In this document: positions 1-44,457 of the stretch, piece after piece
Numbering within the stretch: the first letter of the stretch is position 1
Layout of the letters: each line of letters opens with the position of its first letter
IMG/VR virus record: IMGVR_UViG_2531839331_000012
Reading direction: 5' to 3' (one strand)
DNA length: 44,457 nt
Origin: a virus
Lineage: Duplodnaviria; Heunggongvirae; Uroviricota; Caudoviricetes
Translations under genes and position numbers: made by a program
The notes under the pieces: generated by a model
What the model saw: the letters and a program-made list of their open reading frames with translations, nothing else
The model's database searches: none
Told to the model about the DNA's origin: nothing

Positions 1-1284
1 TTACTTCTTCGCCTCTGCAACCACTTTACTACCCACGCCGCGGTTATTGTATTCCCACATGCGGTTGTAGTTAGTGTCATTCAGATTGCGCTGTATTTCG
101 TCGTTATCATCTACGCTGCCGGTATTACCCGCAAACGGACGATTAGAGATCACCGCATCGGCCCACGGTTTAGCCGTGTTAAAACCTTCGTTGATGGCGC
201 TATCACGGATCACCACCTGACCGTTGGTATTGGCATCAACATCCAGCGAGCGGCCCAGTTGCGCCACACCATCACCGAAAGCATTGAAACGGCTGTTTAC
301 GGCGAGGAAACCGTAGTAAATGTTGGACAGCGTAGCCGGTGCAAACACATACGCTTCTTGCTGAGTACGTGAGTTCACCACGCGGAATTCGGTGTTATCG
401 AACACCACTGCGCCGCGACCAGAAACGATATCCACATCCCCTTCAATGTAGCTGTTGGTCACCAGCGTACGCGGCTGACGGTTGGTTTCCAGACGGTTCT
501 GCACACCGCTGTTGGTGACAAAGAAGGTGTTCTGACGACCGAGAATGTTAACGTTGTTAATCTGTACCTGGTCACCATCAGTACGCAGTGCCACCGCCGG
601 ATGGTTACCTGCATCTACGCTATCGCCCAGCGTGTTTTCGATGGTCAGATTTTGCAGTTGCAGGCCATTGTTTTGTGACCAGAAGACCGCAGAGCAGAGA
701 ACACCGATACTGTCGCTGCGTTTGCTCTGGCAGCTATCGTACATATACCACGCTGGTTTACCTGGCATATATTTGCCGCGCGGGTTGACGTCGTGACGCC
801 AGTCGGCAGGGCTCATGCCCCCATCAAGGGAAAGCCCAATCTTCACATCAATCGGTTTTTCACCTGTACCGTACAGAGTAATTCCACCCGGAGCAGCAGG
901 GACATACACCGTTCCCTGATACTCACCAGGCATCACGGCAATATACTGGCGCTTGTTAGTGCGCTTGATAATTGCCGCATCTACCGCCGCCTGAATCGTG
1001 GTATGCGTTACACCTTGAGTACCCGCCGGGCCGACAACAAAGTCAGGTTGCGCAGGCAGGGTAATCGGGGAAGGATTCCACGCTGCAGCACCTGGTGTCA
1101 GGGATGCAAAATAGTGTTGAGCATCGAAATTCTGCGCTTCTTTTGCCGACAGAATCGGGCGAGAAGAGGTACCAGGCGCGGTTTGATCAGAAGGACGTTG
1201 ATCGGGTGGTGTTGAGCTACAGGCGGTCAGCGTCACGCCAAAAGCCAATGCCAGCGCCAGACGGGAAACTGAAAATGTGTTCAC
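1..1284 (-). CDS. ybhC: YbhC putative acyl-CoA thioesterase / pectinesterase-like outer-membrane lipoprotein (host gene flanking attB-lambda)
   Basis: 427-aa ORF with lipoprotein signal (LTAC lipobox); matches recalled E. coli YbhC; located immediately outside attL. Confidence 0.85.
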   Translation of the reverse strand: MNTFSVSRLALALAFGVTLTACSSTPPDQRPSDQTAPGTSSRPILSAKEAQNFDAQHYFASLTPGAAAWNPSPITLPAQPDFVVGPAGTQGVTHTTIQAAVDAAIIKRTNKRQYIAVMPGEYQGTVYVPAAPGGITLYGTGEKPIDVKIGLSLDGGMSPADWRHDVNPRGKYMPGKPAWYMYDSCQSKRSDSIGVLCSAVFWSQNNGLQLQNLTIENTLGDSVDAGNHPAVALRTDGDQVQINNVNILGRQNTFFVTNSGVQNRLETNRQPRTLVTNSYIEGDVDIVSGRGAVVFDNTEFRVVNSRTQQEAYVFAPATLSNIYYGFLAVNSRFNAFGDGVAQLGRSLDVDANTNGQVVIRDSAINEGFNTAKPWADAVISNRPFAGNTGSVDDNDEIQRNLNDTNYNRMWEYNNRGVGSKVVAEAKK

Positions 1285-1315
1285 AGGTTGCTCCGGGCTA
1301 TGAAATAGAAAAATG

Positions 1316-1423
1316 AATCCGTTGAAGCCTGCTTTTTTATACTAAGTTGGCATTATAAAAAAGCATTGCTTATCAATTTGTTGCAACGAACAGGTCACTA
1401 TCAGTCAAAATAAAATCATTATT
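1316..1423. other. attL (B-O-P') of lambda site-specific integration; core GCTTTTTTATACTAA at 1331-1345, IHF-like site TATCAATTTGTTG 1371-1383, Int arm-type sites (CAGGTCACTAT, CAGTCAAAAT, AAATCATTAT) 1391-1420
   Basis: Exact 15-bp lambda core followed by the lambda P' arm sequence read directly in the window; overlaps int 3' end as in lambda. Confidence 0.92.
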
Positions 1424-2489
1424 TGATTTCAATTTTGTCCCACTCCCTGCCTCTGTCATCACGATACTGTGATGCCATGGTGTCCGACTTATGCCCGAGA
1501 AGATGTTGAGCAAACTTATCGCTTATCTGCTTCTCATAGAGTCTTGCAGACAAACTGCGCAACTCGTGAAAGGTAGGCGGATCCCCTTCGAAGGAAAGAC
1601 CTGATGCTTTTCGTGCGCGCATAAAATACCTTGATACTGTGCCGGATGAAAGCGGTTCGCGACGAGTAGATGCAATTATGGTTTCTCCGCCAAGAATCTC
1701 TTTGCATTTATCAAGTGTTTCCTTCATTGATATTCCGAGAGCATCAACATGCAATGCTGTTGGGATGGCAATTTTTACGCCTGTTTTGCTTTGCTCGACA
1801 TAAAGATATCCATCTACGATATCAGACCACTTCATTTCGCATAAATCACCAACTCGTTGCCCGGTAACAACAGCCAGTTCCATTGCAAGTCTGAGCCAAC
1901 ATGGTGATGATTCTGCTGCTTGATAAATTTTCAGGTATTCGTCAGCCGTAAGTCTTGATCTCCTTACCTCTGATTTTGCTGCGCGAGTGGCAGCGACAGG
2001 GGTTGTTGTTATATGGCCTTCAGCTATTGCCTCTCGGAATGCATCGCTCAGTGTTGATCTGATTAACTTGGCTGACGCCGCCTTGCCCTCGTCTATGTAT
2101 CCATTGAGCATTGCCGCAATTTCTTTTGTGGTGATGTCTTCAAGTGGAGCATCAGGCAGACCCCTCCTTATTGCTTTAATTTTGCTCATGTAATTTATGA
2201 GTGTCTTCTGCTTGATTCCTCTGCTGGCCAGGATTTTTTCGTAGCGATCAAGCCATGAATGTAACGTAACGGAATTATCACTGTTGATTCTCGCTGTCAG
2301 AGGCTTGTGTTTGTGTCCTGAAAATAACTCAATGTTGGCCTGTATGGCTTCAGTGATTGCGATTCGCCTGTCTCTGCCTAATCCAAACTCTTTACCCGTC
2401 CTTGGGTCCCTGTAGCAGTAATATCCATTGTTTCTTATATAAAGGTTAGGGGGTAAATCCCGGCGCTCATGACTTCGCCTTCTTCCCAT
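1419..2489 (-). CDS. int: Integrase (tyrosine recombinase), lambda Int
   Basis: 356-aa ORF matching recalled lambda Int sequence; adjacent to attL. Confidence 0.97.
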   Translation of the reverse strand: MGRRRSHERRDLPPNLYIRNNGYYCYRDPRTGKEFGLGRDRRIAITEAIQANIELFSGHKHKPLTARINSDNSVTLHSWLDRYEKILASRGIKQKTLINYMSKIKAIRRGLPDAPLEDITTKEIAAMLNGYIDEGKAASAKLIRSTLSDAFREAIAEGHITTTPVAATRAAKSEVRRSRLTADEYLKIYQAAESSPCWLRLAMELAVVTGQRVGDLCEMKWSDIVDGYLYVEQSKTGVKIAIPTALHVDALGISMKETLDKCKEILGGETIIASTRREPLSSGTVSRYFMRARKASGLSFEGDPPTFHELRSLSARLYEKQISDKFAQHLLGHKSDTMASQYRDDRGREWDKIEIK

Positions 2490-2685
2490 TTCTGATCCTC
2501 TTCAAAAGGCTACCTGTTACTGGTCGATTTAAGTCAACCTTTACCGCTGATTCGTGGAACAGATACTCTCTTCCATCCTTAACCGGAGGAGGGAATATCC
2601 TGCACTCGCGTACCCATCGACGAACTGTTTCAAGGCTTCTTGGGCGTCGCTGGCGTGCGTTCCACTCCTGAAGTGTCAAGTACAT
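2467..2685 (-). CDS. xis: Excisionase Xis
   Basis: 72-aa ORF matching recalled lambda Xis; overlaps int start as in lambda. Confidence 0.95.
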   Translation of the reverse strand: MYLTLQEWNARQRRPRSLETVRRWVRECRIFPPPVKDGREYLFHESAVKVDLNRPVTGSLLKRIRNGKKAKS

Positions 2686-2724
2686 CGCAAAGTCTCCGCA
2701 ATTACACGCAAGAAAAAACCGCCA

Positions 2725-2892
2725 TCAGGCGGCTTGGTGTTCTTTCAGTTCTTCAATTCGAATATTGGTTACGTCTGCATGTGCTATCTGCGCCCACAGC
2801 ATCCAGTGGTCATAGCAGTCGCTGATGTTCTCGGCTTCGATAACTCTGTTGAATGGTTCTCCATTCCATTCACCTGTGACTCGGAAGTGCAT
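2725..2892 (-). CDS. Hypothetical protein, lambda orf55 equivalent
   Basis: 55-aa ORF (MHFRVTGEWNGEPFNRVIEAENISDCYDHWMLWAQIAHADVTNIRIEELKEHQAA) hand-translated; below ORF-track cutoff; same position and length as lambda's 168-nt ORF after xis. Confidence 0.5.
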   Translation of the reverse strand: MHFRVTGEWNGEPFNRVIEAENISDCYDHWMLWAQIAHADVTNIRIEELKEHQAA

Positions 2893-2930
2893 TTATCATC
2901 TCCATAAAACAAAACCCGCCGTAGCGAGTT

Positions 2931-2962
2931 CAGATAAAAGAAATCCTCGTCAGTGCGAGGAT
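2931..2962 (-). terminator. Putative rho-independent terminator on minus strand (7-bp stem ATCCTCG/CGAGGAT followed by T-rich tract)
   Basis: Hairpin 2943-2962 plus A-run 2936-2942 on + strand (T-run on minus) read in sequence. Confidence 0.4.
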
Positions 2963-3206
2963 GCTGTTCATTGCTGCTATACACTTTTTTGCTCTCAACG
3001 TAAGCGGTAGCCCATTCTGTTGGGTTGGTGCAGTTGCTTTTAGGAAATGCTATTTACCCCTTAAATGTCGGCTGAAAGAGCTAAAATCCATGCAAAAAAT
3101 TTACGCAATTTTGTGTATTATTGTGCAGTAAGTAATGAGCTATTTTCTGCGCAAAAAATGGATGGTAAATTTGTCCGGGTCAGGAAAAATTTTATGGGCG
3201 CTAAAC

Positions 3207-3737
3207 ATGAAAAAAGATTCGTATCCTTATTTGATTTGCATGACAGTTTCAGGGCTGATCTTTATTTTCCTTTTCTTCTGGTGGCGGGCAGATATCTACA
3301 GGGTCACGTTTCTTAATCAGAGTATATCCCACTATTACATTCTGTTTAGCATGGGAATAGCTTTTCTGTTATCTCTGTTTTGGGTTAAGAAGGGGATAGT
3401 AAAACAAAGAGGCTGGAAGAGTCTGTCAGCATACCTTAAGGTTTATGCAGGGATGTGCATATTTGCAGGATTTTTTCTGATTATACCCCTTACGACACTA
3501 ACTTATTTTTTGCCTGGAGAGACATCGTCTTATGTTGCACCGTATCGGTATACTTCCGGTAGTTCAAAAAGTTGTTCTGGAGCTGAGGTGGATGACCCCG
3601 ATCTACATGAGAATATTCGCATTTGCTATCCGTATGGCAATTATGAGTACGATAATATTATCTATGTTGAAAAGAAAATTAATATATTAGGTGCGGTAGT
3701 GACATATGCACAGACCGCGCGTGATGATACTGAATGA
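3207..3737 (+). CDS. Hypothetical integral membrane protein (3 predicted N-terminal TM helices plus Cys-containing C-terminal domain); AT-rich moron in ea8.5/ea22 slot
   Basis: 176-aa ORF from ATG 3207 (ORF track gives longer 3135 start); strongly hydrophobic segments; opposite orientation to flanking leftward operon; AT-rich. Confidence 0.55.
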   Translation: MKKDSYPYLICMTVSGLIFIFLFFWWRADIYRVTFLNQSISHYYILFSMGIAFLLSLFWVKKGIVKQRGWKSLSAYLKVYAGMCIFAGFFLIIPLTTLTYFLPGETSSYVAPYRYTSGSSKSCSGAEVDDPDLHENIRICYPYGNYEYDNIIYVEKKINILGAVVTYAQTARDDTE

Positions 3738-3771
3738 TATAGTATATAGCGGGCAAGTTTTAGTTAATTTA

Positions 3772-3795
3772 TCGAGGTAATATAATTTACCTCGA
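3772..3795. terminator. Perfect 9-bp-stem hairpin (TCGAGGTAA-TATAAT-TTACCTCGA) downstream of membrane-protein gene; candidate terminator
   Basis: Inverted repeat read directly. Confidence 0.4.
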
Positions 3796-3947
3796 CTCGT
3801 TTGTTCTGGTATTAATATTTCGCTTTACGACCGATTTTTATCTGATGATATCATGCGGTTTTCATATACTGACTTACTGTCTTTTCTCCGTTAGCGATTT
3901 TCTCCTGCTCAGCGATGATTTTATCTTTGGCTTTTAGTTAATTTCGC

Positions 3948-4169
3948 TCACTTCGAACCTCTCTGTTTACTGATAAGCTCCAGATCCTCCTGGCAACTTG
4001 CACAAGTCCGACAACCCTGAACGACCAGGCGTCTTCGTTCATCTATCGGATCGCCACACTCACAACAATGAGTGGCAGATATAGCCTGGTGGTTCAGGCG
4101 GCGCATTTTTATTGCTGTGTTGCGCTGTAATTCTTCAATTTCTGATGCTGAATCAATGATGTCTGCCAT
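3948..4169 (-). CDS. DksA/TraR-family C4 zinc-finger protein
   Basis: 73-aa ORF with CxxC-x17-CxxC (CECGD...CRTCASC) typical of TraR/DksA C4 zinc fingers; SD GGAAG upstream. Confidence 0.7.
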   Translation of the reverse strand: MADIIDSASEIEELQRNTAIKMRRLNHQAISATHCCECGDPIDERRRLVVQGCRTCASCQEDLELISKQRGSK

Positions 4170-4224
4170 CTTCCATTAATCCCTGAATTGTTGGTTAATA
4201 CGCTTGAGGGTGAATGCGAATAAT

Positions 4225-4245
4225 AAAAAAGGAGCCTGTAGCTCC
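4225..4245 (-). terminator. Putative rho-independent terminator on minus strand (GGAGCCTGTAGCTCC hairpin followed by T6)
   Basis: Hairpin 4231-4245 and A6 4225-4230 on + strand. Confidence 0.45.
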
Positions 4246-4267
4246 CTGATGATTTTGCTTTTCATGT

Positions 4268-4579
4268 TCATCGTTCCTTAAAGACGCCGTTTAACATGCC
4301 GATTGCCAGGCTTAAATGAGTCGGTGTGAATCCCATCAGCGTTACCGTTTCGCGGTGCTTCTTCAGTACGCTACGGCAAATGTCATCGACGTTTTTATCC
4401 GGAAACTGCTGTCTGGCTTTTTTGATTTCAGAATTAGCCTGACGGGCAATGCTGCGAAGGGCGTTTTCCTGCTGAGGTGTCATTGAACAAGTCCCATGTC
4501 GGCAAGCATAAGCACACAGAATATGAAGCCCGCTGCCAGAAAAATGCATTCCGTGGTTGTCATACCTGGTCTCTCTCAT
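4268..4579 (-). CDS. Hypothetical protein in lambda orf61 position (start uncertain; ATG at 4483 would give 72 aa)
   Basis: 103-aa ORF; upstream end coincides with lambda orf61 start by collinearity with orf63/orf60a. Confidence 0.4.
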   Translation of the reverse strand: MRETRYDNHGMHFSGSGLHILCAYACRHGTCSMTPQQENALRSIARQANSEIKKARQQFPDKNVDDICRSVLKKHRETVTLMGFTPTHLSLAIGMLNGVFKER

Positions 4580-4751
4580 CTGCTTCTGCTTTCGCCACCA
4601 TCATTTCCAGCTTTTGTGAAAGGGATGCGGCTAACGTATGAAATTCTTCGTCTGTTTCTACTGGTATTGGCACAAACCTGACTCCAATTTGAGCGAGGCT
4701 ATGTGCCATCTCGATACTCGTTCTTAACTCAACGGGAGATGCTTTGTGCAT
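4560..4751 (-). CDS. Hypothetical protein, lambda orf63 equivalent
   Basis: 63-aa ORF collinear with lambda orf63. Confidence 0.7.
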   Translation of the reverse strand: MHKASPVELRTSIEMAHSLAQIGVRFVPIPVETDEEFHTLAASLSQKLEMMVAKAEADERDQV

Positions 4752-4912
4752 ACAGCTCCCCGTTTATTATTTATCTCCTCAGCCAGCCGCTGTGCTTTCA
4801 GGGGATTTCGGATAACAGAAAGGCCGGGAAATACCCAGCCTCGCTTCGTAACGGAGTAGACGAAAGTGATCGTGCCTACGCGGATATTATCGTGAGGATG
4901 TTTCATCGCCAT
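4724..4912 (-). CDS. Hypothetical protein, lambda orf60a equivalent
   Basis: 62-aa ORF collinear with lambda orf60a. Confidence 0.7.
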
Positions 4913-5583
4913 TGCTCCCCAAATACAAAACCAATTTCAGCCAGTGCCTCGTCCATTTTTTCGATGAACTCCGGCACCATCTCGTCAAAACTCGCCATGT
5001 AATTTTCATCCCGCTCAACCACGACATAATGCAGGCCTTCACGCTTCATTCGTGGGTCATAGTTGGCAAAGTACCAGGCATCTTTTCGCGTCACCCACAT
5101 GCTGTACTGCACCTGGGCCATGTAAGCTGACTTTATGGCCTCGAAACCACCGAGCCGGAATTTCATGAAATCCCGGGAGGTAAACGGGCATTTCAGTTCA
5201 AGGCCGTTGCCGTCACTGCATAAACCATCGGGAGAGCAGGCGGTGCGCATACTTTCGTCGCGATAGATGATCGGGGATTCAGTAACATTCACGCCGGAAG
5301 TAAACTCAAACAGGGCTCTGGCGTCGTTCTCGTACTGTTTTCCCCAGGCCAGCGCCTTAGCATTAACTTCCGGAGCCACACCGGTGCAAACCTCAGCCAG
5401 CAGGGTGTGGAAGTAGGACATTTTCATGTCAGGCCACTTCTTTCCTGAGCGGGGCTTTGCTATCACGTTGTGAACTTCTGAAGCGGTGATGACGCCGAGC
5501 CGTAATTTGTGCCATGCATCATCCCCCTGTTCGACAGCTCTCACGTCGATCCCGGTACGCTGCAGGATAATGTCCGGTGTCAT
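4903..5583 (-). CDS. exo: Lambda exonuclease (Red alpha)
   Basis: 226-aa ORF matching recalled lambda Exo. Confidence 0.97.
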
Positions 5584-6365
5584 GCTGCCACCTTCTGCTC
5601 AGTGGCTTTCTGTTTCAGGAATCCAAGAGCTTTCACTGCTTCGGCCTGTGTCAGTTCTGACGATGCGCGAATGTCGCGGCGAAATATCTGGGAACAGAGC
5701 GGCAATAAGTCGTCATCCCATGTTTTATCCAGGGCGATCAGCAGAGTGTTAATCTCCTGCATGGTTTCATCGTTAACCGGAGTGATGTCGCGTTCCGGCT
5801 GACGTTCTGCAGTGTATGCAGTATTTTCGACAATGCGCTCGGCTTCATCCTTGTCATAGATACCAGCAAATCCGAAGGCCAGACGGGCACACTGAATCAT
5901 GGCTTTATGCCGTAACATCCGTTTGGGATGCGACTGCCACGGCCCCGTAATTTCTCTGCCTTCGCGAGTTTTGAATGGTTCGCGGCGGCATTCATCCATC
6001 CATTCGGTAACGCAGATCGGATGATTACGGTCCTTGCGGTAAATCCGGCATGTACAGGATTCATTGTCCTGCTCAAAGTCCATGCCATCAAACTGCTGGT
6101 TTTCATTGATGATGCGGGACCAGCCATCAACGCCCACCACCGGAACGATGCCGTTCTGCTTATCAGGGAAGGCGTAAATTTCTTTCGTCCACGGATTAAG
6201 GCCGTACTGGTTGGCGACGATCAACAATGCGATGAACTGCGCATCGCTGGCATCACCTTTAAATGCCGTCTGGCGAAGAGTGGTGATCAGTTCCTGTGGG
6301 TCGACAGAATCCATGCCGACACGTTCAGCCAGCTTCCCTGCCAGCGTTGCGAGTGCTGTACTCAT
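5580..6365 (-). CDS. bet: Red beta single-strand annealing protein
   Basis: 261-aa ORF matching recalled lambda Bet. Confidence 0.97.
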
Positions 6366-6370
6366 CCGTT

Positions 6371-6667
6371 TTATACCTCTGAATCAATATCAACCTGGTG
6401 GCGGGCAATAGTTTCAACCATGTACCGTATGTGTTCTGCCATGCGTTCCTGAAACTCAACATCGTCATCAAACGCACGGGTAATGGCTTTTTTGCTGGCC
6501 CCGTGGCGTTGCAAATGATCGATGCATAGCGATTCAAACAGGTGCTGGGGCAGGCCTTTTTCCATGTCGTCTGCCAGTTCTGCCTCTTTCTCTTCACGGG
6601 CGATCTGCTGGTAGTGACGCGCCCAGCTCTGAGCCTCAAGACGATCCTGAATGTAATAAGCGTTCAT
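6371..6667 (-). CDS. gam: Gam, RecBCD inhibitor (98-aa short form only)
   Basis: Matches C-terminal 98 aa of lambda Gam ([15 protein letters not shown]...); good SD AGGAG upstream; the longer 138-aa lambda form is not available in this sequence. Confidence 0.9.
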
Positions 6668-6743
6668 GGCTGAACTCCTGAAAATGGCTGTGAAAATATC
6701 GCCCGCGAAATGCCAGGCTGATTAGGAAAACAGGAAAGGGGGG

Positions 6744-7034
6744 TTAGTGATTCAGGCCGTTACCGCGTCCGTCGAGAAAAACTTCCACGAGCAAATCACG
6801 GGTATAAGTGCGCTCGATGCCGCGATGCAGATAAAGCCGTCCGCGTAAATTAGCTGATGCAGTCCAGGTACCATCTTTGTGTTTGACCAGCATTCCTGGC
6901 ATGACCGCACCTCGATTAACGGTCTGCGTTCCGTAATGTTGATGAACCATAAAAACTCCTGCCCGTAAGCTGGGCTGCTGAACATATAAAGACTTCTGCG
7001 CGTATTCAGGCGGTGGATGGCCGCCGGTTGTCAT
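6744..7034 (-). CDS. Hypothetical protein, first gene after pL; possible Kil-like host cell-division inhibitor
   Basis: 96-aa ORF with SD GAGGCGG; weak resemblance from memory to Rac KilR (ASAN...VFLDGRG motifs); not lambda kil/cIII. Confidence 0.35.
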   Translation of the reverse strand: MTTGGHPPPEYAQKSLYVQQPSLRAGVFMVHQHYGTQTVNRGAVMPGMLVKHKDGTWTASANLRGRLYLHRGIERTYTRDLLVEVFLDGRGNGLNH

Positions 7035-7224
7035 AACTAAGCCGCCTCGTTGAAGCGACTAAGGTATGAAATGTTGAGTTAATTTCAGCTGGTCACACCG
7101 ACGTTCACGCGTCCGTTTCACCCCTCGCACTCCCCGAAGCCTGCTGAAATTCAAACTGCGGATCTAAGCGGTCATCGCAACGGTGAATCAGGTAGTTGCC
7201 GTATCGTTGTGTTGTTGCGATGAA

Positions 7225-7300
7225 CTTATTTAAAACTATAGTTGTTTTATCGTCAACAACAAAAGTTGTTTTATTGGTTGTTTTAGATATAACTGGTTGT
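7225..7300 (-). promoter_or_regulatory. Putative pL promoter with OL operators: -35 TTGACG (complement of 7251-7256), 17-bp spacer, -10 TTAAAT (complement of 7228-7233); repeated GTTGTT/AACAAC half-sites
   Basis: Near-identical to the pR promoter at 8284-8312; five GTTGTT hexamers in inverted/everted arrangement. Confidence 0.6.
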
Positions 7301-7392
7301 ATTTAGGATGGATTTATTTTGTGACTTGAATCGCATAGCGATAACTGAAGCGAGGTTATGGTGGTTTTTTTAACGGTGTGTGTGATGAGGGG

Positions 7393-7424
7393 AGGGCAAA
7401 AGAAAACCCGGCACGGTGACCGGG
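7393..7424 (-). terminator. Rho-independent terminator downstream of repressor gene (CCCGG-loop-CCGGG followed by TTTTCTTTTG on minus strand)
   Basis: GC-rich hairpin 7407-7424 and A-rich 7395-7406 on + strand. Confidence 0.55.
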
Positions 7425-7545
7425 ATTCTTACGCCGTTAGGTAAAGATATTATTGCGGTGGCTTAATATTACTACCTAGAGCAAAGATAGGAATTAGTTC
7501 TTTACTGAATGAGCACAATGCCCAGTTGATAATTTTTAATTGGTA

Positions 7546-8235
7546 CTACCCATGCTTCCTATATGTCTGCGGCATGCTCCCAATAACCTTACCGAAGATG
7601 AACACCCGGTTCATCTCGTCTTTCTCGATCGGGTCCCACGGTGAGTAGCTTTTGTTATCAGAGATGACCAGCAGCTTATTCTTCATCATTTGCAGGCGCT
7701 TTACATGGGCTGTGTCGTCGTACAGAAACGCATAGATACCATCACCGTCGAAAGATTTAACTGTGATATCAACGAACAGCAGATCACCTGGTTCGATCGT
7801 TCCTGACATGCTGTCACCACGCACGTTAATGATGCGGATATTTTCCGCCTTCCTACCATCGAACATGTGACGAGCATCGTCAAACGAGTACTCAACCGAG
7901 CGTAGAACTTCTACAAACTCACGGTTGATGACTCCCGGCCCAGCACTGACTTCTATATCAAGAACGTCAATCTTGAAGTATTTGGAATGGCTGACAGTTG
8001 ATTGTATTGGTTGCACTGTACTGTCTGACATATTTCCAACGCCAGAAGATAACCATTCTGCGCGCACACCCAAAGCGTTCGCGATCTCCACGATTTTAGT
8101 TGTTTGATTAGCTTTCCCTGTTTCGATTTTCTGAATAGCAGCCTGGCTAACCCCGACCAAATCCCCAAGCGCCTTTTGTGTAAGGCCTCGCGCTAATCTG
8201 GCTTCTTTAAGTCTTTCTGAGAGTGTTGTTTTCAT
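7546..8235 (-). CDS. CI-like prophage repressor (N-terminal XRE HTH, C-terminal S24 LexA-like autopeptidase)
   Basis: 229 aa from ATG 8235 (MKTTLSERLKE...); HTH region, Ala-Gly cleavage site (VSAGPG), GDSM serine and downstream Lys; divergent from cro. Confidence 0.85.
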   Translation of the reverse strand: MKTTLSERLKEARLARGLTQKALGDLVGVSQAAIQKIETGKANQTTKIVEIANALGVRAEWLSSGVGNMSDSTVQPIQSTVSHSKYFKIDVLDIEVSAGPGVINREFVEVLRSVEYSFDDARHMFDGRKAENIRIINVRGDSMSGTIEPGDLLFVDITVKSFDGDGIYAFLYDDTAHVKRLQMMKNKLLVISDNKSYSPWDPIEKDEMNRVFIFGKVIGSMPQTYRKHG

Positions 8236-8276
8236 AGTCCAAATGTACAACCAAGGTTTTATTCCATCAAACGAAA

Positions 8277-8312
8277 ATGGTTGTTGACTAAAAACAACCA
8301 TAGTTTTAATCT
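8277..8312 (+). promoter_or_regulatory. OR/pR: 25-bp palindrome ATGGTTGTT-N7-AACAACCAT (8277-8301) overlapping pR -35 TTGACT (8284-8289) and -10 TAATCT (8307-8312)
   Basis: Read directly; SD GGAGG 8330-8334 precedes cro ATG 8340. Confidence 0.65.
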
Positions 8313-8339
8313 TGATTCAAATTAACCACGGAGGTTGTT

Positions 8340-8570
8340 ATGAACCCAGCTATCAAAACAGCGATCAATATCGTTGGTTCACAAAAGAAACTGGGCGCTG
8401 CTTGCGAAGTTTCACAGCAGGCCGTCTATAAGTGGCTTCACAACAAAGCAAAGGTATCCCCTGAACATGTCGGCAGCATTGTTACGGCTACTGGGGGAGT
8501 AGTGAAGGCATACCAGATTCGCCCGGATCTTCCGAAGTTGTTTCCACACACCGAAAAGAACGCAGCTTAA
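8340..8570 (+). CDS. cro: Cro-like repressor (Cro/YdaS-family HTH)
   Basis: 76-aa ORF divergent from repressor gene, strong SD; position and size. Confidence 0.75.
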   Translation: MNPAIKTAINIVGSQKKLGAACEVSQQAVYKWLHNKAKVSPEHVGSIVTATGGVVKAYQIRPDLPKLFPHTEKNAA

Positions 8571-8582
8571 ATTTCCATTTCA

Positions 8583-8595
8583 CGCTCTTTAACAA
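8583..8595 (+). promoter_or_regulatory. boxA-like antitermination element CGCTCTTTAACAA (nutR position)
   Basis: Exact match to the rrn/lambdoid boxA consensus GCTCTTTAACAA; no obvious boxB hairpin follows. Confidence 0.5.
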
Positions 8596-8639
8596 TAAGC
8601 AATCAACTTAACAGTCAATTCAAACTAAAGGAGTCAATT

Positions 8640-9179
8640 ATGCAACCACTTACATACCAACAGACTAGCGGATTTAGCCCGACTGCGGTGATAAATCGTT
8701 CTCAAACAAAACAGGTGCCAGGCCACGAAAAAATCCGTGATGCCGTCCGCGCCTGGTCGGCTGTAGATAATCAGGATGTCGTTGCCACACTCATTGTGAA
8801 TGAGTATCGGGAGCAGGGCGGCGGCACCATCGATTTCCCTGATGATGTCAGCCGTGCACGCCAGAAGCTGTTCCGCTTCCTCGATAACAAATTCGATTCT
8901 GAAAAATACCGAAATAATGTGCGTGAACTGACCCCGGCAATTCTGGCGGTACTACCGCTGGAATATCGCGGTTACCTGGTTGAGCAGGATAGCTTCATGG
9001 CTAGGTTGGCTGAAATGGAAAAGGAACTCAGTGAGGCAAAACAGGCTGTCATTCTCAACGCACCACGCCACCAGAAACTGAAGGAAATTAGTGAAGGTAT
9101 TGTGTCGATGTTTCGTGTGGACCCAGATCTGGCTGGTCCATTGATGGCGATGGTTACTACCATGCTGGGGGCGATATGA
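8640..9179 (+). CDS. Hypothetical protein in cII position (possible CII-analogue regulator)
   Basis: 179-aa ORF with strong SD AAGGAG; not lambda CII; assignment by position only. Confidence 0.4.
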   Translation: MQPLTYQQTSGFSPTAVINRSQTKQVPGHEKIRDAVRAWSAVDNQDVVATLIVNEYREQGGGTIDFPDDVSRARQKLFRFLDNKFDSEKYRNNVRELTPAILAVLPLEYRGYLVEQDSFMARLAEMEKELSEAKQAVILNAPRHQKLKEISEGIVSMFRVDPDLAGPLMAMVTTMLGAI

Positions 9180-9265
9180 CAGGTTCAGAAATGGCGAAAG
9201 CCGGTCTGCTGGAACAGAACCGACTTTCAGGTGCAAATCGTAACACACTCATTGCGGGAGGAATT

Positions 9266-10195
9266 ATGGCAAACACTGCTGAGATATTCAATTTTCCAGT
9301 GCCGGATGCGGCACAAAAGGAGCCGCGCGTGGCAGATCTCGATGATGGTTATACGCGCATTGCAAATGAGTTGCTGGAAGCTGTGATGCTGGCCGGATTA
9401 ACACAGCACCAGCTTCTGGTCTTCCTGGCTGTCATGCGCAAAACATATGGCTTTAATAAAAAACTGGATTGGGTGAGCAACGAGCAACTTTCCGAGTTGA
9501 CCGGGATATTGCCGCACAAGTGTTCTGCTGCAAAAAGTGTTCTGGTAAAGCGTGGGATTTTTATTCAGAGTGGGCGGAATATCGGCATTAATAATGTGGT
9601 CAGTGAATGGTCAACATTACCCGAATCAGGTAAGAAAAATAAAGTTTACCTGAAAGAGGTAAATTTACCTGAATCAGGTAAGAAAAGTTTACCCAAATCA
9701 GGTAAAGGCGTTTACCCGAATCAGGTAAACACAAAAGACAAACTAACAAAAGACAATATAAAACCTTTTTCGTCCGAGAATTCTGGCGAATCCTCTGACC
9801 AGCCAGAAAACGACTTTCCTTTGGAGAAACTGGATGCTGCAATTCAGAGCGGCAGCAAGTGGGGGACAGCAGAAGACCTGACCGCCGCAGAGTGGATGTT
9901 TAACATGGTGAAGACCATCGCGCCCTCAGCCAGAAAACCGAATTTTGCAGGGTGGGCTAACGATATCCGCCTGATGCGTGAACGTGACGGACGTAACCAC
10001 CGCGACATGTGCGTGCTGTTCCGCTGGGCATGCCAGGACAACTTCTGGTCCGGTAACGTGCTGAGTCCGGCCAAACTCCGCGACAAGTGGACCCAACTCG
10101 AAATCAACCGTAACAAGCAACAGGCTGGCGTGACAACCGGAAAATCAAAACTCGACCTGACAAACACTGACTGGATTTACGGGGTGGATTTATGA
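9266..10195 (+). CDS. O: Replication initiator O (ori-binding)
   Basis: 309 aa from ATG 9266 (SD GGGAGGA); N- and C-terminal similarity to lambda O; contains iterons in coding sequence. Confidence 0.9.
   Translation: MANTAEIFNFPVPDAAQKEPRVADLDDGYTRIANELLEAVMLAGLTQHQLLVFLAVMRKTYGFNKKLDWVSNEQLSELTGILPHKCSAAKSVLVKRGIFIQSGRNIGINNVVSEWSTLPESGKKNKVYLKEVNLPESGKKSLPKSGKGVYPNQVNTKDKLTKDNIKPFSSENSGESSDQPENDFPLEKLDAAIQSGSKWGTAEDLTAAEWMFNMVKTIAPSARKPNFAGWANDIRLMRERDGRNHRDMCVLFRWACQDNFWSGNVLSPAKLRDKWTQLEINRNKQQAGVTTGKSKLDLTNTDWIYGVDL
9617..9765 (+). repeat. Replication origin: five ~18-19-bp iterons (TTTACCYGAAWCAGGTAAR) followed by an A-rich tract
   Basis: Iterons at about 9617-9634, 9645-9663, 9664-9682, 9688-9706, 9711-9729, then CACAAAAGACAAACTAACAAAAGACAATATAAAACC. 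Confidence 0.85.
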
Positions 10196-10893
10196 AAAAC
10201 ATCGCCGCACAGATGGTTAACTTTGACCGTGAGCAGATGCGCCGGATCGCCAACAACATGCCGGAACAGTACGACGAAAAGCCGCAGGTACAGCAGGTAG
10301 CGCAGATCATCAACGGTGTGTTCAGCCAGTTACTGGCAACTTTCCCGGCGAGCCTGGCTAACCGTGACCAGAATGAACTGAACGAAATCCGCCGCCAGTG
10401 GGTTCTGGCTTTCTGGGAAAACGGGATCACCACAATGGAACAGGTTAACGCTGGAATGCGCGTAGCCCGTCGGCAGAATCGACCATTCCTGCCATCACCC
10501 GGGCAGTTTGTCGCCTGGTGCCGGGAAGAAGCATCCGTTACCGCCGGGCTGCCAAACGCCAGCGAGCTGGTTGATATGGTTTACGAGTATTGCCGGAAGC
10601 GCGGGCTGTATCCGGATGCAGAGTCTTATCCGTGGAAATCAAACGCGCACTACTGGCTGGTTACCAACCTGTATCAGAACATGCGGGCCAATGCGTTGAC
10701 TGACGCGGAATTACGGCGCAAGGCTGCCGATGAACTGTCCTGTATGACCGCACGAATTAACCGTGGTGAGGCTATACCTGAACCAGTAAAACAACTTCCT
10801 GTCATGGGCGGTAGACCTCTAAATCGTGCACAGGCTCTGGCGAAGATCGCAGAAATCAAAGCTAAGTTTGGGCTGAAAGGAGCAAGGGTATGA
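10192..10893 (+). CDS. P: Replication protein P (DnaB helicase loader)
   Basis: 233-aa ORF near-identical to recalled lambda P; ATGA overlap with O. Confidence 0.97.
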   Translation: MKNIAAQMVNFDREQMRRIANNMPEQYDEKPQVQQVAQIINGVFSQLLATFPASLANRDQNELNEIRRQWVLAFWENGITTMEQVNAGMRVARRQNRPFLPSPGQFVAWCREEASVTAGLPNASELVDMVYEYCRKRGLYPDAESYPWKSNAHYWLVTNLYQNMRANALTDAELRRKAADELSCMTARINRGEAIPEPVKQLPVMGGRPLNRAQALAKIAEIKAKFGLKGARV

Positions 10894-11192
10894 CGGGCAA
10901 AGAGGCAATTATTCATTACCTGGGGACTCATAAGAAATTCTGTGCGCAGGACGTTGCCGCGGTAACAGGCGCAACGGTAACCAGCATAAATCAGGCTGCG
11001 GCTAAAATGGCGCGGGCAGGAATCCTGGTCGTTGATGGTAAGGTCTGGCGAACGGTGTATTATCGGTTCGCTACCAGAGAAGAATGGGAAGGAAAGGTGA
11101 GCACGAATTTGATTTTTAAGGAGTGTCGCCAGAGTGCCGCGATGAAACGGGTATTGAGGGTATATAAAAGAACATCAATGGGTACACAATGA
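10890..11192 (+). CDS. ren: Ren (Rex exclusion protein)
   Basis: 100-aa ORF matching lambda Ren over most of its length. Confidence 0.9.
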   Translation: MTGKEAIIHYLGTHKKFCAQDVAAVTGATVTSINQAAAKMARAGILVVDGKVWRTVYYRFATREEWEGKVSTNLIFKECRQSAAMKRVLRVYKRTSMGTQ

Positions 11193-11259
11193 TGAAACAG
11201 GTGAGTTGAGTTCAAACTGTAGTACAATTCTCTCCAGTTTGAACAGGAAAGAATATGCT

Positions 11260-11592
11260 ATGAATCCTTATATTTATCTTGGTGGTGCAATACTTGCAGA
11301 GGTCATTGGTACAACCTTAATGAAGTTTTCAGAAGGTTTTACACGGTTATGGCCATCTGTTGGTACAATTATTTGTTATTGTGCATCATTCTGGTTATTA
11401 GCTCAGACGCTGGCTTATATTCCTACAGGGATTGCTTATGCTATCTGGTCAGGAGTCGGTATTGTCCTGATTAGCTTACTATCATGGGGATTTTTCGGCC
11501 AACGGTTGGACCTGCCAGCCATTATAGGCATGATGTTGATTTGTGCCGGTGTGTTGGTTATTAATTTATTGTCACGAAGCACACCACATTAA
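11260..11592 (+). CDS. emrE: Small multidrug resistance (SMR) efflux transporter EmrE
   Basis: 110 aa from ATG 11260; four-TM SMR with conserved Glu14 motif (GGAILAEVIGTTLMK); matches recalled E. coli EmrE. Confidence 0.9.
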   Translation: MNPYIYLGGAILAEVIGTTLMKFSEGFTRLWPSVGTIICYCASFWLLAQTLAYIPTGIAYAIWSGVGIVLISLLSWGFFGQRLDLPAIIGMMLICAGVLVINLLSRSTPH

Positions 11593-11847
11593 AAATAATT
11601 TGTTTTTAAACGACTAAAATATGGAGGCTCGTATATTTATATGGGCCTCGTTTTATGCTTTTTGTTAATGTCTTTAGTTTTTATTCATTCTTTTGTGCTT
11701 TCAAGATTATGGTGTAAGAAAATTGCAATACGATTATTGTTGTATATTCAAGATAATGTGACCTTAATTGTCTTTTTAAATAAAAATTAAACAAAAATCA
11801 TATCTCACCACTAAGGTTTATAAAAGCATACTTTAGCAGGTGTCACC

Positions 11848-13374
11848 ATGAAAAAAGCCATAGCATATATGCGATTTTCATCACCAGGTCAGATGTCTGG
11901 TGATTCATTAAACCGCCAGAGAAGGCTTATTACTGAATGGCTAAAGGTAAATAGTGATTATTACCTTGATACCGTAACGTATGAAGATTTGGGGTTAAGC
12001 GCATTCAATGGAAAGCATGCACAATCAGGAGCTTTTTCGGAATTTTTAGATGCTATAGAACATGGTTATATATTGCCAGGGACTACATTGTTAGTTGAAA
12101 GTCTGGACAGACTTTCAAGAGAAAAAGTCGGTGAAGCGATTGAGCGTCTGAAATTGATTTTGAATCACGGTATTGATGTTATAACTCTTTGCGATAATAC
12201 AGTCTATAATATTGACTCATTGAATGAGCCATATTCATTAATAAAAGCCATACTTATAGCACAAAGGGCAAATGAAGAAAGCGAGATAAAGTCAAGTCGG
12301 GTTAAATTATCATGGAAGAAAAAACGGCAGGATGCACTGGAGTCAGGCACGATTATGACGGCGTCTTGTCCGAGATGGCTCTCATTGGATGACAAAAGAA
12401 CGGCTTTTGTTCCAGACCCCGACAGGGTGAAAACTATTGAGCTAATTTTTAAACTCAGGATGGAAAGGCGCTCATTGAATGCAATAGCCAAGTATTTAAA
12501 TGATCATGCTGTAAAGAATTTCTCAGGAAAAGAAAGTGCATGGGGACCTTCTGTAATTGAAAAATTATTAGCGAATAAAGCTCTGATAGGTATATGCGTA
12601 CCTTCATATCGTGCAAGAGGTAAAGGAATAAGTGAAATCGCTGGCTATTATCCCAGAGTCATATCAGATGATTTGTTTTACGCTGTGCAGGAAATTCGGT
12701 TGGCACCTTTTGGTATTAGCAATAGTAGCAAAAATCCTATGTTGATAAATCTACTTCGAACAGTTATGAAGTGCGAGGCTTGTGGTAATACCATGATTGT
12801 TCATGCGGTATCTGGAAGTTTGCATGGCTATTATGTTTGTCCGATGAGAAGACTGCATCGATGTGACAGGCCATCAATAAAGAGAGATTTGGTTGATTAT
12901 AATATCATTAATGAGTTGCTTTTTAATTGTAGTAAAATCCAACCAGTTGAAAACAAGAAAGATGCTAATGAAACTTTAGAGTTGAAAATTATTGAGCTCC
13001 AGATGAAAATTAATAATTTAATTGCTGCATTATCTGTTGCGCCTGAAGTTACCGCTATAGCAGAAAAAATCAGAGTATTAGATAAGGAATTACGAAGGGC
13101 TTCTGTATCATTAAAAACTTTGAAGAGTAAAGCGGTGAGTTCACTTGGTGATTTTCATGCTATTGACTTAACCAGTAAAAATGGGCGAGAGCTATGTCGT
13201 ACACTTGCCTATAAAACATTCGAAAAAATCATAATCAATACAGATAATAAAACCTGTGATATCTATTTTATGAATGGCATTGTTTTTAAACACTATCCTT
13301 TAATGAAAACAATATCTGCCCAGCAGGCGATAAGTACTCTCAAATATATGGTTGATGGTGAGGTTTATTTTTGA
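11848..13374 (+). CDS. ybcK: Large serine recombinase (DLP12 YbcK-like)
   Basis: 508-aa ORF; N-terminal resolvase-type catalytic domain (YMRFSSPGQ... serine), Cys-rich zinc-ribbon region; AT-rich. Confidence 0.85.
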   Translation: MKKAIAYMRFSSPGQMSGDSLNRQRRLITEWLKVNSDYYLDTVTYEDLGLSAFNGKHAQSGAFSEFLDAIEHGYILPGTTLLVESLDRLSREKVGEAIERLKLILNHGIDVITLCDNTVYNIDSLNEPYSLIKAILIAQRANEESEIKSSRVKLSWKKKRQDALESGTIMTASCPRWLSLDDKRTAFVPDPDRVKTIELIFKLRMERRSLNAIAKYLNDHAVKNFSGKESAWGPSVIEKLLANKALIGICVPSYRARGKGISEIAGYYPRVISDDLFYAVQEIRLAPFGISNSSKNPMLINLLRTVMKCEACGNTMIVHAVSGSLHGYYVCPMRRLHRCDRPSIKRDLVDYNIINELLFNCSKIQPVENKKDANETLELKIIELQMKINNLIAALSVAPEVTAIAEKIRVLDKELRRASVSLKTLKSKAVSSLGDFHAIDLTSKNGRELCRTLAYKTFEKIIINTDNKTCDIYFMNGIVFKHYPLMKTISAQQAISTLKYMVDGEVYF

Positions 13375-13485
13375 GTAATAATCACTTTTTCAACCGTGCT
13401 ATAGTAAGAAAGTTAGGTAAGTACAATAAAATTATCTATCCTGAACGAAGCGTCCTGAGCTATGGTTTTACTATAGGGACTGCCA

Positions 13486-13809
13486 ATGGATGCTGGCGTT
13501 CTCGTTCTAGCAGTTCAACAATCCCCAATCACAAAACAATTCACTGATAACGAACTTTGCACACTCGCCTGGTTATGGCGAGCAGGGAATGTGATGTTAA
13601 TTACCTACCAGAACGTTACTCCTCTTCTTCAGGTTGCGGAGCATCGTGAAGCTGGTCGCTTCACTTCTATCGAGCAAGAATATCCCCAGATACTCAACAG
13701 AGCGCGAGCAATCCTCGTCCGAGAAACGGCACATGTAAAACTTCAGCCGTGGCAGGATGATAAGTGGAGTCGAGTATTGCCGCATTTACCTCAGAATCTG
13801 TTTCAATAA
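13486..13809 (+). CDS. Hypothetical protein (uncertain whether genuinely coding)
   Basis: 107-aa ORF with weak RBS; no recognisable motifs. Confidence 0.3.
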   Translation: MDAGVLVLAVQQSPITKQFTDNELCTLAWLWRAGNVMLITYQNVTPLLQVAEHREAGRFTSIEQEYPQILNRARAILVRETAHVKLQPWQDDKWSRVLPHLPQNLFQ

Positions 13810-13983
13810 AGGCGCTAGTTAGTAAGGCTTCCGTCATTCTGCGATGACGGAAGTGCGGGCTGCGTACGGGAGAGCAATTGCATGAATAATATAAATATTC
13901 CGCTCACTCCATATAGCGATTTCTGATACAAACTTATCTATTGTGGTAAAATTATAGAAACAAACTTATAGCGTACTAACCAT

Positions 13984-14766
13984 ATGGACAATATTAATAA
14001 ACACGGGCTCTCAAGAAGAATACCTGAGACAATAAAACGTCAGATAAGGCAAAGGTGCGGCTTTGGCTGTGTAATTTGTGGATTTGGATTTTATGATTAT
14101 GAGCATTTTAAACCTGACTTCGTTGATGCCAAAGTACATGATCCGAATGGAATGACACTTCTTTGCTCCCAATGCAATCAAAAAAGAGCTCGTGGTAGAC
14201 TTTCAGCACAGACAGTGGAAATAGCTGACAGAAATCCCAAGTGCTTACAGGCTGGTTTTGCAAATGAAATGTTTGATTTTCATAATGAGCCTATAACAGT
14301 AAAATTTGCAGGAGTGACGTTTCATAACTGTCAAAATTTGATTGTAGTCAACGAACAACCCATTCTTTCTGTGAAACCTTCACCCATACCACATGGACCG
14401 ATGCTTTTATCAGGAATTTTCTGTAATTCTATTGGTAAGGAGACTTTACTGATAGATGAAAATGAATGGAAAGCTAAATCAGACAATTGGGATGTGGAGT
14501 GTACCGGCCCGCGTATAACAATACGACGTGGGCCAGGAGAGTTTGCCCTCGTTCTAAAAATGGAACCTCCAACAGGATTGATTGTTGAGCGTCTTGATAT
14601 GTTGTATGAAGGGGTCAGGATGAAAGGAGATAAAGATCTGCTGGAAGTTTCGATTAATGGAGGTCCCTTGCACAGATGGCAATCATGCTCAATGTCAAAT
14701 TGCCATACAGGGCTTGCGATTCAGGGCGGTATTAGAGCTGCTAATGATCCTTTGTATTGCGCCTAA
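13984..14766 (+). CDS. HNH-endonuclease-domain protein (N-terminal HNH/His-Me finger with Cys4 zinc site, about 170-aa C-terminal domain of unknown function)
   Basis: 260-aa ORF; motif CGFGCVICG...YEHFKP...NGMTLLCSQCN matches CxxC...(D/E)H...N...CxxC HNH architecture; AT-rich; own terminator downstream. Confidence 0.7.
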   Translation: MDNINKHGLSRRIPETIKRQIRQRCGFGCVICGFGFYDYEHFKPDFVDAKVHDPNGMTLLCSQCNQKRARGRLSAQTVEIADRNPKCLQAGFANEMFDFHNEPITVKFAGVTFHNCQNLIVVNEQPILSVKPSPIPHGPMLLSGIFCNSIGKETLLIDENEWKAKSDNWDVECTGPRITIRRGPGEFALVLKMEPPTGLIVERLDMLYEGVRMKGDKDLLEVSINGGPLHRWQSCSMSNCHTGLAIQGGIRAANDPLYCA

Positions 14767-14808
14767 ATCCACTAAATTGATTTTCAACAATCAACTTGCC
14801 ATAATTAA

Positions 14809-14837
14809 GTCACCGGAGTTTGAACTCCTCCGGTGAC
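14809..14837 (+). terminator. Hairpin terminator after HNH gene (10-bp stem GTCACCGGAG/CTCCGGTGAC)
   Basis: Perfect inverted repeat read directly; weak T tract (CTTCTGCGC). Confidence 0.45.
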
Positions 14838-14958
14838 TTCTGCGCTAAACGGGGACGTTTATGCGCACATACAATCCAACCTCTCTTCTCCATTCACAGA
14901 TGCAGAAATGCACCTGCGATATTTTGCATCCAGCGTTTGATCTCTGCGGAGGTGAAGC

Positions 14959-15414
14959 GTGAACCTCCCACAAGATGGTATCAAATTGCATCGCGGTAAC
15001 TTCACCGCTATCGGTCGGCAGATCCAGCCTTATCTGGAGGACGGCAAATGCTTTCGCATGGTGCTTAAACCGTGGCGCGAGAGACGCAGTCTTTCCCAGA
15101 ATGCACTCAGCCACATGTGGTACAGCGAAATCAGTGAATACCTCATCAGCAAGGGTAAAACGTTCGCCACTCCAGCTTGGGTAAAAGATGCTCTCAAACA
15201 CACATATCTCGGTTATGAAACCAAAGACCTGGTTGATGTCGTAACCGGTGATATCACCACTATCCAGTCGTTACGCCATACCTCCGATCTTGATACCGGA
15301 GAGATGTATGTCTTCCTGTGTAAGGTTGAAGCCTGGGCGATGAATATTGGCTGCCACCTGACTATTCCGCAGAGCTGCGAGTTCCAGCAGCTCCGCGACA
15401 AACAGGAGGCGTAA
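14959..15414 (+). CDS. ybcN: YbcN (DLP12-type nin-region protein; reported DNA base-flipping protein)
   Basis: 151-aa ORF with GTG start; matches recalled E. coli YbcN. Confidence 0.85.
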
Positions 15415-15584
15415 TGGCTACACCGCTTATTCGTGTCATGAACGGACACATCTACAGAGTACCAAATCGTCGTAAGCGTAAACCGGAGCTGAAGCCTTCC
15501 GAAATACCAACACTGCTCGGATATACCGCCAGCCTGGTTGATAAAAAATGGTTGCGACTGGCAGCAAGGAGGAATCATGGCTGA
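15414..15584 (+). CDS. ninE: NinE
   Basis: 56-aa ORF ([28 protein letters not shown]...) hand-translated; TAATG overlap with ybcN. Confidence 0.8.
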   Translation: MATPLIRVMNGHIYRVPNRRKRKPELKPSEIPTLLGYTASLVDKKWLRLAARRNHG

Positions 15585-15867
15585 TTTGAGAAAAGCAGCG
15601 CGTAGTCGGGAATGCCAGGTAAGAATCCCTGGCGTATGTAATGGCAACCCTGAAACGTCTGTACTGGCACATATCCGGCTGACTGGATTGTGCGGCACCG
15701 GTACCAAACCGCCAGACCTGATTGCCACCATTGCATGTTCTGCCTGCCACGACGAAATCGACCGCCGCACACATTTTGTCGATGCTGCATATGCAAAAGA
15801 ATGCGCGCTGGAAGGTATGGCGAGAACACAGGTTATCTGGCTGAAAGAGGGGGTTATTAAGGCGTGA
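15577..15867 (+). CDS. ybcO: YbcO (DLP12-type nin-region putative nuclease)
   Basis: 96 aa from ATG 15577 ([13 protein letters not shown]...); Cys-rich; overlaps ninE end. Confidence 0.8.
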
Positions 15868-16226
15868 ATACCTACAGCATCACATTACCCTGGCCTCCGA
15901 GCAATAATCGCTATTACCGCCATAATCGCGGGCGCACGCACGTCAGCGCAGAGGGGCAGGCATACCGCGATAACGTCGCCCGAATCATTAAAAACGCAAT
16001 GCTGGATATCGGCCTGGCTATGCCTGTGAAAATCCGCATTGAGTGCCACATGCCGGATCGCCGTCGCCGTGACCTGGATAATCTGCAAAAAGCCGCTTTT
16101 GACGCACTCACTAAAGCAGGTTTCTGGCTGGATGATGCTCAGGTCGTTGATTACCGCGTTGTGAAGATGCCGGTTGTCAAAGGTGGAAAGCTGGAACTGA
16201 CCATCACTGAACTGGGAGATGAATGA
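15864..16226 (+). CDS. rusA: Holliday-junction resolvase RusA
   Basis: 120-aa ORF matching recalled RusA. Confidence 0.95.
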
Positions 16227-16363
16227 TGTTTGAGTTTTATATGGCAGAACTTCTTCGCCACCGCTGGATGCGCCTGCGCTTATATCGTTTCCCCGGTTCT
16301 GTTTTGACCGATTACCGAATACTGAAGAATTACGCCAAAACACTGACAGGAGCAGGAGTATGA
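16223..16363 (+). CDS. ylcG: YlcG small protein
   Basis: 46-aa ORF ([25 protein letters not shown]...) hand-translated; overlaps rusA stop. Confidence 0.7.
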
Positions 16364-16448
16364 AGTCAGAGATAACAATCAACTAATACTGTTTTGTTGA
16401 TTTTTGCTTGTAATTGGCGTTCTGGTCTGATTTTTGTGGAGTAAGTTG

Positions 16449-16832
16449 ATGCGTGATATTCAGATGGTTCTTGAGCGTTGGGGAGCGTGGGCGGCTAATA
16501 ATCATGAAGATGTGACCTGGTCGTCCATTGCCGCCGGTTTTAAGGGATTAATTACTTCAAAAGTAAAATCTCGCCCGCAATGTTGTGACGATGACGCGAT
16601 GATTATTTGCGGGTGCATGGCCCGTCTGAAAAAGAACAACAGCGATTTGCACGATTTATTAGTAGATTATTATGTAGTCGGTATGACATTCATGTCACTG
16701 GCAGGTAAGCATTGCTGCTCTGATGGTTATATCGGGAAAAGGTTACAGAAGGCTGAGGGCATAATTGAAGGGATGTTAATGGCATTAGATATCCGGTTAG
16801 AGATGGATATCGTTGTTAATAACTCTAATTAA
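16449..16832 (+). CDS. quuD: Late-gene antiterminator Q (QuuD-type)
   Basis: 127 aa from ATG 16449; Cys-rich zinc-binding region; matches recalled QuuD. Confidence 0.9.
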
Positions 16833-17020
16833 TATGCCAATTGTTTACTAAAAATTATTAAAAATGGGGCGTTGAGACGCCCCCAAAAATAAAGGGTAAT
16901 ATATAACAGAAGGTTTATATAGTTAGAAGCAAGGTTGTGCTCCTAAAGGAAGTGGCTTGAGGGAGCCACTTATATGTTGGGGAGGCAAAGCCTCCCGCAA
17001 CATATCTTTTAGTAATCAAA

Positions 17021-18103
17021 TTAGAACTGGTAAACCATACCTACAGCAACGATATCATCGGTAGCAACGCCAGATGCTTTCGTGAAATCGCTCTTATCAA
17101 TCAGGTTGATTTTGTAATCAACAAAAGTGGACATATTTTTGTTGAAGTAATAGGTTGCACCTACATCAATATATTCAACCAGGTCCTGATCACCCCACGC
17201 ACCCAAGTCTTTTCCTTTAGATTGCAGGTAAGCAACGGACGGACGCAGACCGAAGTCGAACTGATATTGTGCAACTACTTCGAAGTTTTGTGCTTTGTTG
17301 GCAATATGGTTATTACCAAAAACAGTCATGTTCTGGGTTTCAGAATAGGTGGTAGCCAGATAGATGTTGTTCGCATCATATTTCAGACCAGCTGCCCATA
17401 CTTCAGCATTTTGACCAGATGCATTCAGGCTGTTGTTACCGTAGATAACCTGATTATTAGTGCGGTCAGATTTAGCATAGGTTGCACCTACACCGAATCC
17501 TTCATACTCATAAGTAGTGGAGAAACCGAAACCATCACCATTAGCTTCAGTTACGTCAGTGCGGTCATTTTTACCCTGATACTGAGCAGCAAAGTTCAGA
17601 CCATCAACCAGACCAAAGAAGTCATTGTTACGATAAGTTGCAACACCTGTGGTGCGACCAGTCATGAATACATCTGTTTGGGTCCAGGTATCGCCACCGA
17701 ATTCTGGCAGAACGTCGGTCCATGCACCAATATCGTATGCTACACCGTAGTTACGGCCATAATCGATGGAGCCGTAGTCACCGAATTTCAGGCCAGCGAA
17801 GGCAAGACGGGTTTTATCTTTGGAGGAACCTTGAGATTCAGCGCGGTTGCCTTTGAATTCATATTCCCACTGACCGAAACCAGTCAGTTGATCGTTGATT
17901 TGGGTTTCACCTTTGAAGCCAAGACGGGCATAAGTAGTATCACCATCATCTGCATCATTAGAGGAGAAGTAGTGCTTAGCATTAACTTTCCCGTACAGAT
18001 CCAGCTTGTTACTGTCTTTATTATAAATTTCAGCTGCCTGAGCAGACATCGCCATCAGTACTGATGCAGCTACAGCAGAAATTGCCACTGTTAATTTTTT
18101 CAT
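17021..18103 (-). CDS. nmpC: Outer-membrane porin NmpC (OmpC/OmpF family), prophage moron
   Basis: 360 aa from ATG 18103 with signal peptide [24 protein letters not shown]-terminal Phe; intact here. Confidence 0.9.
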
Positions 18104-18334
18104 CGTGAGCCCTTTTTTTGAACTATTATTAAAAAATGATGTCACTGCGCGATAAATATTCATCTAATCAATGTGATTATTTCAAGATGTAAGTTTTGGT
18201 TTCTCATTTGATTTGTGAAGTAGATCTCTATTTTTATCTGAACTTTTTCTATCGAATCCTATTCATGGCTCTTGGCTGAATAAAAATAAATCTATTAGCC
18301 AATTTATATTAATGGCTGTTATTTATAAGTGCTC

Positions 18335-18340
18335 TATAAT
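18335..18340 (+). promoter_or_regulatory. Candidate -10 hexamer (TATAAT) of late promoter pR' about 200 nt upstream of tR'
   Basis: Perfect TATAAT at the expected distance from the terminator; no good -35. Confidence 0.3.
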
Positions 18341-18519
18341 TTGAAGGTTCAATTTAAACCAGCTAAAAATAACGCTGGAAATTATTTGTTGGTTATTTGT
18401 TGAGATTTGCTTATGTATTTGTAGTGGTGTTTTCAATACTCGGTAGCATTCTCGCAAATATCATTTAGTGGTTTACGTACGTAAAAAATTGGTTATGCTT
18501 TTAAGAGTGGTTACTTCGT

Positions 18520-18552
18520 CACACAGCTTAAACCCGCCGTCGAGCGGGTTTT
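18520..18552 (+). terminator. Rho-independent terminator (tR'-like) upstream of lysis genes
   Basis: AAACCCGC-CGTCGA-GCGGGTTT hairpin followed by TTTCCATTTTTT. Confidence 0.75.
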
Positions 18553-18690
18553 TCCATTTTTTGAGTCTCGATATTAGCTGATAACCCAATACCTGAGTTA
18601 TTCACTGACTCCGAGTCTGTTACGTTTCTGCTTTTTTGCGATACGTTGTATTCCCTCAATTTACACCCGCTTTGTCTGCGAGGTGGGGTT

Positions 18691-18906
18691 ATGAAATCCA
18701 TGGATAAGTTAACAACGGGTGTCGCCTATGGCACCTCAGCAGGTAGTGCCGGTTACTGGTTTTTACAGCTGCTCGATAAAGTCACGCCCTCACAGTGGGC
18801 AGCAATAGGTGTGCTGGGTAGCTTGGTATTTGGCCTGCTGACGTACCTGACAAACCTTTATTTCAAGATTAAAGAAGATAAGCGCAAGGCTGCGAGAGGT
18901 GAATAA
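18691..18906 (+). CDS. essD: Class II holin / pinholin (S21-type)
   Basis: 71 aa from ATG 18691 with dual-start MKSM motif, two TM segments, charged C-terminus; SD GAGGTGGGG. Confidence 0.9.
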
Positions 18907-19403
18907 TGCCTCCATCATTACGAAAAGCCGTTGCTGCTGCTATTGGTGGCGGAGCAATTGCTATAGCATCAGTGTTAATCACTGGCCCAAGTGGTAACGA
19001 TGGTCTGGAAGGTGTCAGCTACATACCATACAAAGATATCGTTGGCGTATGGACTGTATGTCACGGGCATACAGGAAAAGACATCATTCCCGGTAAAACG
19101 TATACCGAAGCAGAATGCAAAGCCCTCCTGAATAAAGACCTTGCCACGGTAGCCAGACAAATTAACCCGTACATCAAAGTCGATATACCGGAAACAACGC
19201 GCGGCGCTCTTTACTCGTTCGTCTATAACGTGGGCGCAGGCAATTTCAGAACATCTACTCTTCTTCGCAAAATAAACCAGGGCGATATCAAGGGCGCATG
19301 TGACCAGCTACGTCGCTGGGCATACGCTGGCGGTAAGCAATGGAAAGGCCTGATGACTCGTCGTGAGATTGAGCGTGAGGTCTGTTTGTGGGGGCAACAA
19401 TGA
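18906..19403 (+). CDS. rrrD: SAR endolysin (T4-lysozyme-like, GH24) with N-terminal signal-anchor-release domain
   Basis: 165-aa ORF; Gly/Ala-rich SAR TM ([20 protein letters not shown]); E...D...T catalytic spacing. Confidence 0.9.
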
Positions 19404-19867
19404 GCAGGGTAACCGCGATTATCTCCGCTCTGGTTATCTGCATCATCGTCTGCCTGTCATGGGCTGTTAATCATTACCGTGATAATGCAATCGCCTACAA
19501 AGAACAGCGCGATAACAAGGCCAGTGAACTGGAGAAGGCGAACGCCACCATTACTGACATGCAGCAGCGCCAGCGTGATGCTGATGCACTCGATGATAAA
19601 TACACGAAGGAGTTAGCTGATGCGAAAGCTGAAAATGATGCTCTTCGGCGCAAGCTTGATAATGGTGGTCGGGTGCTCGTCAAAGGAAAATGCCCTGTGC
19701 CATCCTCAGCCGAAACCTCCAGCGCCTCCGGCATGGGCAATGATGCCACCGTCGAACTCTCTCCAGTTGCTGGACGAAACGTTCTCGGTATCCGGGACGG
19801 AATTATCCGCGACCAAACAGCACTGAGAACGCTTCAGGAATACATCAGGACGCAATGCCTTCGATGA
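19400..19867 (+). CDS. rzpD: Rz inner-membrane spanin subunit
   Basis: 155 aa from ATG 19400; N-terminal TM then coiled-coil-like region. Confidence 0.85.
19620..19826 (+). CDS. rzoD: Rz1 outer-membrane lipoprotein spanin subunit, embedded in +1 frame of Rz
   Basis: 68-aa ORF inside Rz; lipobox MVVGC; proline-rich. Confidence 0.8.
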
Positions 19868-20040
19868 TAGCGATAATTTTACTCATCATCCTTCACATCT
19901 GGCTCTGTAGACAGGGGGGTGCTCACTTCTGGAGTGAATCCAGATTAAACATCTCATTGCTGATGCTTGATATTGAGCATTTTGCGCGCGGTAAGGGGCT
20001 GCGTTGAGATAAGAACCAGTCATTACAAATACCAGGATTT

Positions 20041-20066
20041 AGCCTCGCATTCGCGGGGCTTTTTAT
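20041..20066 (+). terminator. Rho-independent terminator after lysis cassette (AGCCTCGC-ATTC-GCGGGGCT + TTTT)
   Basis: Hairpin with one G-U pair followed by T tract. Confidence 0.55.
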
Positions 20067-20358
20067 TGCCATTACAAAAGCCACTTCCTACAGAGTGGCT
20101 TTGATAATGGTTTATACCCTACACGGGATAACTTAACTGATATCCCTTTTAAAGGATAAAGGTATTCAAGCCTGACACATCATGCGCTGTATCGTCGCCG
20201 TATTCCCGTATTAACAGAGACCGTAGCCCGACGGGGAACTCCTTCTGCGCGAGTGTGCGGGAATAATCAAAAACGATGCACACCGGGGTTACCGGGTACA
20301 CATATTTCATCATGCCAGCGAGTCCGGTTCTGGCACGGAAGAAACCGGACGTTATGAT

Positions 20359-20769
20359 TTAGTGCGGAAATATTTGTGTAGTGTTCTGAATGTTCTCAGT
20401 AAAGAGTAATGAATTATCAAAGGTATAGTAATACCTTTTGTTTTCGTGGATATTTGTAATCCATCTGAAAACCCCTGCTGTAGCAAGATTTTTCCTGTAT
20501 TCGTAAAATGATAACTCTCCTGATTTGAATCCTTTTAAGGTGGCTTCTATAAGGCATTTATTTTTTGAAAATCTTACATTTACAACCTTACCCTGTCCTT
20601 TTATTAAAACCGTATTATCGTTTTCAAGAACAAGATGAATATTCTCTGTAGCTAAATAGTAAATGTAATGTGAGACATTGTGACGTTTTAGTTCAGAATA
20701 AAACCAGTGATAGTTTAAATTATTTCGCACTTTATCGAATATTTGTTTAAAAATGGCAACCTGAGCCAT
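20359..20769 (-). CDS. ybcV: YbcV-like hypothetical protein
   Basis: 136 aa from ATG 20769 (SD GGAAGG); AT-rich; resembles recalled DLP12 YbcV. Confidence 0.6.
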
Positions 20770-20825
20770 TGTAGTACCTTCCATGTGATATGAGGGGCGT
20801 AGTCTGCACGATTATCTAAATTGCT

Positions 20826-21059
20826 TCAATCTGGTCTGATCTGTTTTCTGAGCAATTCAGTAATGTCACTCTTTTCTTTGTTTGCTTCAGGAGAAACTCT
20901 TTTTTCTGAGCACAGTCTCCGGCGGCAGGCTTCAATGACCCAGGCTGAGAAATTCCCGGACCCTTTTTGATCAAGAGCGATGTTAATTTGTTCAATCATT
21001 TGGTTAGGAAAGCGGATGTTGCGGATTGTTGTTCTGCGGGTTCTGTTCTTCGTTGACAT
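20826..21059 (-). CDS. Hypothetical small DNA-binding-like protein (YbcW position)
   Basis: 77-aa ORF, basic N-terminus; no firm family assignment. Confidence 0.4.
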   Translation of the reverse strand: MSTKNRTRRTTIRNIRFPNQMIEQINIALDQKGSGNFSAWVIEACRRRLCSEKRVSPEANKEKSDITELLRKQIRPD

Positions 21060-21257
21060 GAGGTTGTCCCGTATTTAGTGTCGCTGATTTGTATTGTCTG
21101 AAGTTGTTTTTACGTTAAGTTGATGCAGATCAATTAATATGATACCTGCGTCATAATTGATTATTTGACGTGGTTTGATGGCGTAGATGCACGTTGTGAC
21201 ATGCAGATGATAATTATTATCATTTTGCGGGTCCTTTCCGGCGATCCGACAGGTTAC

Positions 21258-21440
21258 GGGGCGGCGACCTCGCGGGTTTTCGCTATTTATGAAAAATTTC
21301 CGGTTTAAGGCGTTTCCGTTCTTCTTCGTCATAACTTAATGTTTTTATTTAAAATACCCTCTGAAAAGAAAGGAAACGACAGGTGCTGAAAGCGAGCTTT
21401 TTGGCCTCTGTCGTTTCCTTTCTCTGTTTTTGTCCGTGGA
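21258..21440 (+). other. cos site: cosN 12-nt cohesive end GGGCGGCGACCT (21258-21269) followed by cosB
   Basis: Sequence from 21258 matches the recalled lambda left end; about 150 bp upstream matches the recalled lambda right end. Confidence 0.95.
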
Positions 21441-21447
21441 ATGAACA

Positions 21448-21967
21448 ATGGAAGTCAACAAAAAGCAGCTGGCTGACATTTTCGGTGCGAGTATCCGTAC
21501 CATTCAGAACTGGCAGGAACAGGGAATGCCCGTTCTGCGAGGCGGTGGCAAGGGTAATGAGGTGCTTTATGACTCTGCCGCCGTCATAAAATGGTATGCC
21601 AAAAGGGATGCTGAAATTGAGAACGAAAAGCTGCGCCGGGAGGTTGAAGAACTGCGGCAGGCCAGCGAGGCAGATCTCCAGCCAGGGACTATTGAGTACG
21701 AACGCCATCGACTTACGCGTGCGCAGGCCGACGCACAGGAACTGAAGAATGCCAGAGACTCCGCTGAAGTGGTGGAAACCGCATTCTGTACTTTCGTGCT
21801 GTCGCGGATCGCAGGTGAAATTGCCAGTATTCTCGACGGGATCCCCCTGTCGGTGCAGCGGCGTTTTCCGGAACTGGAAAACCGACATGTTGATTTCCTG
21901 AAACGGGATATCATCAAAGCCATGAACAAAGCAGCCGCGCTGGATGAACTGATACCGGGGTTGCTGA

Positions 21968-21993
<26 letters not shown>
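21448..21993 (+). CDS. nu1: Terminase small subunit Nu1
   Basis: 181-aa ORF matching recalled lambda Nu1. Confidence 0.97.
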
Positions 21994-25674
<3,681 letters not shown>

Positions 25675-25694
<20 letters not shown>

Positions 25695-26994
25695 TCTCCC
25701 GCATATTGCCAGCATGGCTTTTAATGAGCCGCTGATGCTTGAACCCGCCTATGCGCGGGTTTTCTTTTGTGCGCTTGCAGGCCAGCTTGGGATCAGTCGC
25801 CTGACGGATGCAGTATCCGGCGACAGCCTGACTGCCGGAGAGGCACCCGCGGCGCTGGCGTTATCCGGTGATGATGACGGACCACGACAGGCCCGCAGTT
25901 ATCAGGTCATGAACGGCATCGCCGTGCTGCCGGTGTCCGGTACGCTGGTCAGCCGGACGCGGGCGCTGCAGCCGTATTCGGGAATGACCGGTTACAACGG
26001 CATTATCGCCCGTCTGCAACAGGCTGCCAGCGATCCGATGGTGGACGGCATTCTGCTCGATATGGACACACCGGGCGGGATGGTGGCGGGAGCATTTGAC
26101 TGTGCTGACATCATCGCCCGTGTGCGTGACATAAAGCCGGTATGGGCGCTGGCCAACGACATGAACTGCAGTGCAGGTCAGCTGCTTGCCAGCGCCGCCT
26201 CCCGGCGTCTGGTCACGCAGACCGCCCGGACAGGCTCCATCGGCGTCATGATGGCTCACAGTAATTACGGCGCTGCGCTGGAGAAACAGGGCGTGGAAAT
26301 CACGCTGATTTACAGCGGCAGCCATAAGGTGGATGGCAACCCCTACAGCCATCTACCGGGTGATGTCCGGGAGACACTGCAGTCCCGGATGGATGCAACC
26401 CGCCGGATGTTTGCGCAGAAGGTGTCGGCATATACCGGCCTGTCCGTGCAGGCTGTGCTGGATACCGAGGCTGCAGTGTACAGCGGTCAGGAGGCCATTG
26501 ATGCCGGACTGGCTGATGAACTTGTCAACAGCACCGATGCGATCACCGTTATGCGTGATGCACTGGATGCACGTAAATCCCGTCTCTCAGGAGGGCGAAT
26601 GACCAAAGAGACTCAATCAACAACTGTTTCAGCCACTGCTTCGCAGGCTGACGTTACTGACGTGGTGCAAGCGACGGAGGGCGAAAACGCCAGCGCGGCG
26701 CAGCCGGACGTGAACGCGCAGATCACCGCTGCGGTTGCGGCAGAAAACAGCCGCATTATGGGGATCCTCAACTGTGAGGAGGCTCACGGACGCGAAGAAC
26801 AGGCACGTGTGCTGGCCGAAACCCCCGGTATGACCGTGGAAACGGCCCGCCGCATTCTGGCAGCTGCACCACAGAGTGCACAGGCGCGCAGTGACACTGC
26901 GCTGGATCGTCTGATGCAGGGGGCACCGGCACCACTGGCTGCAGGTAACCCGGCATCTGATGCCGTTAACGATTTGCTGAACACACCAGTGTAA
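25675..26994 (+). CDS. C: Prohead protease/scaffold C (ClpP/SppA-like)
   Basis: 439 aa from GTG 25675; matches recalled lambda gpC. Confidence 0.95.
26389..26994 (+). CDS. nu3: Scaffolding protein Nu3 (in-frame internal start within C)
   Basis: ATG 26389 in C frame (MDATRRMFAQ...), same arrangement as lambda Nu3. Confidence 0.7.
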   Translation: MDATRRMFAQKVSAYTGLSVQAVLDTEAAVYSGQEAIDAGLADELVNSTDAITVMRDALDARKSRLSGGRMTKETQSTTVSATASQADVTDVVQATEGENASAAQPDVNAQITAAVAAENSRIMGILNCEEAHGREEQARVLAETPGMTVETARRILAAAPQSAQARSDTALDRLMQGAPAPLAAGNPASDAVNDLLNTPV

Positions 26995-27003
26995 GGGATG
27001 TTT

Positions 27004-27336
27004 ATGACGAGCAAAGAAACCTTTACCCATTACCAGCCGCTGGGCAACAGTGACCCGGCACATACGGCAACCGCGCCCGGCGGATTGAGTGCGAAAGCGC
27101 CTGCAATGACCCCGCTGATGCCGGATACCTCCACCCGTAAGCTGGTTGCGTGGGATGGCACCACCGACGGTACTGCCGTTGGCATTCTGGCGGTTGATGC
27201 TGACCAGACCAGCACCACGCTGACGTTCTACAAGTCCGGCACGTTCCGTTATGAGGATGTGCTCTGGCCGGAGGCTGCCAGCGACGAGACGAAAAAACGG
27301 ACCGCGTTTGCCGGAACGGCAATCAGCATCGTTTAA
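27004..27336 (+). CDS. D: Head decoration protein D
   Basis: 110 aa from ATG 27004, lambda gpD. Confidence 0.97.
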
Positions 27337-27357
27337 CCTTACCCTTCATCACTAAAG

Positions 27358-27378
27358 GCCGCCTGTGCGGCTTTTTTT
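27358..27378 (+). terminator. Hairpin + T7 between D and E (attenuator/terminator-like)
   Basis: GCCGC-CTGT-GCGGC followed by TTTTTTT. Confidence 0.45.
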
Positions 27379-27391
27379 ACGGGATTTTTTT

Positions 27392-28417
27392 ATGTCGATG
27401 TACACAACCGCCCAGCTGCTGGCGGCAAATGAGCAGAAATTTAAGTTTGATCCGCTGTTTCTGCGTCTCTTTTTCCGTGAGAGCTATCCCTTCACCACGG
27501 AGAAAGTCTATCTCTCACAAATTCCGGGACTGGTAAACATGGCGCTGTACGTTTCGCCGATTGTTTCCGGTGAGGTTATCCGTTCCCGTGGCGGCTCCAC
27601 CTCTGAATTTACGCCGGGATATGTCAAACCCAAGCATGAGGTGAATCCGCAGATGACCCTGCGTCGCCTGCCGGATGAAGATCCGCAGAATCTGGCGGAC
27701 CCGGCTTACCGCCGCCGTCGCATCATCATGCAGAACATGCGAGACGAAGAGCTGGCCATTGCTCAGGTCGAAGAGATGCAGGCAGTTTCTGCTGTGCTTA
27801 AGGGCAAATACACCATGACCGGTGAAGCCTTCGATCCGGTTGAGGTGGATATGGGCCGCAGTGCGGCGAACAACATCACACAGTCCGGTGGTACGGAGTG
27901 GAGCAAGCGTGACAAGTCCACGTATGACCCGACCGACGATATCGAAGCCTATGCGCTGAACGCCAGCGGCGTGGTGAATATCATCGTGTTTGATCCGAAA
28001 GGCTGGGCGCTGTTCCGTTCCTTCAAAGCCGTCAAGGAGAAGCTGGATACCCGTCGCGGCTCTCATTCCGAGCTGGAGACAGCGGTAAAAGACCTGGGCG
28101 AAGCGGTGTCCTATAAGGGGATGTATGGCGATACGGCGATCGTCGTGTATTCCGGACAGTACGTGGAAAACGACGTCAAAAAGAACTTCCTGCCGGACAA
28201 CACGATGGTGCTGGGGAACACTCAGGCACGCGGTCTGCGCACCTATGGCTGCATTCAGGATGCGGACGCACAGCGCGAAGGTATTAACGCCTCTGCCCGC
28301 TACCCGAAAAACTGGGTGACCACCGGCGATCCGGCGCGTGAGTTCACCATGATTCAGTCAGCACCGCTGATGCTGCTGGCTGATCCTGATGCGTTCGTGT
28401 CCGTACAACTGGCGTAA
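27392..28417 (+). CDS. E: Major capsid protein E
   Basis: 341 aa from ATG 27392, lambda gpE. Confidence 0.97.
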   Translation: MSMYTTAQLLAANEQKFKFDPLFLRLFFRESYPFTTEKVYLSQIPGLVNMALYVSPIVSGEVIRSRGGSTSEFTPGYVKPKHEVNPQMTLRRLPDEDPQNLADPAYRRRRIIMQNMRDEELAIAQVEEMQAVSAVLKGKYTMTGEAFDPVEVDMGRSAANNITQSGGTEWSKRDKSTYDPTDDIEAYALNASGVVNIIVFDPKGWALFRSFKAVKEKLDTRRGSHSELETAVKDLGEAVSYKGMYGDTAIVVYSGQYVENDVKKNFLPDNTMVLGNTQARGLRTYGCIQDADAQREGINASARYPKNWVTTGDPAREFTMIQSAPLMLLADPDAFVSVQLA

Positions 28418-28419
28418 TC

Positions 28420-28444
28420 ATGGCCCTTCGGGGCCATTTTCTCT
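28420..28444 (+). terminator. Hairpin + T-run after E (ATGGCCC-TTCG-GGGCCAT TTTT)
   Basis: Read directly. Confidence 0.45.
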
Positions 28445-28458
28445 CTGTGGAGGAGTCC

Positions 28459-28854
28459 ATGACGAAAGATGAACTGATTGCCCGTCTTCAGGTGCTGGGT
28501 GAGCAACTGAACCGTGATGTCAGCCTGACGGGGACGAAAGAAGAACTGGTGCTCCGTGTGGCAGAGCTGGAAGAGGAGCTTGATGACACGGATGACGCTG
28601 CCGGTCAGGACACATCTGTCAGCCCGGAAAATGCGCTGACCGGACATGAAAATGAGGTGGTATCAGCGCAGCCGGATACCGTGATTGATACGGCTGCTCT
28701 GGTCACGGTCGTGGCACTGGTGACGCTGCATACTGATGCACTTCACGCCACGCGGGATGAGCCTGTGGCATTTGTGCTGCCGGGAACGGCGTTTCGTGTC
28801 TCTGCCGGTGTGGCAGCCGAAATGACAGAACATGGCCTGGCCAGAATGCAATAA
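28459..28854 (+). CDS. FI: DNA-packaging/head assembly protein FI
   Basis: 131 aa from ATG 28459, lambda gpFI. Confidence 0.93.
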   Translation: MTKDELIARLQVLGEQLNRDVSLTGTKEELVLRVAELEEELDDTDDAAGQDTSVSPENALTGHENEVVSAQPDTVIDTAALVTVVALVTLHTDALHATRDEPVAFVLPGTAFRVSAGVAAEMTEHGLARMQ

Positions 28855-28865
28855 CGGGAGGCGCT

Positions 28866-29219
28866 GTGGCTGATTCCGATAACCTGTTCGATGCTGCCAT
28901 TGCCCGCGCCGATGAAACGATACGCGGGTACATGGGAACGTCAGCCACCATGACATCCGGTGAGCTGTCCGGTGCTGTGATACGTGGTGTTTTTGATGAC
29001 CCTGAAAATATCAGCTATGCCGGACAGGGGGTGCGCGTTGAAGGCTCCAGCCCGTCCCTGTTTGTCCGGACTGATGATGTGCGGCAGCTGCGGCGTGGAG
29101 ACACACTGACCATCGGCGAGGAAAACTTCTGGGTGGACCGGATTTCGCCGGATGATGGCGGAAGCTGTCATCTCTGGCTTGGGCGGGGCGTACCGCCTGC
29201 CGTTAACCGTCGCCGCTGA
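28866..29219 (+). CDS. FII: Head-tail connector protein FII
   Basis: 117 aa, GTG start, lambda gpFII. Confidence 0.93.
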   Translation: MADSDNLFDAAIARADETIRGYMGTSATMTSGELSGAVIRGVFDDPENISYAGQGVRVEGSSPSLFVRTDDVRQLRRGDTLTIGEENFWVDRISPDDGGSCHLWLGRGVPPAVNRRR

Positions 29220-29230
29220 AGGGGGGATGT

Positions 29231-29809
29231 ATGGCCATAAAAGGTCTTGAGCAGGCCGTTGAAAACCTCAGTCGTATCAGCAAAACGGCGGTGCCCGGTG
29301 CGTCAGCAATGGCCATTAACCGCGTTGCGTCATCCGCGATATCGCAGTCTGCGTCACAGGTTGCCCGTGAGACAAGGGTACGCCGGAAACTGGTAAAGGA
29401 AAGGGCCAGGCTGAAAAGGGCCACGGTTAAAAATCCGCAGGCCAGAATCAGGGTTAACCGGGGGGATTTGCCCGTAATCAAGCTGGGTAACGCGCGGGTT
29501 GTCCTGTCCCGACGCAGGCGTCGTAAAAAGGGGCAGCGTTCATCCCTGAAAGGTGGCGGCAGCGTGCTTGTGGTGGGAAACCGTCGTATTCCCGGCGCGT
29601 TTATTCAGCAACTGAAAAATGGCCGCTGGCATGTCATGCAGCGTGTGGCCGGGAAAAACCGTTACCCCATTGATGTGGTGAAAATCCCGATGGCGGTGCC
29701 GCTGACCACGGCGTTTAAACAGAATATTGAGCGGATACGGCGTGAGCGTCTTCCGAAAGAGCTGGGCTATGCGCTGCAGCATCAACTGAGGATGGTAATA
29801 AAGCGATGA
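29231..29809 (+). CDS. Z: Tail completion protein Z
   Basis: 192 aa, lambda gpZ. Confidence 0.95.
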   Translation: MAIKGLEQAVENLSRISKTAVPGASAMAINRVASSAISQSASQVARETRVRRKLVKERARLKRATVKNPQARIRVNRGDLPVIKLGNARVVLSRRRRRKKGQRSSLKGGGSVLVVGNRRIPGAFIQQLKNGRWHVMQRVAGKNRYPIDVVKIPMAVPLTTAFKQNIERIRRERLPKELGYALQHQLRMVIKR

Positions 29810-30201
29810 AACATACTGAACTCCGTGCAGCCGTACTGGATGCACTGGAGAAGCATGACACCGGGGCGACGTTTTTTGATGGTCGCCCCGCTGTTTTTGA
29901 TGAGGCGGATTTTCCGGCAGTTGCCGTTTATCTCACCGGCGCTGAATACACGGGCGAAGAGCTGGACAGCGATACCTGGCAGGCGGAGCTGCATATCGAA
30001 GTTTTCCTGCCTGCTCAGGTGCCGGATTCAGAGCTGGATGCGTGGATGGAGTCCCGGATTTATCCGGTGATGAGCGATATCCCGGCACCGTCAGATTTGA
30101 TCACCAGTATGGTGGCCAGTGGCTATGACTACCGGCGCGACGATGATGCGGGCCTGTGGAGTTCTGCCGATCTGACTTATGTCATTACCTATGAAATGTG
30201 A
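29806..30201 (+). CDS. U: Tail terminator protein U
   Basis: 131 aa, lambda gpU. Confidence 0.95.
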
Positions 30202-30208
30202 GGACGAT

Positions 30209-30949
30209 ATGCCTGTACCAAATCCAGCAATACCGGTGAAAGGTGCCGGAACCACCCTGTGGGTTTATAACGGGAGCGGCGACCCTTATGCGAACCCGCT
30301 TTCAGACGTTGACTGGTCGCGTCTGGCTAAAGTTAAAGACCTGACGCCCGGCGAACTGACCGCTGAGTCCTATGACGACAGTTATCTCGATGATGAAGAT
30401 GCGGACTGGACCGCGACCGGGCAGGGGCAGAAATCTGCCGGAGATACCAGCTTCACGCTGGCGTGGATGCCCGGAGAGCAGGGGCAGCAGGCGCTGCTGG
30501 CGTGGTTTAATGAAGGGGATACCCGTGCCTATAAAATCCGCTTCCCGAACGGCACGGTCGATGTGTTCCGTGGCTGGGTCAGCAGTATCGGTAAGGCGGT
30601 GACGGCGAAGGAAGTGATCACCCGTACGGTGAAGGTCACCAATGTGGGCCGTCCGTCAATGGCAGAAGATCGCAGTACGGTGACGGCGGCAACCGGCATG
30701 ACCGTGACGCCTGCCAGCACTTCGGTGGTGAAAGGGCAGAGCACCACGCTGACCGTGGCATTCCAGCCGGAAGGCGCAACCGACAAGAGCTTCCGTGCGG
30801 TGTCTGCGGATAAAACAAAAGCCACCGTGTCGGTCAGTGGTATGACCATCACCGTGAAAGGTGTTGCTGCAGGCAAGGTCAACATTCCGGTTGTATCCGG
30901 TAATGGTGAACTTGCTGTGGTTGCAGAAATCACCGTCACCGACAGTTAA
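30209..30949 (+). CDS. V: Major tail tube protein V
   Basis: 246 aa from ATG 30209, lambda gpV incl. C-terminal Ig-like domain. Confidence 0.95.
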
Positions 30950-30964
30950 TCCGGAGAGTCAGCG

Positions 30965-31387
30965 ATGTTCCTGAAAACCGAATCATTTGAATATAACGGT
31001 GTGAGCGTCACGCTTTCTGAACTGTCAGCCCTGCAGCGAATTGAGCATCTCGCCCTGCTGAAACGACAGGCAGAACAGGCGGGATCCAGTCTCAATCGAC
31101 AGGGGAGCGTGGAAGATCTCGTCAGAACCGGTGCTTTTCTGGTGGCGATGTCCCTGTGGCATAGCCATCCGCAGAAGACAAAGATGCCGTCCATGAATGA
31201 AGCCGTTAAACAAATTGAGCAGGAAGTGCTTACCACCTGGCCCACAGAGGCAATTTCTCATGCTGAAAACGTGGTGTACCGGCTGTCCGGTATGTATGAG
31301 TTTGTGGTGAATGATGCTCCTGAACAGACAGAGGACGCCGGGCCTGCAGAGCCTGTTTCTGCGGGAAAGTGTTCGATGGTGAGCTGA
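30965..31387 (+). CDS. G: Tail assembly chaperone G
   Basis: 140 aa, lambda gpG. Confidence 0.95.
   Translation: MFLKTESFEYNGVSVTLSELSALQRIEHLALLKRQAEQAGSSLNRQGSVEDLVRTGAFLVAMSLWHSHPQKTKMPSMNEAVKQIEQEVLTTWPTEAISHAENVVYRLSGMYEFVVNDAPEQTEDAGPAEPVSAGKCSMVS
31363..31369 (+). promoter_or_regulatory. Programmed -1 ribosomal frameshift slippery heptamer G GGA AAG (G to G-T fusion)
   Basis: GGGAAAG at 3' end of G with T ORF in -1 frame, as in lambda. Confidence 0.85.
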
Positions 31388-31803
31388 GTTTTGCCCTGAA
31401 ACTGGCGCGAGAGATGGGGCGACCCGACTGGCGTGCCATGCTTGCCGGGATGTCATCCACGGAGTATGCCGACTGGCACCGCTTTTACAGTACCCATTAT
31501 TTTCATGATGTTCTGCTGGATATGCACTTTTCCGGGCTGACGTACACCGTGCTCAGCCTGTTTTTCAGCGATCCGGATATGCATCCGCTGGATTTCAGTC
31601 TGCTGAACCGGCGTGAGGCTGACGAAGAGCCTGAAGATGATGTGCTGATGCAGAAAGCGGCAGGGCTTGCCGGAGGCGTCCGCTTTGGCCCGGACGGGAA
31701 TGAAGTTATCCCCGCTTCCCCGGATGTGGCGGACATGACGGAGGATGACGTAATGCTGATGACAGTATCAGAAGGGATCGCAGGAGGAGTCCGGTATGGC
31801 TGA
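31369..31803 (+). CDS. T: Tail assembly chaperone T (expressed as G-T frameshift fusion)
   Basis: 144-aa -1-frame ORF overlapping G end; lambda gpT. Confidence 0.9.
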   Translation: MFDGELSFALKLAREMGRPDWRAMLAGMSSTEYADWHRFYSTHYFHDVLLDMHFSGLTYTVLSLFFSDPDMHPLDFSLLNRREADEEPEDDVLMQKAAGLAGGVRFGPDGNEVIPASPDVADMTEDDVMLMTVSEGIAGGVRYG

Positions 31804-34375
31804 ACCGGTAGGCGATCTGGTCGTTGATTTAAGTCTGGATGCGGCCAGATTTGACGAGCAGATGGCCAGAGTCAGGCGTCATTTTTCCGGTACGGAAACT
31901 GATGCGAAAAAAACAGCGGCAGTCGTTGAACAGTCGCTGAGCCGACAGGCGCTGGCTGCACAGAAAGCGGGGATTTCCGTCGGGCAGTATAAAGCCGCCA
32001 TGCGTATGCTGCCTGCACAGTTCACCGACGTGGCCACGCAGCTTGCAGGCGGGCAAAGCCCGTGGCTGATCCTGCTGCAACAGGGGGGTCAGGTTAAGGA
32101 CTCCTTCGGCGGGATGATCCCCATGTTCAGGGGGCTTGCCGGTGCGATCACCCTGCCGATGGTGGGGGCCACCTCGCTGGCGGTGGCGACCGGTGCGCTG
32201 GCGTATGCCTGGTATCAGGGCAACTCAACCCTGTCCGATTTCAACAAAACGCTGGTCCTTTCCGGCAATCAGGCGGGACTGACGGCAGATCGTATGCTGG
32301 TCCTGTCCAGAGCCGGGCAGGCGGCAGGGCTGACGTTTAACCAGACCAGCGAGTCACTGACGGCGCTGGTGAATGCCGGTGTGCGTGGTGGTGAGCAGTT
32401 TGAGGCGATCAGCCAGAGTGTGGCGCGTTTCTCCTCTGCATCCGGCGTGGAGGTGGACAAGGTCGCTGAAGCCTTCGGGAAGCTGACCACAGACCCGACG
32501 TCGGGACTGACAGCGATGGCACGTCAGTTCCATAACGTGACGGCGGAGCAGATTGCGTATGTTGCTCAGTTGCAGCGTTCCGGAGATGAAGCCGGGGCAT
32601 TGCAGGCGGCGAACGAGGCCGCAACGAAAGGGTTTGATGACCAGACCCGCCGCCTGAAAGAGAACATGGGCACGCTGGAGACCTGGGCAGACAGGACAGC
32701 ACGGGCATTCAAATCCATGTGGGATTCGGTGCTGGATATTGGTCGCCCGGACACTGCCCAGGGAATGCTGGAGAAAGCAGAAAAGGCTTTTGATGAGGCG
32801 GACAAAAAATGGCAGTGGTATCAGAGCCGGAGCCACCGGCGCGGTAAAACCTCAGCATTTCTTGCCAATCTCCGGGGAGCATGGGAGGACAGAGCGAATG
32901 CGCAACTTGGGCTTTCAGCCGCCACGTTGCAGGCCGATCTTGAAAAGGCCAGAGAGATGGCAGCAAAGGACTGGGCCGAGTCTGAGGCATCACGGCTGAA
33001 ATATACCGAAGAGGCGCAGAAGGCTTACGAACGGCTGCAGACGCCGCTGGAGAAATATACCGCCCGTCAGGAAGAACTGAACAAGGCACTGAAAGACGGG
33101 AAAATCCTGCAGGCGGATTACAACACGCTGATGGCGGCGGCGAAAAAGGATTATGAAGCGACGCTGAAAAAGCCGAAACAGTCCGGCGTGAAGGTGTCTG
33201 CGGGCGATCGTCAGGAAGACAGTGCTCATGCTGCCCTGCTGATGCTTCAGACAGAACTCCGGACGCTGGAGAAGCATGCCGGAGCGAATGAGAAAATCAG
33301 CCAGCAGCGCCGGGATTTGTGGAAGGCAGAAAGTCAGTTCGCGGTACTGGAGGAGGCGGCGCAACGTCGTCAGTTGTCTGCACAGGAGAAATCCCTGCTG
33401 GCGCATAAAGATGAGACGCTGGAGTACAAACGCCAGCTGGCTGCACTTGGCGACAAGGTTACGTATCAGGAGCGCCTGAACGCGCTGGCGCAGCAGGCGG
33501 ATAAATTCGCACAGCAGCAACGGGCAAAACGGGCCGCCATTGATGCGAAAAGCCGGGGGCTGACTGACCGGCAGGCAGAACGGGAAGCCACGGAACAGCG
33601 CCTGAAGGAACAGTATGGCGATAATCCGCTGGCGCTGAATAACGTCATGTCAGAGCAGAAAAAGACCTGGGCGGCTGAAGACCAGCTTCGCGGGAGCTGG
33701 ATGGCAGGCCTGAAGTCCGGCTGGAGTGAGTGGGAAGAGAGCGCCACGGACAGTATGTCGCAGGTTAAAAGTGCAGCCACGCAGACCTTTGATGGTATTG
33801 CACAGAATATGGCGGCGATGCTGACCGGCAGTGAGCAGAACTGGCGCAGCTTCACCCGTTCCGTGCTGTCCATGATGACAGAAATTCTGCTTAAGCAGGC
33901 AATGGTGGGGATTGTCGGGAGTATCGGCAGCGCCATTGGCGGTGCTGCCAGTGGTGGAGCATCCGCGTCAGGCGGTACAGCCATTCAGGCCGCTGCGGCG
34001 AAATTCCATTTTGCGACCGGGGGATTTACGGGAACCGGCGGCAAATATGAGCCAGCGGGGATTGTTCACCGTGGTGAATTTGTCTTCACGAAGGAGGCAA
34101 CCAGCCGGATTGGTGTCGGCAACCTGTACCGCCTGATGCGGGGCTATGCGGAAGGTGGTTATGTGGGCGGTGCCGGAAGTCCGGCGCAGATGCGGCGGGC
34201 TGAAGGCATTAATTTTAATCAGAACAATCACGTGGTGATTCAGAACGACGGTACGAATGGTCTGCCAGGTCCACAGATGATGAAGGCAGTGTATGACATG
34301 GCCCGCAAGGGTGCCCGTGATGAAATTCAGACACAGATGCGTGATGGTGGCCTGTTCTCCGGAGGTGGACGATGA
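31796..34375 (+). CDS. H: Tail tape-measure protein H
   Basis: 859 aa; lambda gpH (853 aa) with small in-frame length difference. Confidence 0.95.
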   Translation: MAEPVGDLVVDLSLDAARFDEQMARVRRHFSGTETDAKKTAAVVEQSLSRQALAAQKAGISVGQYKAAMRMLPAQFTDVATQLAGGQSPWLILLQQGGQVKDSFGGMIPMFRGLAGAITLPMVGATSLAVATGALAYAWYQGNSTLSDFNKTLVLSGNQAGLTADRMLVLSRAGQAAGLTFNQTSESLTALVNAGVRGGEQFEAISQSVARFSSASGVEVDKVAEAFGKLTTDPTSGLTAMARQFHNVTAEQIAYVAQLQRSGDEAGALQAANEAATKGFDDQTRRLKENMGTLETWADRTARAFKSMWDSVLDIGRPDTAQGMLEKAEKAFDEADKKWQWYQSRSHRRGKTSAFLANLRGAWEDRANAQLGLSAATLQADLEKAREMAAKDWAESEASRLKYTEEAQKAYERLQTPLEKYTARQEELNKALKDGKILQADYNTLMAAAKKDYEATLKKPKQSGVKVSAGDRQEDSAHAALLMLQTELRTLEKHAGANEKISQQRRDLWKAESQFAVLEEAAQRRQLSAQEKSLLAHKDETLEYKRQLAALGDKVTYQERLNALAQQADKFAQQQRAKRAAIDAKSRGLTDRQAEREATEQRLKEQYGDNPLALNNVMSEQKKTWAAEDQLRGSWMAGLKSGWSEWEESATDSMSQVKSAATQTFDGIAQNMAAMLTGSEQNWRSFTRSVLSMMTEILLKQAMVGIVGSIGSAIGGAASGGASASGGTAIQAAAAKFHFATGGFTGTGGKYEPAGIVHRGEFVFTKEATSRIGVGNLYRLMRGYAEGGYVGGAGSPAQMRRAEGINFNQNNHVVIQNDGTNGLPGPQMMKAVYDMARKGARDEIQTQMRDGGLFSGGGR

Positions 34376-34701
34376 AAACCTTCCGCTGGAAAGTGAAACC
34401 CGGTATGGATGTGGCTTCGGGCCCTTCTGTAAGAAAGGTGCGCTTTGGTGATGGCTATTCCCAGCGAGCGCCTGCCGGGCTGAATGCCAACCTGAAAACG
34501 TACAGCGTGACGCTTTCTGTCCCCCGTGAGGAGGCCACGGTACTGGAGTCGTTTCTGGAAGAGCACGGGGGCTGGAAAGCCTTTCTGTGGACGCCGCCTT
34601 ATGAGTGGCGGCAGATAAAGGTGACCTGCGCAAAATGGTCGTCGCGGGTCAGTATGCTGCGTGTTGAGTTCAGCGCAGAGTTTGAACAGGTGGTGAACTG
34701 A
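34372..34701 (+). CDS. M: Tail tip protein M
   Basis: 109 aa, lambda gpM. Confidence 0.95.
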   Translation: MKTFRWKVKPGMDVASGPSVRKVRFGDGYSQRAPAGLNANLKTYSVTLSVPREEATVLESFLEEHGGWKAFLWTPPYEWRQIKVTCAKWSSRVSMLRVEFSAEFEQVVN

Positions 34702-35399
34702 TGCAGGATATCCGGCAGGAAACACTGAATGAATGCACCCGTGCGGAGCAGTCGGCCAGCGTGGTGCTCTGGGAAATCGACCTGACAGAGGTCGGTGGAG
34801 AACGTTATTTTTTCTGTAATGAGCAGAACGAAAAAGGTGAGCCGGTCACCTGGCAGGGGCGACAGTATCAGCCGTATCCCATTCAGGGGAGCGGTTTTGA
34901 ACTGAATGGCAAAGGCACCAGTATGCGCCCCACGCTGACGGTTTCTAACCTGTACGGTATGGTCACCGGGATGGCGGAAGATATGCAGAGTCTGGTCGGC
35001 GGAACGGTGGTCCGGCGTAAGGTTTACGCCCGTTTTCTGGATGCGGTGAACTTCGTCAACGGAAACAGTTACGCCGATCCGGAGCAGGAGGTGATCAGCC
35101 GCTGGCGCATTGAGCAGTGCAGCGAACTGAGCGCGGTGAGTGCCTCCTTTGTACTGTCCACGCCGACGGAAACGGATGGCGCTGTTTTTCCGGGACGTAT
35201 CATGCTGGCCAACACCTGCACCTGGACCTATCGCGGTGACGAGTGCGGTTATAGCGGTCCGGCTGTCGCGGATGAATATGACCAGCCAACGTCCGATATC
35301 ACGAAGGATAAATGCAGCAAATGCCTGAGCGGTTGTAAGTTCCGCAATAACGTCGGCAACTTTGGCGGCTTCCTTTCCATTAACAAACTTTCGCAGTAA
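34701..35399 (+). CDS. L: Tail tip protein L
   Basis: 232 aa, lambda gpL. Confidence 0.95.
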   Translation: MQDIRQETLNECTRAEQSASVVLWEIDLTEVGGERYFFCNEQNEKGEPVTWQGRQYQPYPIQGSGFELNGKGTSMRPTLTVSNLYGMVTGMAEDMQSLVGGTVVRRKVYARFLDAVNFVNGNSYADPEQEVISRWRIEQCSELSAVSASFVLSTPTETDGAVFPGRIMLANTCTWTYRGDECGYSGPAVADEYDQPTSDITKDKCSKCLSGCKFRNNVGNFGGFLSINKLSQ

Positions 35400-35404
35400 A
35401 TCCC

Positions 35405-36148
35405 ATGACACAGACAGAATCAGCGATTCTGGCGCACGCCCGGCGATGTGCGCCAGCGGAGTCGTGCGGCTTCGTGGTAAGCACGCCGGAGGGGGAAAGA
35501 TATTTTCCCTGCGTGAATATCTCCGGTGAGCCGGAGGCGTATTTCCGTATGTCGCCGGAAGACTGGCTGCAGGCAGAAATGCAGGGTGAGATTGTGGCGC
35601 TGGTCCACAGCCACCCCGGTGGTCTGCCCTGGCTGAGTGAGGCCGACCGGCGGCTGCAGGTGCAGAGTGATTTGCCGTGGTGGCTGGTCTGCCGGGGGAC
35701 GATTCATAAGTTCCGCTGTGTGCCGCATCTCACCGGGCGGCGCTTTGAGCACGGTGTGACGGACTGTTACACACTGTTCCGGGATGCTTATCATCTGGCG
35801 GGGATTGAGATGCCGGACTTTTATCGTGAGGATGACTGGTGGCGTAACGGCCAGAATCTCTATCTGGATAATCTGGAGGCGACGGGGCTGTATCAGGTGC
35901 CGTTGTCAGCGGCACAGCCGGGCGATGTGCTGCTGTGCTGTTTTGGTTCATCAGTGCCGAATCACGCCGCAATTTACTGCGGCGACGGCGAGCTGCTGCA
36001 CCATATTCCTGAACAACTGAGCAAACGAGAGAGGTACACCGACAAATGGCAGCGACGCACACACTCCCTCTGGCGTCACCGGGCATGGCGCGCATCTGCC
36101 TTTACGGGGATTTACAACGATTTGGTCGCCGCATCGACCTTCGTGTGA
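35405..36148 (+). CDS. K: Tail tip assembly protein K (JAB/MPN + NlpC/P60 domains); ORF extends 48 codons upstream of the classical lambda start (35549)
   Basis: 247-aa ORF; JAMM-like motif (E...HSHPGGLPWLSEAD) begins within the upstream extension; C-terminal part equals lambda gpK. Confidence 0.85.
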   Translation: MTQTESAILAHARRCAPAESCGFVVSTPEGERYFPCVNISGEPEAYFRMSPEDWLQAEMQGEIVALVHSHPGGLPWLSEADRRLQVQSDLPWWLVCRGTIHKFRCVPHLTGRRFEHGVTDCYTLFRDAYHLAGIEMPDFYREDDWWRNGQNLYLDNLEATGLYQVPLSAAQPGDVLLCCFGSSVPNHAAIYCGDGELLHHIPEQLSKRERYTDKWQRRTHSLWRHRAWRASAFTGIYNDLVAASTFV

Positions 36149-36717
36149 AAACGGGGGCTGAAGCCATCCGGGCACTGGCCACACAGCTCCCGGCGTTTCG
36201 TCAGAAACTGAGCGACGGCTGGTATCAGGTACGGATTGCCGGGCGGGACGTCAGCACGTCCGGGTTAACGGCGCAGTTACATGAGACTCTGCCTGATGGC
36301 GCTGTGATTCATATTGTTCCCAGAGTCGCCGGGGCCAAGTCAGGTGGCGTATTCCAGATTGTCCTGGGGGCTGCCGCCATTGCCGGATCATTCTTTACCG
36401 CCGGAGCCACCCTTGCAGCATGGGGGGCAGCCATTGGGACCGGTGGTATGACCGGCATCCTGTTTTCTCTCGGTGCCAGTATGGTGCTCGGTGGTGTGGC
36501 GCAGATGCTGGCACCGAAAGCCAGAACTCCCCGTACACAGACAACGGATAACGGTAAGCAGAACACCTATTTCTCCTCACTGGATAACATGGTTGCCCAG
36601 GGCAATGTTCTGCCTGTTCTGTACGGGGAAATGCGCGTGGGGTCTCGCGTGGTTTCTCAGGAGATCAGCACGGCAGACGAAGGGGACGGTGGTCAGGTTG
36701 TGGTGATTGGTCGCTGA
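36046..36717 (+). CDS. I: Tail tip assembly protein I
   Basis: 223 aa, lambda gpI; overlaps K in another frame. Confidence 0.95.
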   Translation: MAATHTLPLASPGMARICLYGDLQRFGRRIDLRVKTGAEAIRALATQLPAFRQKLSDGWYQVRIAGRDVSTSGLTAQLHETLPDGAVIHIVPRVAGAKSGGVFQIVLGAAAIAGSFFTAGATLAAWGAAIGTGGMTGILFSLGASMVLGGVAQMLAPKARTPRTQTTDNGKQNTYFSSLDNMVAQGNVLPVLYGEMRVGSRVVSQEISTADEGDGGQVVVIGR

Positions 36718-36777
36718 TGCAAAATGTTTTATGTGAAACCGCCTGCGGGCGGTTTTGTCATTTATGGAGCGTGAGGA

Positions 36778-39700
36778 ATGGGTAAAGGCAGCAGTAAGGG
36801 GCATACCCCGCGCGAAGCGAAGGACAACCTGAAGTCCACGCAGCTGCTGAGTGTGATCGATGCCATCAGCGAAGGGCCGGTTGAAGGTCCGGTGGATGGA
36901 TTAAAAAGCGTGCTGCTGAACAGTACGCCGGTGCTGGACACTGAGGGGAATACCAACATCTCCGGTGTCACGGTGGTGTTCCGTGCCGGTGAGCAGGAGC
37001 AGACACCGCCGGAGGGGTTTGAATCCTCCGGCTCCGAGACGGTGCTGGGTACGGAAGTGAAATATGACACGCCGATCACCCGCACCATTACGTCTGCAAA
37101 CATCGACCGTCTGCGCTTTACCTTCGGTGTGCAGGCACTGGTGGAAACCACCTCAAAGGGGGACCGGAATCCGTCGGAAGTCCGCCTGCTGGTTCAGATA
37201 CAGCGTAACGGTGGCTGGGTGACGGAAAAAGACATCACCATTAAGGGCAAAACCACCTCGCAGTATCTGGCCTCGGTGGTGGTGGATAACCTGCCGCCGC
37301 GCCCGTTTAATATCCGGATGCGCAGGATGACGCCGGACAGCACCACAGACCAGCTGCAGAACAAAACGCTCTGGTCGTCATACACCGAAATCATCGATGT
37401 GAAACAGTGCTACCCGAACACGGCACTGGTCGGCGTGCAGGTGGATTCGGAGCAGTTCGGCAGCCAGCAGGTGAGCCGTAATTATCATCTGCGCGGGCGC
37501 ATTCTGCAGGTGCCGTCGAACTATAACCCGCAGACGCGGCAATACAGCGGTATCTGGGACGGAACGTTTAAGCCAGCATACAGCAACAACATGGCCTGGT
37601 GTCTGTGGGATATGCTGACCCATCCCGCTACGGCATGGGGAAACGTCTTGGTGCGCGGATGTGAAAATGGGCGCTGTATGTCATCGGCCAGATGCGACAG
37701 TCGTGCCGGACGGTTTGGCGGCACGGAGCCGCGCATCACCTGTAATGCGTACCTGACCACACAGCGCAAGGCGTGGGATGTGCTCAGTGATTTCTGCTCG
37801 CGATGCGCTGTATGCCGGTATGGAACGGGCAGACGCTGAGTTCGTGCAGGACCGACCTCGATAAGGTGTGGACCTATAACCGCAGTAATGTGGTGATGCC
37901 GGATGATGGGCGCCGTTCCGCTACAGCTTCAGCGCCCTGAAGGACCGCCATAATGCCGTTGAGGTGAACTGGATTGACCCGAACAACGGCTGGGAGACGG
38001 CGACAGAGCTTGTGGAGGACACGCAGGCCATTGCCCGTTACGGTCGTAACGTCACGAAGATGGATGCTTTTGGCTGTACCAGCCGGGGGCAGGCACACCG
38101 CGCCGGGCTGTGGCTGATTAAAACGGAACTGCTGGAAACGCAGACCGTGGACTTCAGCGTGGGTGCGGAAGGGCTTCGCCATGTACCGGGGGATGTCATT
38201 GAAATCTGCGATGATGACTATGCCGGTATCAGCACCGGTGGTCGCGTGCTGGCGGTGAACAGCCAGACCCGGACGCTGACGCTCGACCGTGAAATCACGC
38301 TGCCATCCTCCGGTACCACGCTGATAAGCCTGGTTGACGGAAGTGGCAATCCGGTCAGCGTGGAGGTCCAGTCCGTCACCGACGGCGTGAAGGTGAAAGT
38401 GAGCCGGGTTCCTGACGGCGTTGCCGGATACAGCGTGTGGGGGCTGAAGCTGCCGACGCTGCGCCAGCGCCTGTTCCGCTGTGTGAGTATCCGTGAGAAC
38501 GACGACGGCACGTATGCCATCACGCCGTGCAGCATGTACCGAAAAGAAGCCATCGTGGATAACGGGGCGCACTTTGACGGACCGAGCGGCACGGTGAATG
38601 GGTCACGCCGCCGCGTGCAGCACTGACGCCGAAGTCACCGCAGACAGCGGGGAATACAGGTGCTGGCGCTGGGACACGCCGAAGGTGGTGAAGGGGTGAG
38701 CTTCCTGCTTCGCCTGACCGTGGCAGCGGATGACGGCAGTGAGCGGCTGGTCAGCACGGCCCGGACGACGGAAACCACATACCGCTTCACGCAACTGGCG
38801 CTGGGGAACTACAGGCTGACAGTCCGGGCGGTAAATGCGTGGGGACAGCAGGGCGATCCGGCATCGGTATCGTTCCGGATTGCCGCACCGGCAGCGCCGT
38901 CGCGGATTGAGCTGACGCCGGGCTATTTTCAGATAACCGCCACGCCGCATCTTGCGGTTTATGATCCGACGGTACAGTTTGAGTTCTGGTTCTCGGAAAA
39001 GCGGATTGCGGATATCAGGCAGGTTGAAACCACAGCCCGCTATCTTGGTACGGCGCTGTACTGGATAGCCGCCAGTATCAATATCAAACCGGGCCATGAT
39101 TATTATTTTTACGTTCGCAGTGTGAACACCGTTGGCAAATCGGCATTCGTGGAGGCTGTCGGTCAGCCGAGTGATGATGCATCAGGCTATCTGGATTTTT
39201 TCAAAGGCGAGATAGGGAAAACCCATCTGGCTCAGGAGCTGTGGACGCAGATTGATAACGGTCAGCTTGCGCCTGACCTGGCTGAAATCAGGACGTCCAT
39301 TACGGATGTCAGCAATGAAATCACACAGACCGTCAATAAGAAACTGGAAGACCAGAGTGCAGCGATCCAGCAGATACAGAAGGTTCAGGTTGATACAAAT
39401 AATAACCTGAACAGCATGTGGGCTGTGAAGCTGCAGCAGATGCAGGACGGACGCCTTTATATTGCGGGTATCGGTGCCGGTATTGAGAACACCCCTGACG
39501 GCATGCAGAGTCAGGTGCTGCTGGCGGCAGACAGGATTGCGATGATTAATCCTGCGAATGGCAACACAAAGCCGATGTTTGTTGGTCAGGGCGATCAGAT
39601 ATTCATGAATGAAGTGTTCCTGAAACGCCTGACGGCTCCCACCATTACCAGCGGCGGTAATCCTCCGGCATTTTCCCTGACACCGGACGGAGAGCTGACG

Positions 39701-40228
39701 GCGAAAAATGCCGATATCAGTGGCAGTGTGAATGCGAACTCCGGGACGCTCAACAACGTCACGATTAACGAGAACTGTCGGGTTCTGGGAAAACTGTCCG
39801 CCAACCAGATTGAAGGCGATCTCGTTAAAACAGTGGGTAAAGCTTTCCCGCGGGACTCCCGGGCACCGGAACGGTGGCCATCAGGGACCATTACCGTCAG
39901 GATTTATGACGATCAGCCGTTTGACCGGCAGATTGTTATTCCGGCGGTGGCATTCAGCGGTGCTAAACATGAGAGAGAGCATACTGATATTTACTCCTCA
40001 TGCCGCCTGATAGTGAAGAAAAATGGTGCTGAAATTTATAACCGTACCGCGCTGGATAATACGCTGATTTACAGTGGTGTTATTGATATGCCAGCTGGTC
40101 ACGGCCACATGACGCTGGAGTTTTCGGTGTCAGCATGGCTGGTAAATGACTGGTATCCCACAGCAAGTATCAGCGATTTGCTGGTTGTGGTGATGAAGAA
40201 AGCCACCGCAGGCATCAGTATCAGCTGA
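36778..40228 (+). pseudogene. J: Central tail fibre / host-specificity protein J, disrupted by multiple small frameshifts (three ORF segments 36778-37839, 37964-38626, 38660-40228) and with a non-lambda C-terminal receptor-binding end
   Basis: Segments align consecutively to recalled lambda gpJ; short out-of-frame stretches at about 37650-37720, 37790-37960 and 38590-38700 look like clustered 1-2-bp deletions. Confidence 0.8.
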
Positions 40229-40247
40229 ATTTTATAACCCATATACG

Positions 40248-40272
40248 GGCGCCAGAAATGGCGCCTTTTTTA
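40248..40272 (+). terminator. Rho-independent terminator after J (GGCGCC-AGAAAT-GGCGCC + TTTTTTA)
   Basis: Read directly. Confidence 0.7.
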
Positions 40273-40295
40273 TTGCAGAAAAGCGAGAGGTAATT

Positions 40296-40892
40296 ATGCG
40301 TAAAGTTTGTGCAGCCATTTTGTCCGCAGCCATTTGTCTGGCCGTATCCGGTGCGCCTGCATGGGCGTCTGAACATCAGTCCACGCTGAGCGCGGGGTAT
40401 CTTCATGCCTCGACGAACGTTCCCGGCAGCGATGATCTGAACGGGATTAACGTGAAATACCGTTATGAGTTTACGGACACACTGGGGCTGGTGACGTCTT
40501 CAGCTATGCAGGAGACAAGAATCGCCAGCTACCCGTTACAGCGATACCCGCTGGCATGAAGATTCCGTGCGTAACCGCTGGTTCAGCGTGATGGCGGGGC
40601 CGTCTGTACGCGTGAATGAATGGTTCAGCGCGTATGCGATGGCGGGGTGGCTTACAGCCGTGTGTCGACTTTCTCCGGGGATTATCTCCGCGTAACTGAC
40701 AACAAGGGAAAAACGCACGATGTGCTGACCGGAAGTGATGACGGTCGCCACAGCAACACGTCTCTGGCGTGGGGGGCTGGCGTGCAGTTTAACCCGACCG
40801 AATCCGTGGCCATTGATGTCGCTTATGAAGGCTCCGGCAGTGGTGACTGGCGCACTGACGGTTTCATCGTGGGTGTCGGTTATAAGTTCTGA
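40296..40892 (+). pseudogene. lom: Lom outer-membrane protein (Ail/Lom family), frameshifted
   Basis: N-terminal (40296-40559) and C-terminal (40620-40892) ORFs both match recalled lambda Lom; reading frame lost for about 30 codons in between. Confidence 0.8.
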
Positions 40893-40917
40893 TTAGCCAG
40901 GTAACACAGTGTTATGA

Positions 40918-40946
40918 CAGCCCGCCGGTTCTGGCGGGCTTTTTTG
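40918..40946 (+). terminator. Rho-independent terminator after lom (CAGCCCGCC...GGCGGGCT + TTTTT)
   Basis: Read directly. Confidence 0.7.
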
Positions 40947-40956
40947 TGGGGTGAAT

Positions 40957-43434
40957 ATGGCAGTAAAGATTTCAGGTGTACTGAAAGACGGCGCAGGTAA
41001 ACCGGTACAGAACTGCACAATCCAGCTGAAAGCAAAACGTAACAGCACCACGGTGGTGGTGAACACGGTGGCCTCAGAAAATCCGGATGAAGCCGGGCGT
41101 TACAGCATGGACGTTGAGTACGGGCAGTACAGCGTTATTCTGTTGGTGGAGGGATTCCCGCCGTCACATGCCGGGACCATCACCGTGTATGAAGACTCAC
41201 AACCGGGTACGCTGAATGATTTTCTCGGTGCCATGACGGAGGATGATGCCCGTCCTGAGGCACTGCGCCGTTTTGAACTGATGGTGGAAGAGGTGGCGCG
41301 TAACGCGTCCGCGGTGGCACAGAACACGGCAGCCGCGAAGAAGTCAGCCAGCGATGCCAGCACATCAGCCCGTGAGGCGGCAACCCATGCGACTGATGCT
41401 GCAGGCTCAGCACGCGCAGCCAGCACGTCAGCCGGACAGGCCGCGTCGTCGGCTCAGTCAGCGTCTTCCAGCGCAGGAACGGCATCAACAAAGGCCACTG
41501 AAGCATCAAAAAGTGCTGCCGCTGCAGAGTCCTCAAAAAGCGCGGCAGCTACCAGTGCCGGTGCGGCGAAAACGTCAGAAACGAATGCGGCAGCGTCACA
41601 ACAATCAGCAGCCACTTCTGCATCCGCCGCGACCACGAAGGCGTCAGAAGCTGCCACCTCAGCCCGGGATGCGGCGGCCTCAAAAGAGGCAGCGAAATCA
41701 TCAGAAACGAACGCATCATCAAGCGCCAGTAGTGCCGCTTCCTCGGCAACGGCGGCAGGCAATTCCGCGAAGGCGGCAAAGACGTCTGAGACAAACGCCA
41801 GGTCTTCTGAAACGGCAGCGGGACAGAGCGCCTCAGCTGCGGCAGGCTCAAAAACAGCGGCTGCGTCGTCTGCCAGTGCCGCGTCAACAAGTGCCGGGCA
41901 GGCCTCAGCCAGTGCCACCGCCGCCGGAAAATCGGCAGAAAGTGCTGCATCGTCCGCTTCAACAGCCACAACGAAGGCTGGCGAAGCCGCTGTACAGGCC
42001 AGCGCAGCAGCGAGGTCTGCTTCCGCAGCGAAGACATCCGAGACGAACGCGAAAGCGTCGGAAACCAGCGCAGAATCCTCAAAAACGGCTGCCGCATCGT
42101 CCGCCAGTTCTGCGGCGTCATCGGCATCATCTGCGTCTGCTTCAAAAGATGAGGCGACCAGACAGGCGTCAGCAGCGAAGGGCAGCGCCACGACGGCATC
42201 CACGAAAGCAACAGAGGCGGCAGGCAGTGCGACGGCAGCATCTCAGAGCAAAACTGCTGCTGAATCCGCTGCGACCCGTGCGGAAGCTGCTGCTGATCGT
42301 GCTGAAGAGATTGCCGGTGCAGTTGCGATGGAAGACGCAAGCCTTACAACTAAAGGTGTTGTGAAACTTAGCAGTGCTGTTGATAGCACCAGTGAATCGC
42401 TGGCCGCAACGCCAAAAGCAGTTAAAGCAGCCAATGACAATGCGAATAGCAGGGTGCCATCTAACCGAAAAGTTAACGGTAAAGCACTGACTGCGGATAT
42501 CACTTTAACCGCCGCGCATGTGGCTGCTTTTGCCAGAAGGGCAACGGATACGTATGCCGATGCGGATGGTGGCGTTCCCTGGAATGCCGAATCAGGCGCT
42601 TACAATGTCACCCGCTCTGGCGACAGCTATATTCTGGTTAACTTCTATACCGGAGTCGGAAGTTGCCGGACCCTGCAGATGAAGGCGCATTACAGAAATG
42701 GTGGTCTGTTCTACCGTTCTTCAAGAGACGGTTATGGTTTTGAAAGTGGTTGGGAGCAGGTTTACACGACTGGATTTAGACCTCAGCCGGCTGATATAAA
42801 CGCACCAACCGCTGCCGCCGGATGGTTAAATAGTGGTAACGGAACAGCATTTACGACTGCTCAGTTTATAACGTGGCTAAATAATCAGGGTGCATTTTCA
42901 AACAAATATTGGATTGCACGGTGCTCATGGGTTTACGCCAACAATAATTATATAGACGACACTGGTTGCGGTAGGATCGATCTATCTGGTTCCGTGATTG
43001 AGGTGTTTAGTAATAAGGCAACAAGCAATTACACTATTCGTGTTACAACGACAACAACATCGGGTCATGGTGGTGTTAATAATGCGGAATTTATTTATGT
43101 GTACAATGGAAGTGGTTATGCGCCAGGCTGGCGTCGTTCTTATAACACCAGAAACAAACCAACAGCTTCTGATGTAGGAGCATTACCGCTTTCAGGTGGC
43201 ACATTATCTGGGGGGGTAACGTCTTCTGGTGAGATCGTTTCAAAATATGCAAATGGTTTCCGCATTGCTTACGGTAACTATGGGTTCTTTATCCGTAATG
43301 ACGGCGGCAGCACATATTTCATGCTAACAGCATCAGGAGATACGTTAGGTTCATGGAACAGTTTGCGACCGATTACAATTAATAATACCAGCGGTGTTGT
43401 GTCCATTGGTAATGAACTGCGCCCCAAAGGTTAG
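40957..43434 (+). CDS. stf: Side tail fibre protein Stf (Ala/Ser-rich repetitive shaft; C-terminus probably truncated by IS insertion)
   Basis: 825 aa from ATG 40957; N-terminal about 350 aa match recalled lambda Stf; ORF terminates a few codons into IS-like inverted repeat. Confidence 0.75.
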   Translation: MAVKISGVLKDGAGKPVQNCTIQLKAKRNSTTVVVNTVASENPDEAGRYSMDVEYGQYSVILLVEGFPPSHAGTITVYEDSQPGTLNDFLGAMTEDDARPEALRRFELMVEEVARNASAVAQNTAAAKKSASDASTSAREAATHATDAAGSARAASTSAGQAASSAQSASSSAGTASTKATEASKSAAAAESSKSAAATSAGAAKTSETNAAASQQSAATSASAATTKASEAATSARDAAASKEAAKSSETNASSSASSAASSATAAGNSAKAAKTSETNARSSETAAGQSASAAAGSKTAAASSASAASTSAGQASASATAAGKSAESAASSASTATTKAGEAAVQASAAARSASAAKTSETNAKASETSAESSKTAAASSASSAASSASSASASKDEATRQASAAKGSATTASTKATEAAGSATAASQSKTAAESAATRAEAAADRAEEIAGAVAMEDASLTTKGVVKLSSAVDSTSESLAATPKAVKAANDNANSRVPSNRKVNGKALTADITLTAAHVAAFARRATDTYADADGGVPWNAESGAYNVTRSGDSYILVNFYTGVGSCRTLQMKAHYRNGGLFYRSSRDGYGFESGWEQVYTTGFRPQPADINAPTAAAGWLNSGNGTAFTTAQFITWLNNQGAFSNKYWIARCSWVYANNNYIDDTGCGRIDLSGSVIEVFSNKATSNYTIRVTTTTTSGHGGVNNAEFIYVYNGSGYAPGWRRSYNTRNKPTASDVGALPLSGGTLSGGVTSSGEIVSKYANGFRIAYGNYGFFIRNDGGSTYFMLTASGDTLGSWNSLRPITINNTSGVVSIGNELRPKG
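41330..42300 (+). repeat. Imperfect tandem coding repeats inside stf (recurrent A-K-T-S-E-T-N-A / S-A-A-x-S units)
   Basis: Repeated GC-rich Ala/Ser codon blocks; generate long spurious ORFs in other frames and on the opposite strand. Confidence 0.7.
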
Positions 43435-43459
43435 ACACCAGACCAAAAACTGAGGATGC

Positions 43460-43966
43460 ATGGAAAAGTTTTCATTGGAGTTCAAAAAGGTAGTATCAGA
43501 AAAGTACCTGGAGGGAGAGTTGAGTCTGAAATCTGTAGCAAGGATGTACGGTATCAGTCCCTGCACAGTAAGAAAATGGGCTTATGCCTATCGGGAACAT
43601 GGGATAAGCATACTTACGGGTAAAAAAGGACGCTATTCTGCTGAGTTAAAACTCACAGTAGTAAAAGAAGTCGTGGATGACTGTTTTTCTGTTCGTGAAG
43701 TAGCGGTAAAACACGGAATACCAGCCTTTGGTACTGTATGCAACTGGCTTGAAAAATATAGAAAATATGGCGAAGATGCTTTCATTCGAAAAAATAAAAA
43801 GAGTATTCCTGTGCCGGATAAAAGCGCCATTTCAGCACCACCACTACCAACATTAACCAAAGATGAGAGAGAAGAACTTGAACAACTCAGGGTCGAGAAT
43901 GCCTACTTAAAAAAGCTGAAAGCCTTGGTTCAGCAGAAAACATGCTCAACGTTCAGGAAAAAGTGA
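43460..43966 (+). CDS. IS3-family transposase OrfA (HTH DNA-binding subunit)
   Basis: 168-aa ORF with HTH and leucine-zipper-like C-terminus; SD GAGG; slippery A AAA AAG at 43909-43915. Confidence 0.8.
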   Translation: MEKFSLEFKKVVSEKYLEGELSLKSVARMYGISPCTVRKWAYAYREHGISILTGKKGRYSAELKLTVVKEVVDDCFSVREVAVKHGIPAFGTVCNWLEKYRKYGEDAFIRKNKKSIPVPDKSAISAPPLPTLTKDEREELEQLRVENAYLKKLKALVQQKTCSTFRKK

Positions 43967-44457
43967 GCATTGTGAATGAACTAAGGCAGGAATGGCCATT
44001 GTCCCGATTGTTAATTGTTTCCGGGCTGCCCCGGAGTACATTTTACTATCATGTCAGACGGCTTGCTGCTCCTGACCGGTATCAGTCTGCCAGAGCGCTT
44101 GTGCTGAAAATTTATCACCAGCACAAAGGCCGCTATGGTTACAGACGCATCAGGCTGGCATGTCGTAACGAGGGGGTTTTACTTAATGGTAAAACCGTCA
44201 GAAAACTGATGAAGGAACTGGGTATTAGCAGCCTGATCCGCGTTAAAAAATACCGTTCATATAAAGGAGAACAAGGACGAATTTGCGATAATCTCCTGAA
44301 ACGCAATTTTGATGCAAAACGCCCCAACGAGAAGTGGGTTACAGATGTCACTGAATTTAAAGTGAATGGCAAGAAGCTGTATTTGTCGCCCGTCATGGAT
44401 CTTTATAATGGAGAAATAATTTCCTATAACCTCGCCACTCGCCCTCAACCTTCAATG
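43909..44457 (+). CDS. IS3-family transposase OrfB (integrase catalytic domain), -1 frame, 3' partial
   Basis: Open -1 frame from slippery site to window end, hand-translated (KKAESLGSAENMLNVQEKVSIVNELRQEWPLSRLLIVSGLPRSTFYYHVRR...). Confidence 0.7.

What the first reader, a model, noticed from the sequence alone, without database searches (positions are those of the whole stretch)
2893..3800. Oppositely oriented, AT-rich membrane-protein gene replacing lambda ea8.5/ea22 next to xis
Collinearity with lambda (orf55 on one side, orf63/orf60a/exo on the other) shows the ea8.5-ea22 block has been swapped for different cargo. The main gene (3207-3737) runs against the leftward early operon. It is AT-rich and encodes three strongly hydrophobic helices followed by a Cys-containing soluble tail of about 70 aa. 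A perfect 9-bp-stem hairpin (3772-3795) lies just downstream, and a minus-strand terminator (2931-2962) insulates it from orf55/xis/int. This architecture is typical of lysogen-expressed morons such as superinfection exclusion or abortive infection proteins. The function is unknown.
Basis: partly seen in the sequence, partly recalled or inferred. Interest (0 to 1): 0.6.

Follow-up and report, generated by a model that had tools for sequence, protein, structure and literature searches.

The report
Uncharacterised prophage membrane gene, phage-434 type
A small self-contained gene for an inner-membrane protein with a conserved outward-facing domain has replaced two lambda genes beside xis. The same gene sits in the anti-phage hotspot of P2-like prophages, so it is a good but unproven candidate for a protein that protects the lysogen at the cell envelope.

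Summary
A 973-bp AT-rich segment (window 2963-3935, 38% GC against 51% for the window) replaces lambda ea8.5 and ea22. It carries one plus-strand gene (3207-3737, 176 aa), followed by a perfect 9-bp hairpin.

The DNA is 98.6% identical to classical phage 434 and 99.6% identical to mEp332. The gene is in O157:H7 Sakai prophage Sp3 as ECs_0804 and in 981 of 5426 complete E. coli genomes. It is everywhere annotated as hypothetical.

The predicted protein has three membrane helices and a 73-residue OB-like beta-barrel with two invariant cysteines, predicted to face the periplasm. It is under strong purifying selection (dN/dS about 0.13).

It matches nothing in Pfam, NCBIfam or PADLOC, and no solved fold convincingly. 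P22 SieA, MliC and NfeD membership were tested and rejected.

New evidence from context:
- Homologues at 51-79% identity occupy the gpQ-gpA (old/tin) defence hotspot of P2-like prophages. A published table lists one as the untested "3 TM" system #4 (470 loci).
- The cassette carries its own conserved promoter-like block.
- More distant homologues are fixed chromosomal genes in Enterobacter.

Best reading, at about 0.4 confidence: a lysogen-expressed moron that acts on the periplasmic side, most likely in superinfection exclusion. The function is not proven.

The parts
2963..3935 (.). AT-rich foreign segment that replaces lambda 29356-30379 (ea8.5 and ea22)
   Evidence: BLASTN against lambda puts the break points at 2962/2963 and 3935/3936. 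GC is 38% against 51% for the window. The segment is 98.6% identical to phage 434 and 99.6% to mEp332.
3039..3933 (+). Mobile cassette shared with the P2-like prophage hotspot (upstream region, gene, hairpin)
   Evidence: Window 3070-3827 is 76.6% identical to E. coli P2-type loci L022, L032 and L033, with weaker matches at 3039-3074 and 3894-3933. Salmonella P2-type loci match 3074/3111-3705 and 3265-3748.
3143..3171 (+). Inferred sigma-70 promoter of the extended -10 type: -35 TTTTCT (3143-3148), TG (3163-3164), -10 TAAATT (3166-3171). The expected transcription start is near 3178.
   Evidence: TGnTAA(A/T/G)TT is kept at the same distance from the ATG in lambda-type, four P2-type and Cedecea copies. 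The block 3143-3175 is 31/33 identical to the E. coli P2-type copy, where third codon positions are 61% identical; against Salmonella it is 26/33, against 48%. The consensus scan did not report it because the -35 matches only 3 of 6. No experiment supports it.
3207..3737 (+). CDS of 176 aa: an inner-membrane protein with three TM helices and a periplasmic beta-barrel domain (434 CPT_434_36; Sakai ECs_0804)
   Evidence: Conserved start. dN/dS 0.13. AlphaFold2 pLDDT 86.9. No hit in Pfam, NCBIfam or PADLOC; phrog_1416, of unknown function, matches only the C-terminal 88 aa.
3228..3515 (+). Membrane part: TM1 aa 8-26 (3228-3284), conserved periplasmic loop 1 'WWRxxIYRVTFL' (aa 25-36), TM2 aa 44-62 (3336-3392), basic cytoplasmic loop aa 63-80, TM3 aa 81-103 (3447-3515)
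   Evidence: Hydropathy. K/R density is 0.20-0.23 in the N-terminus and loop 2, against 0.14 in loop 1 and 0.10 in the C-terminal domain, across 20 members. The model places a beta-strand at aa 34-36 in loop 1, and the only other strands lie in the C-terminal domain.
3516..3734 (+). C-terminal domain, aa 104-176: a five-stranded OB-like barrel with invariant Cys123 (3573-3575) and Cys140 (3624-3626) and invariant motifs SCSGAxV, I(R/K)ICxPxG and K(R/K)xNxLG
3772..3795 (+). Perfect 9-bp hairpin, a probable weak intrinsic terminator or 3' stabiliser of the cassette transcript
   Evidence: The E. coli P2-type copy keeps it with one compensatory A-T to G-C change, one wobble pair and one mismatch. 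It is absent from the Salmonella P2-type flank.
2912..2966 (-). Two leftward terminator-like hairpins (2912-2931; 2943-2962 = tL4 of phage 434). These are backbone, not cargo.
   Evidence: M60848 annotates tL4 at the position equivalent to window 2936-2966. The DNA is shared with lambda up to 2962.
3934..3951 (-). Remnant of ea22: its GTG start overlaps the orf73 stop and is followed by 5 codons (VSEIN) and a stop
   Evidence: Translation compared with lambda Ea22, which begins VSEINSQAL.
2961..3131 (+). 56-aa ORF annotated in 434 and mEp332 as a putative membrane protein; probably not a gene
   Evidence: It has no counterpart in any other context. Only its last ~20 codons lie in conserved DNA, and that stretch is non-coding repeat sequence elsewhere. 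PGAP does not call it.

Best explanation
This is a moron: an autonomous one-gene cassette (promoter-like block, 176-aa ORF, hairpin) that lambdoid and P2-like temperate phages of Enterobacteriaceae exchange.

What is shown:
- It is foreign to the lambda backbone and transcribed against the leftward early (pL) operon.
- It encodes a real protein under purifying selection.
- The family is confined to Enterobacteriaceae.
- In four of the family lineages examined (51-79% identical to the window protein) it occupies the P2 gpQ-gpA (old/tin) hotspot.

What is inferred:
- The protein inserts into the inner membrane with its N-terminus in the cytoplasm and its C-terminus outside.
- Conserved loop 1 and the OB-like C-terminal domain form one periplasmic module, stapled by a Cys123-Cys140 disulfide.
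- The cassette is transcribed from its own extended -10 promoter in the repressed prophage.

Proposed mechanism. The protein has only about 25 cytoplasmic residues, so it cannot sense or act on cytoplasmic phage components. Its conserved periplasmic module most likely binds a conserved envelope component, either a host inner-membrane or periplasmic factor that incoming phages need or a conserved part of a phage's DNA-delivery apparatus. This would block genome entry of competing phages, which is superinfection exclusion. The target phage class is unknown.
For: - Cargo replacement and base composition.
- The cassette moves as a unit between lambda-like and P2-like prophages.
- The promoter-like block is conserved far above neutral expectation.
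- Purifying selection is strongest on the soluble domain.
- Topology is supported by K/R bias, two invariant Cys, and the loop-1 strand joining the C-terminal sheet.
- Homologues lie between portal gpQ and replication gpA in E. coli, Salmonella (two lineages), Klebsiella and another P2-like prophage. Another lies at a prophage end beside an integrase and an HNH protein.
- Rousset et al. 2022 (PMC9122126) define that locus as an anti-phage hotspot that holds old and tin. Their Table S5B lists a homologue as system #4, '3 TM', 470 occurrences.
- The gene is intact in decayed prophages: O157:H7 Sp3 and CP-933K have a broken integrase and a truncated bet.
- Known exclusion proteins such as P22 SieA are likewise small three-TM inner-membrane proteins expressed from the prophage (PMC10883804).
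Against: - There is no functional test and no homology to any exclusion or defence family.
- The P2 hotspot also holds non-defence cargo such as partition systems and the cytolethal distending toxin (CDT). Only 15-32% of unknown P2-hotspot proteins are predicted antiviral by machine learning (PMC13586616).
- Enterobacter species carry a syntenic, vertically inherited chromosomal orthologue, which fits a general envelope function as well.
- The periplasmic domain is strongly conserved rather than diversifying.
- No neighbour in the P2 loci matches a PADLOC model.
- The gene was not in the supplementary tables of the Vassallo 2022 functional selection.
- From general knowledge, 434 lysogens plate heteroimmune lambda normally, so lambda is not the target.
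Confidence: 0.4

Rival explanations
1. It is a lysogenic-conversion envelope factor unrelated to phage entry. The periplasmic domain would protect or modify the host envelope, for example by conferring tolerance to periplasm-acting toxins, bacteriocins, type VI effectors, lysozyme or stress. This would be analogous in logic to lambda bor and lom.
For: - A syntenic chromosomal orthologue sits beside the same GGDEF gene in at least six Enterobacter species, evolving only moderately faster than its neighbour (67-97% against 82-87% identity).
- Singleton chromosomal copies occur in Klebsiella, Cedecea, Citrobacter and Pseudescherichia.
- The periplasmic domain is strongly conserved.
- The P2 hotspot also carries virulence and maintenance cargo.
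- The gene is retained in pathogen prophage remnants.
Against: - Nothing links it to any known resistance or immunity family. The MliC/PliC lead failed.
- It recurs in phage accessory hotspots, and its orientation and architecture are typical of exclusion genes.
- No toxin or effector partner gene lies nearby.
Confidence: 0.3
2. It acts in the carrier phage's own life cycle. It could, for example, modulate lysis timing, the lysis-lysogeny decision or induction, taking over or antagonising the roles of the ea8.5 and ea22 genes it replaced.
For: It sits in the exo-xis region, whose genes influence lambdoid development (PMC10789677). A TTGY-N6-TTGY match (3111-3124) was annotated as a CII site in the 434 record. 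Three 10-bp-phased TTGTGCA repeats lie upstream in P2-type copies.
Against: - It is transcribed against the early operon, so pL transcription would oppose it during lytic growth.
- The same cassette serves unrelated P2-like phages and chromosomal loci.
- The CII-type pattern occurs at chance frequency in the window (9 found, 10.2 expected).
- The protein is unrelated to Ea8.5 and Ea22.
Confidence: 0.1
3. It is an abortive-infection effector. The three-helix membrane protein would depolarise or permeabilise the inner membrane when infection is sensed, killing the cell before phage release.
For: Membrane proteins are common suicide effectors in defence systems (discussed in PMC9122126). The hotspot context also fits.
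Against: - It is a single gene with no sensor partner in any context.
- It has almost no cytoplasmic mass with which to sense infection.
- Conservation is concentrated in the periplasmic parts, not in the helices.
- It is stably carried in 18% of E. coli genomes and fixed in Enterobacter chromosomes, with no visible antitoxin.
Confidence: 0.08

Closest known systems
P22 SieA (superinfection exclusion, inner membrane)
   Same: It is a small (162-164 aa) prophage-expressed protein with three predicted TM helices in the inner membrane. It is encoded as an accessory gene with its own promoter and blocks DNA delivery (PMC10883804).
   Different: There is no sequence relationship (hhalign probability 0.2%). 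SieA's conserved motif FxRYPxEAxxFNK is predicted to be cytoplasmic and is absent here. SieA lacks a folded periplasmic beta domain and always lies between genes 16 and 9 of P22-like phages.
T4 Imm and Sp; HK97 gp15; Cor and Llp lipoproteins (other entry-blocking exclusion proteins)
   Same: These are small envelope proteins that act from the membrane or periplasm on incoming phage. HK97 gp15 is also a moron and has a chromosomal homologue, YebO (from general knowledge).
   Different: There is no hit to any PHROG annotated as exclusion; the only hit is phrog_1416, of unknown function. The size, topology and fold differ.
Cargo of the P2 gpQ-gpA hotspot (old, tin and the systems of Rousset et al. 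2022)
   Same: Homologues occupy exactly this locus in E. coli, Salmonella and Klebsiella prophages. One is listed as system #4, '3 TM', with 470 occurrences.
   Different: It was never tested and has no PADLOC model. In the window the gene lies in a lambda-type exo-xis region, not in a P2 phage.
Short NfeD proteins (YuaF/YbbJ type)
   Same: The overall architecture is the same: about 175 aa, N-terminal membrane helices and a C-terminal five-stranded OB-like barrel. There is a weak BFVD hit to an NfeD-like C-terminal domain (E = 0.08).
   Different: No member hits Pfam NfeD. No SPFH (stomatin/flotillin-type) partner gene lies in any context. The barrel here is predicted to be periplasmic with a disulfide, whereas the NfeD barrel is cytoplasmic.
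Lambda bor and lom (lysogen-expressed envelope morons)
   Same: They are AT-rich accessory genes in a lambdoid prophage that encode envelope proteins and are expressed independently of the lytic operons.
   Different: Bor and Lom are outer-membrane proteins in the late region, and there is no homology.

Membership tests
Moron (autonomous accessory cassette in a prophage) | Present or absent between otherwise collinear phages, with deviant base composition | tested here: met
   It replaces lambda ea8.5/ea22 between 97-98% identical flanks. GC is 38-39% against 51%.
Moron (autonomous accessory cassette in a prophage) | Own promoter and terminator | tested here: inconclusive
   A conserved extended -10 block is present, and so is a hairpin with one compensatory change. 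The T-tract is weak and there are no transcript data.
Moron (autonomous accessory cassette in a prophage) | Expressed from the repressed prophage | not testable with these tools
P22 SieA family | Sequence homology, including the motif FxRYPxEAxxFNK | tested here: not met
   hhalign probability 0.2%. The motif is absent from the sequence.
P22 SieA family | Position between genes 16 and 9 of a P22-like prophage | tested here: not met
   Here the gene lies in the exo-xis region of a lambda-type prophage. Elsewhere it lies in the P2 hotspot or in chromosomes.
Defence systems catalogued in PADLOC | Match to a PADLOC model | tested here: not met
   No match for the protein or for its P2-locus neighbours.
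P2 gpQ-gpA hotspot anti-phage cargo | Location between portal gpQ and replication gpA | tested here: met
   Met for homologues at 51-79% identity, not for the window copy itself.
P2 gpQ-gpA hotspot anti-phage cargo | Measured protection against phage | not testable with these tools
   It is listed in Table S5B but absent from the tested systems in Table S2.
MliC/PliC lysozyme inhibitors (PF09864) | Family profile match and an eight-stranded barrel with motifs SxSGAxY and YxxxTKG | tested here: not met
NfeD-like proteins (PF01957) | Profile match and an operon with an SPFH-domain (stomatin/flotillin-type) partner | tested here: not met
   No Pfam hit. No SPFH gene lies in any of the contexts examined.

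The most novel reading that the evidence does not exclude
This would be the founding member of a new family of exclusion proteins specific to Enterobacteriaceae. The family would work from the periplasmic face, through a disulfide-stapled OB-like domain anchored by three helices, by binding a conserved host or phage component needed for genome entry. That would explain three things: why the classical phage 434, O157:H7 prophage Sp3 and about 18% of complete E. coli genomes carry it, why it is the fourth most common cargo of the P2 defence hotspot, and why Enterobacter has fixed a copy in its chromosome.
Probability: 0.3. Interest if true: 0.6.

Novelty: new member of a known kind. Interest (0 to 1): 0.45.

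Why it matters
The gene is very common. It is in 981 of 5426 complete E. coli genomes, in the textbook phage 434, in the O157:H7 Sakai and EDL933 prophages, and at 470 P2-hotspot loci in a published census. No paper found here assigns it a function, and no family database has a model for it.

If it proves to be an exclusion protein, it would add a structurally new type: a periplasmic OB-like module on a three-helix anchor. It could also point to a conserved envelope step that some phage class depends on.

If it is instead a host-envelope factor, it is a widespread lysogenic-conversion gene in pathogenic E. coli and Salmonella. Either way it is a cheap, well-defined target. The cassette is 0.9 kb with its own promoter and can be cloned and challenged directly.

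Tried and rejected
- **Family searches.** Pfam, NCBIfam, PADLOC and PHROGs gave nothing informative for the protein and for all 20 aligned members.
- **Exhaustive profile search.** A search of 1.84 billion representatives found only 61 relatives, all of the same architecture. One spurious hit was a 3074-aa repeat protein.
- **P22 SieA homology.** Rejected.
- **NfeD-like membership.** Rejected: no profile hit and no SPFH (stomatin/flotillin-type) partner.
- **CII-dependent promoter idea.** This came from the 434 annotation. The TTGY-N6-TTGY pattern is at chance frequency in the window.
- **Upstream 56-aa ORF as a partner gene.** It is not conserved in any other context.
- **Expression evidence from EDL933 RNA-seq.** It could not be used because the Z-number of this gene could not be established. 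ECs0804 and the WP accessions appear in no searchable paper.
- **Supplements.** The Vassallo 2022 tables hold no occurrence, and no supplementary files are held for the 2026 NAR paper.
Full report
**What is there**

The window is a lambda-type prophage integrated at attB-lambda. Going rightwards it has ybhC (1-1284), int (1419-2489), xis (2467-2685) and orf55 (2725-2892), all on the minus strand.

BLASTN against lambda shows 97% identity for window 2400-2962 (lambda 28793-29355) and 98% for window 3936-5000 (lambda 30380-31445). Nothing matches in between. Window 2963-3935 (973 bp) therefore replaces lambda 29356-30379, which holds ea8.5 and ea22. On the right side the first five codons of ea22 survive (VSEIN, then a stop), overlapping the stop of the 73-aa TraR/DksA-type gene orf73 (3948-4169, minus strand). 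The inserted segment is 38% GC against 51% for the window.

There are in fact two leftward hairpins, 2912-2931 and 2943-2962. The second is the tL4 terminator annotated in the 1991 phage 434 record M60848. Both lie in DNA shared with lambda, so they are backbone and not part of the cargo.

**It is a known sequence with no known function**

The region is 98.6% identical to classical phage 434 (OL657226, where the gene is CPT_434_36, 'putative membrane protein'), 99.6% to mEp332 and 98.7% to phage 2B8.

By blastn the gene is in 981 of 5426 complete E. coli genomes, 915 of them at 95% identity or more, always chromosomal. One is O157:H7, where it is ECs_0804 of prophage Sp3 in strain Sakai. It is intact there inside a prophage whose integrase and bet genes are broken.

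It is annotated everywhere as a hypothetical protein. Its accessions and locus tags appear in no searchable paper.

**The gene model**

Three start codons are in use in databases: 3135 (200 aa; PGAP and mEp332), TTG 3171 (188 aa; the 434 record) and 3207 (176 aa). Homologues down to 42% identity all begin at the Met of 3207. In the E. coli P2-type copies the upstream 'extension' contains in-frame stop codons. That is why PGAP wrongly flags those copies as frameshifted. The 176-aa form is the real one.

Against the E. coli P2-type copy, dN/dS is 0.13 at dS of about 1.0. It is 0.15 for the membrane part and 0.09 for the soluble domain, and in every comparison the soluble domain has about half the dN of the membrane part. 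This is a functional protein whose most constrained part is the C-terminal domain.

The 56-aa ORF upstream (2961-3131), annotated in 434 and mEp332, has no counterpart in any other context and is probably not a gene.

**The protein**

Hydropathy gives three helices at aa 8-26, 44-62 and 81-103. AlphaFold2 with a 20-sequence alignment gives a confident model (pLDDT 86.9). It has three long helices, a short strand in loop 1 (aa 34-36) and five strands in aa 105-171. The C-terminal domain modelled alone has pLDDT 89.3.

Lys and Arg are enriched in the N-terminus and loop 2 (density 0.20-0.23) relative to loop 1 (0.14) and the C-terminal domain (0.10) across 20 members. Every member has exactly two cysteines in the C-terminal domain, and C123 and C140 are invariant. 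The loop-1 strand can only pair with the C-terminal sheet, so both must lie on the same side of the membrane.

The inferred topology is therefore N-terminus in, C-terminus out. The periplasmic module would consist of conserved loop 1 (WWRxxIYRVTFL) plus an OB-like barrel, probably stapled by a C123-C140 disulfide across the second and third strands. Only about 25 residues face the cytoplasm. The invariant residues outside the helices are almost all in these periplasmic parts. This topology is an inference and has not been measured.

**No family, no fold match**

- Pfam, NCBIfam and PADLOC give nothing. PHROGs gives only phrog_1416 (unknown function), which covers the C-terminal 88 residues.
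- A word-indexed search found 74 clusters. An exhaustive profile search of 1.84 billion representatives found only 61, all of the same ~170-aa architecture.
- A scan of one genome for each of 185,579 species found 12 loci. Eleven are Enterobacteriaceae: Citrobacter, Enterobacter, Klebsiella and Pseudescherichia. The twelfth is a 3.5-kb contig binned into a 'Nanosynbacter' MAG that encodes a protein 100% identical to the window's, so it is an evident contaminant.
- Foldseek with the full-length model had no match with E <= 0.001 against BFVD or PDB.

Three specific ideas were tested and rejected:
- P22 SieA homology: hhalign probability 0.2%.
- NfeD-type membership: the architecture is the same, but there is no profile hit and no SPFH (stomatin/flotillin-type) partner gene.

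**Context is the informative evidence**

Four family members examined (P0039, P0044, P0048, P0054), 55-78% identical to the window protein, lie between the portal gene gpQ and the replication gene gpA of P2-like prophages. They come from E. coli (78%), Salmonella (71% and 59%) and Klebsiella michiganensis (55%). A fifth P2-like locus from viral contigs (L107) carries a copy at 51%. One further copy (47%) lies at a prophage end beside the integrase and an HNH protein.

Rousset et al. 2022 (PMC9122126) showed that the gpQ-gpA locus, which in P2 holds the exclusion genes old and tin, is a hotspot rich in anti-phage systems. Their Table S5B lists a clear homologue of this protein as system #4: no Pfam domain, '3 TM', 470 occurrences. 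It is not among the systems they cloned and tested. A 2026 follow-up estimates that 15-32% of unknown P2-hotspot proteins look antiviral by machine learning (PMC13586616).

None of the neighbours in these loci match a PADLOC model. The association is therefore with the locus, not with a particular known system.

**The cassette moves as a unit**

The E. coli P2-type locus is homologous to window 3070-3827 at 76.6%, with weaker matches at 3039-3074 and 3894-3933. The shared DNA includes about 130 bp upstream of the ATG and the hairpin. The hairpin is retained with one compensatory A-T to G-C exchange, one wobble pair and one mismatch.

In that P2 locus the cassette is followed by a fragment of an ea22-like gene. 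This suggests the P2 cargo was acquired from a lambdoid exo-xis region.

Upstream, the motif TGnTAA(A/T/G)TT is kept at a fixed distance from the ATG in lambda-type, P2-type and Cedecea copies. The 33-bp block 3143-3175 is 31/33 identical to the E. coli P2-type copy, where third codon positions are only 61% identical. Against Salmonella it is 26/33, compared with 48% at third positions.

I read this block as an extended -10 promoter: -35 TTTTCT at 3143-3148, TG at 3163-3164 and -10 TAAATT at 3166-3171, with a start near 3178. This is an inference. The simple consensus scan does not report it because the -35 matches only 3 of 6 positions. Such a promoter is incompatible with the 3135 and 3171 start codons and compatible with 3207.

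**A complication**

The most distant members (33-48% identical) are not in prophages. In at least six Enterobacter species the gene sits beside the same GGDEF gene. The orthologues are 63-97% identical to one another, and the neighbour is 82-87% identical. Klebsiella, Cedecea, Citrobacter and Pseudescherichia have singleton chromosomal copies.

So the family is not exclusively phage cargo. Its periplasmic domain is conserved rather than diversifying. This keeps open a general envelope function. It does not refute the moron reading, because exclusion genes with chromosomal relatives exist (HK97 gp15 and YebO, from general knowledge).

**Most likely mechanism**

A protein with a few dozen cytoplasmic residues, a conserved periplasmic module and no partner gene can only sense or act on things in the membrane or periplasm. 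It is carried with its own promoter, against the direction of phage operons, in accessory hotspots of two unrelated temperate phage types. It is kept intact in decaying prophages.

The best-supported reading is a lysogen-expressed protein that blocks a periplasmic or inner-membrane step of infection by competing phages. In logic this is like P22 SieA, T4 Imm and Sp, or HK97 gp15, but it is structurally unrelated to them. I put this at about 0.4.

The rivals are:
- An envelope conversion factor unrelated to phage, about 0.3.
- A role in the carrier phage's own development, about 0.1.
- An abortive-infection membrane effector, about 0.08. The lack of a sensor and the conservation pattern count against this one.

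Classical use of 434 lysogens as hosts for heteroimmune lambda (general knowledge) implies that lambda itself is not the target.

**Verdict**

The feature is an uncharacterised but very common prophage moron: a new member of a known kind, not a new kind of system. Its value is as a cheap, well-defined experimental target.

Noticed in passing
window 17021-18163 (-): A 380-aa general porin (Pfam Porin_1, E = 4e-153) is encoded inside the prophage on the minus strand. It looks like an Lc/NmpC-type porin moron, another envelope-altering cargo in the same prophage.
   Followed up: partly
window 11848-13374 (+): A large serine recombinase (Resolvase, Recombinase and Zn_ribbon_recom domains, 508 aa) lies in the early-right region of a prophage that already has a lambda-type tyrosine integrase. 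It may mark a nested element.
   Followed up: no
window 7546-9179: The immunity region is not of the lambda or 434 type. An S24/HTH repressor (7546-8301, minus strand) faces a YdaT_toxin-like gene (8640-9179, plus strand), as in Rac-type prophages. The prophage shares only its left arm with phage 434.
   Followed up: partly
window 7050-7500: An AT-rich (38-41% GC), strongly G-skewed stretch lies between the early-left genes and the repressor and has no ORF longer than 36 aa. It could hold a small gene or an RNA.
   Followed up: no
L006 4894-4925; L033 about 2990-3030; window 3100-3127: Three 10-bp-phased direct repeats of ATTGTGCA lie just upstream of the inferred -35 in P2-type copies. The window has a degenerate version, which the 434 record annotates as a CII site. 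This may be a regulator-binding array. The CII-type pattern alone occurs at chance frequency in the window.
   Followed up: partly
L031 5635-6006; L032 3736-4107; L033 3735-4105: In E. coli P2-like prophages the cassette is followed by a truncated ea22-like gene. This suggests the P2 hotspot cargo was captured from a lambdoid exo-xis region.
   Followed up: partly
L022, L032, L033 (P2-type gene, codons 62-64): A run of six G (AAGAGGGGGGTAG) lies immediately before an internal GTG. N-truncated 112-aa gene calls that start at that GTG (P0131) are recorded on at least 1000 contigs.
   Followed up: no
L031 4956-5531; L032 3057-3632: RefSeq PGAP marks intact 176-aa P2-type copies as 'frameshifted' pseudogenes, because its model is the over-extended 200-aa form. 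This is an annotation artefact that propagates.
   Followed up: yes
L113 (JARKOR010000073.1): A 3.5-kb contig binned into a 'Candidatus Nanosynbacter' MAG encodes a protein 100% identical to the window's 176-aa protein. It is almost certainly contamination of the bin.
   Followed up: no
window 20359-20784 (-) and 43460-43966 (+): A DUF1398 gene lies on the opposite strand in the late region, and an IS-type transposase ORF lies after the tail-fibre gene. These are further accessory or insertion cargo.
   Followed up: no

Follow-up and report, generated by a model that had tools for sequence, protein, structure and literature searches.

A small conserved stem-loop at the predicted 5' end of the early-left transcript of an N-less lambdoid phage is neither put nor nut

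Introduction

The put RNA of the HK022-type phages is a sequence-conserved element of about 70 nt with a two-stem structure, which suppresses terminators by acting in cis on RNA polymerase, via the zinc-binding domain of the β' subunit. It is present in HK022 (putL and putR) and also in HK639, HK75, O276, CobraSix, phiEt88 and UPF_BP1, phages that lack N and in which the RNA is located after pL. In lambda, nutL lies between pL and the first gene of the early-left operon, and its boxA and boxB are read by the N protein. A further system with a structured 5' end is the ompA mRNA, whose 5' hairpin was reportedly described by Emory, Bouvet and Belasco in 1992 as protecting the messenger from 5'-end-dependent decay.

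The locus analysed here occupies positions 7035-7225 (minus strand) of a 44,457-nt stretch of viral DNA (hereafter the window), which belongs to a DLP12/lambda-like phage and shows 99.6% identity to the Escherichia phage PhiR34_1. Like the put phages, it has no N and its leader RNA follows pL. An earlier note on this DNA had described a hairpin at the predicted 5' end of the leader and had compared it to put-type RNAs or to a nut-like site, with a terminator-poor early operon as the fallback reading. The leader was found in 2210 of 5426 complete E. coli genomes (approximately 41%), in none of which is it annotated, and a full-text literature search with sequence strings of this leader and of the type-H leader described below found no paper. 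The family that was compared comprises five immunity classes (A to E), the window being a member of class A; prophages of class A occur, for example, in ST131 strains and those of class C in O157:H7. Among the loci retrieved by pattern the 3' arm of the hairpin is invariant by construction, and hence diversity statistics were taken only from the set of loci retrieved with Kil.

Results

The leftward sigma-70-type promoter proposed in the earlier note was located, and its assignment as pL holds. The -35 hexamer TTGACG (7251-7256, minus strand) lies within the GTTGTT/AACAAC operator repeats (OL) and is separated by 17 nt from the -10 hexamer TTAAAT (7228-7233, minus strand). The latter is atypical, with T instead of the usual A at position 2, and for this reason it was not listed by the consensus promoter scan; TAAATA at 7227-7232, with an 18-nt spacer, is an alternative -10 hexamer. 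The promoter was called on the basis of comparative evidence. About 30 nt are common to pL and pR (TTGACT at 8284-8289, 17 nt, TAATCT at 8307-8312), and each of the five immunity classes has its own sigma-70 promoter in the same register: in classes B to E, TTGATA or TTGACT is followed after 17 nt by TATTAT or TATTGT, and then, 6 nt further, by A or G at the aligned position. The operator and promoter type of the window is also that of the put phages UPF_BP1 (Salmonella) and phiEt88 (Erwinia), where it is followed by putL. Upstream of OL/pL, an intrinsic terminator of the cI transcript (CCCGGTCACCGTGCCGGG then TTTTCTTTTG) spans positions 7397-7424 of the minus strand.

From the promoter geometry and the mosaic boundary between immunity modules, transcription from pL is predicted to start exactly at A7221 (minus strand). 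BLAST homology with the other classes begins at 7221/7220, coincident with this predicted +1, and in the five promoter classes the start predicted from promoter geometry falls on the first base of the stem.

The first gene of the operon had been taken to be a 96-aa ORF starting at ATG 7034, which proved to be an over-extension. The true first gene is kil (6744-6950, minus strand), encoding a 68-aa KilR-type FtsZ inhibitor (phrog_294, E = 1e-38). An AGGAG sequence is located 5 nt upstream of the ATG at 6950, homology with Citrobacter, Kluyvera and Enterobacter loci begins exactly at this position, and the kil annotation in 4A7 and HK225 agrees with it. With kil starting at 6950 and not at 7034, the leader is about 271 nt long. 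In the corrected gene calls ATG 7034 is part of a conserved, covarying hairpin visible in the alignment (CAUACC...UUAUG, 7032-7068, minus strand), in which CAUA pairs with UAUG and this ATG is thereby sequestered. Fourteen different stem sequences, all with one shape (-9.8 to -19.8 kcal/mol), were observed for this hairpin, which is the first element of a module common to phi80, HK225, HK639 and phages of Enterobacter and Klebsiella. The alignment revealed two more elements on the same strand, an invariant small hairpin (GGCGG-CCAUCCA-CCGCC, 7009-7025) and a kil-proximal element (ACGCGCAGAAGUCUU ... GUUCAGCAGCCCAGCUUACGGGCAGGAG, 6951-7008) that includes the Shine-Dalgarno sequence of kil. The small hairpin can also be read as the codons GGHPPP, the C-terminus of this mini-ORF not being conserved. 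Within the kil-proximal element, GAAGUCUU is conserved out of frame between phages and has GUUCCGCCAGCCUGGCGACAAGGGCA as its counterpart in other genera. An ops/RfaH site at GGCGGC was discarded on visual inspection, since it lacks the T found at position 6 of ops.

The hairpin of the leader had been described as a 10-bp stem with arms at 7172-7181 and 7213-7222 around a 31-nt interior. The perfect 10-bp inverted repeat is present on the minus strand with its 3' arm (GUUGCGAUGA) at 7172-7181, but the 5' arm (UCAUCGCAAC) occupies 7214-7223 and the C/A-rich loop (7182-7213), which varies between classes, measures 32 nt. The stem is located at the predicted 5' end of the transcript, as had been stated; however, if transcription begins at A7221, the RNA would include no more than 8 of the 10 bp, those formed by AUCGCAAC (7221-7214) and GUUGCGAU.

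By chance criteria this stem is not exceptional. Perfect 10-bp inverted repeats with loops of up to 40 nt occur at eight places in the window, and shuffled sequences gave 1.9 register hits, so that one such repeat per window is about what is expected by chance. The class A stem is energetically ordinary (dG of -8.6 kcal/mol, z = -0.93), 38 of 200 shuffles folding equally well, and the whole 191-nt interval (7035-7225) reaches a folding z-score of only -0.53. These values favour the view that the inverted repeat is incidental and has no function at the RNA level, the first 65 nt or so being kept as a recombination junction of immunity modules or for promoter escape, with the pairing merely carried along. 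The immunity mosaic boundary exactly at +1 points in the same direction, and so does the start AUCG(A/C)AAC, which is common to many unrelated leaders; one of them, the type-H leader L293, begins with AUCGCAAC as the window does, and no comparable pairing is found in it. We regard an incidental repeat as possible but doubtful, given the comparison between classes.

Conservation of the hairpin in related prophages, on which the earlier note had made its reading depend, was indeed observed, the 5' stem being kept in all five classes. Nucleotide diversity (pi) in the Kil-retrieved set was 0.004 in the 5' arm and 0.000 in the 3' arm (7181-7174), far below the 0.033 of the loop, and 0.068-0.084 at fourfold degenerate sites of kil, gam and bet. 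The stem arms are the least variable part of the leader, which is under purifying selection. In class C the loop has been wholly replaced, and yet the pairing at +1 is retained as a 6-bp 5'-terminal stem. Classes D and E have a loop that is 6 nt longer and contains an inner stem, together with longer stems of 9-10 bp (dG of -21.3 and -19.2, z = -2.65 and -2.37, respectively), and in class E an internal A.C mismatch is offset by two additional pairs. For nucleotides 1-5, classes A to E have predicted pairing probabilities of 0.84-0.97, and shuffles 0.25-0.35 (leaders starting with A) or 0.5-0.6 (leaders starting with G). Across families the partner changes along with the conserved 5' strand: CGCAAC/GUUGCG in the window, CGAAAC/GUUUCG in S9-5, and GACAAC/GUUGUC plus an extra A-U pair in Silvania, Enterobacter and Kluyvera loci. 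On the other side, no compensatory double changes were seen in the outer stem among the leader variants, and the singleton variants 7216 A>U (L053) and 7179 U>G (L079) weaken the stem without compensation. The 5' sequence is common to all classes by descent, so that conservation of the sequence could by itself explain why the pairing is kept. Nor do N-less pL leaders in general begin with such a stem, since the pairing of nucleotides 1-5 in 75 leaders averaged 0.35 versus 0.33 in shuffles; outside the window family the signal is confined to a few leaders.

The comparison with put was not borne out. A put covariance model (R1) built from six putL sequences scored 98.8 bits with HK022 putL, 93.4 bits with HK639 putL and 43 bits with HK022 putR, on which it had not been trained. 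This model gave no match in 7035-7225, also with filters off, and its best score across 6500-9500 (filters off) was 10.2 bits, inside gene O. No putR-like second copy of the leader was detected in the window above 12-nt chance matches, the pR operon included, and the cro-cII spacer is unstructured (dG of -3.7, z = -0.44). Whereas put consists of two adjacent stems with conserved GAACGG, CGUCGG and GGAUGA motifs, the window has one hairpin with a long loop. In HK639, CobraSix, S9-5 and the locus L353, a homologous +1 hairpin starting with AUCG lies upstream of a separate put, indicating that these are two separate modules. The window and HK639 share 17 of the first 22 leader nucleotides, and in both the AUCG at +1 pairs back. 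However, in HK639, CobraSix and S9-5 (AUCGAAAC... hairpin) AUCG pairs locally, through 5-8 bp around a loop of 8-9 nt, and upstream of put, whereas in the window its favoured partner is 33 nt away and there is no put after it.

The nut-like reading failed as well. With up to 2 mismatches allowed in 12 positions, boxA (CGCUCUUA or GCUCUUUAACAA) was still not found in the leader. The short boxB hairpin of lambda nutL, with its GNRA-like pentaloop, is absent too, the leader containing no 5-bp stems capped by GAAAA, GAAGA or GACAA, and there is no N to read such a site. The sole exact boxA of the window is located at 8583/8584-8595 (plus strand), after cro; with this orphan boxA in the pR operon, the phage may use host Nus factors. 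The Rfam search that had been suggested for put and nut elements returned, for positions 6000-10000 and E-values up to 10, only chance microRNA and sRNA matches outside the leader. Loci of HK022, of the HK639 type and of type H were compared with Rfam at the gathering thresholds, and no put or type-H family was found in this database.

One could also think of a site for a trans-acting factor (a protein or small RNA encoded elsewhere, by a logic like that of nut) at the stem-loop or at 7156-7181, or of a switch between local and distal pairing of AUCG, the local form being AUCG/CGAU (+1-4 with +16-19). The stretch 7156-7181 is the most invariant of the leader (pi of 0.0065 or less), two alternative partners of AUCG do exist, and the local form occurs, with a compensatory difference in one pair, in HK639 (AUCGA/UCGAU) and in class D (AUCGC/GCGAU); the perfect boxA of the pR operon would also fit a trans-acting factor. 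Nevertheless, no candidate factor was recognized among the phage genes, the loop sequences differ between classes, boxA and boxB are missing from the leader, and the local pairing amounts in class A to a very weak helix of 4 bp. Both forms of this proposal are considered improbable.

The nearly invariant linker GACCGCUUAGAUCCGCAG (7156-7173, minus strand, pi = 0.0065) contains CGCAGUUUGAA, which in the comparison with the type-H leader resembles GCGCAGUAGGUUUGAA, the tail found after other leader types. It is followed by a G-rich middle domain (7079-7153, minus strand), for which a stem (7151-7143 with 7089-7081) around two hairpins is predicted (dG = -27.3, z = -1.16; C/G ratio of 0.45-0.55). 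Sequence variation does not support this structure: common variants (7137 U>C, 7081 U>C) disrupt pairs of the model, and no compensating changes accompany them. A Rho-utilisation site was rejected: the first 78 nt have a C/G ratio of 1.47, compared with 1.17 for the strand median, and the central part of the leader is rich in G.

A leader RNA with a three-way junction, here named type H, was found in SfV, ST64B, mEp237, SEN34 and others, and we know of no description of it. It is located directly after pL in N-less early-left operons and leads into the same kil-proximal element as the leader of the window. It is composed of helices P1, P2 and P3, with a conserved ACGAAGUAGC junction and a GGCAUAYGAA loop. 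Five covarying pairs and conserved junction nucleotides distinguish it from the middle domain of the window, which has neither. A type-H model (R2) scored 110.9 bits with mEp237, 67 bits with ST64B and 59.8 bits with SfV, and its best scores on the window (6.2 and 5.5 bits) equal noise. With about 6 bits and with pairs broken by common variants, the middle domain was rejected as a diverged type-H RNA or as a real three-way junction. The kil-upstream hairpin module and the type-H junction are two undescribed conserved RNA modules of lambdoid early-left operons, and as new regulatory RNAs they are more promising candidates than the 5' hairpin.

The absence of an N-like ORF was confirmed, with no ORF of at least 60 aa on either strand of 7035-7225 and no N annotated in PhiR34_1. 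The earlier note had named a smaller arginine-rich N-like ORF as evidence that would count against it. Such an ORF is present (MNFSRLRGVRGVKRTRERRCDQLKLTQHFIP, 31 aa, TTG start, 7059-7154, minus strand), but nothing indicates that it is a gene. In favour of a tiny N-like peptide, encoded by this ORF or by a 20-aa one (MKRTRERRCDQLKLTQHFIP) from GTG 7121, are the motif KRTRERR, which resembles the arginine-rich stretches of N in lambda and P22, the GGAG located 7 nt before GTG 7121, and the synonymous nature of the common variant 7116 A>G. However, the 31-aa ORF has 5 synonymous and 11 non-synonymous variant sites (7 of the 8 changes in class D are non-synonymous), five distinct sequences carry frameshifts, 44 of 56 have lost the stop codon, and no match was found in Pfam or PHROG. 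A peptide of this size would be too short for the NusA- and polymerase-binding parts of N and would have no boxB to bind. Hence, the ORF was judged non-coding and rejected as a mini-N, and the peptide is regarded as very improbable.

The kil module is shared with N-bearing relatives, where a terminator immediately precedes it. Of 99 distinct contexts of the kil-upstream module in other phages, 93 have an intrinsic terminator directly in front of the module, whereas this was the case in none of the 32 contexts of the window family, which has no tL1-type terminator. This difference fits the fallback reading of a terminator-poor early operon, in which a need for antitermination is not obvious. 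In both early operons terminator-like hairpins are located further downstream (4247-4229, minus strand; 11624-11649, plus strand), and therefore some readthrough mechanism may still be needed.

These hairpins bear on whether the 5' stem-loop, linker and G-rich domain, together about the first 150 nt, might constitute a new cis-acting antitermination RNA, analogous to put without similarity in sequence. The phage has no N, its leader is very widespread and under purifying selection, and it occupies the position of put in UPF_BP1, phiEt88 and L353, in the last of which put adjoins the same kil module; elaborate covarying RNAs are found at this position in other N-less relatives. Against this stand the lack of similarity to put or type-H RNA, the missing copy in the pR operon, the uncompensated variants in the middle-domain helices and folding z-scores of only -0.5 to -1.2. 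Moreover, leaders of only about 55-60 nt with a small hairpin suffice in other N-less prophages, and the kil module lacks its usual preceding terminator here. We consider a new antitermination RNA unlikely.

Discussion

The hairpin is a small conserved 5' stem-loop, neither put nor nut, and the finding is mostly an ordinary one. The explanation that we tentatively prefer is that the early-left operon is N-independent and terminator-poor, and that the stem-loop protects the end of the pL mRNA. According to this model, pL would fire at A7221 and the first 8 nt of the RNA would pair with GUUGCGAU, leaving the transcript without a free 5' end. The stem-loop would then shield the pL mRNA against 5'-end-dependent decay (RppH, RNase E) in the manner of ompA, and RNA polymerase would not be modified by it. 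The remaining leader would comprise a family-specific G-rich spacer, presumably a poor Rho substrate, and the widely shared hairpin module before kil.

The proposed mRNA-stabilising role is suggested by the comparison with ompA-type stem-loops, in which the stem likewise starts at the first transcribed nucleotide, as predicted for the window, and which resemble it in the long untranslated leader, here that of a long operon. In such elements the stem begins within about 0-4 nt of the transcript's 5' end, and with a start at A7221 that of the window would do so too. Unlike them, the window has an unusually large loop (32 nt) and a modest stem (8 bp).

An N-independent leader without a tL1-type terminator sets expectations for how kil, gam, bet and exo are switched on after induction. 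If the stem stabilises the transcript, it would be a compact natural 5' cap element. If instead the leader were a new cis-acting antitermination RNA, it would represent a third solution beside N/nut and put in the N-less lambdoid prophage family that is most common in E. coli, and may parallel the type-H three-way junction of the SfV-, ST64B- and mEp237-like phages.

Genome identity and layout of the early operons

The window region matches Escherichia phage PhiR34_1 (99.6%) and phage Turner (98.9%). PhiR34_1 is annotated as a lambda-like phage with lambda-type heads and tails and a DLP12-type accessory set (emrE, ybcK-ybcO, rusA, Q and an ompD/nmpC-like porin). On the minus strand, cI (8301-7546) and an intrinsic terminator (7424-7397) are followed by the operators with their promoter and by non-coding DNA, behind which lie kil, gam (6667-6371), bet (6365-5580) and exo (5583-4903). 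On the plus strand, cro (8340-8570) is followed by a YdaT-type cII-like gene (8640-9179; Pfam YdaT_toxin, E = 8.5e-30) and then by O, P and ren. An N gene was neither annotated in the PhiR34_1 record nor detectable in the window, in agreement with the N-less early-left operon described in the earlier note.

Promoter pL and its transcription start

The leftward promoter pL consists of TTGACG (7256-7251, minus strand), a 17-nt spacer and TTAAAT (7233-7228), after which AAGTTC leads to the predicted +1, A7221. The corresponding elements of pR on the plus strand are TTGACT (8284-8289), 17 nt and TAATCT (8307-8312). The block GTTGTTGAC...ACAAC.ATAGTTTTAA is common to pL and pR, and GTTGTT/AACAAC operator repeats surround both. 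Because of the T at position 2 of TTAAAT, pL was not listed by a simple consensus promoter scan, and the case for it is therefore comparative. The comparison used two sets of IMG/VR loci, 80 found by their identical Kil protein and 120 more found with a leader pattern. Five different upstream modules (classes A to E, the window being class A) are joined to the same leader, each bringing a canonical promoter of its own in an identical register: TTGATA-17-TATTAT-CACCAT-(A/G) in class B, TTGACT-17-TATTGT-CATGCT-A in class C, TTGATA-17-TATTAT-CATTCC-A in class D and TTGATA-17-TATTAT-AAATCC-A in class E. Between classes, BLAST homology starts at window position 7221/7220, coincident with the predicted +1. 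The promoter type of the window (GTTGTTGACA...ATAGTTTTAAAT) is also present in Salmonella phage UPF_BP1 and Erwinia phage phiEt88, with the HK022-type antiterminator site putL at the same distance behind it, and folding of putL needs transcription from its first bases. The shared register in five modules bears out the proposal of a leftward promoter at this place, and a pL with its predicted +1 at about A7221 is well supported.

In UPF_BP1 (P22-like) and phiEt88 the operator and pL type of the window (GTTGTTGAC...TTAAAT, at about 150-200) precede putL, so that one immunity type occurs with different leader modules. The converse, an HK022-type promoter with a non-put leader, was observed in two loci (L095 and L233).

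kil is the first gene of the operon

The first gene had been taken to be a 96-aa ORF at 7034, an assignment contradicted by cross-genus homology, which begins at 6950. Kil is 79-87% identical in Citrobacter, Kluyvera, Enterobacter, Silvania and Pseudocitrobacter loci, whose nucleotide homology starts exactly at this position, and AGGAG lies 5 nt upstream of the ATG at 6950. A 68-aa Kil is annotated in other phage records, the match to PHROG 294 (Kil) covers residues 20-96 of the longer, 96-aa ORF, and the frame that different genera conserve is 6950-6744. Since kil starts at 6950 and not at 7034, the leader is about 271 nt long. The 77-aa "hypothetical protein" of PhiR34_1 (record 4508-4741; window 6752-6985, minus strand) is in a different frame from Kil.

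A conserved stem-loop at the predicted 5' end

The 10-bp inverted repeat reported near the pL start was confirmed, with arms (plus-strand reading) TCATCGCAAC at 7172-7181 and GTTGCGATGA at 7214-7223, the second lying one base away from its earlier position, and a loop of 32 nt. The RNA stem counted from +1 = 7221 has only 8 bp (AUCGCAAC/GUUGCGAU). The original observation is thus real in outline, with coordinates and gene start corrected. Perfect 10-bp inverted repeats with loops of up to 40 nt occur at eight places in the window, and shuffles give 1.9 register hits. Folding predicts the stem (-8.6 kcal/mol for the 57-nt hairpin RNA), without striking stability relative to shuffles (z = -0.93, and -0.53 for the whole 191-nt interval). 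The +1 hairpin is not statistically striking.

Nucleotides 1-5 have a predicted pairing probability of 0.84-0.97 in every class of the window family; shuffled values are about 0.3 for A-start and 0.5-0.6 for G-start leaders. In class C the loop and part of an arm are replaced and AUUGCA/UGCGAU is retained at +1. The outer stem has 9 bp in class D and 10 bp with one A.C mismatch in class E, both with a longer loop and an inner stem. The inner stems (ACGG/CCGU in A, GGG/CCC in D, GCGG/CCGC in E) show one compensatory pair. Nucleotide diversity was computed on the loci found through Kil, a sample without bias for the leader. It was lowest in the two arms (0.004 and 0.000) and in the 18-nt linker that follows (0.0065); the loop had 0.033, the middle domain 0.032 and the leader as a whole 0.023, versus 0.068-0.084 at four-fold sites of kil, gam and bet. 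This indicates that the leader is under purifying selection, the arms and linker being its most constrained part.

No compensatory double change was found in the outer stem among the variants compared, and two singleton variants in different sequences (7216 A>U and 7179 U>G) weaken it. In addition, the 5' strand is inherited by descent in all classes, which counts against a strong structural claim. A somewhat less likely explanation than the one favoured below is that the repeat is incidental and is kept along with a conserved recombination junction or with the first stretch to be transcribed. The hairpin is a modest, conserved 5' stem-loop with a putative role.

Search for a hidden N, put or nut element

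A short (<60 aa) arginine-rich ORF, which the earlier note would have counted against its reading, does occur within 7035-7225: the TTG ORF at 7154-7059, encoding MNFSRLRGVRGVKRTRERRCDQLKLTQHFIP. It was rejected as a gene on several grounds. Variant sites were 5 synonymous and 11 non-synonymous, 7 of the 8 class D differences were non-synonymous, five distinct sequences carried frameshifts, and CAG replaced the stop codon in 44 of 56 distinct sequences. The ORF also lacks a good start context, except for a possible GTG at 7121. Its product had no match in Pfam or PHROGs, and its arginines reflect the CGN codons of a stretch rich in CG and G. A mini-N peptide is thus highly improbable.

Since put is not among the Rfam families (no Rfam match was obtained for the HK022 locus), a covariance model was built from six putL sequences (HK022, HK639, CobraSix, S9-5, phiEt88 and UPF_BP1), with the nested helices taken from the cryo-EM structure (PMC9378689). 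This model scored the putL of HK022 at 98.8 bits and that of HK639 at 93.4 bits, and recovered HK022 putR, on which it had not been trained, with 43 bits (E = 2e-8). No match was obtained in the leader of the window; with filters off, the best score over 6500-9500 was 10.2 bits, inside gene O. The cro-cII spacer was unstructured on folding. With the model negative in the leader and no second copy of the leader anywhere in the window, the suggested put-like nature of the hairpin was not sustained. In the put-bearing HK639, CobraSix, S9-5 and contig L353, pL transcripts begin with AUCGAAAC..., a start that forms a small hairpin at +1, with put 4 to 60 nt further on; the first 22 nt of the window leader are identical to HK639 at 17 positions. 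Because put phages carry the +1 hairpin alongside put, it is a separate module and not a put variant. A cis-acting polymerase-modifying RNA of a new kind would fit a conserved domain at the put position, but it fails every structural test applied and is quite improbable.

Neither a boxA (within 2 mismatches) nor a boxB-type hairpin was found in the leader, and N is also missing, all of which speaks against the nut-like alternative. It is very unlikely that the leader holds a site for a trans-acting factor or a local/distal pairing switch. Immediately behind cro, where nutR would be expected, lies CGCTCTTTAACAA (8583-8595, plus strand), a perfect rrn-type boxA that no hairpin follows. At least 65 loci combine it with the class A immunity module. 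It may bring in host NusB/NusE and so protect the pR operon against Rho without N.

Type-H leader RNA in related phages

Many N-less leaders carry, immediately behind pL, a three-way junction some 65 nt long (type H) that the window does not contain; they include those of mEp237, SEN34, SPN3UB, SfV, SfII, SfIV, ST64B, phiNP, YeP1-3, Pantoea AH07 and 55 IMG/VR loci. Examples are mEp237 3926-4024, ST64B 4845-4943 and SfV 4511-4611 (all minus strand), and L096, one of the Citrobacter and Kluyvera prophage loci, at about 2280-2400. P1 is CCACC/GGUGG, GUCAUC/GAUGAC or GCGAA/UUCGC, P2 is GGC-AGGAC-GCC, P3 covaries and the junction ACGAAGUAGC is conserved, with compensatory changes in 5 of 12 pairs. 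It is found once per genome, in the left operon only, is unannotated in the records, has no Rfam family and gives no match to the put model. Type H is a candidate new leader RNA. Repeated TTACCTGAT-type units in gene O of the window (about 9618-9734), probably replication-origin iterons, gave spurious weak matches to microRNA, rliD and type-H models. In the early-left region of HK225 (3413-3510, minus strand), Rfam isrB, an Hfq-binding sRNA, matched with 38.2 bits (gathering threshold 35).

The kil-upstream module and the need for antitermination

The module upstream of kil begins with a conserved hairpin (7068-7032, minus strand; CAUA paired with UAUG), the ATG at 7034 being its 3' foot. The same fold is predicted for all of 14 distinct stem sequences, drawn from phi80, HK225, HK639, Enterobacter and Klebsiella phages and IMG/VR contigs, the stem interior being fully replaced through compensatory changes. 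Behind this hairpin come a second, invariant one, GGCGG-CCAUCCA-CCGCC (7025-7009, minus strand), then GAAGUCUU, conserved in differing reading frames among phages, and then GUUC(C/A)GC...GGCA, the last element before the Shine-Dalgarno sequence. The C-terminus of the putative peptide MTTGGHPPP... (polyproline run) is not conserved: the reading frame ends after 10 aa in class D and 21 aa in phi80, and L175, another compared locus, has a frameshift. Since this C-terminus varies and the frames differ, conservation of the module is at the nucleic-acid level. The module (window 7068-6951, minus strand) is widely shared, also by loci L005-L008, L345 and L350-L469, and the gene behind it need not be kil. 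In Citrobacter and Kluyvera prophages (L090, L093-L096), some 130 nt of additional sequence with a long stem (GCUUCGCGGUGGUG...CACCACCAGCGAAGU) separate the kil-proximal element from kil.

In other phages, a GC-rich hairpin with a T-run immediately precedes this module in 93 of 99 distinct contexts; in phi80 it is the terminator after N, and the exceptions include L353, where put abuts the module. Such a terminator was found in none of the 32 distinct contexts of the window family, which makes the terminator-poor early operon, previously named as a fallback, the better reading. Many N-less Citrobacter, Kluyvera, Enterobacter and Silvania prophages have pL leaders of only 55-60 nt, consisting of a 6-bp hairpin and the kil-proximal element. 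The window leader is not a good Rho-loading site; its C/G ratio is 1.47 at the 5' end (strand median 1.17) and 0.45-0.55 through the middle. Terminator-like hairpins exist downstream, at 4842-4820 (minus strand, after exo), 4247-4229 (minus strand, between orf61 and the TraR-like gene) and 11624-11649 (plus strand, after the emrE moron), and the N-less early operons may still need some readthrough device for transcription to reach int from pL and Q from pR.

The 5'-terminal stem-loops of E. coli mRNAs are known for their protective behaviour, and on this basis the stem-loop of the pL leader would shield the mRNA end. The most likely explanation, though a tentative one, is a terminator-poor, N-independent early-left leader whose 5'-terminal stem-loop may protect the end of the mRNA.

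Follow-up and report, generated by a model that had tools for sequence, protein, structure and literature searches.

The frameshifts that interrupt the tail tip gene J of the prophage analysed here are very probably an artefact of the consensus, created when paralogous J copies were assembled together, and not a property of the prophage itself; this reading rests on comparison of the sequence with natural J alleles. Compared with intact alleles, J had lost 29 bases and gained none, and the losses coincided with sites at which J copies differ from each other (P between 1e-12 and 1e-18). Below, the window denotes the whole stretch of DNA that was analysed (44,457 nucleotides). All positions refer to the window, and the coordinates of the features are collected in Table 1.

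The J gene and its lost bases

The window corresponds to the final 44.5 kb of a 200,696-bp draft contig (AQAF01000034.1, assembly GCA_000358165.2), the source strain of which is Escherichia coli P0302293.9. It harbours a lambdoid prophage integrated beside ybhC, adjoining the lambda attachment site. The contig ends about 4 kb past J, within an IS3-family element, and the J lesions are located about 7 kb from this end. The presence of the IS3-family pair at the contig end marks the region as bounded by repeats and hard to assemble. Two proteins deposited at NCBI (ENE51571.1 and ENE51572.1) exactly match the frameshifted J fragments; therefore, the losses were already present in the GenBank record and did not arise during preparation of the window.

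J (also gpJ or TipJ) is a lambda-type tail tip and host-specificity gene. In the deposited sequence it is represented by three ORFs in two frames, namely 36778-37839 (353 aa), 37964-38626 (220 aa) and 38660-40228 (522 aa), and one unbroken J frame of about 1130-1165 codons is absent from it. Across the three fragments, Pfam domains follow each other in the order FNIII-A_GpJ, Phage-tail_3, Ig_J, Ig_J_second, Phage_Tail_Tip and Ig_GpJ_C; these J domains scored above the curated cut-offs, and precomputed Pfam matches agreed with them. The tail module showed the synteny H-M-L-K-I-J-lom-stf, both when the prophage proteins of Ceylon31 were mapped to the window by tblastn and in gene lists, and the J region shared 96-97% nucleotide identity with thousands of annotated gpJ genes of E. 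coli prophages. When the 29 bases were put back, a J ORF of 3480 nt was obtained, encoding 1159 aa with no internal stop. At the protein level, the repaired J is 98.6% identical to that of phage PhiR55_1, and most of the changes that separate it from intact alleles are synonymous (for example 45 synonymous to 14 non-synonymous).

The first J loss was found at 37626, after codon 283, and the last one at about 38693-38696. This agrees well with an earlier note on this DNA, in which about 290 intact codons and a damaged range of 37640-38700 had been reported. The lesions were not spread over about 1 kb, as the note had it; instead, they formed two tight clusters (A and B) lying 613 bp apart, with no indel in the 613 undamaged bases between them. 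The clustering of the losses far exceeds chance. As the note stated, single and double bases were lost, but their placement in short runs did not hold: at most five of the 29 losses can be placed in runs of at least three identical bases, and this against some reference alleles only. The listing of indels and their homopolymer context that it had proposed, made here against intact J alleles, comprises 29 losses with few of them in homopolymers. Most of the lost bases were isolated or in 2-base runs, and insertions were absent. All four bases were among those lost, none was substituted, and approximately 26 of the 29 losses affected third codon positions (P about 4.5e-10).

Regarding the reading frame, the note had described J as repeatedly leaving and re-entering it. 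The true J frame indeed hops at the losses, from frame 1 to frame 3 and then to frame 2, but the starting frame is regained only briefly, within cluster A. Throughout the 613 nt between the clusters J remains shifted, and its last 1536 nt are in a frame other than that of the start codon. About 55 other genes of the prophage map full-length and in a single frame, and lom alone is also broken.

Table 1. Coordinates of J, its lost bases and the downstream features in the window
Feature	Position	Strand	Basis
J (gpJ, TipJ), fragmented	36778-40228	+	ORFs, Pfam, synteny
Undamaged N-terminal 283 codons of J, frame 1, allele X	36778-37625	+	Allele comparison
First non-X base, 23 bp before the first lost base	37603	+	Comparison with allele X
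Cluster A, 14 single-base losses	37626-37910	+	Alignment to natural J alleles
Individual losses of cluster A, each before the position given	37626, 37655, 37663, 37665, 37692, 37693, 37698, 37703, 37714, 37800, 37840, 37858, 37860, 37910	+	Alignment to natural J alleles
Indel-free middle stretch of J, frame 2; possibly blended haplotype	37911-38522	+	Allele comparison (weak)
Cluster B, 13 events removing 15 bases, including two 2-bp losses (near 38581 and 38666)	38523-38696	+	Alignment to natural J alleles
Undamaged C-terminal 511 codons of J and stop, frame 2, including the receptor-binding domain	38697-40228	+	ORFs, Pfam, frame tracking
lom (Ail/Lom outer-membrane protein), three single-base losses (40499, about 40530, 40647)	40296-40892	+	Alignment, Pfam
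IS3-family transposase pair, cut by the contig end	43460-43966; 43942-44457	+	Pfam HTH_Tnp_1/HTH_28, then HTH_21 and rve

The losses in lom split this gene into ORFs of 87 aa and 90 aa, and Pfam Ail_Lom matches both halves. All three of them occupy third codon positions, two of the three coincide with variable columns of a 10-allele panel, and they are the same artefact as that in J.

Two further parts of the window deserve mention in their own right. In the segment 40951-44457, the side tail fibre gene stops at 43434, giving 825-827 aa compared with 1132 aa in relatives. It ends 25 bp before the IS3-family pair, and its exact protein is unique to AQAF01000034.1; the truncation may stem from a genuine IS insertion or from a join made into a repeat during assembly. 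At the other end, the early and lysis region (1-21000) is DLP12-like and carries emrE, ybcK, ybcN, ninE, rusA, quuD, a porin gene, essD and rrrD. The window is 100% identical to Ceylon31 (NZ_CP076270.1) over 1-12000 and on to about 16.5 kb. The porin allele (17024-18103) is only 90.7% identical in protein to that of Ceylon31, and the segment 19644-20897 is replaced relative to Ceylon31, with no iss or bor homologue. This pattern looks like ordinary lambdoid mosaicism.

Natural variation of J at the lost positions

The lost positions were compared with a panel of 83 intact J alleles, 80 of which came from IMG/VR and three from annotated genomes and phages. Using an exact dynamic programme that runs over all possible deletion placements, joint placement assigned 28 of the 29 losses to columns variable in this panel (14 of 14 in cluster A, 14 of 15 in cluster B). 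A count of 29/29, obtained with each deletion placed alone, was rejected in favour of the joint result. The sole loss on an invariant column belongs to cluster B and is one of two adjacent bases missing from a GCGCGC repeat. When an equal number of deletions was distributed randomly, about 9-10 per cluster fell on invariant columns, and the lowest count among 200 trials was 4.

In an alignment-free test, the window segment of cluster A (316 nt) proved to be equal to six natural haplotypes minus the identical 14 columns, and all 14 columns are variable among those six haplotypes. The segment of cluster B can be obtained from five natural haplotypes by deletions alone, and neither cluster contains a substitution relative to several natural alleles. 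Three allele types of the panel (L005, L001 and L031) jointly differ at exactly the 14 columns lost in cluster A. For L001 and L005, each of the 11 differences in the 330-column zone coincides with one of the 14 lost columns (hypergeometric P = 3.4e-18). A single natural partner accounting for all 14 columns of cluster A was not found in these comparisons, the best one accounting for no more than 12 of them. E. coli G3 has a second J copy, which was tried as a partner and rejected, as it covers only about half of the losses in cluster A and a small part of those in cluster B. Therefore, three alleles or one unsampled allele would be required, and on the sequence comparison the three types named above would suffice for cluster A. 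A synthetic partner that differs from X at all 14 columns had a best natural match of 99.4% (2 mismatches).

The haplotype of the window changes where cluster A begins. Upstream, the segment 21796-31800 and the prophage of E. coli G3 (CP195958.1) share 99.97% identity, with one to two more mismatches up to 37602, and comparison of 21796-37602 (15.8 kb) with the near-isogenic prophage L088 revealed no indels and about five substitutions. There are no mismatches to the panel allele L005 in 36778-37575, and position 37603 is the only difference from both L088 and L005 in 36778-37625. These two represent the near-isogenic allele X. Upstream of 37603, the X state is present in the window at 22 of the 22 sites that separate the two J copies of G3; after cluster A, the window is 2-3% diverged from X. 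From this change of haplotype, it can be inferred that cluster A is an overlap zone of two or more haplotypes.

In the G3 and Ceylon31 relatives of the prophage, J is uninterrupted and has 1165 codons, and among seven relatives with an identical tape-measure protein none carries any of these deletions across the J region, with an intact J gene call in six of the seven. The exact 353-aa and 220-aa fragments were detected on one contig only in a search of approximately 15 billion proteins. A 72-mer that covers eight of the losses had no match in IMG/VR or in species-representative genomes. The confinement of the losses to one contig, without their being reproduced in related prophages, counts for an artefact.

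Some observations on these relatives concern other genes. In relative L087 (GCA_040812555.1), no J gene call is listed, though its J DNA equals that of L088 in length. The same record contains one inserted G at 14386, by which tail assembly gene I is divided into two calls. L087 was considered as a case of a usual sequencing frameshift and rejected as uninformative, since this base in gene I is the only one inserted. Compared with four otherwise identical prophages, the window carries private substitutions at 23053, 23830 and 31104, which may reflect either genuine SNPs of the lineage or additional errors of the consensus. The SNP at 31104 makes the protein of tail chaperone G (gpG) unique in the whole protein collection; this uniqueness stems from one private SNP, and there is no second anomaly.

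As for J as a whole, its mosaic cost under a copying model was 26.5, compared with a median of 20 for natural alleles in a leave-one-out setting, which is within the natural range and gives no sign of chimerism outside the clusters. Nearest-neighbour panel distances of the left, middle and right J segments revealed nothing unusual. For the middle segment (37916-38518), the best natural match among about 13,000 J copies was 98.2% identical, and three natural controls yielded 100%, 99.0% and 100%; judged against these three controls only, the middle segment may perhaps be a blended consensus settled by vote. Finally, in the 90%-identity cluster of the 353-aa fragment, most of the listed members are partial J proteins of 274-335 aa from other E. 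coli drafts. Contigs of short-read assemblies thus often end at J codons of about 274-335. As cluster A starts at this place too, a repeat boundary common to them may be suspected here.

A model of co-assembled J copies and its alternatives

Most E. coli genomes harbour several nearly identical versions of J and lom, with each lambdoid prophage bringing its own. For J, the median number of places is 3 per E. coli genome; in the near-isogenic G3 there are two. According to the model proposed here, reads of two or three co-resident J (and lom) alleles, the partner alleles being resident in the genome of P0302293.9, would have been stacked in the zones 37603-37910, 38523-38696 and 40499-40647. 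A column in which the stacked reads disagreed would have received no consensus base, leading to a 1-bp deletion for each difference between the copies. Disagreeing columns made up of reads from different repeat copies are a documented signature of mis-assembly (PMC2397507).

The isolate series comprises multiple colonies per patient, sequenced as 100-bp paired reads on HiSeq 2000 at >200x and assembled with Celera Assembler, a program of the overlap-layout-consensus type, according to the papers describing it (PMC4462620, PMC5469772); SPAdes was run by the authors as well (PMC5469772). The sibling colony P0302293_3 (run SRR446963) is given there as AQAB00000000. The use of Celera Assembler for P0302293.9 is taken from the series, with the rest of which this strain was presumably assembled alike.

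The dropping of bases could have proceeded in two ways. Substitutions might have been aligned as staggered columns of gap and base, which were then called as gaps, or ambiguous calls might have been removed before submission. The latter, i.e. stripping of N or IUPAC symbols from disagreeing columns after assembly, is a possible but rather unlikely route, and its probability forms a share of that given to co-assembly as a whole and does not add to it. Every disagreeing column is gone, including those at which one of three alleles differs, which favours ambiguity removal and fits the removal of any ambiguity better than a majority vote; in addition, the window is free of any non-ACGT symbol. On the other hand, the 2-bp loss in the GCGCGC repeat favours the staggered-gap step, since it is not obtainable by removing variable columns and is fitted better by a gapped multi-alignment. 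Stripping by whoever prepared the window is contradicted by the deposited NCBI proteins, which are already frameshifted.

Prophage tail genes do decay, and it might be supposed that J is a genuine pseudogene of a defective prophage, in which the 29 J deletions and the three in lom accumulated by mutation. The frameshifted proteins sit in the deposited annotation, and the downstream side tail fibre gene is truncated beside an IS. Nevertheless, we consider such decay highly improbable. It would target neither the sites that vary between alleles (28/29) nor third codon positions, and insertions, larger deletions and nonsense changes would be expected, none of which is present. After repair, the changes are mostly synonymous, with no pattern of relaxed constraint. 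Moreover, the remaining genes (about 55) are intact, the 15.8 kb upstream are 99.97% identical to an intact prophage, and the lesions occur in no other assembly searched. The earlier note had likewise favoured error over slow pseudogenisation, and the position of the losses on variable columns, their third-position bias and the lack of other damage bear it out. The note is also right that the central tail fibre would be lost if the lesions were real, a point that is moot given the artefact.

The cause that the note had suggested, a low-quality stretch, has to be abandoned, as the losses track the variation between alleles and cluster A starts at the haplotype switch. Plain error at the level of reads, i.e. 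random or homopolymer-linked dropouts in a stretch of low coverage or low quality, is very unlikely to have generated the pattern. What speaks for it is that the genome is a draft, that the losses are 1-bp deletions lying close together and that the J lesion region is GC-rich (about 58-62%). However, such errors should be random relative to polymorphism between alleles, whereas the losses coincide with it. Indels of both signs would also be expected, while insertions are missing here, and few losses lie in homopolymers. In an Illumina series of >200x, consensus indels caused by random error are very rare, and both clusters are substitution-free against several natural alleles.

The bases might also have been removed in the cell. 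If diverged J copies recombined, a heteroduplex of a few hundred bases could form, and aberrant repair could take out one nucleotide per mismatch, so that each site differing between the parents would end up deleted. We regard this as barely credible; if true, recombination of diverged sequences would have a mutational outcome that has not been described before. Diversity-generating retroelements mutagenize their targets by substitution at adenines. Mutagenesis of this type was rejected, as all four bases were lost here and none was substituted.

Consequences and comparison with known systems

If J copies were assembled together, as we propose, J and lom of this prophage are most likely ordinary and intact in reality. 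Hence, neither a defective tail nor loss of host range nor decay of the prophage should be inferred from the record, and the proteins ENE51571.1 and ENE51572.1 are artefactual fragments. A rule for quality control can be derived: frameshifts that fall on paralogue-variable and mostly third codon positions, at a haplotype switch near a contig end, point to a blended consensus of a repeat. Such a diagnosis is possible from the sequence and an allele panel, without the reads. Pseudogene counts and calls of prophage intactness based on older overlap-consensus drafts may be inflated.

The closest counterpart among assembly errors is represented by mis-assembled repeats with columns of correlated SNPs (Phillippy, Schatz & Pop 2008, PMC2397507), in which anomalies appear where copies differ, as in the window. 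Shared features also include a multi-copy element, a contig end and an IS nearby, and a switch of haplotype. In contrast to that signature, the disagreeing columns of the window are missing and manifest themselves as frameshifts, instead of being resolved to one allele; no description of this dropped-column outcome was found in the mis-assembly literature examined. As for the gene itself, the domain order of J and its place in the tail module are those of gpJ (TipJ) of bacteriophage lambda. Unlike lambda gpJ, the deposited J is not one ORF, and it becomes an ordinary member of 1159 aa once the 29 bases are restored. The intact prophages of G3 and Ceylon31 share with the window the integration site beside ybhC and the gene order, and they differ from it in that J (1165 aa) and lom (199 aa) are uninterrupted and the side tail fibre is full-length.

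Follow-up and report, generated by a model that had tools for sequence, protein, structure and literature searches.

The window analysed here, a stretch of 44,457 nucleotides of phage DNA, closes with a side-tail-fibre gene, stf, whose reading frame runs directly into an IS3-family insertion sequence (Table 1). The gene sits after J and lom, and its product carries the prophage tail-fibre N-terminal domain PF08400 (2e-72). We placed the stf start at the ATG (MAVKISG...) rather than at the GTG at 40951; in the numbering of the 827-aa translation from that GTG, the Pfam domains phage_tail_N and Gp34_trimer occupy residues 3-136 and 711-810, respectively. A first-pass annotation of the window had observed that stf closes only a few codons after a sequence resembling an IS terminal repeat, and the junction, GTGTCCATTGGTAA|TGAACTGCG, bears this out: the last native residues (...VSIGN) are followed by six codons (ELRPKG) and a stop codon at 43432-43434, all beyond the junction. 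We refer to this truncated ORF as stf'.

Table 1. Features of the stf region and the inserted element, in window coordinates.
Feature	Coordinates	Strand	Details
Probable collapsed-repeat consensus over J, lom and 5' stf	37600..42102	.	Allele switches and private deletions
stf' (truncated stf ORF)	40957..43434	+	819 native codons, then ELRPKG and stop from the IS
Target half-site GTGTCCA	43399..43405	+	7 nt ahead of the IS tip; partner TGGAC just past the IS in the uninterrupted gene
Left copy of target-site duplication, GTAA	43409..43412	+	L030 right junction compared with intact relative
IS3-family (probably IS150-group) element, nt 1-1045 of 1420	43413..44457	+	100% identical to L001, 2503-3547
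Left inverted repeat	43413..43438	+	Terminal 14 nt perfectly match the right end
orfA, 168-aa HTH DNA-binding protein	43460..43966	+	HTH_28 4.5e-18, HTH_Tnp_1 1.7e-17
-1 frameshift heptamer A AAA AAG, orfA frame	43909..43915	+	Sequence; 448-aa OrfAB
orfB, N-terminal part, -1 frame	43915..44457	+	HTH_21 and start of rve, first catalytic D (WVTDVTEF)
Predicted 11-bp stem	43922..43987	+	Begins 7 nt past the heptamer; z-score -1.5

The closest intact relative, in E. coli NCCP 13717, encodes a Stf of 1190 aa followed by tfa, and its gene reads without interruption across the position of the junction (CCATTGGTAATGGACT). The window ORF covers residues 1-819 of that protein, with 97% amino acid identity over the shared part. 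Comparison of stf length with relatives, proposed by the annotation as a check, places the break after native codon 819 of 1190; what had been described as an IS at the 3' end of stf is an interruption about 69% along the intact gene.

The stop codon in the ORF, and nothing more, would favor a natural end of stf at this point, with the IS lying only downstream of a complete gene. That stop and the final six codons are IS sequence, however, so the end of stf' is not a natural one. The nearest relatives run 371 codons further, no relative ends at residue 819, and the IS does not lie 3' of an intact stf-tfa pair. In-silico excision of the IS together with one GTAA returned a gapless 1190-aa ORF that is 98.3% identical to the NCCP 13717 Stf. 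The intact relatives and the excision rule out a natural end at residue 819, and we accord it practically no probability. The gp37-like receptor-binding tip is missing from the reading frame in the window, which stops upstream of it, and tfa is absent from the window directly after the stf stop.

Anatomy of the inserted element

The left tip of the element, TGAACTGCGCCCC, lies where the first-pass annotation had approximately placed a terminal repeat. In complete copies the termini have the form TG...CA (TGAACTGCGCCCCA ... TGGGGCGCAGTTCA) and constitute a perfect 14/14 inverted repeat, of which the window contains the left one alone. The length is 1420 bp in at least 10 complete copies, within the IS3 range of about 1.2-1.55 kb. 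Over the 1045 nt that the window contains, the element is 100% identical to an E. coli 600468 copy annotated as ‘IS3 family transposase, programmed frameshift’. Across 5426 complete E. coli genomes the element occupies 449 places, and matches to at least 80% of a 1053-nt query (window 43405-44457) are present in 197 of the genomes. The left end of the element had no exact match among species-representative genomes.

The reading of orfA and a -1-frame orfB joined at A AAA AAG also stands. A -1 shift at this heptamer generates an OrfAB of 448 aa without an internal stop, and RefSeq marks the same coding sequence as ‘programmed frameshift’. Full-length OrfB reaches 342.7 bits with the NCBIfam model NF033516 (cutoff 160), and the D, D and E motifs of the DDE domain are seen in a full copy of the IS, the window having the first D only. 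The stem predicted after the heptamer is suggestive of a frameshift stimulator; its stability does not significantly exceed that of shuffled sequence (z = -1.5). Every anatomical feature that we examined agrees with the IS3 family, and at the level of sequence that membership is confirmed.

Its best named OrfB matches are ISKpn8 and IS150 (57.9% and 57.6% identity, respectively), which suggests placement in the IS150 group. The element shares with IS150 and ISKpn8 two ORFs with a -1 frameshift at A AAA AAG, an OrfA with a double helix-turn-helix, a DDE (rve) OrfB, TG...CA ends, target duplications of 3-4 bp and a length of ~1.4 kb, but an OrfB that is just 57.6-57.9% identical sets it apart. 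OrfA/OrfAB frameshift control also recalls IS911, the best-studied element of the family, as would copy-out/paste-in transposition, a family trait. The annotated RefSeq records examined hold no ISfinder-derived element name: RefSeq and PLSDB label the transposase at every identity level as ‘IS3 family transposase’ only, and NCBIfam offers a family model only.

The far side of the insertion

The window contig, AQAF01000034.1 (GCA_000358165.2), ends 2 nt past the window and still inside the IS, consistent with the earlier description of an element that runs on beyond the window. We located the right junction via an orphan 360-aa ORF in sister assemblies, that is, draft assemblies with neighbouring accession numbers (AQEP, AQAA, AQAC, AQAD and AQAE). 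The right end of the IS is followed in all five by GTAA, the remaining 371 codons of stf, and tfa, the junction in one sister contig (L030) reading ...GCAGTTCA|GTAATGGACTAAATG. The right inverted repeat and the target-site duplication that the annotation had suggested looking for were thus both recovered, the latter as GTAA (4 bp). The full array J-lom-stf'-IS-stf''-tfa-potB is found on a single sister contig (L031), and in one sister assembly the simple arrangement lies inside a contig of 568 kb. Among the viral contigs scanned, the right junction had no match, and the stf/IS junction occurs in 0 of 5426 complete E. coli genomes.

We interpret the locus as the product of transposition: a 1420-bp IS3-family (probably IS150-group) element entered the stf gene of a lambdoid E. 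coli prophage, duplicating GTAA and splitting the gene after codon 819 of 1190. We estimate the probability of this reading at about 0.88. The element would have moved by the copy-out/paste-in route of its family, via a circular intermediate, and in a simple insertion its right end would continue into GTAATGGACT and on toward potB. Poor consensus quality in the neighboring region might instead point to a stf/IS join produced by the assembler, with no insertion at all. The join falls exactly on the IS tip, however, and is matched on the other side by a right junction carrying a 4-bp duplication; the left junction was found again in AQEP, AQAA, AQAB and one IMG/VR contig, and the stf site fits the target motif of the IS (see below). 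We regard an artefactual join as exceedingly improbable.

The distal 371 codons, with Collar and Phage_fiber domains, encode a collar, a needle and a receptor-binding tip like those of T4 gp37, the tip matching PDB 2XGF (E = 3.2e-82). The distal segment, stf'', and tfa sit 1.42 kb past the break; stf'' has neither a start codon nor a ribosome site of its own, and the promoter and terminator sites predicted in the IS and in distal stf were no more numerous than in shuffled sequence. The first-pass annotation had considered the Stf C-terminus and tfa to be displaced or lost. The sister assemblies support displacement of the gp37-like tip and tfa by 1.4 kb, and not deletion; for the AQAF isolate we infer the same from its sisters, since the right junction is seen solely in the five assemblies with neighboring accessions.

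An IS-mediated deletion or inversion following the insertion could have moved distal stf and tfa away from the IS, or eliminated them, in this isolate, whose own right side is out of view beyond a window that ends within the IS. One sister contig (L032, AQAA01000228.1) does read stf'-IS-cvrA, and many strains have a second copy of the IS in the dadX-cvrA spacer, which in K-12 we take to be only tens of kb away from potB. Other copies of the IS (L026, L016 and L018) have hybrid flanks without target duplications. The assembly that yielded the cvrA join nevertheless also contains the IS end followed by GTAA, distal stf and tfa (L030), and the simple arrangement is present in four more sister assemblies. 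Short reads do not span a repeat of 1.4 kb, so an assembler can be expected to take a wrong path there. The stf'-IS-cvrA join may represent either such a path or, in the AQAA isolate, a genuine IS-IS rearrangement, and we consider it quite unlikely that rearrangement has removed or relocated distal stf and tfa in the isolate of the window.

A simple insertion would probably disarm the side fibre. The stf' protein would fail to form working side fibres because it is missing the receptor-binding tip, which is also the part on which the Tfa chaperone acts, and a loss of side-fibre function is a reasonable expectation. The phage can do without Stf; the receptor-binding domain lies at the C-terminus of the protein, and Stf assembly is assisted by Tfa. 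Laboratory lambda (PaPa), in which stf is frameshifted, has no side fibres and is viable (PMC7291167). By analogy with that strain, adsorption would slow and the phage would not be killed. Both are lambdoid phages with a broken side-tail-fibre gene, but the present lesion is an IS insertion that also parts tfa from stf, and the present Stf is mosaic and longer (1190 aa vs 774), with an Ala/Ser-rich shaft. For this genome the impact would be small, amounting to one prophage without side tail fibres.

Two prophages probably merged in one contig

The window contig is unbroken from ybhC through to the IS, and most of the window is filled by a prophage at att-lambda. Such continuity would favor a faithful window in which the att-lambda prophage itself has the interrupted stf, its J-lom-stf mosaic having arisen by natural recombination with a second prophage; mosaicism is a known trait of tail-fibre regions in lambdoid phages. 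Against this, the sequence between 37.6 and 42.1 kb alternates more than 75 times between att-lambda-type and potB-type alleles, two parental sets, within 4.5 kb. The same interval contains 32 private 1-bp deletions found in no relative, including clusters of 15 in 285 nt and 14 in 170 nt, and single-base deletions leave J of the window as three ORFs and lom as two. In sister assemblies the same stf::IS is preceded by J and lom genes that are both intact (1159 aa and 199 aa, respectively) and followed by potB. We therefore view a faithful window as unlikely.

For J, lom and 5' stf, the window probably gives a chimeric consensus in which two resident lambdoid prophages are mixed, and the prophage that carries the interrupted stf is probably the potB-adjacent one rather than the one at att-lambda. 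A collapsed repeat would join the potB-side stf::IS to the att-lambda prophage in the window. Errors of assembly most likely account for the apparent frameshifts in J and lom, and the final 7 kb of the window should not be taken as a real haplotype. The K and tape-measure proteins of the window are too widespread to single out the att-lambda prophage in the sister assemblies.

An apparent target preference of the element

The half-site GTGTCCA ahead of the IS and its partner in the uninterrupted gene form a spaced palindrome around the insertion point. In the intact relative, a 12.7-kb stretch contains the pattern GTGTCCA-N5-13-TGGAC only at the stf site, a single occurrence (0.01 expected), and YGTCC is found at -12 to -15 in 14 of the 16 distinct left flanks of IS copies. 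The element is found most commonly in the left ends of IS66-family elements. Duplications at other sites were AAA, TTTA, CGCA, ATAT and AAAA, with 5 bp at one site. From these flanks, the IS seems to prefer GTGTCCA-N~10-TGGACAC palindromes strongly, with the stf site a look-alike that would have been chosen for its resemblance to this target. We know of no report of a clear target motif of this kind for IS150.

A wider proposal, which we offer tentatively and with more doubt than conviction, is that insertion is sequence-specific throughout the group formed by this IS and its relatives, which share 74-100% OrfB identity and come from Escherichia, Enterobacter and Serratia. They would insert centrally in GTGTCCA-N~10-TGGACAC, a palindrome native to the IS66-family stretch from the outer terminus to the start of tnpA and with a half-site like the interior of their own inverted repeats, and stf would be an accidental mimic. 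With the palindrome at home in the left ends of IS66-family elements, one IS family would favor the transposition genes of another as landing sites and would probably uncouple them. The IS3-family elements IS1397 and ISKpn1 also enter a specific short palindrome at its centre, duplicating 3-4 bp, and their specificity for REP palindromes has been attributed to the transposase (PMC1525189). Their REP target is GCCGGATGCGGCGTG|AACGCCTTATCCGGC, as opposed to GTGTCCA-N~10-TGGACAC here, and REP was present in 0 of 16 distinct flanks of our element, which differs from IS1397 in target site. We found no description, in the searchable literature outside ISfinder, of IS3 elements targeting IS66-family elements or IS679. 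The target preference is the sole possibly new point, insertion of an IS into stf being ordinary biology; if true, it would place another type of target-specific IS3 element beside the REP-targeting IS1397 and ISKpn1.

The inverted repeats of the IS themselves contain blocks resembling the half-site, TTGTCCA and GTGTCTA, 19 nt from each tip, and relatives whose OrfB is 74-95% identical retain this repeat interior. From this likeness, a single DNA-binding domain may both read the inverted repeats and tether the element to its target. IS911 can be targeted beside sequences resembling its own inverted repeats. Unlike that case, the look-alike motif here lies 7 nt from the insertion point in the target and 19 nt from the tip within the repeat, so the putative target is not a simple copy of the repeat end. 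If true, this would be a testable case of target capture via a motif like that in the inverted repeat, of modest interest to the transposition field. In the window, the block in the left repeat reads TAGACAC (IS positions 20-26), and it is this TAG that terminates stf'.

Interruption of stf by an IS3-family element

The stf gene is interrupted by an insertion sequence. The long tail-fibre ORF recovered in the ORF listing ends at a stop codon just past the tip of the element, which was located by reading positions 42800-44457, as the first-pass annotation had described (see table). E. coli NCCP 13717 has an Stf of 1190 aa, with tfa following; residues 1-819 of the window's Stf align to it at 97% identity, and the NCCP 13717 sequence runs ...GTGTCCATTGGTAATGGACTAAATG... 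uninterrupted across the point where the window becomes IS. A 1132-aa Stf with tfa is also present in the strain LD22-1 prophage at the same chromosomal site.

Coordinates of features in the window
Feature	Position	Detail
J, lom and 5' stf, mixed alleles	37600-42102	more than 75 switches
Deletion cluster	37626-37910	15 deletions in 285 nt
Deletion cluster	38523-38693	14 deletions in 170 nt
Deletion cluster	40499-40647	3 deletions, in lom
True stf start	40957	ATG
stf shaft, low complexity	41350-42350	about 330 residues, Ala/Ser/Thr-rich; also yields long spurious ORFs on both strands
IS left tip	43413	begins TGAACTGCGCCCC
Stop codon of truncated stf	43432-43434	TAG of the conserved TAGACAC block in the IS left inverted repeat
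orfA	43460-43966	168 aa
A AAA AAG heptamer	43909-43915	orfA frame

The boundaries of the element were taken from a full-length copy that E. coli strain 600468 carries between dadX and cvrA. This copy runs from TGAACTGCGCCCCA to TGGGGCGCAGTTCA, measures 1420 bp and has a perfect 14-bp inverted repeat; the window's 1045 IS nucleotides are identical to this copy. By megablast, 43405-44457 was matched in 297 of 5426 complete E. coli genomes, and in 197 of these genomes the match covered 80% or more of the query. The majority of alignments begin at query base 7, which lies two bases upstream of the TG, and all matches inspected are annotated 'IS3 family transposase'. Assignment to this family, with orfA followed by a -1-frame orfB, was borne out by protein analysis: orfA encodes two helix-turn-helix domains, the open frame one base back, which runs off the window, encodes HTH_21 and the start of an rve domain, and full OrfB scores 342.7 bits against the NCBIfam IS3 model (cutoff 160). 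Shifting the frame back by one base at the heptamer yields OrfAB as a single 448-aa frame without stops, in which the D, D and E motifs are present, and RefSeq annotates the orfA/orfB join as a programmed frameshift; the stability of a stem starting 7 nt past the heptamer was not significant. The closest named relatives by OrfB are ISKpn8 (57.9%) and IS150 (57.6%), the element's own name being absent from all annotations examined.

Lambda side tail fibres are non-essential, and stf is frameshifted in the laboratory strain; the fibres bind OmpC reversibly and accelerate adsorption, the C-terminus of Stf being the receptor-binding part and Tfa helping Stf to assemble (PMC7291167). The part of Stf retained in the window keeps the N-terminal attachment domain and a gp34-like trimerisation domain, while the Collar and Phage_fiber domains fall within the 371 missing residues, which match the receptor-binding tip of T4 gp37 as solved by crystallography (2XGF, E = 3.2e-82). 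Because the truncated Stf has its attachment end and no tip, we infer that working side fibres would not form from it. A scan for promoters and terminators in the IS and distal stf gave nothing above chance.

The right junction and the distal part of stf

The IS continues past the window, as predicted; it forms the end of contig AQAF01000034.1, which stops 2 nt further on, still within the element. The stf/IS junction was in none of the complete E. coli genomes searched. A protein-database search with the 371 missing residues identified a 360-aa orphan ORF, 100% identical to them, which lies on a sister-assembly contig of 1470 nt; cluster membership identified the strain series as E. coli P0302293.x. 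The contig runs from the right end of the IS (...GGGGCGCAGTTCA) into GTAATGGACTAAATG..., then the remainder of stf and the beginning of tfa, and the target duplication is therefore GTAA. Both the right end and the duplication, which the first-pass annotation had proposed to look for by extension, were recovered from this sister contig. Joining window positions 40957-43412 to the 1470-nt contig minus one GTAA restores an intact 1190-aa ORF, and the rejoined Stf is 98.3% identical, gap-free, to that of the intact relative.

In AQEP, the whole array lies on one 568-kb contig in the order J (1159 aa), lom (199 aa), the upstream part of stf (825 aa), the IS (OrfAB, 448 aa), the distal part of stf (350-aa ORF), tfa, a methyltransferase gene, potB and potA; the right side is the same in AQAC, AQAD and AQAE. 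The tip and tfa, earlier proposed to be displaced or lost, are displaced and not lost in these sister assemblies; the earlier observation and interpretation hold. The insertion is an ordinary IS event in a prophage gene, a simple transposition that left a duplication of 4 bp.

In a further sister contig (AQAA01000228.1, 2543-4200), the upstream part of stf and the IS are joined to cvrA, not to distal stf. Either the assembler took a wrong path at the 1.4-kb repeat, or the two IS copies have really recombined.

A probable mixed consensus beside the insertion

The window starts in ybhC, with a lambdoid prophage at the lambda attachment site. Up to 36.4 kb, the window departs at only 4 of 14,600 positions from the strain G3 (CP195958.1) prophage that has the identical tape-measure protein, and G3 also matches the ybhC/integrase end of the window at 99.9%. 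Between 42111 and the IS, the window agrees at 362 informative sites with the prophage that lies next to potB in the sister assemblies. From 37.6 to 42.1 kb, it switches repeatedly between att-lambda-type and potB-type alleles and carries 32 single-base deletions, common to no relative, that break J into three ORFs (353, 220 and 522 aa) and lom into two (87 and 90 aa). Since J (1159 aa) and lom (199 aa) are intact in the sister assemblies, these deletions most likely reflect errors in the consensus and not pseudogenes, and the combination of allele switching with clustered deletions is probably the signature of a collapsed-repeat consensus, not of gene decay. Most likely, the strain has two lambdoid prophages, with the interrupted stf in the potB-adjacent one, where J and lom are intact. 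The contig would then pass between the two prophages, probably through the collapsed repeat, and users of this record should be warned that the neighbouring 4.5 kb of the window is probably chimeric.

Target site choice

Target choice in this IS clade is apparently sequence-specific, judging from the flanks of its copies; we found no description of such specificity in the literature searched. YGTCC starts 12-15 nt before the IS tip in 14 of 16 distinct left flanks. Complete sites are palindromes, GTGTCCA-N3-[3-5 bp duplication]-N3-TGGACAC, used in both orientations, and the IS and its relatives are inserted centrally in GTGTCCA-N~10-TGGACAC palindromes. The commonest site lies in IS66-family left ends, just upstream of the tnpA start codon and inward of the outer terminus (...CGCTTAC). 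Relatives with 92-95% OrfB identity in Enterobacter and Serratia, and with 74% in E. coli, are found beside IS66-family genes at palindromes of the same type; a Pantoea relative (88%) has a degenerate palindrome only and no IS66 genes alongside. The dadX-cvrA site (E. coli 600468, locus L001, 2480-4010) is a remnant of an IS66-family left end of about 75 nt, spanning the palindrome to the terminus ...CGCTTAC, and the IS sits in this spacer in both orientations, depending on strain. Across 12.7 kb of the intact relative, GTGTCCA-N5-13-TGGAC is matched only once, at the stf site, GTGTCCATTG[GTAA]TGGAC, against 0.01 expected.

The target half-site resembles the interior of the IS inverted repeats at a distance of 19 nt from either tip, where its counterparts are TTGTCCA on the right and GTGTCTA on the left. 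Because the inverted-repeat interior of IS911 is bound by the N-terminal domain of OrfAB, we hypothesize that the same domain would tether the element to its target.

Three IS copies are without a target duplication (locus L016 at 1127; L018, reverse complement, at 1290; L026 at 3007). The first two sites also lack the target motif, and the third has hybrid flanks, the left from rhsD and the right from an IS66 end; all three are probably secondary IS-mediated rearrangements.
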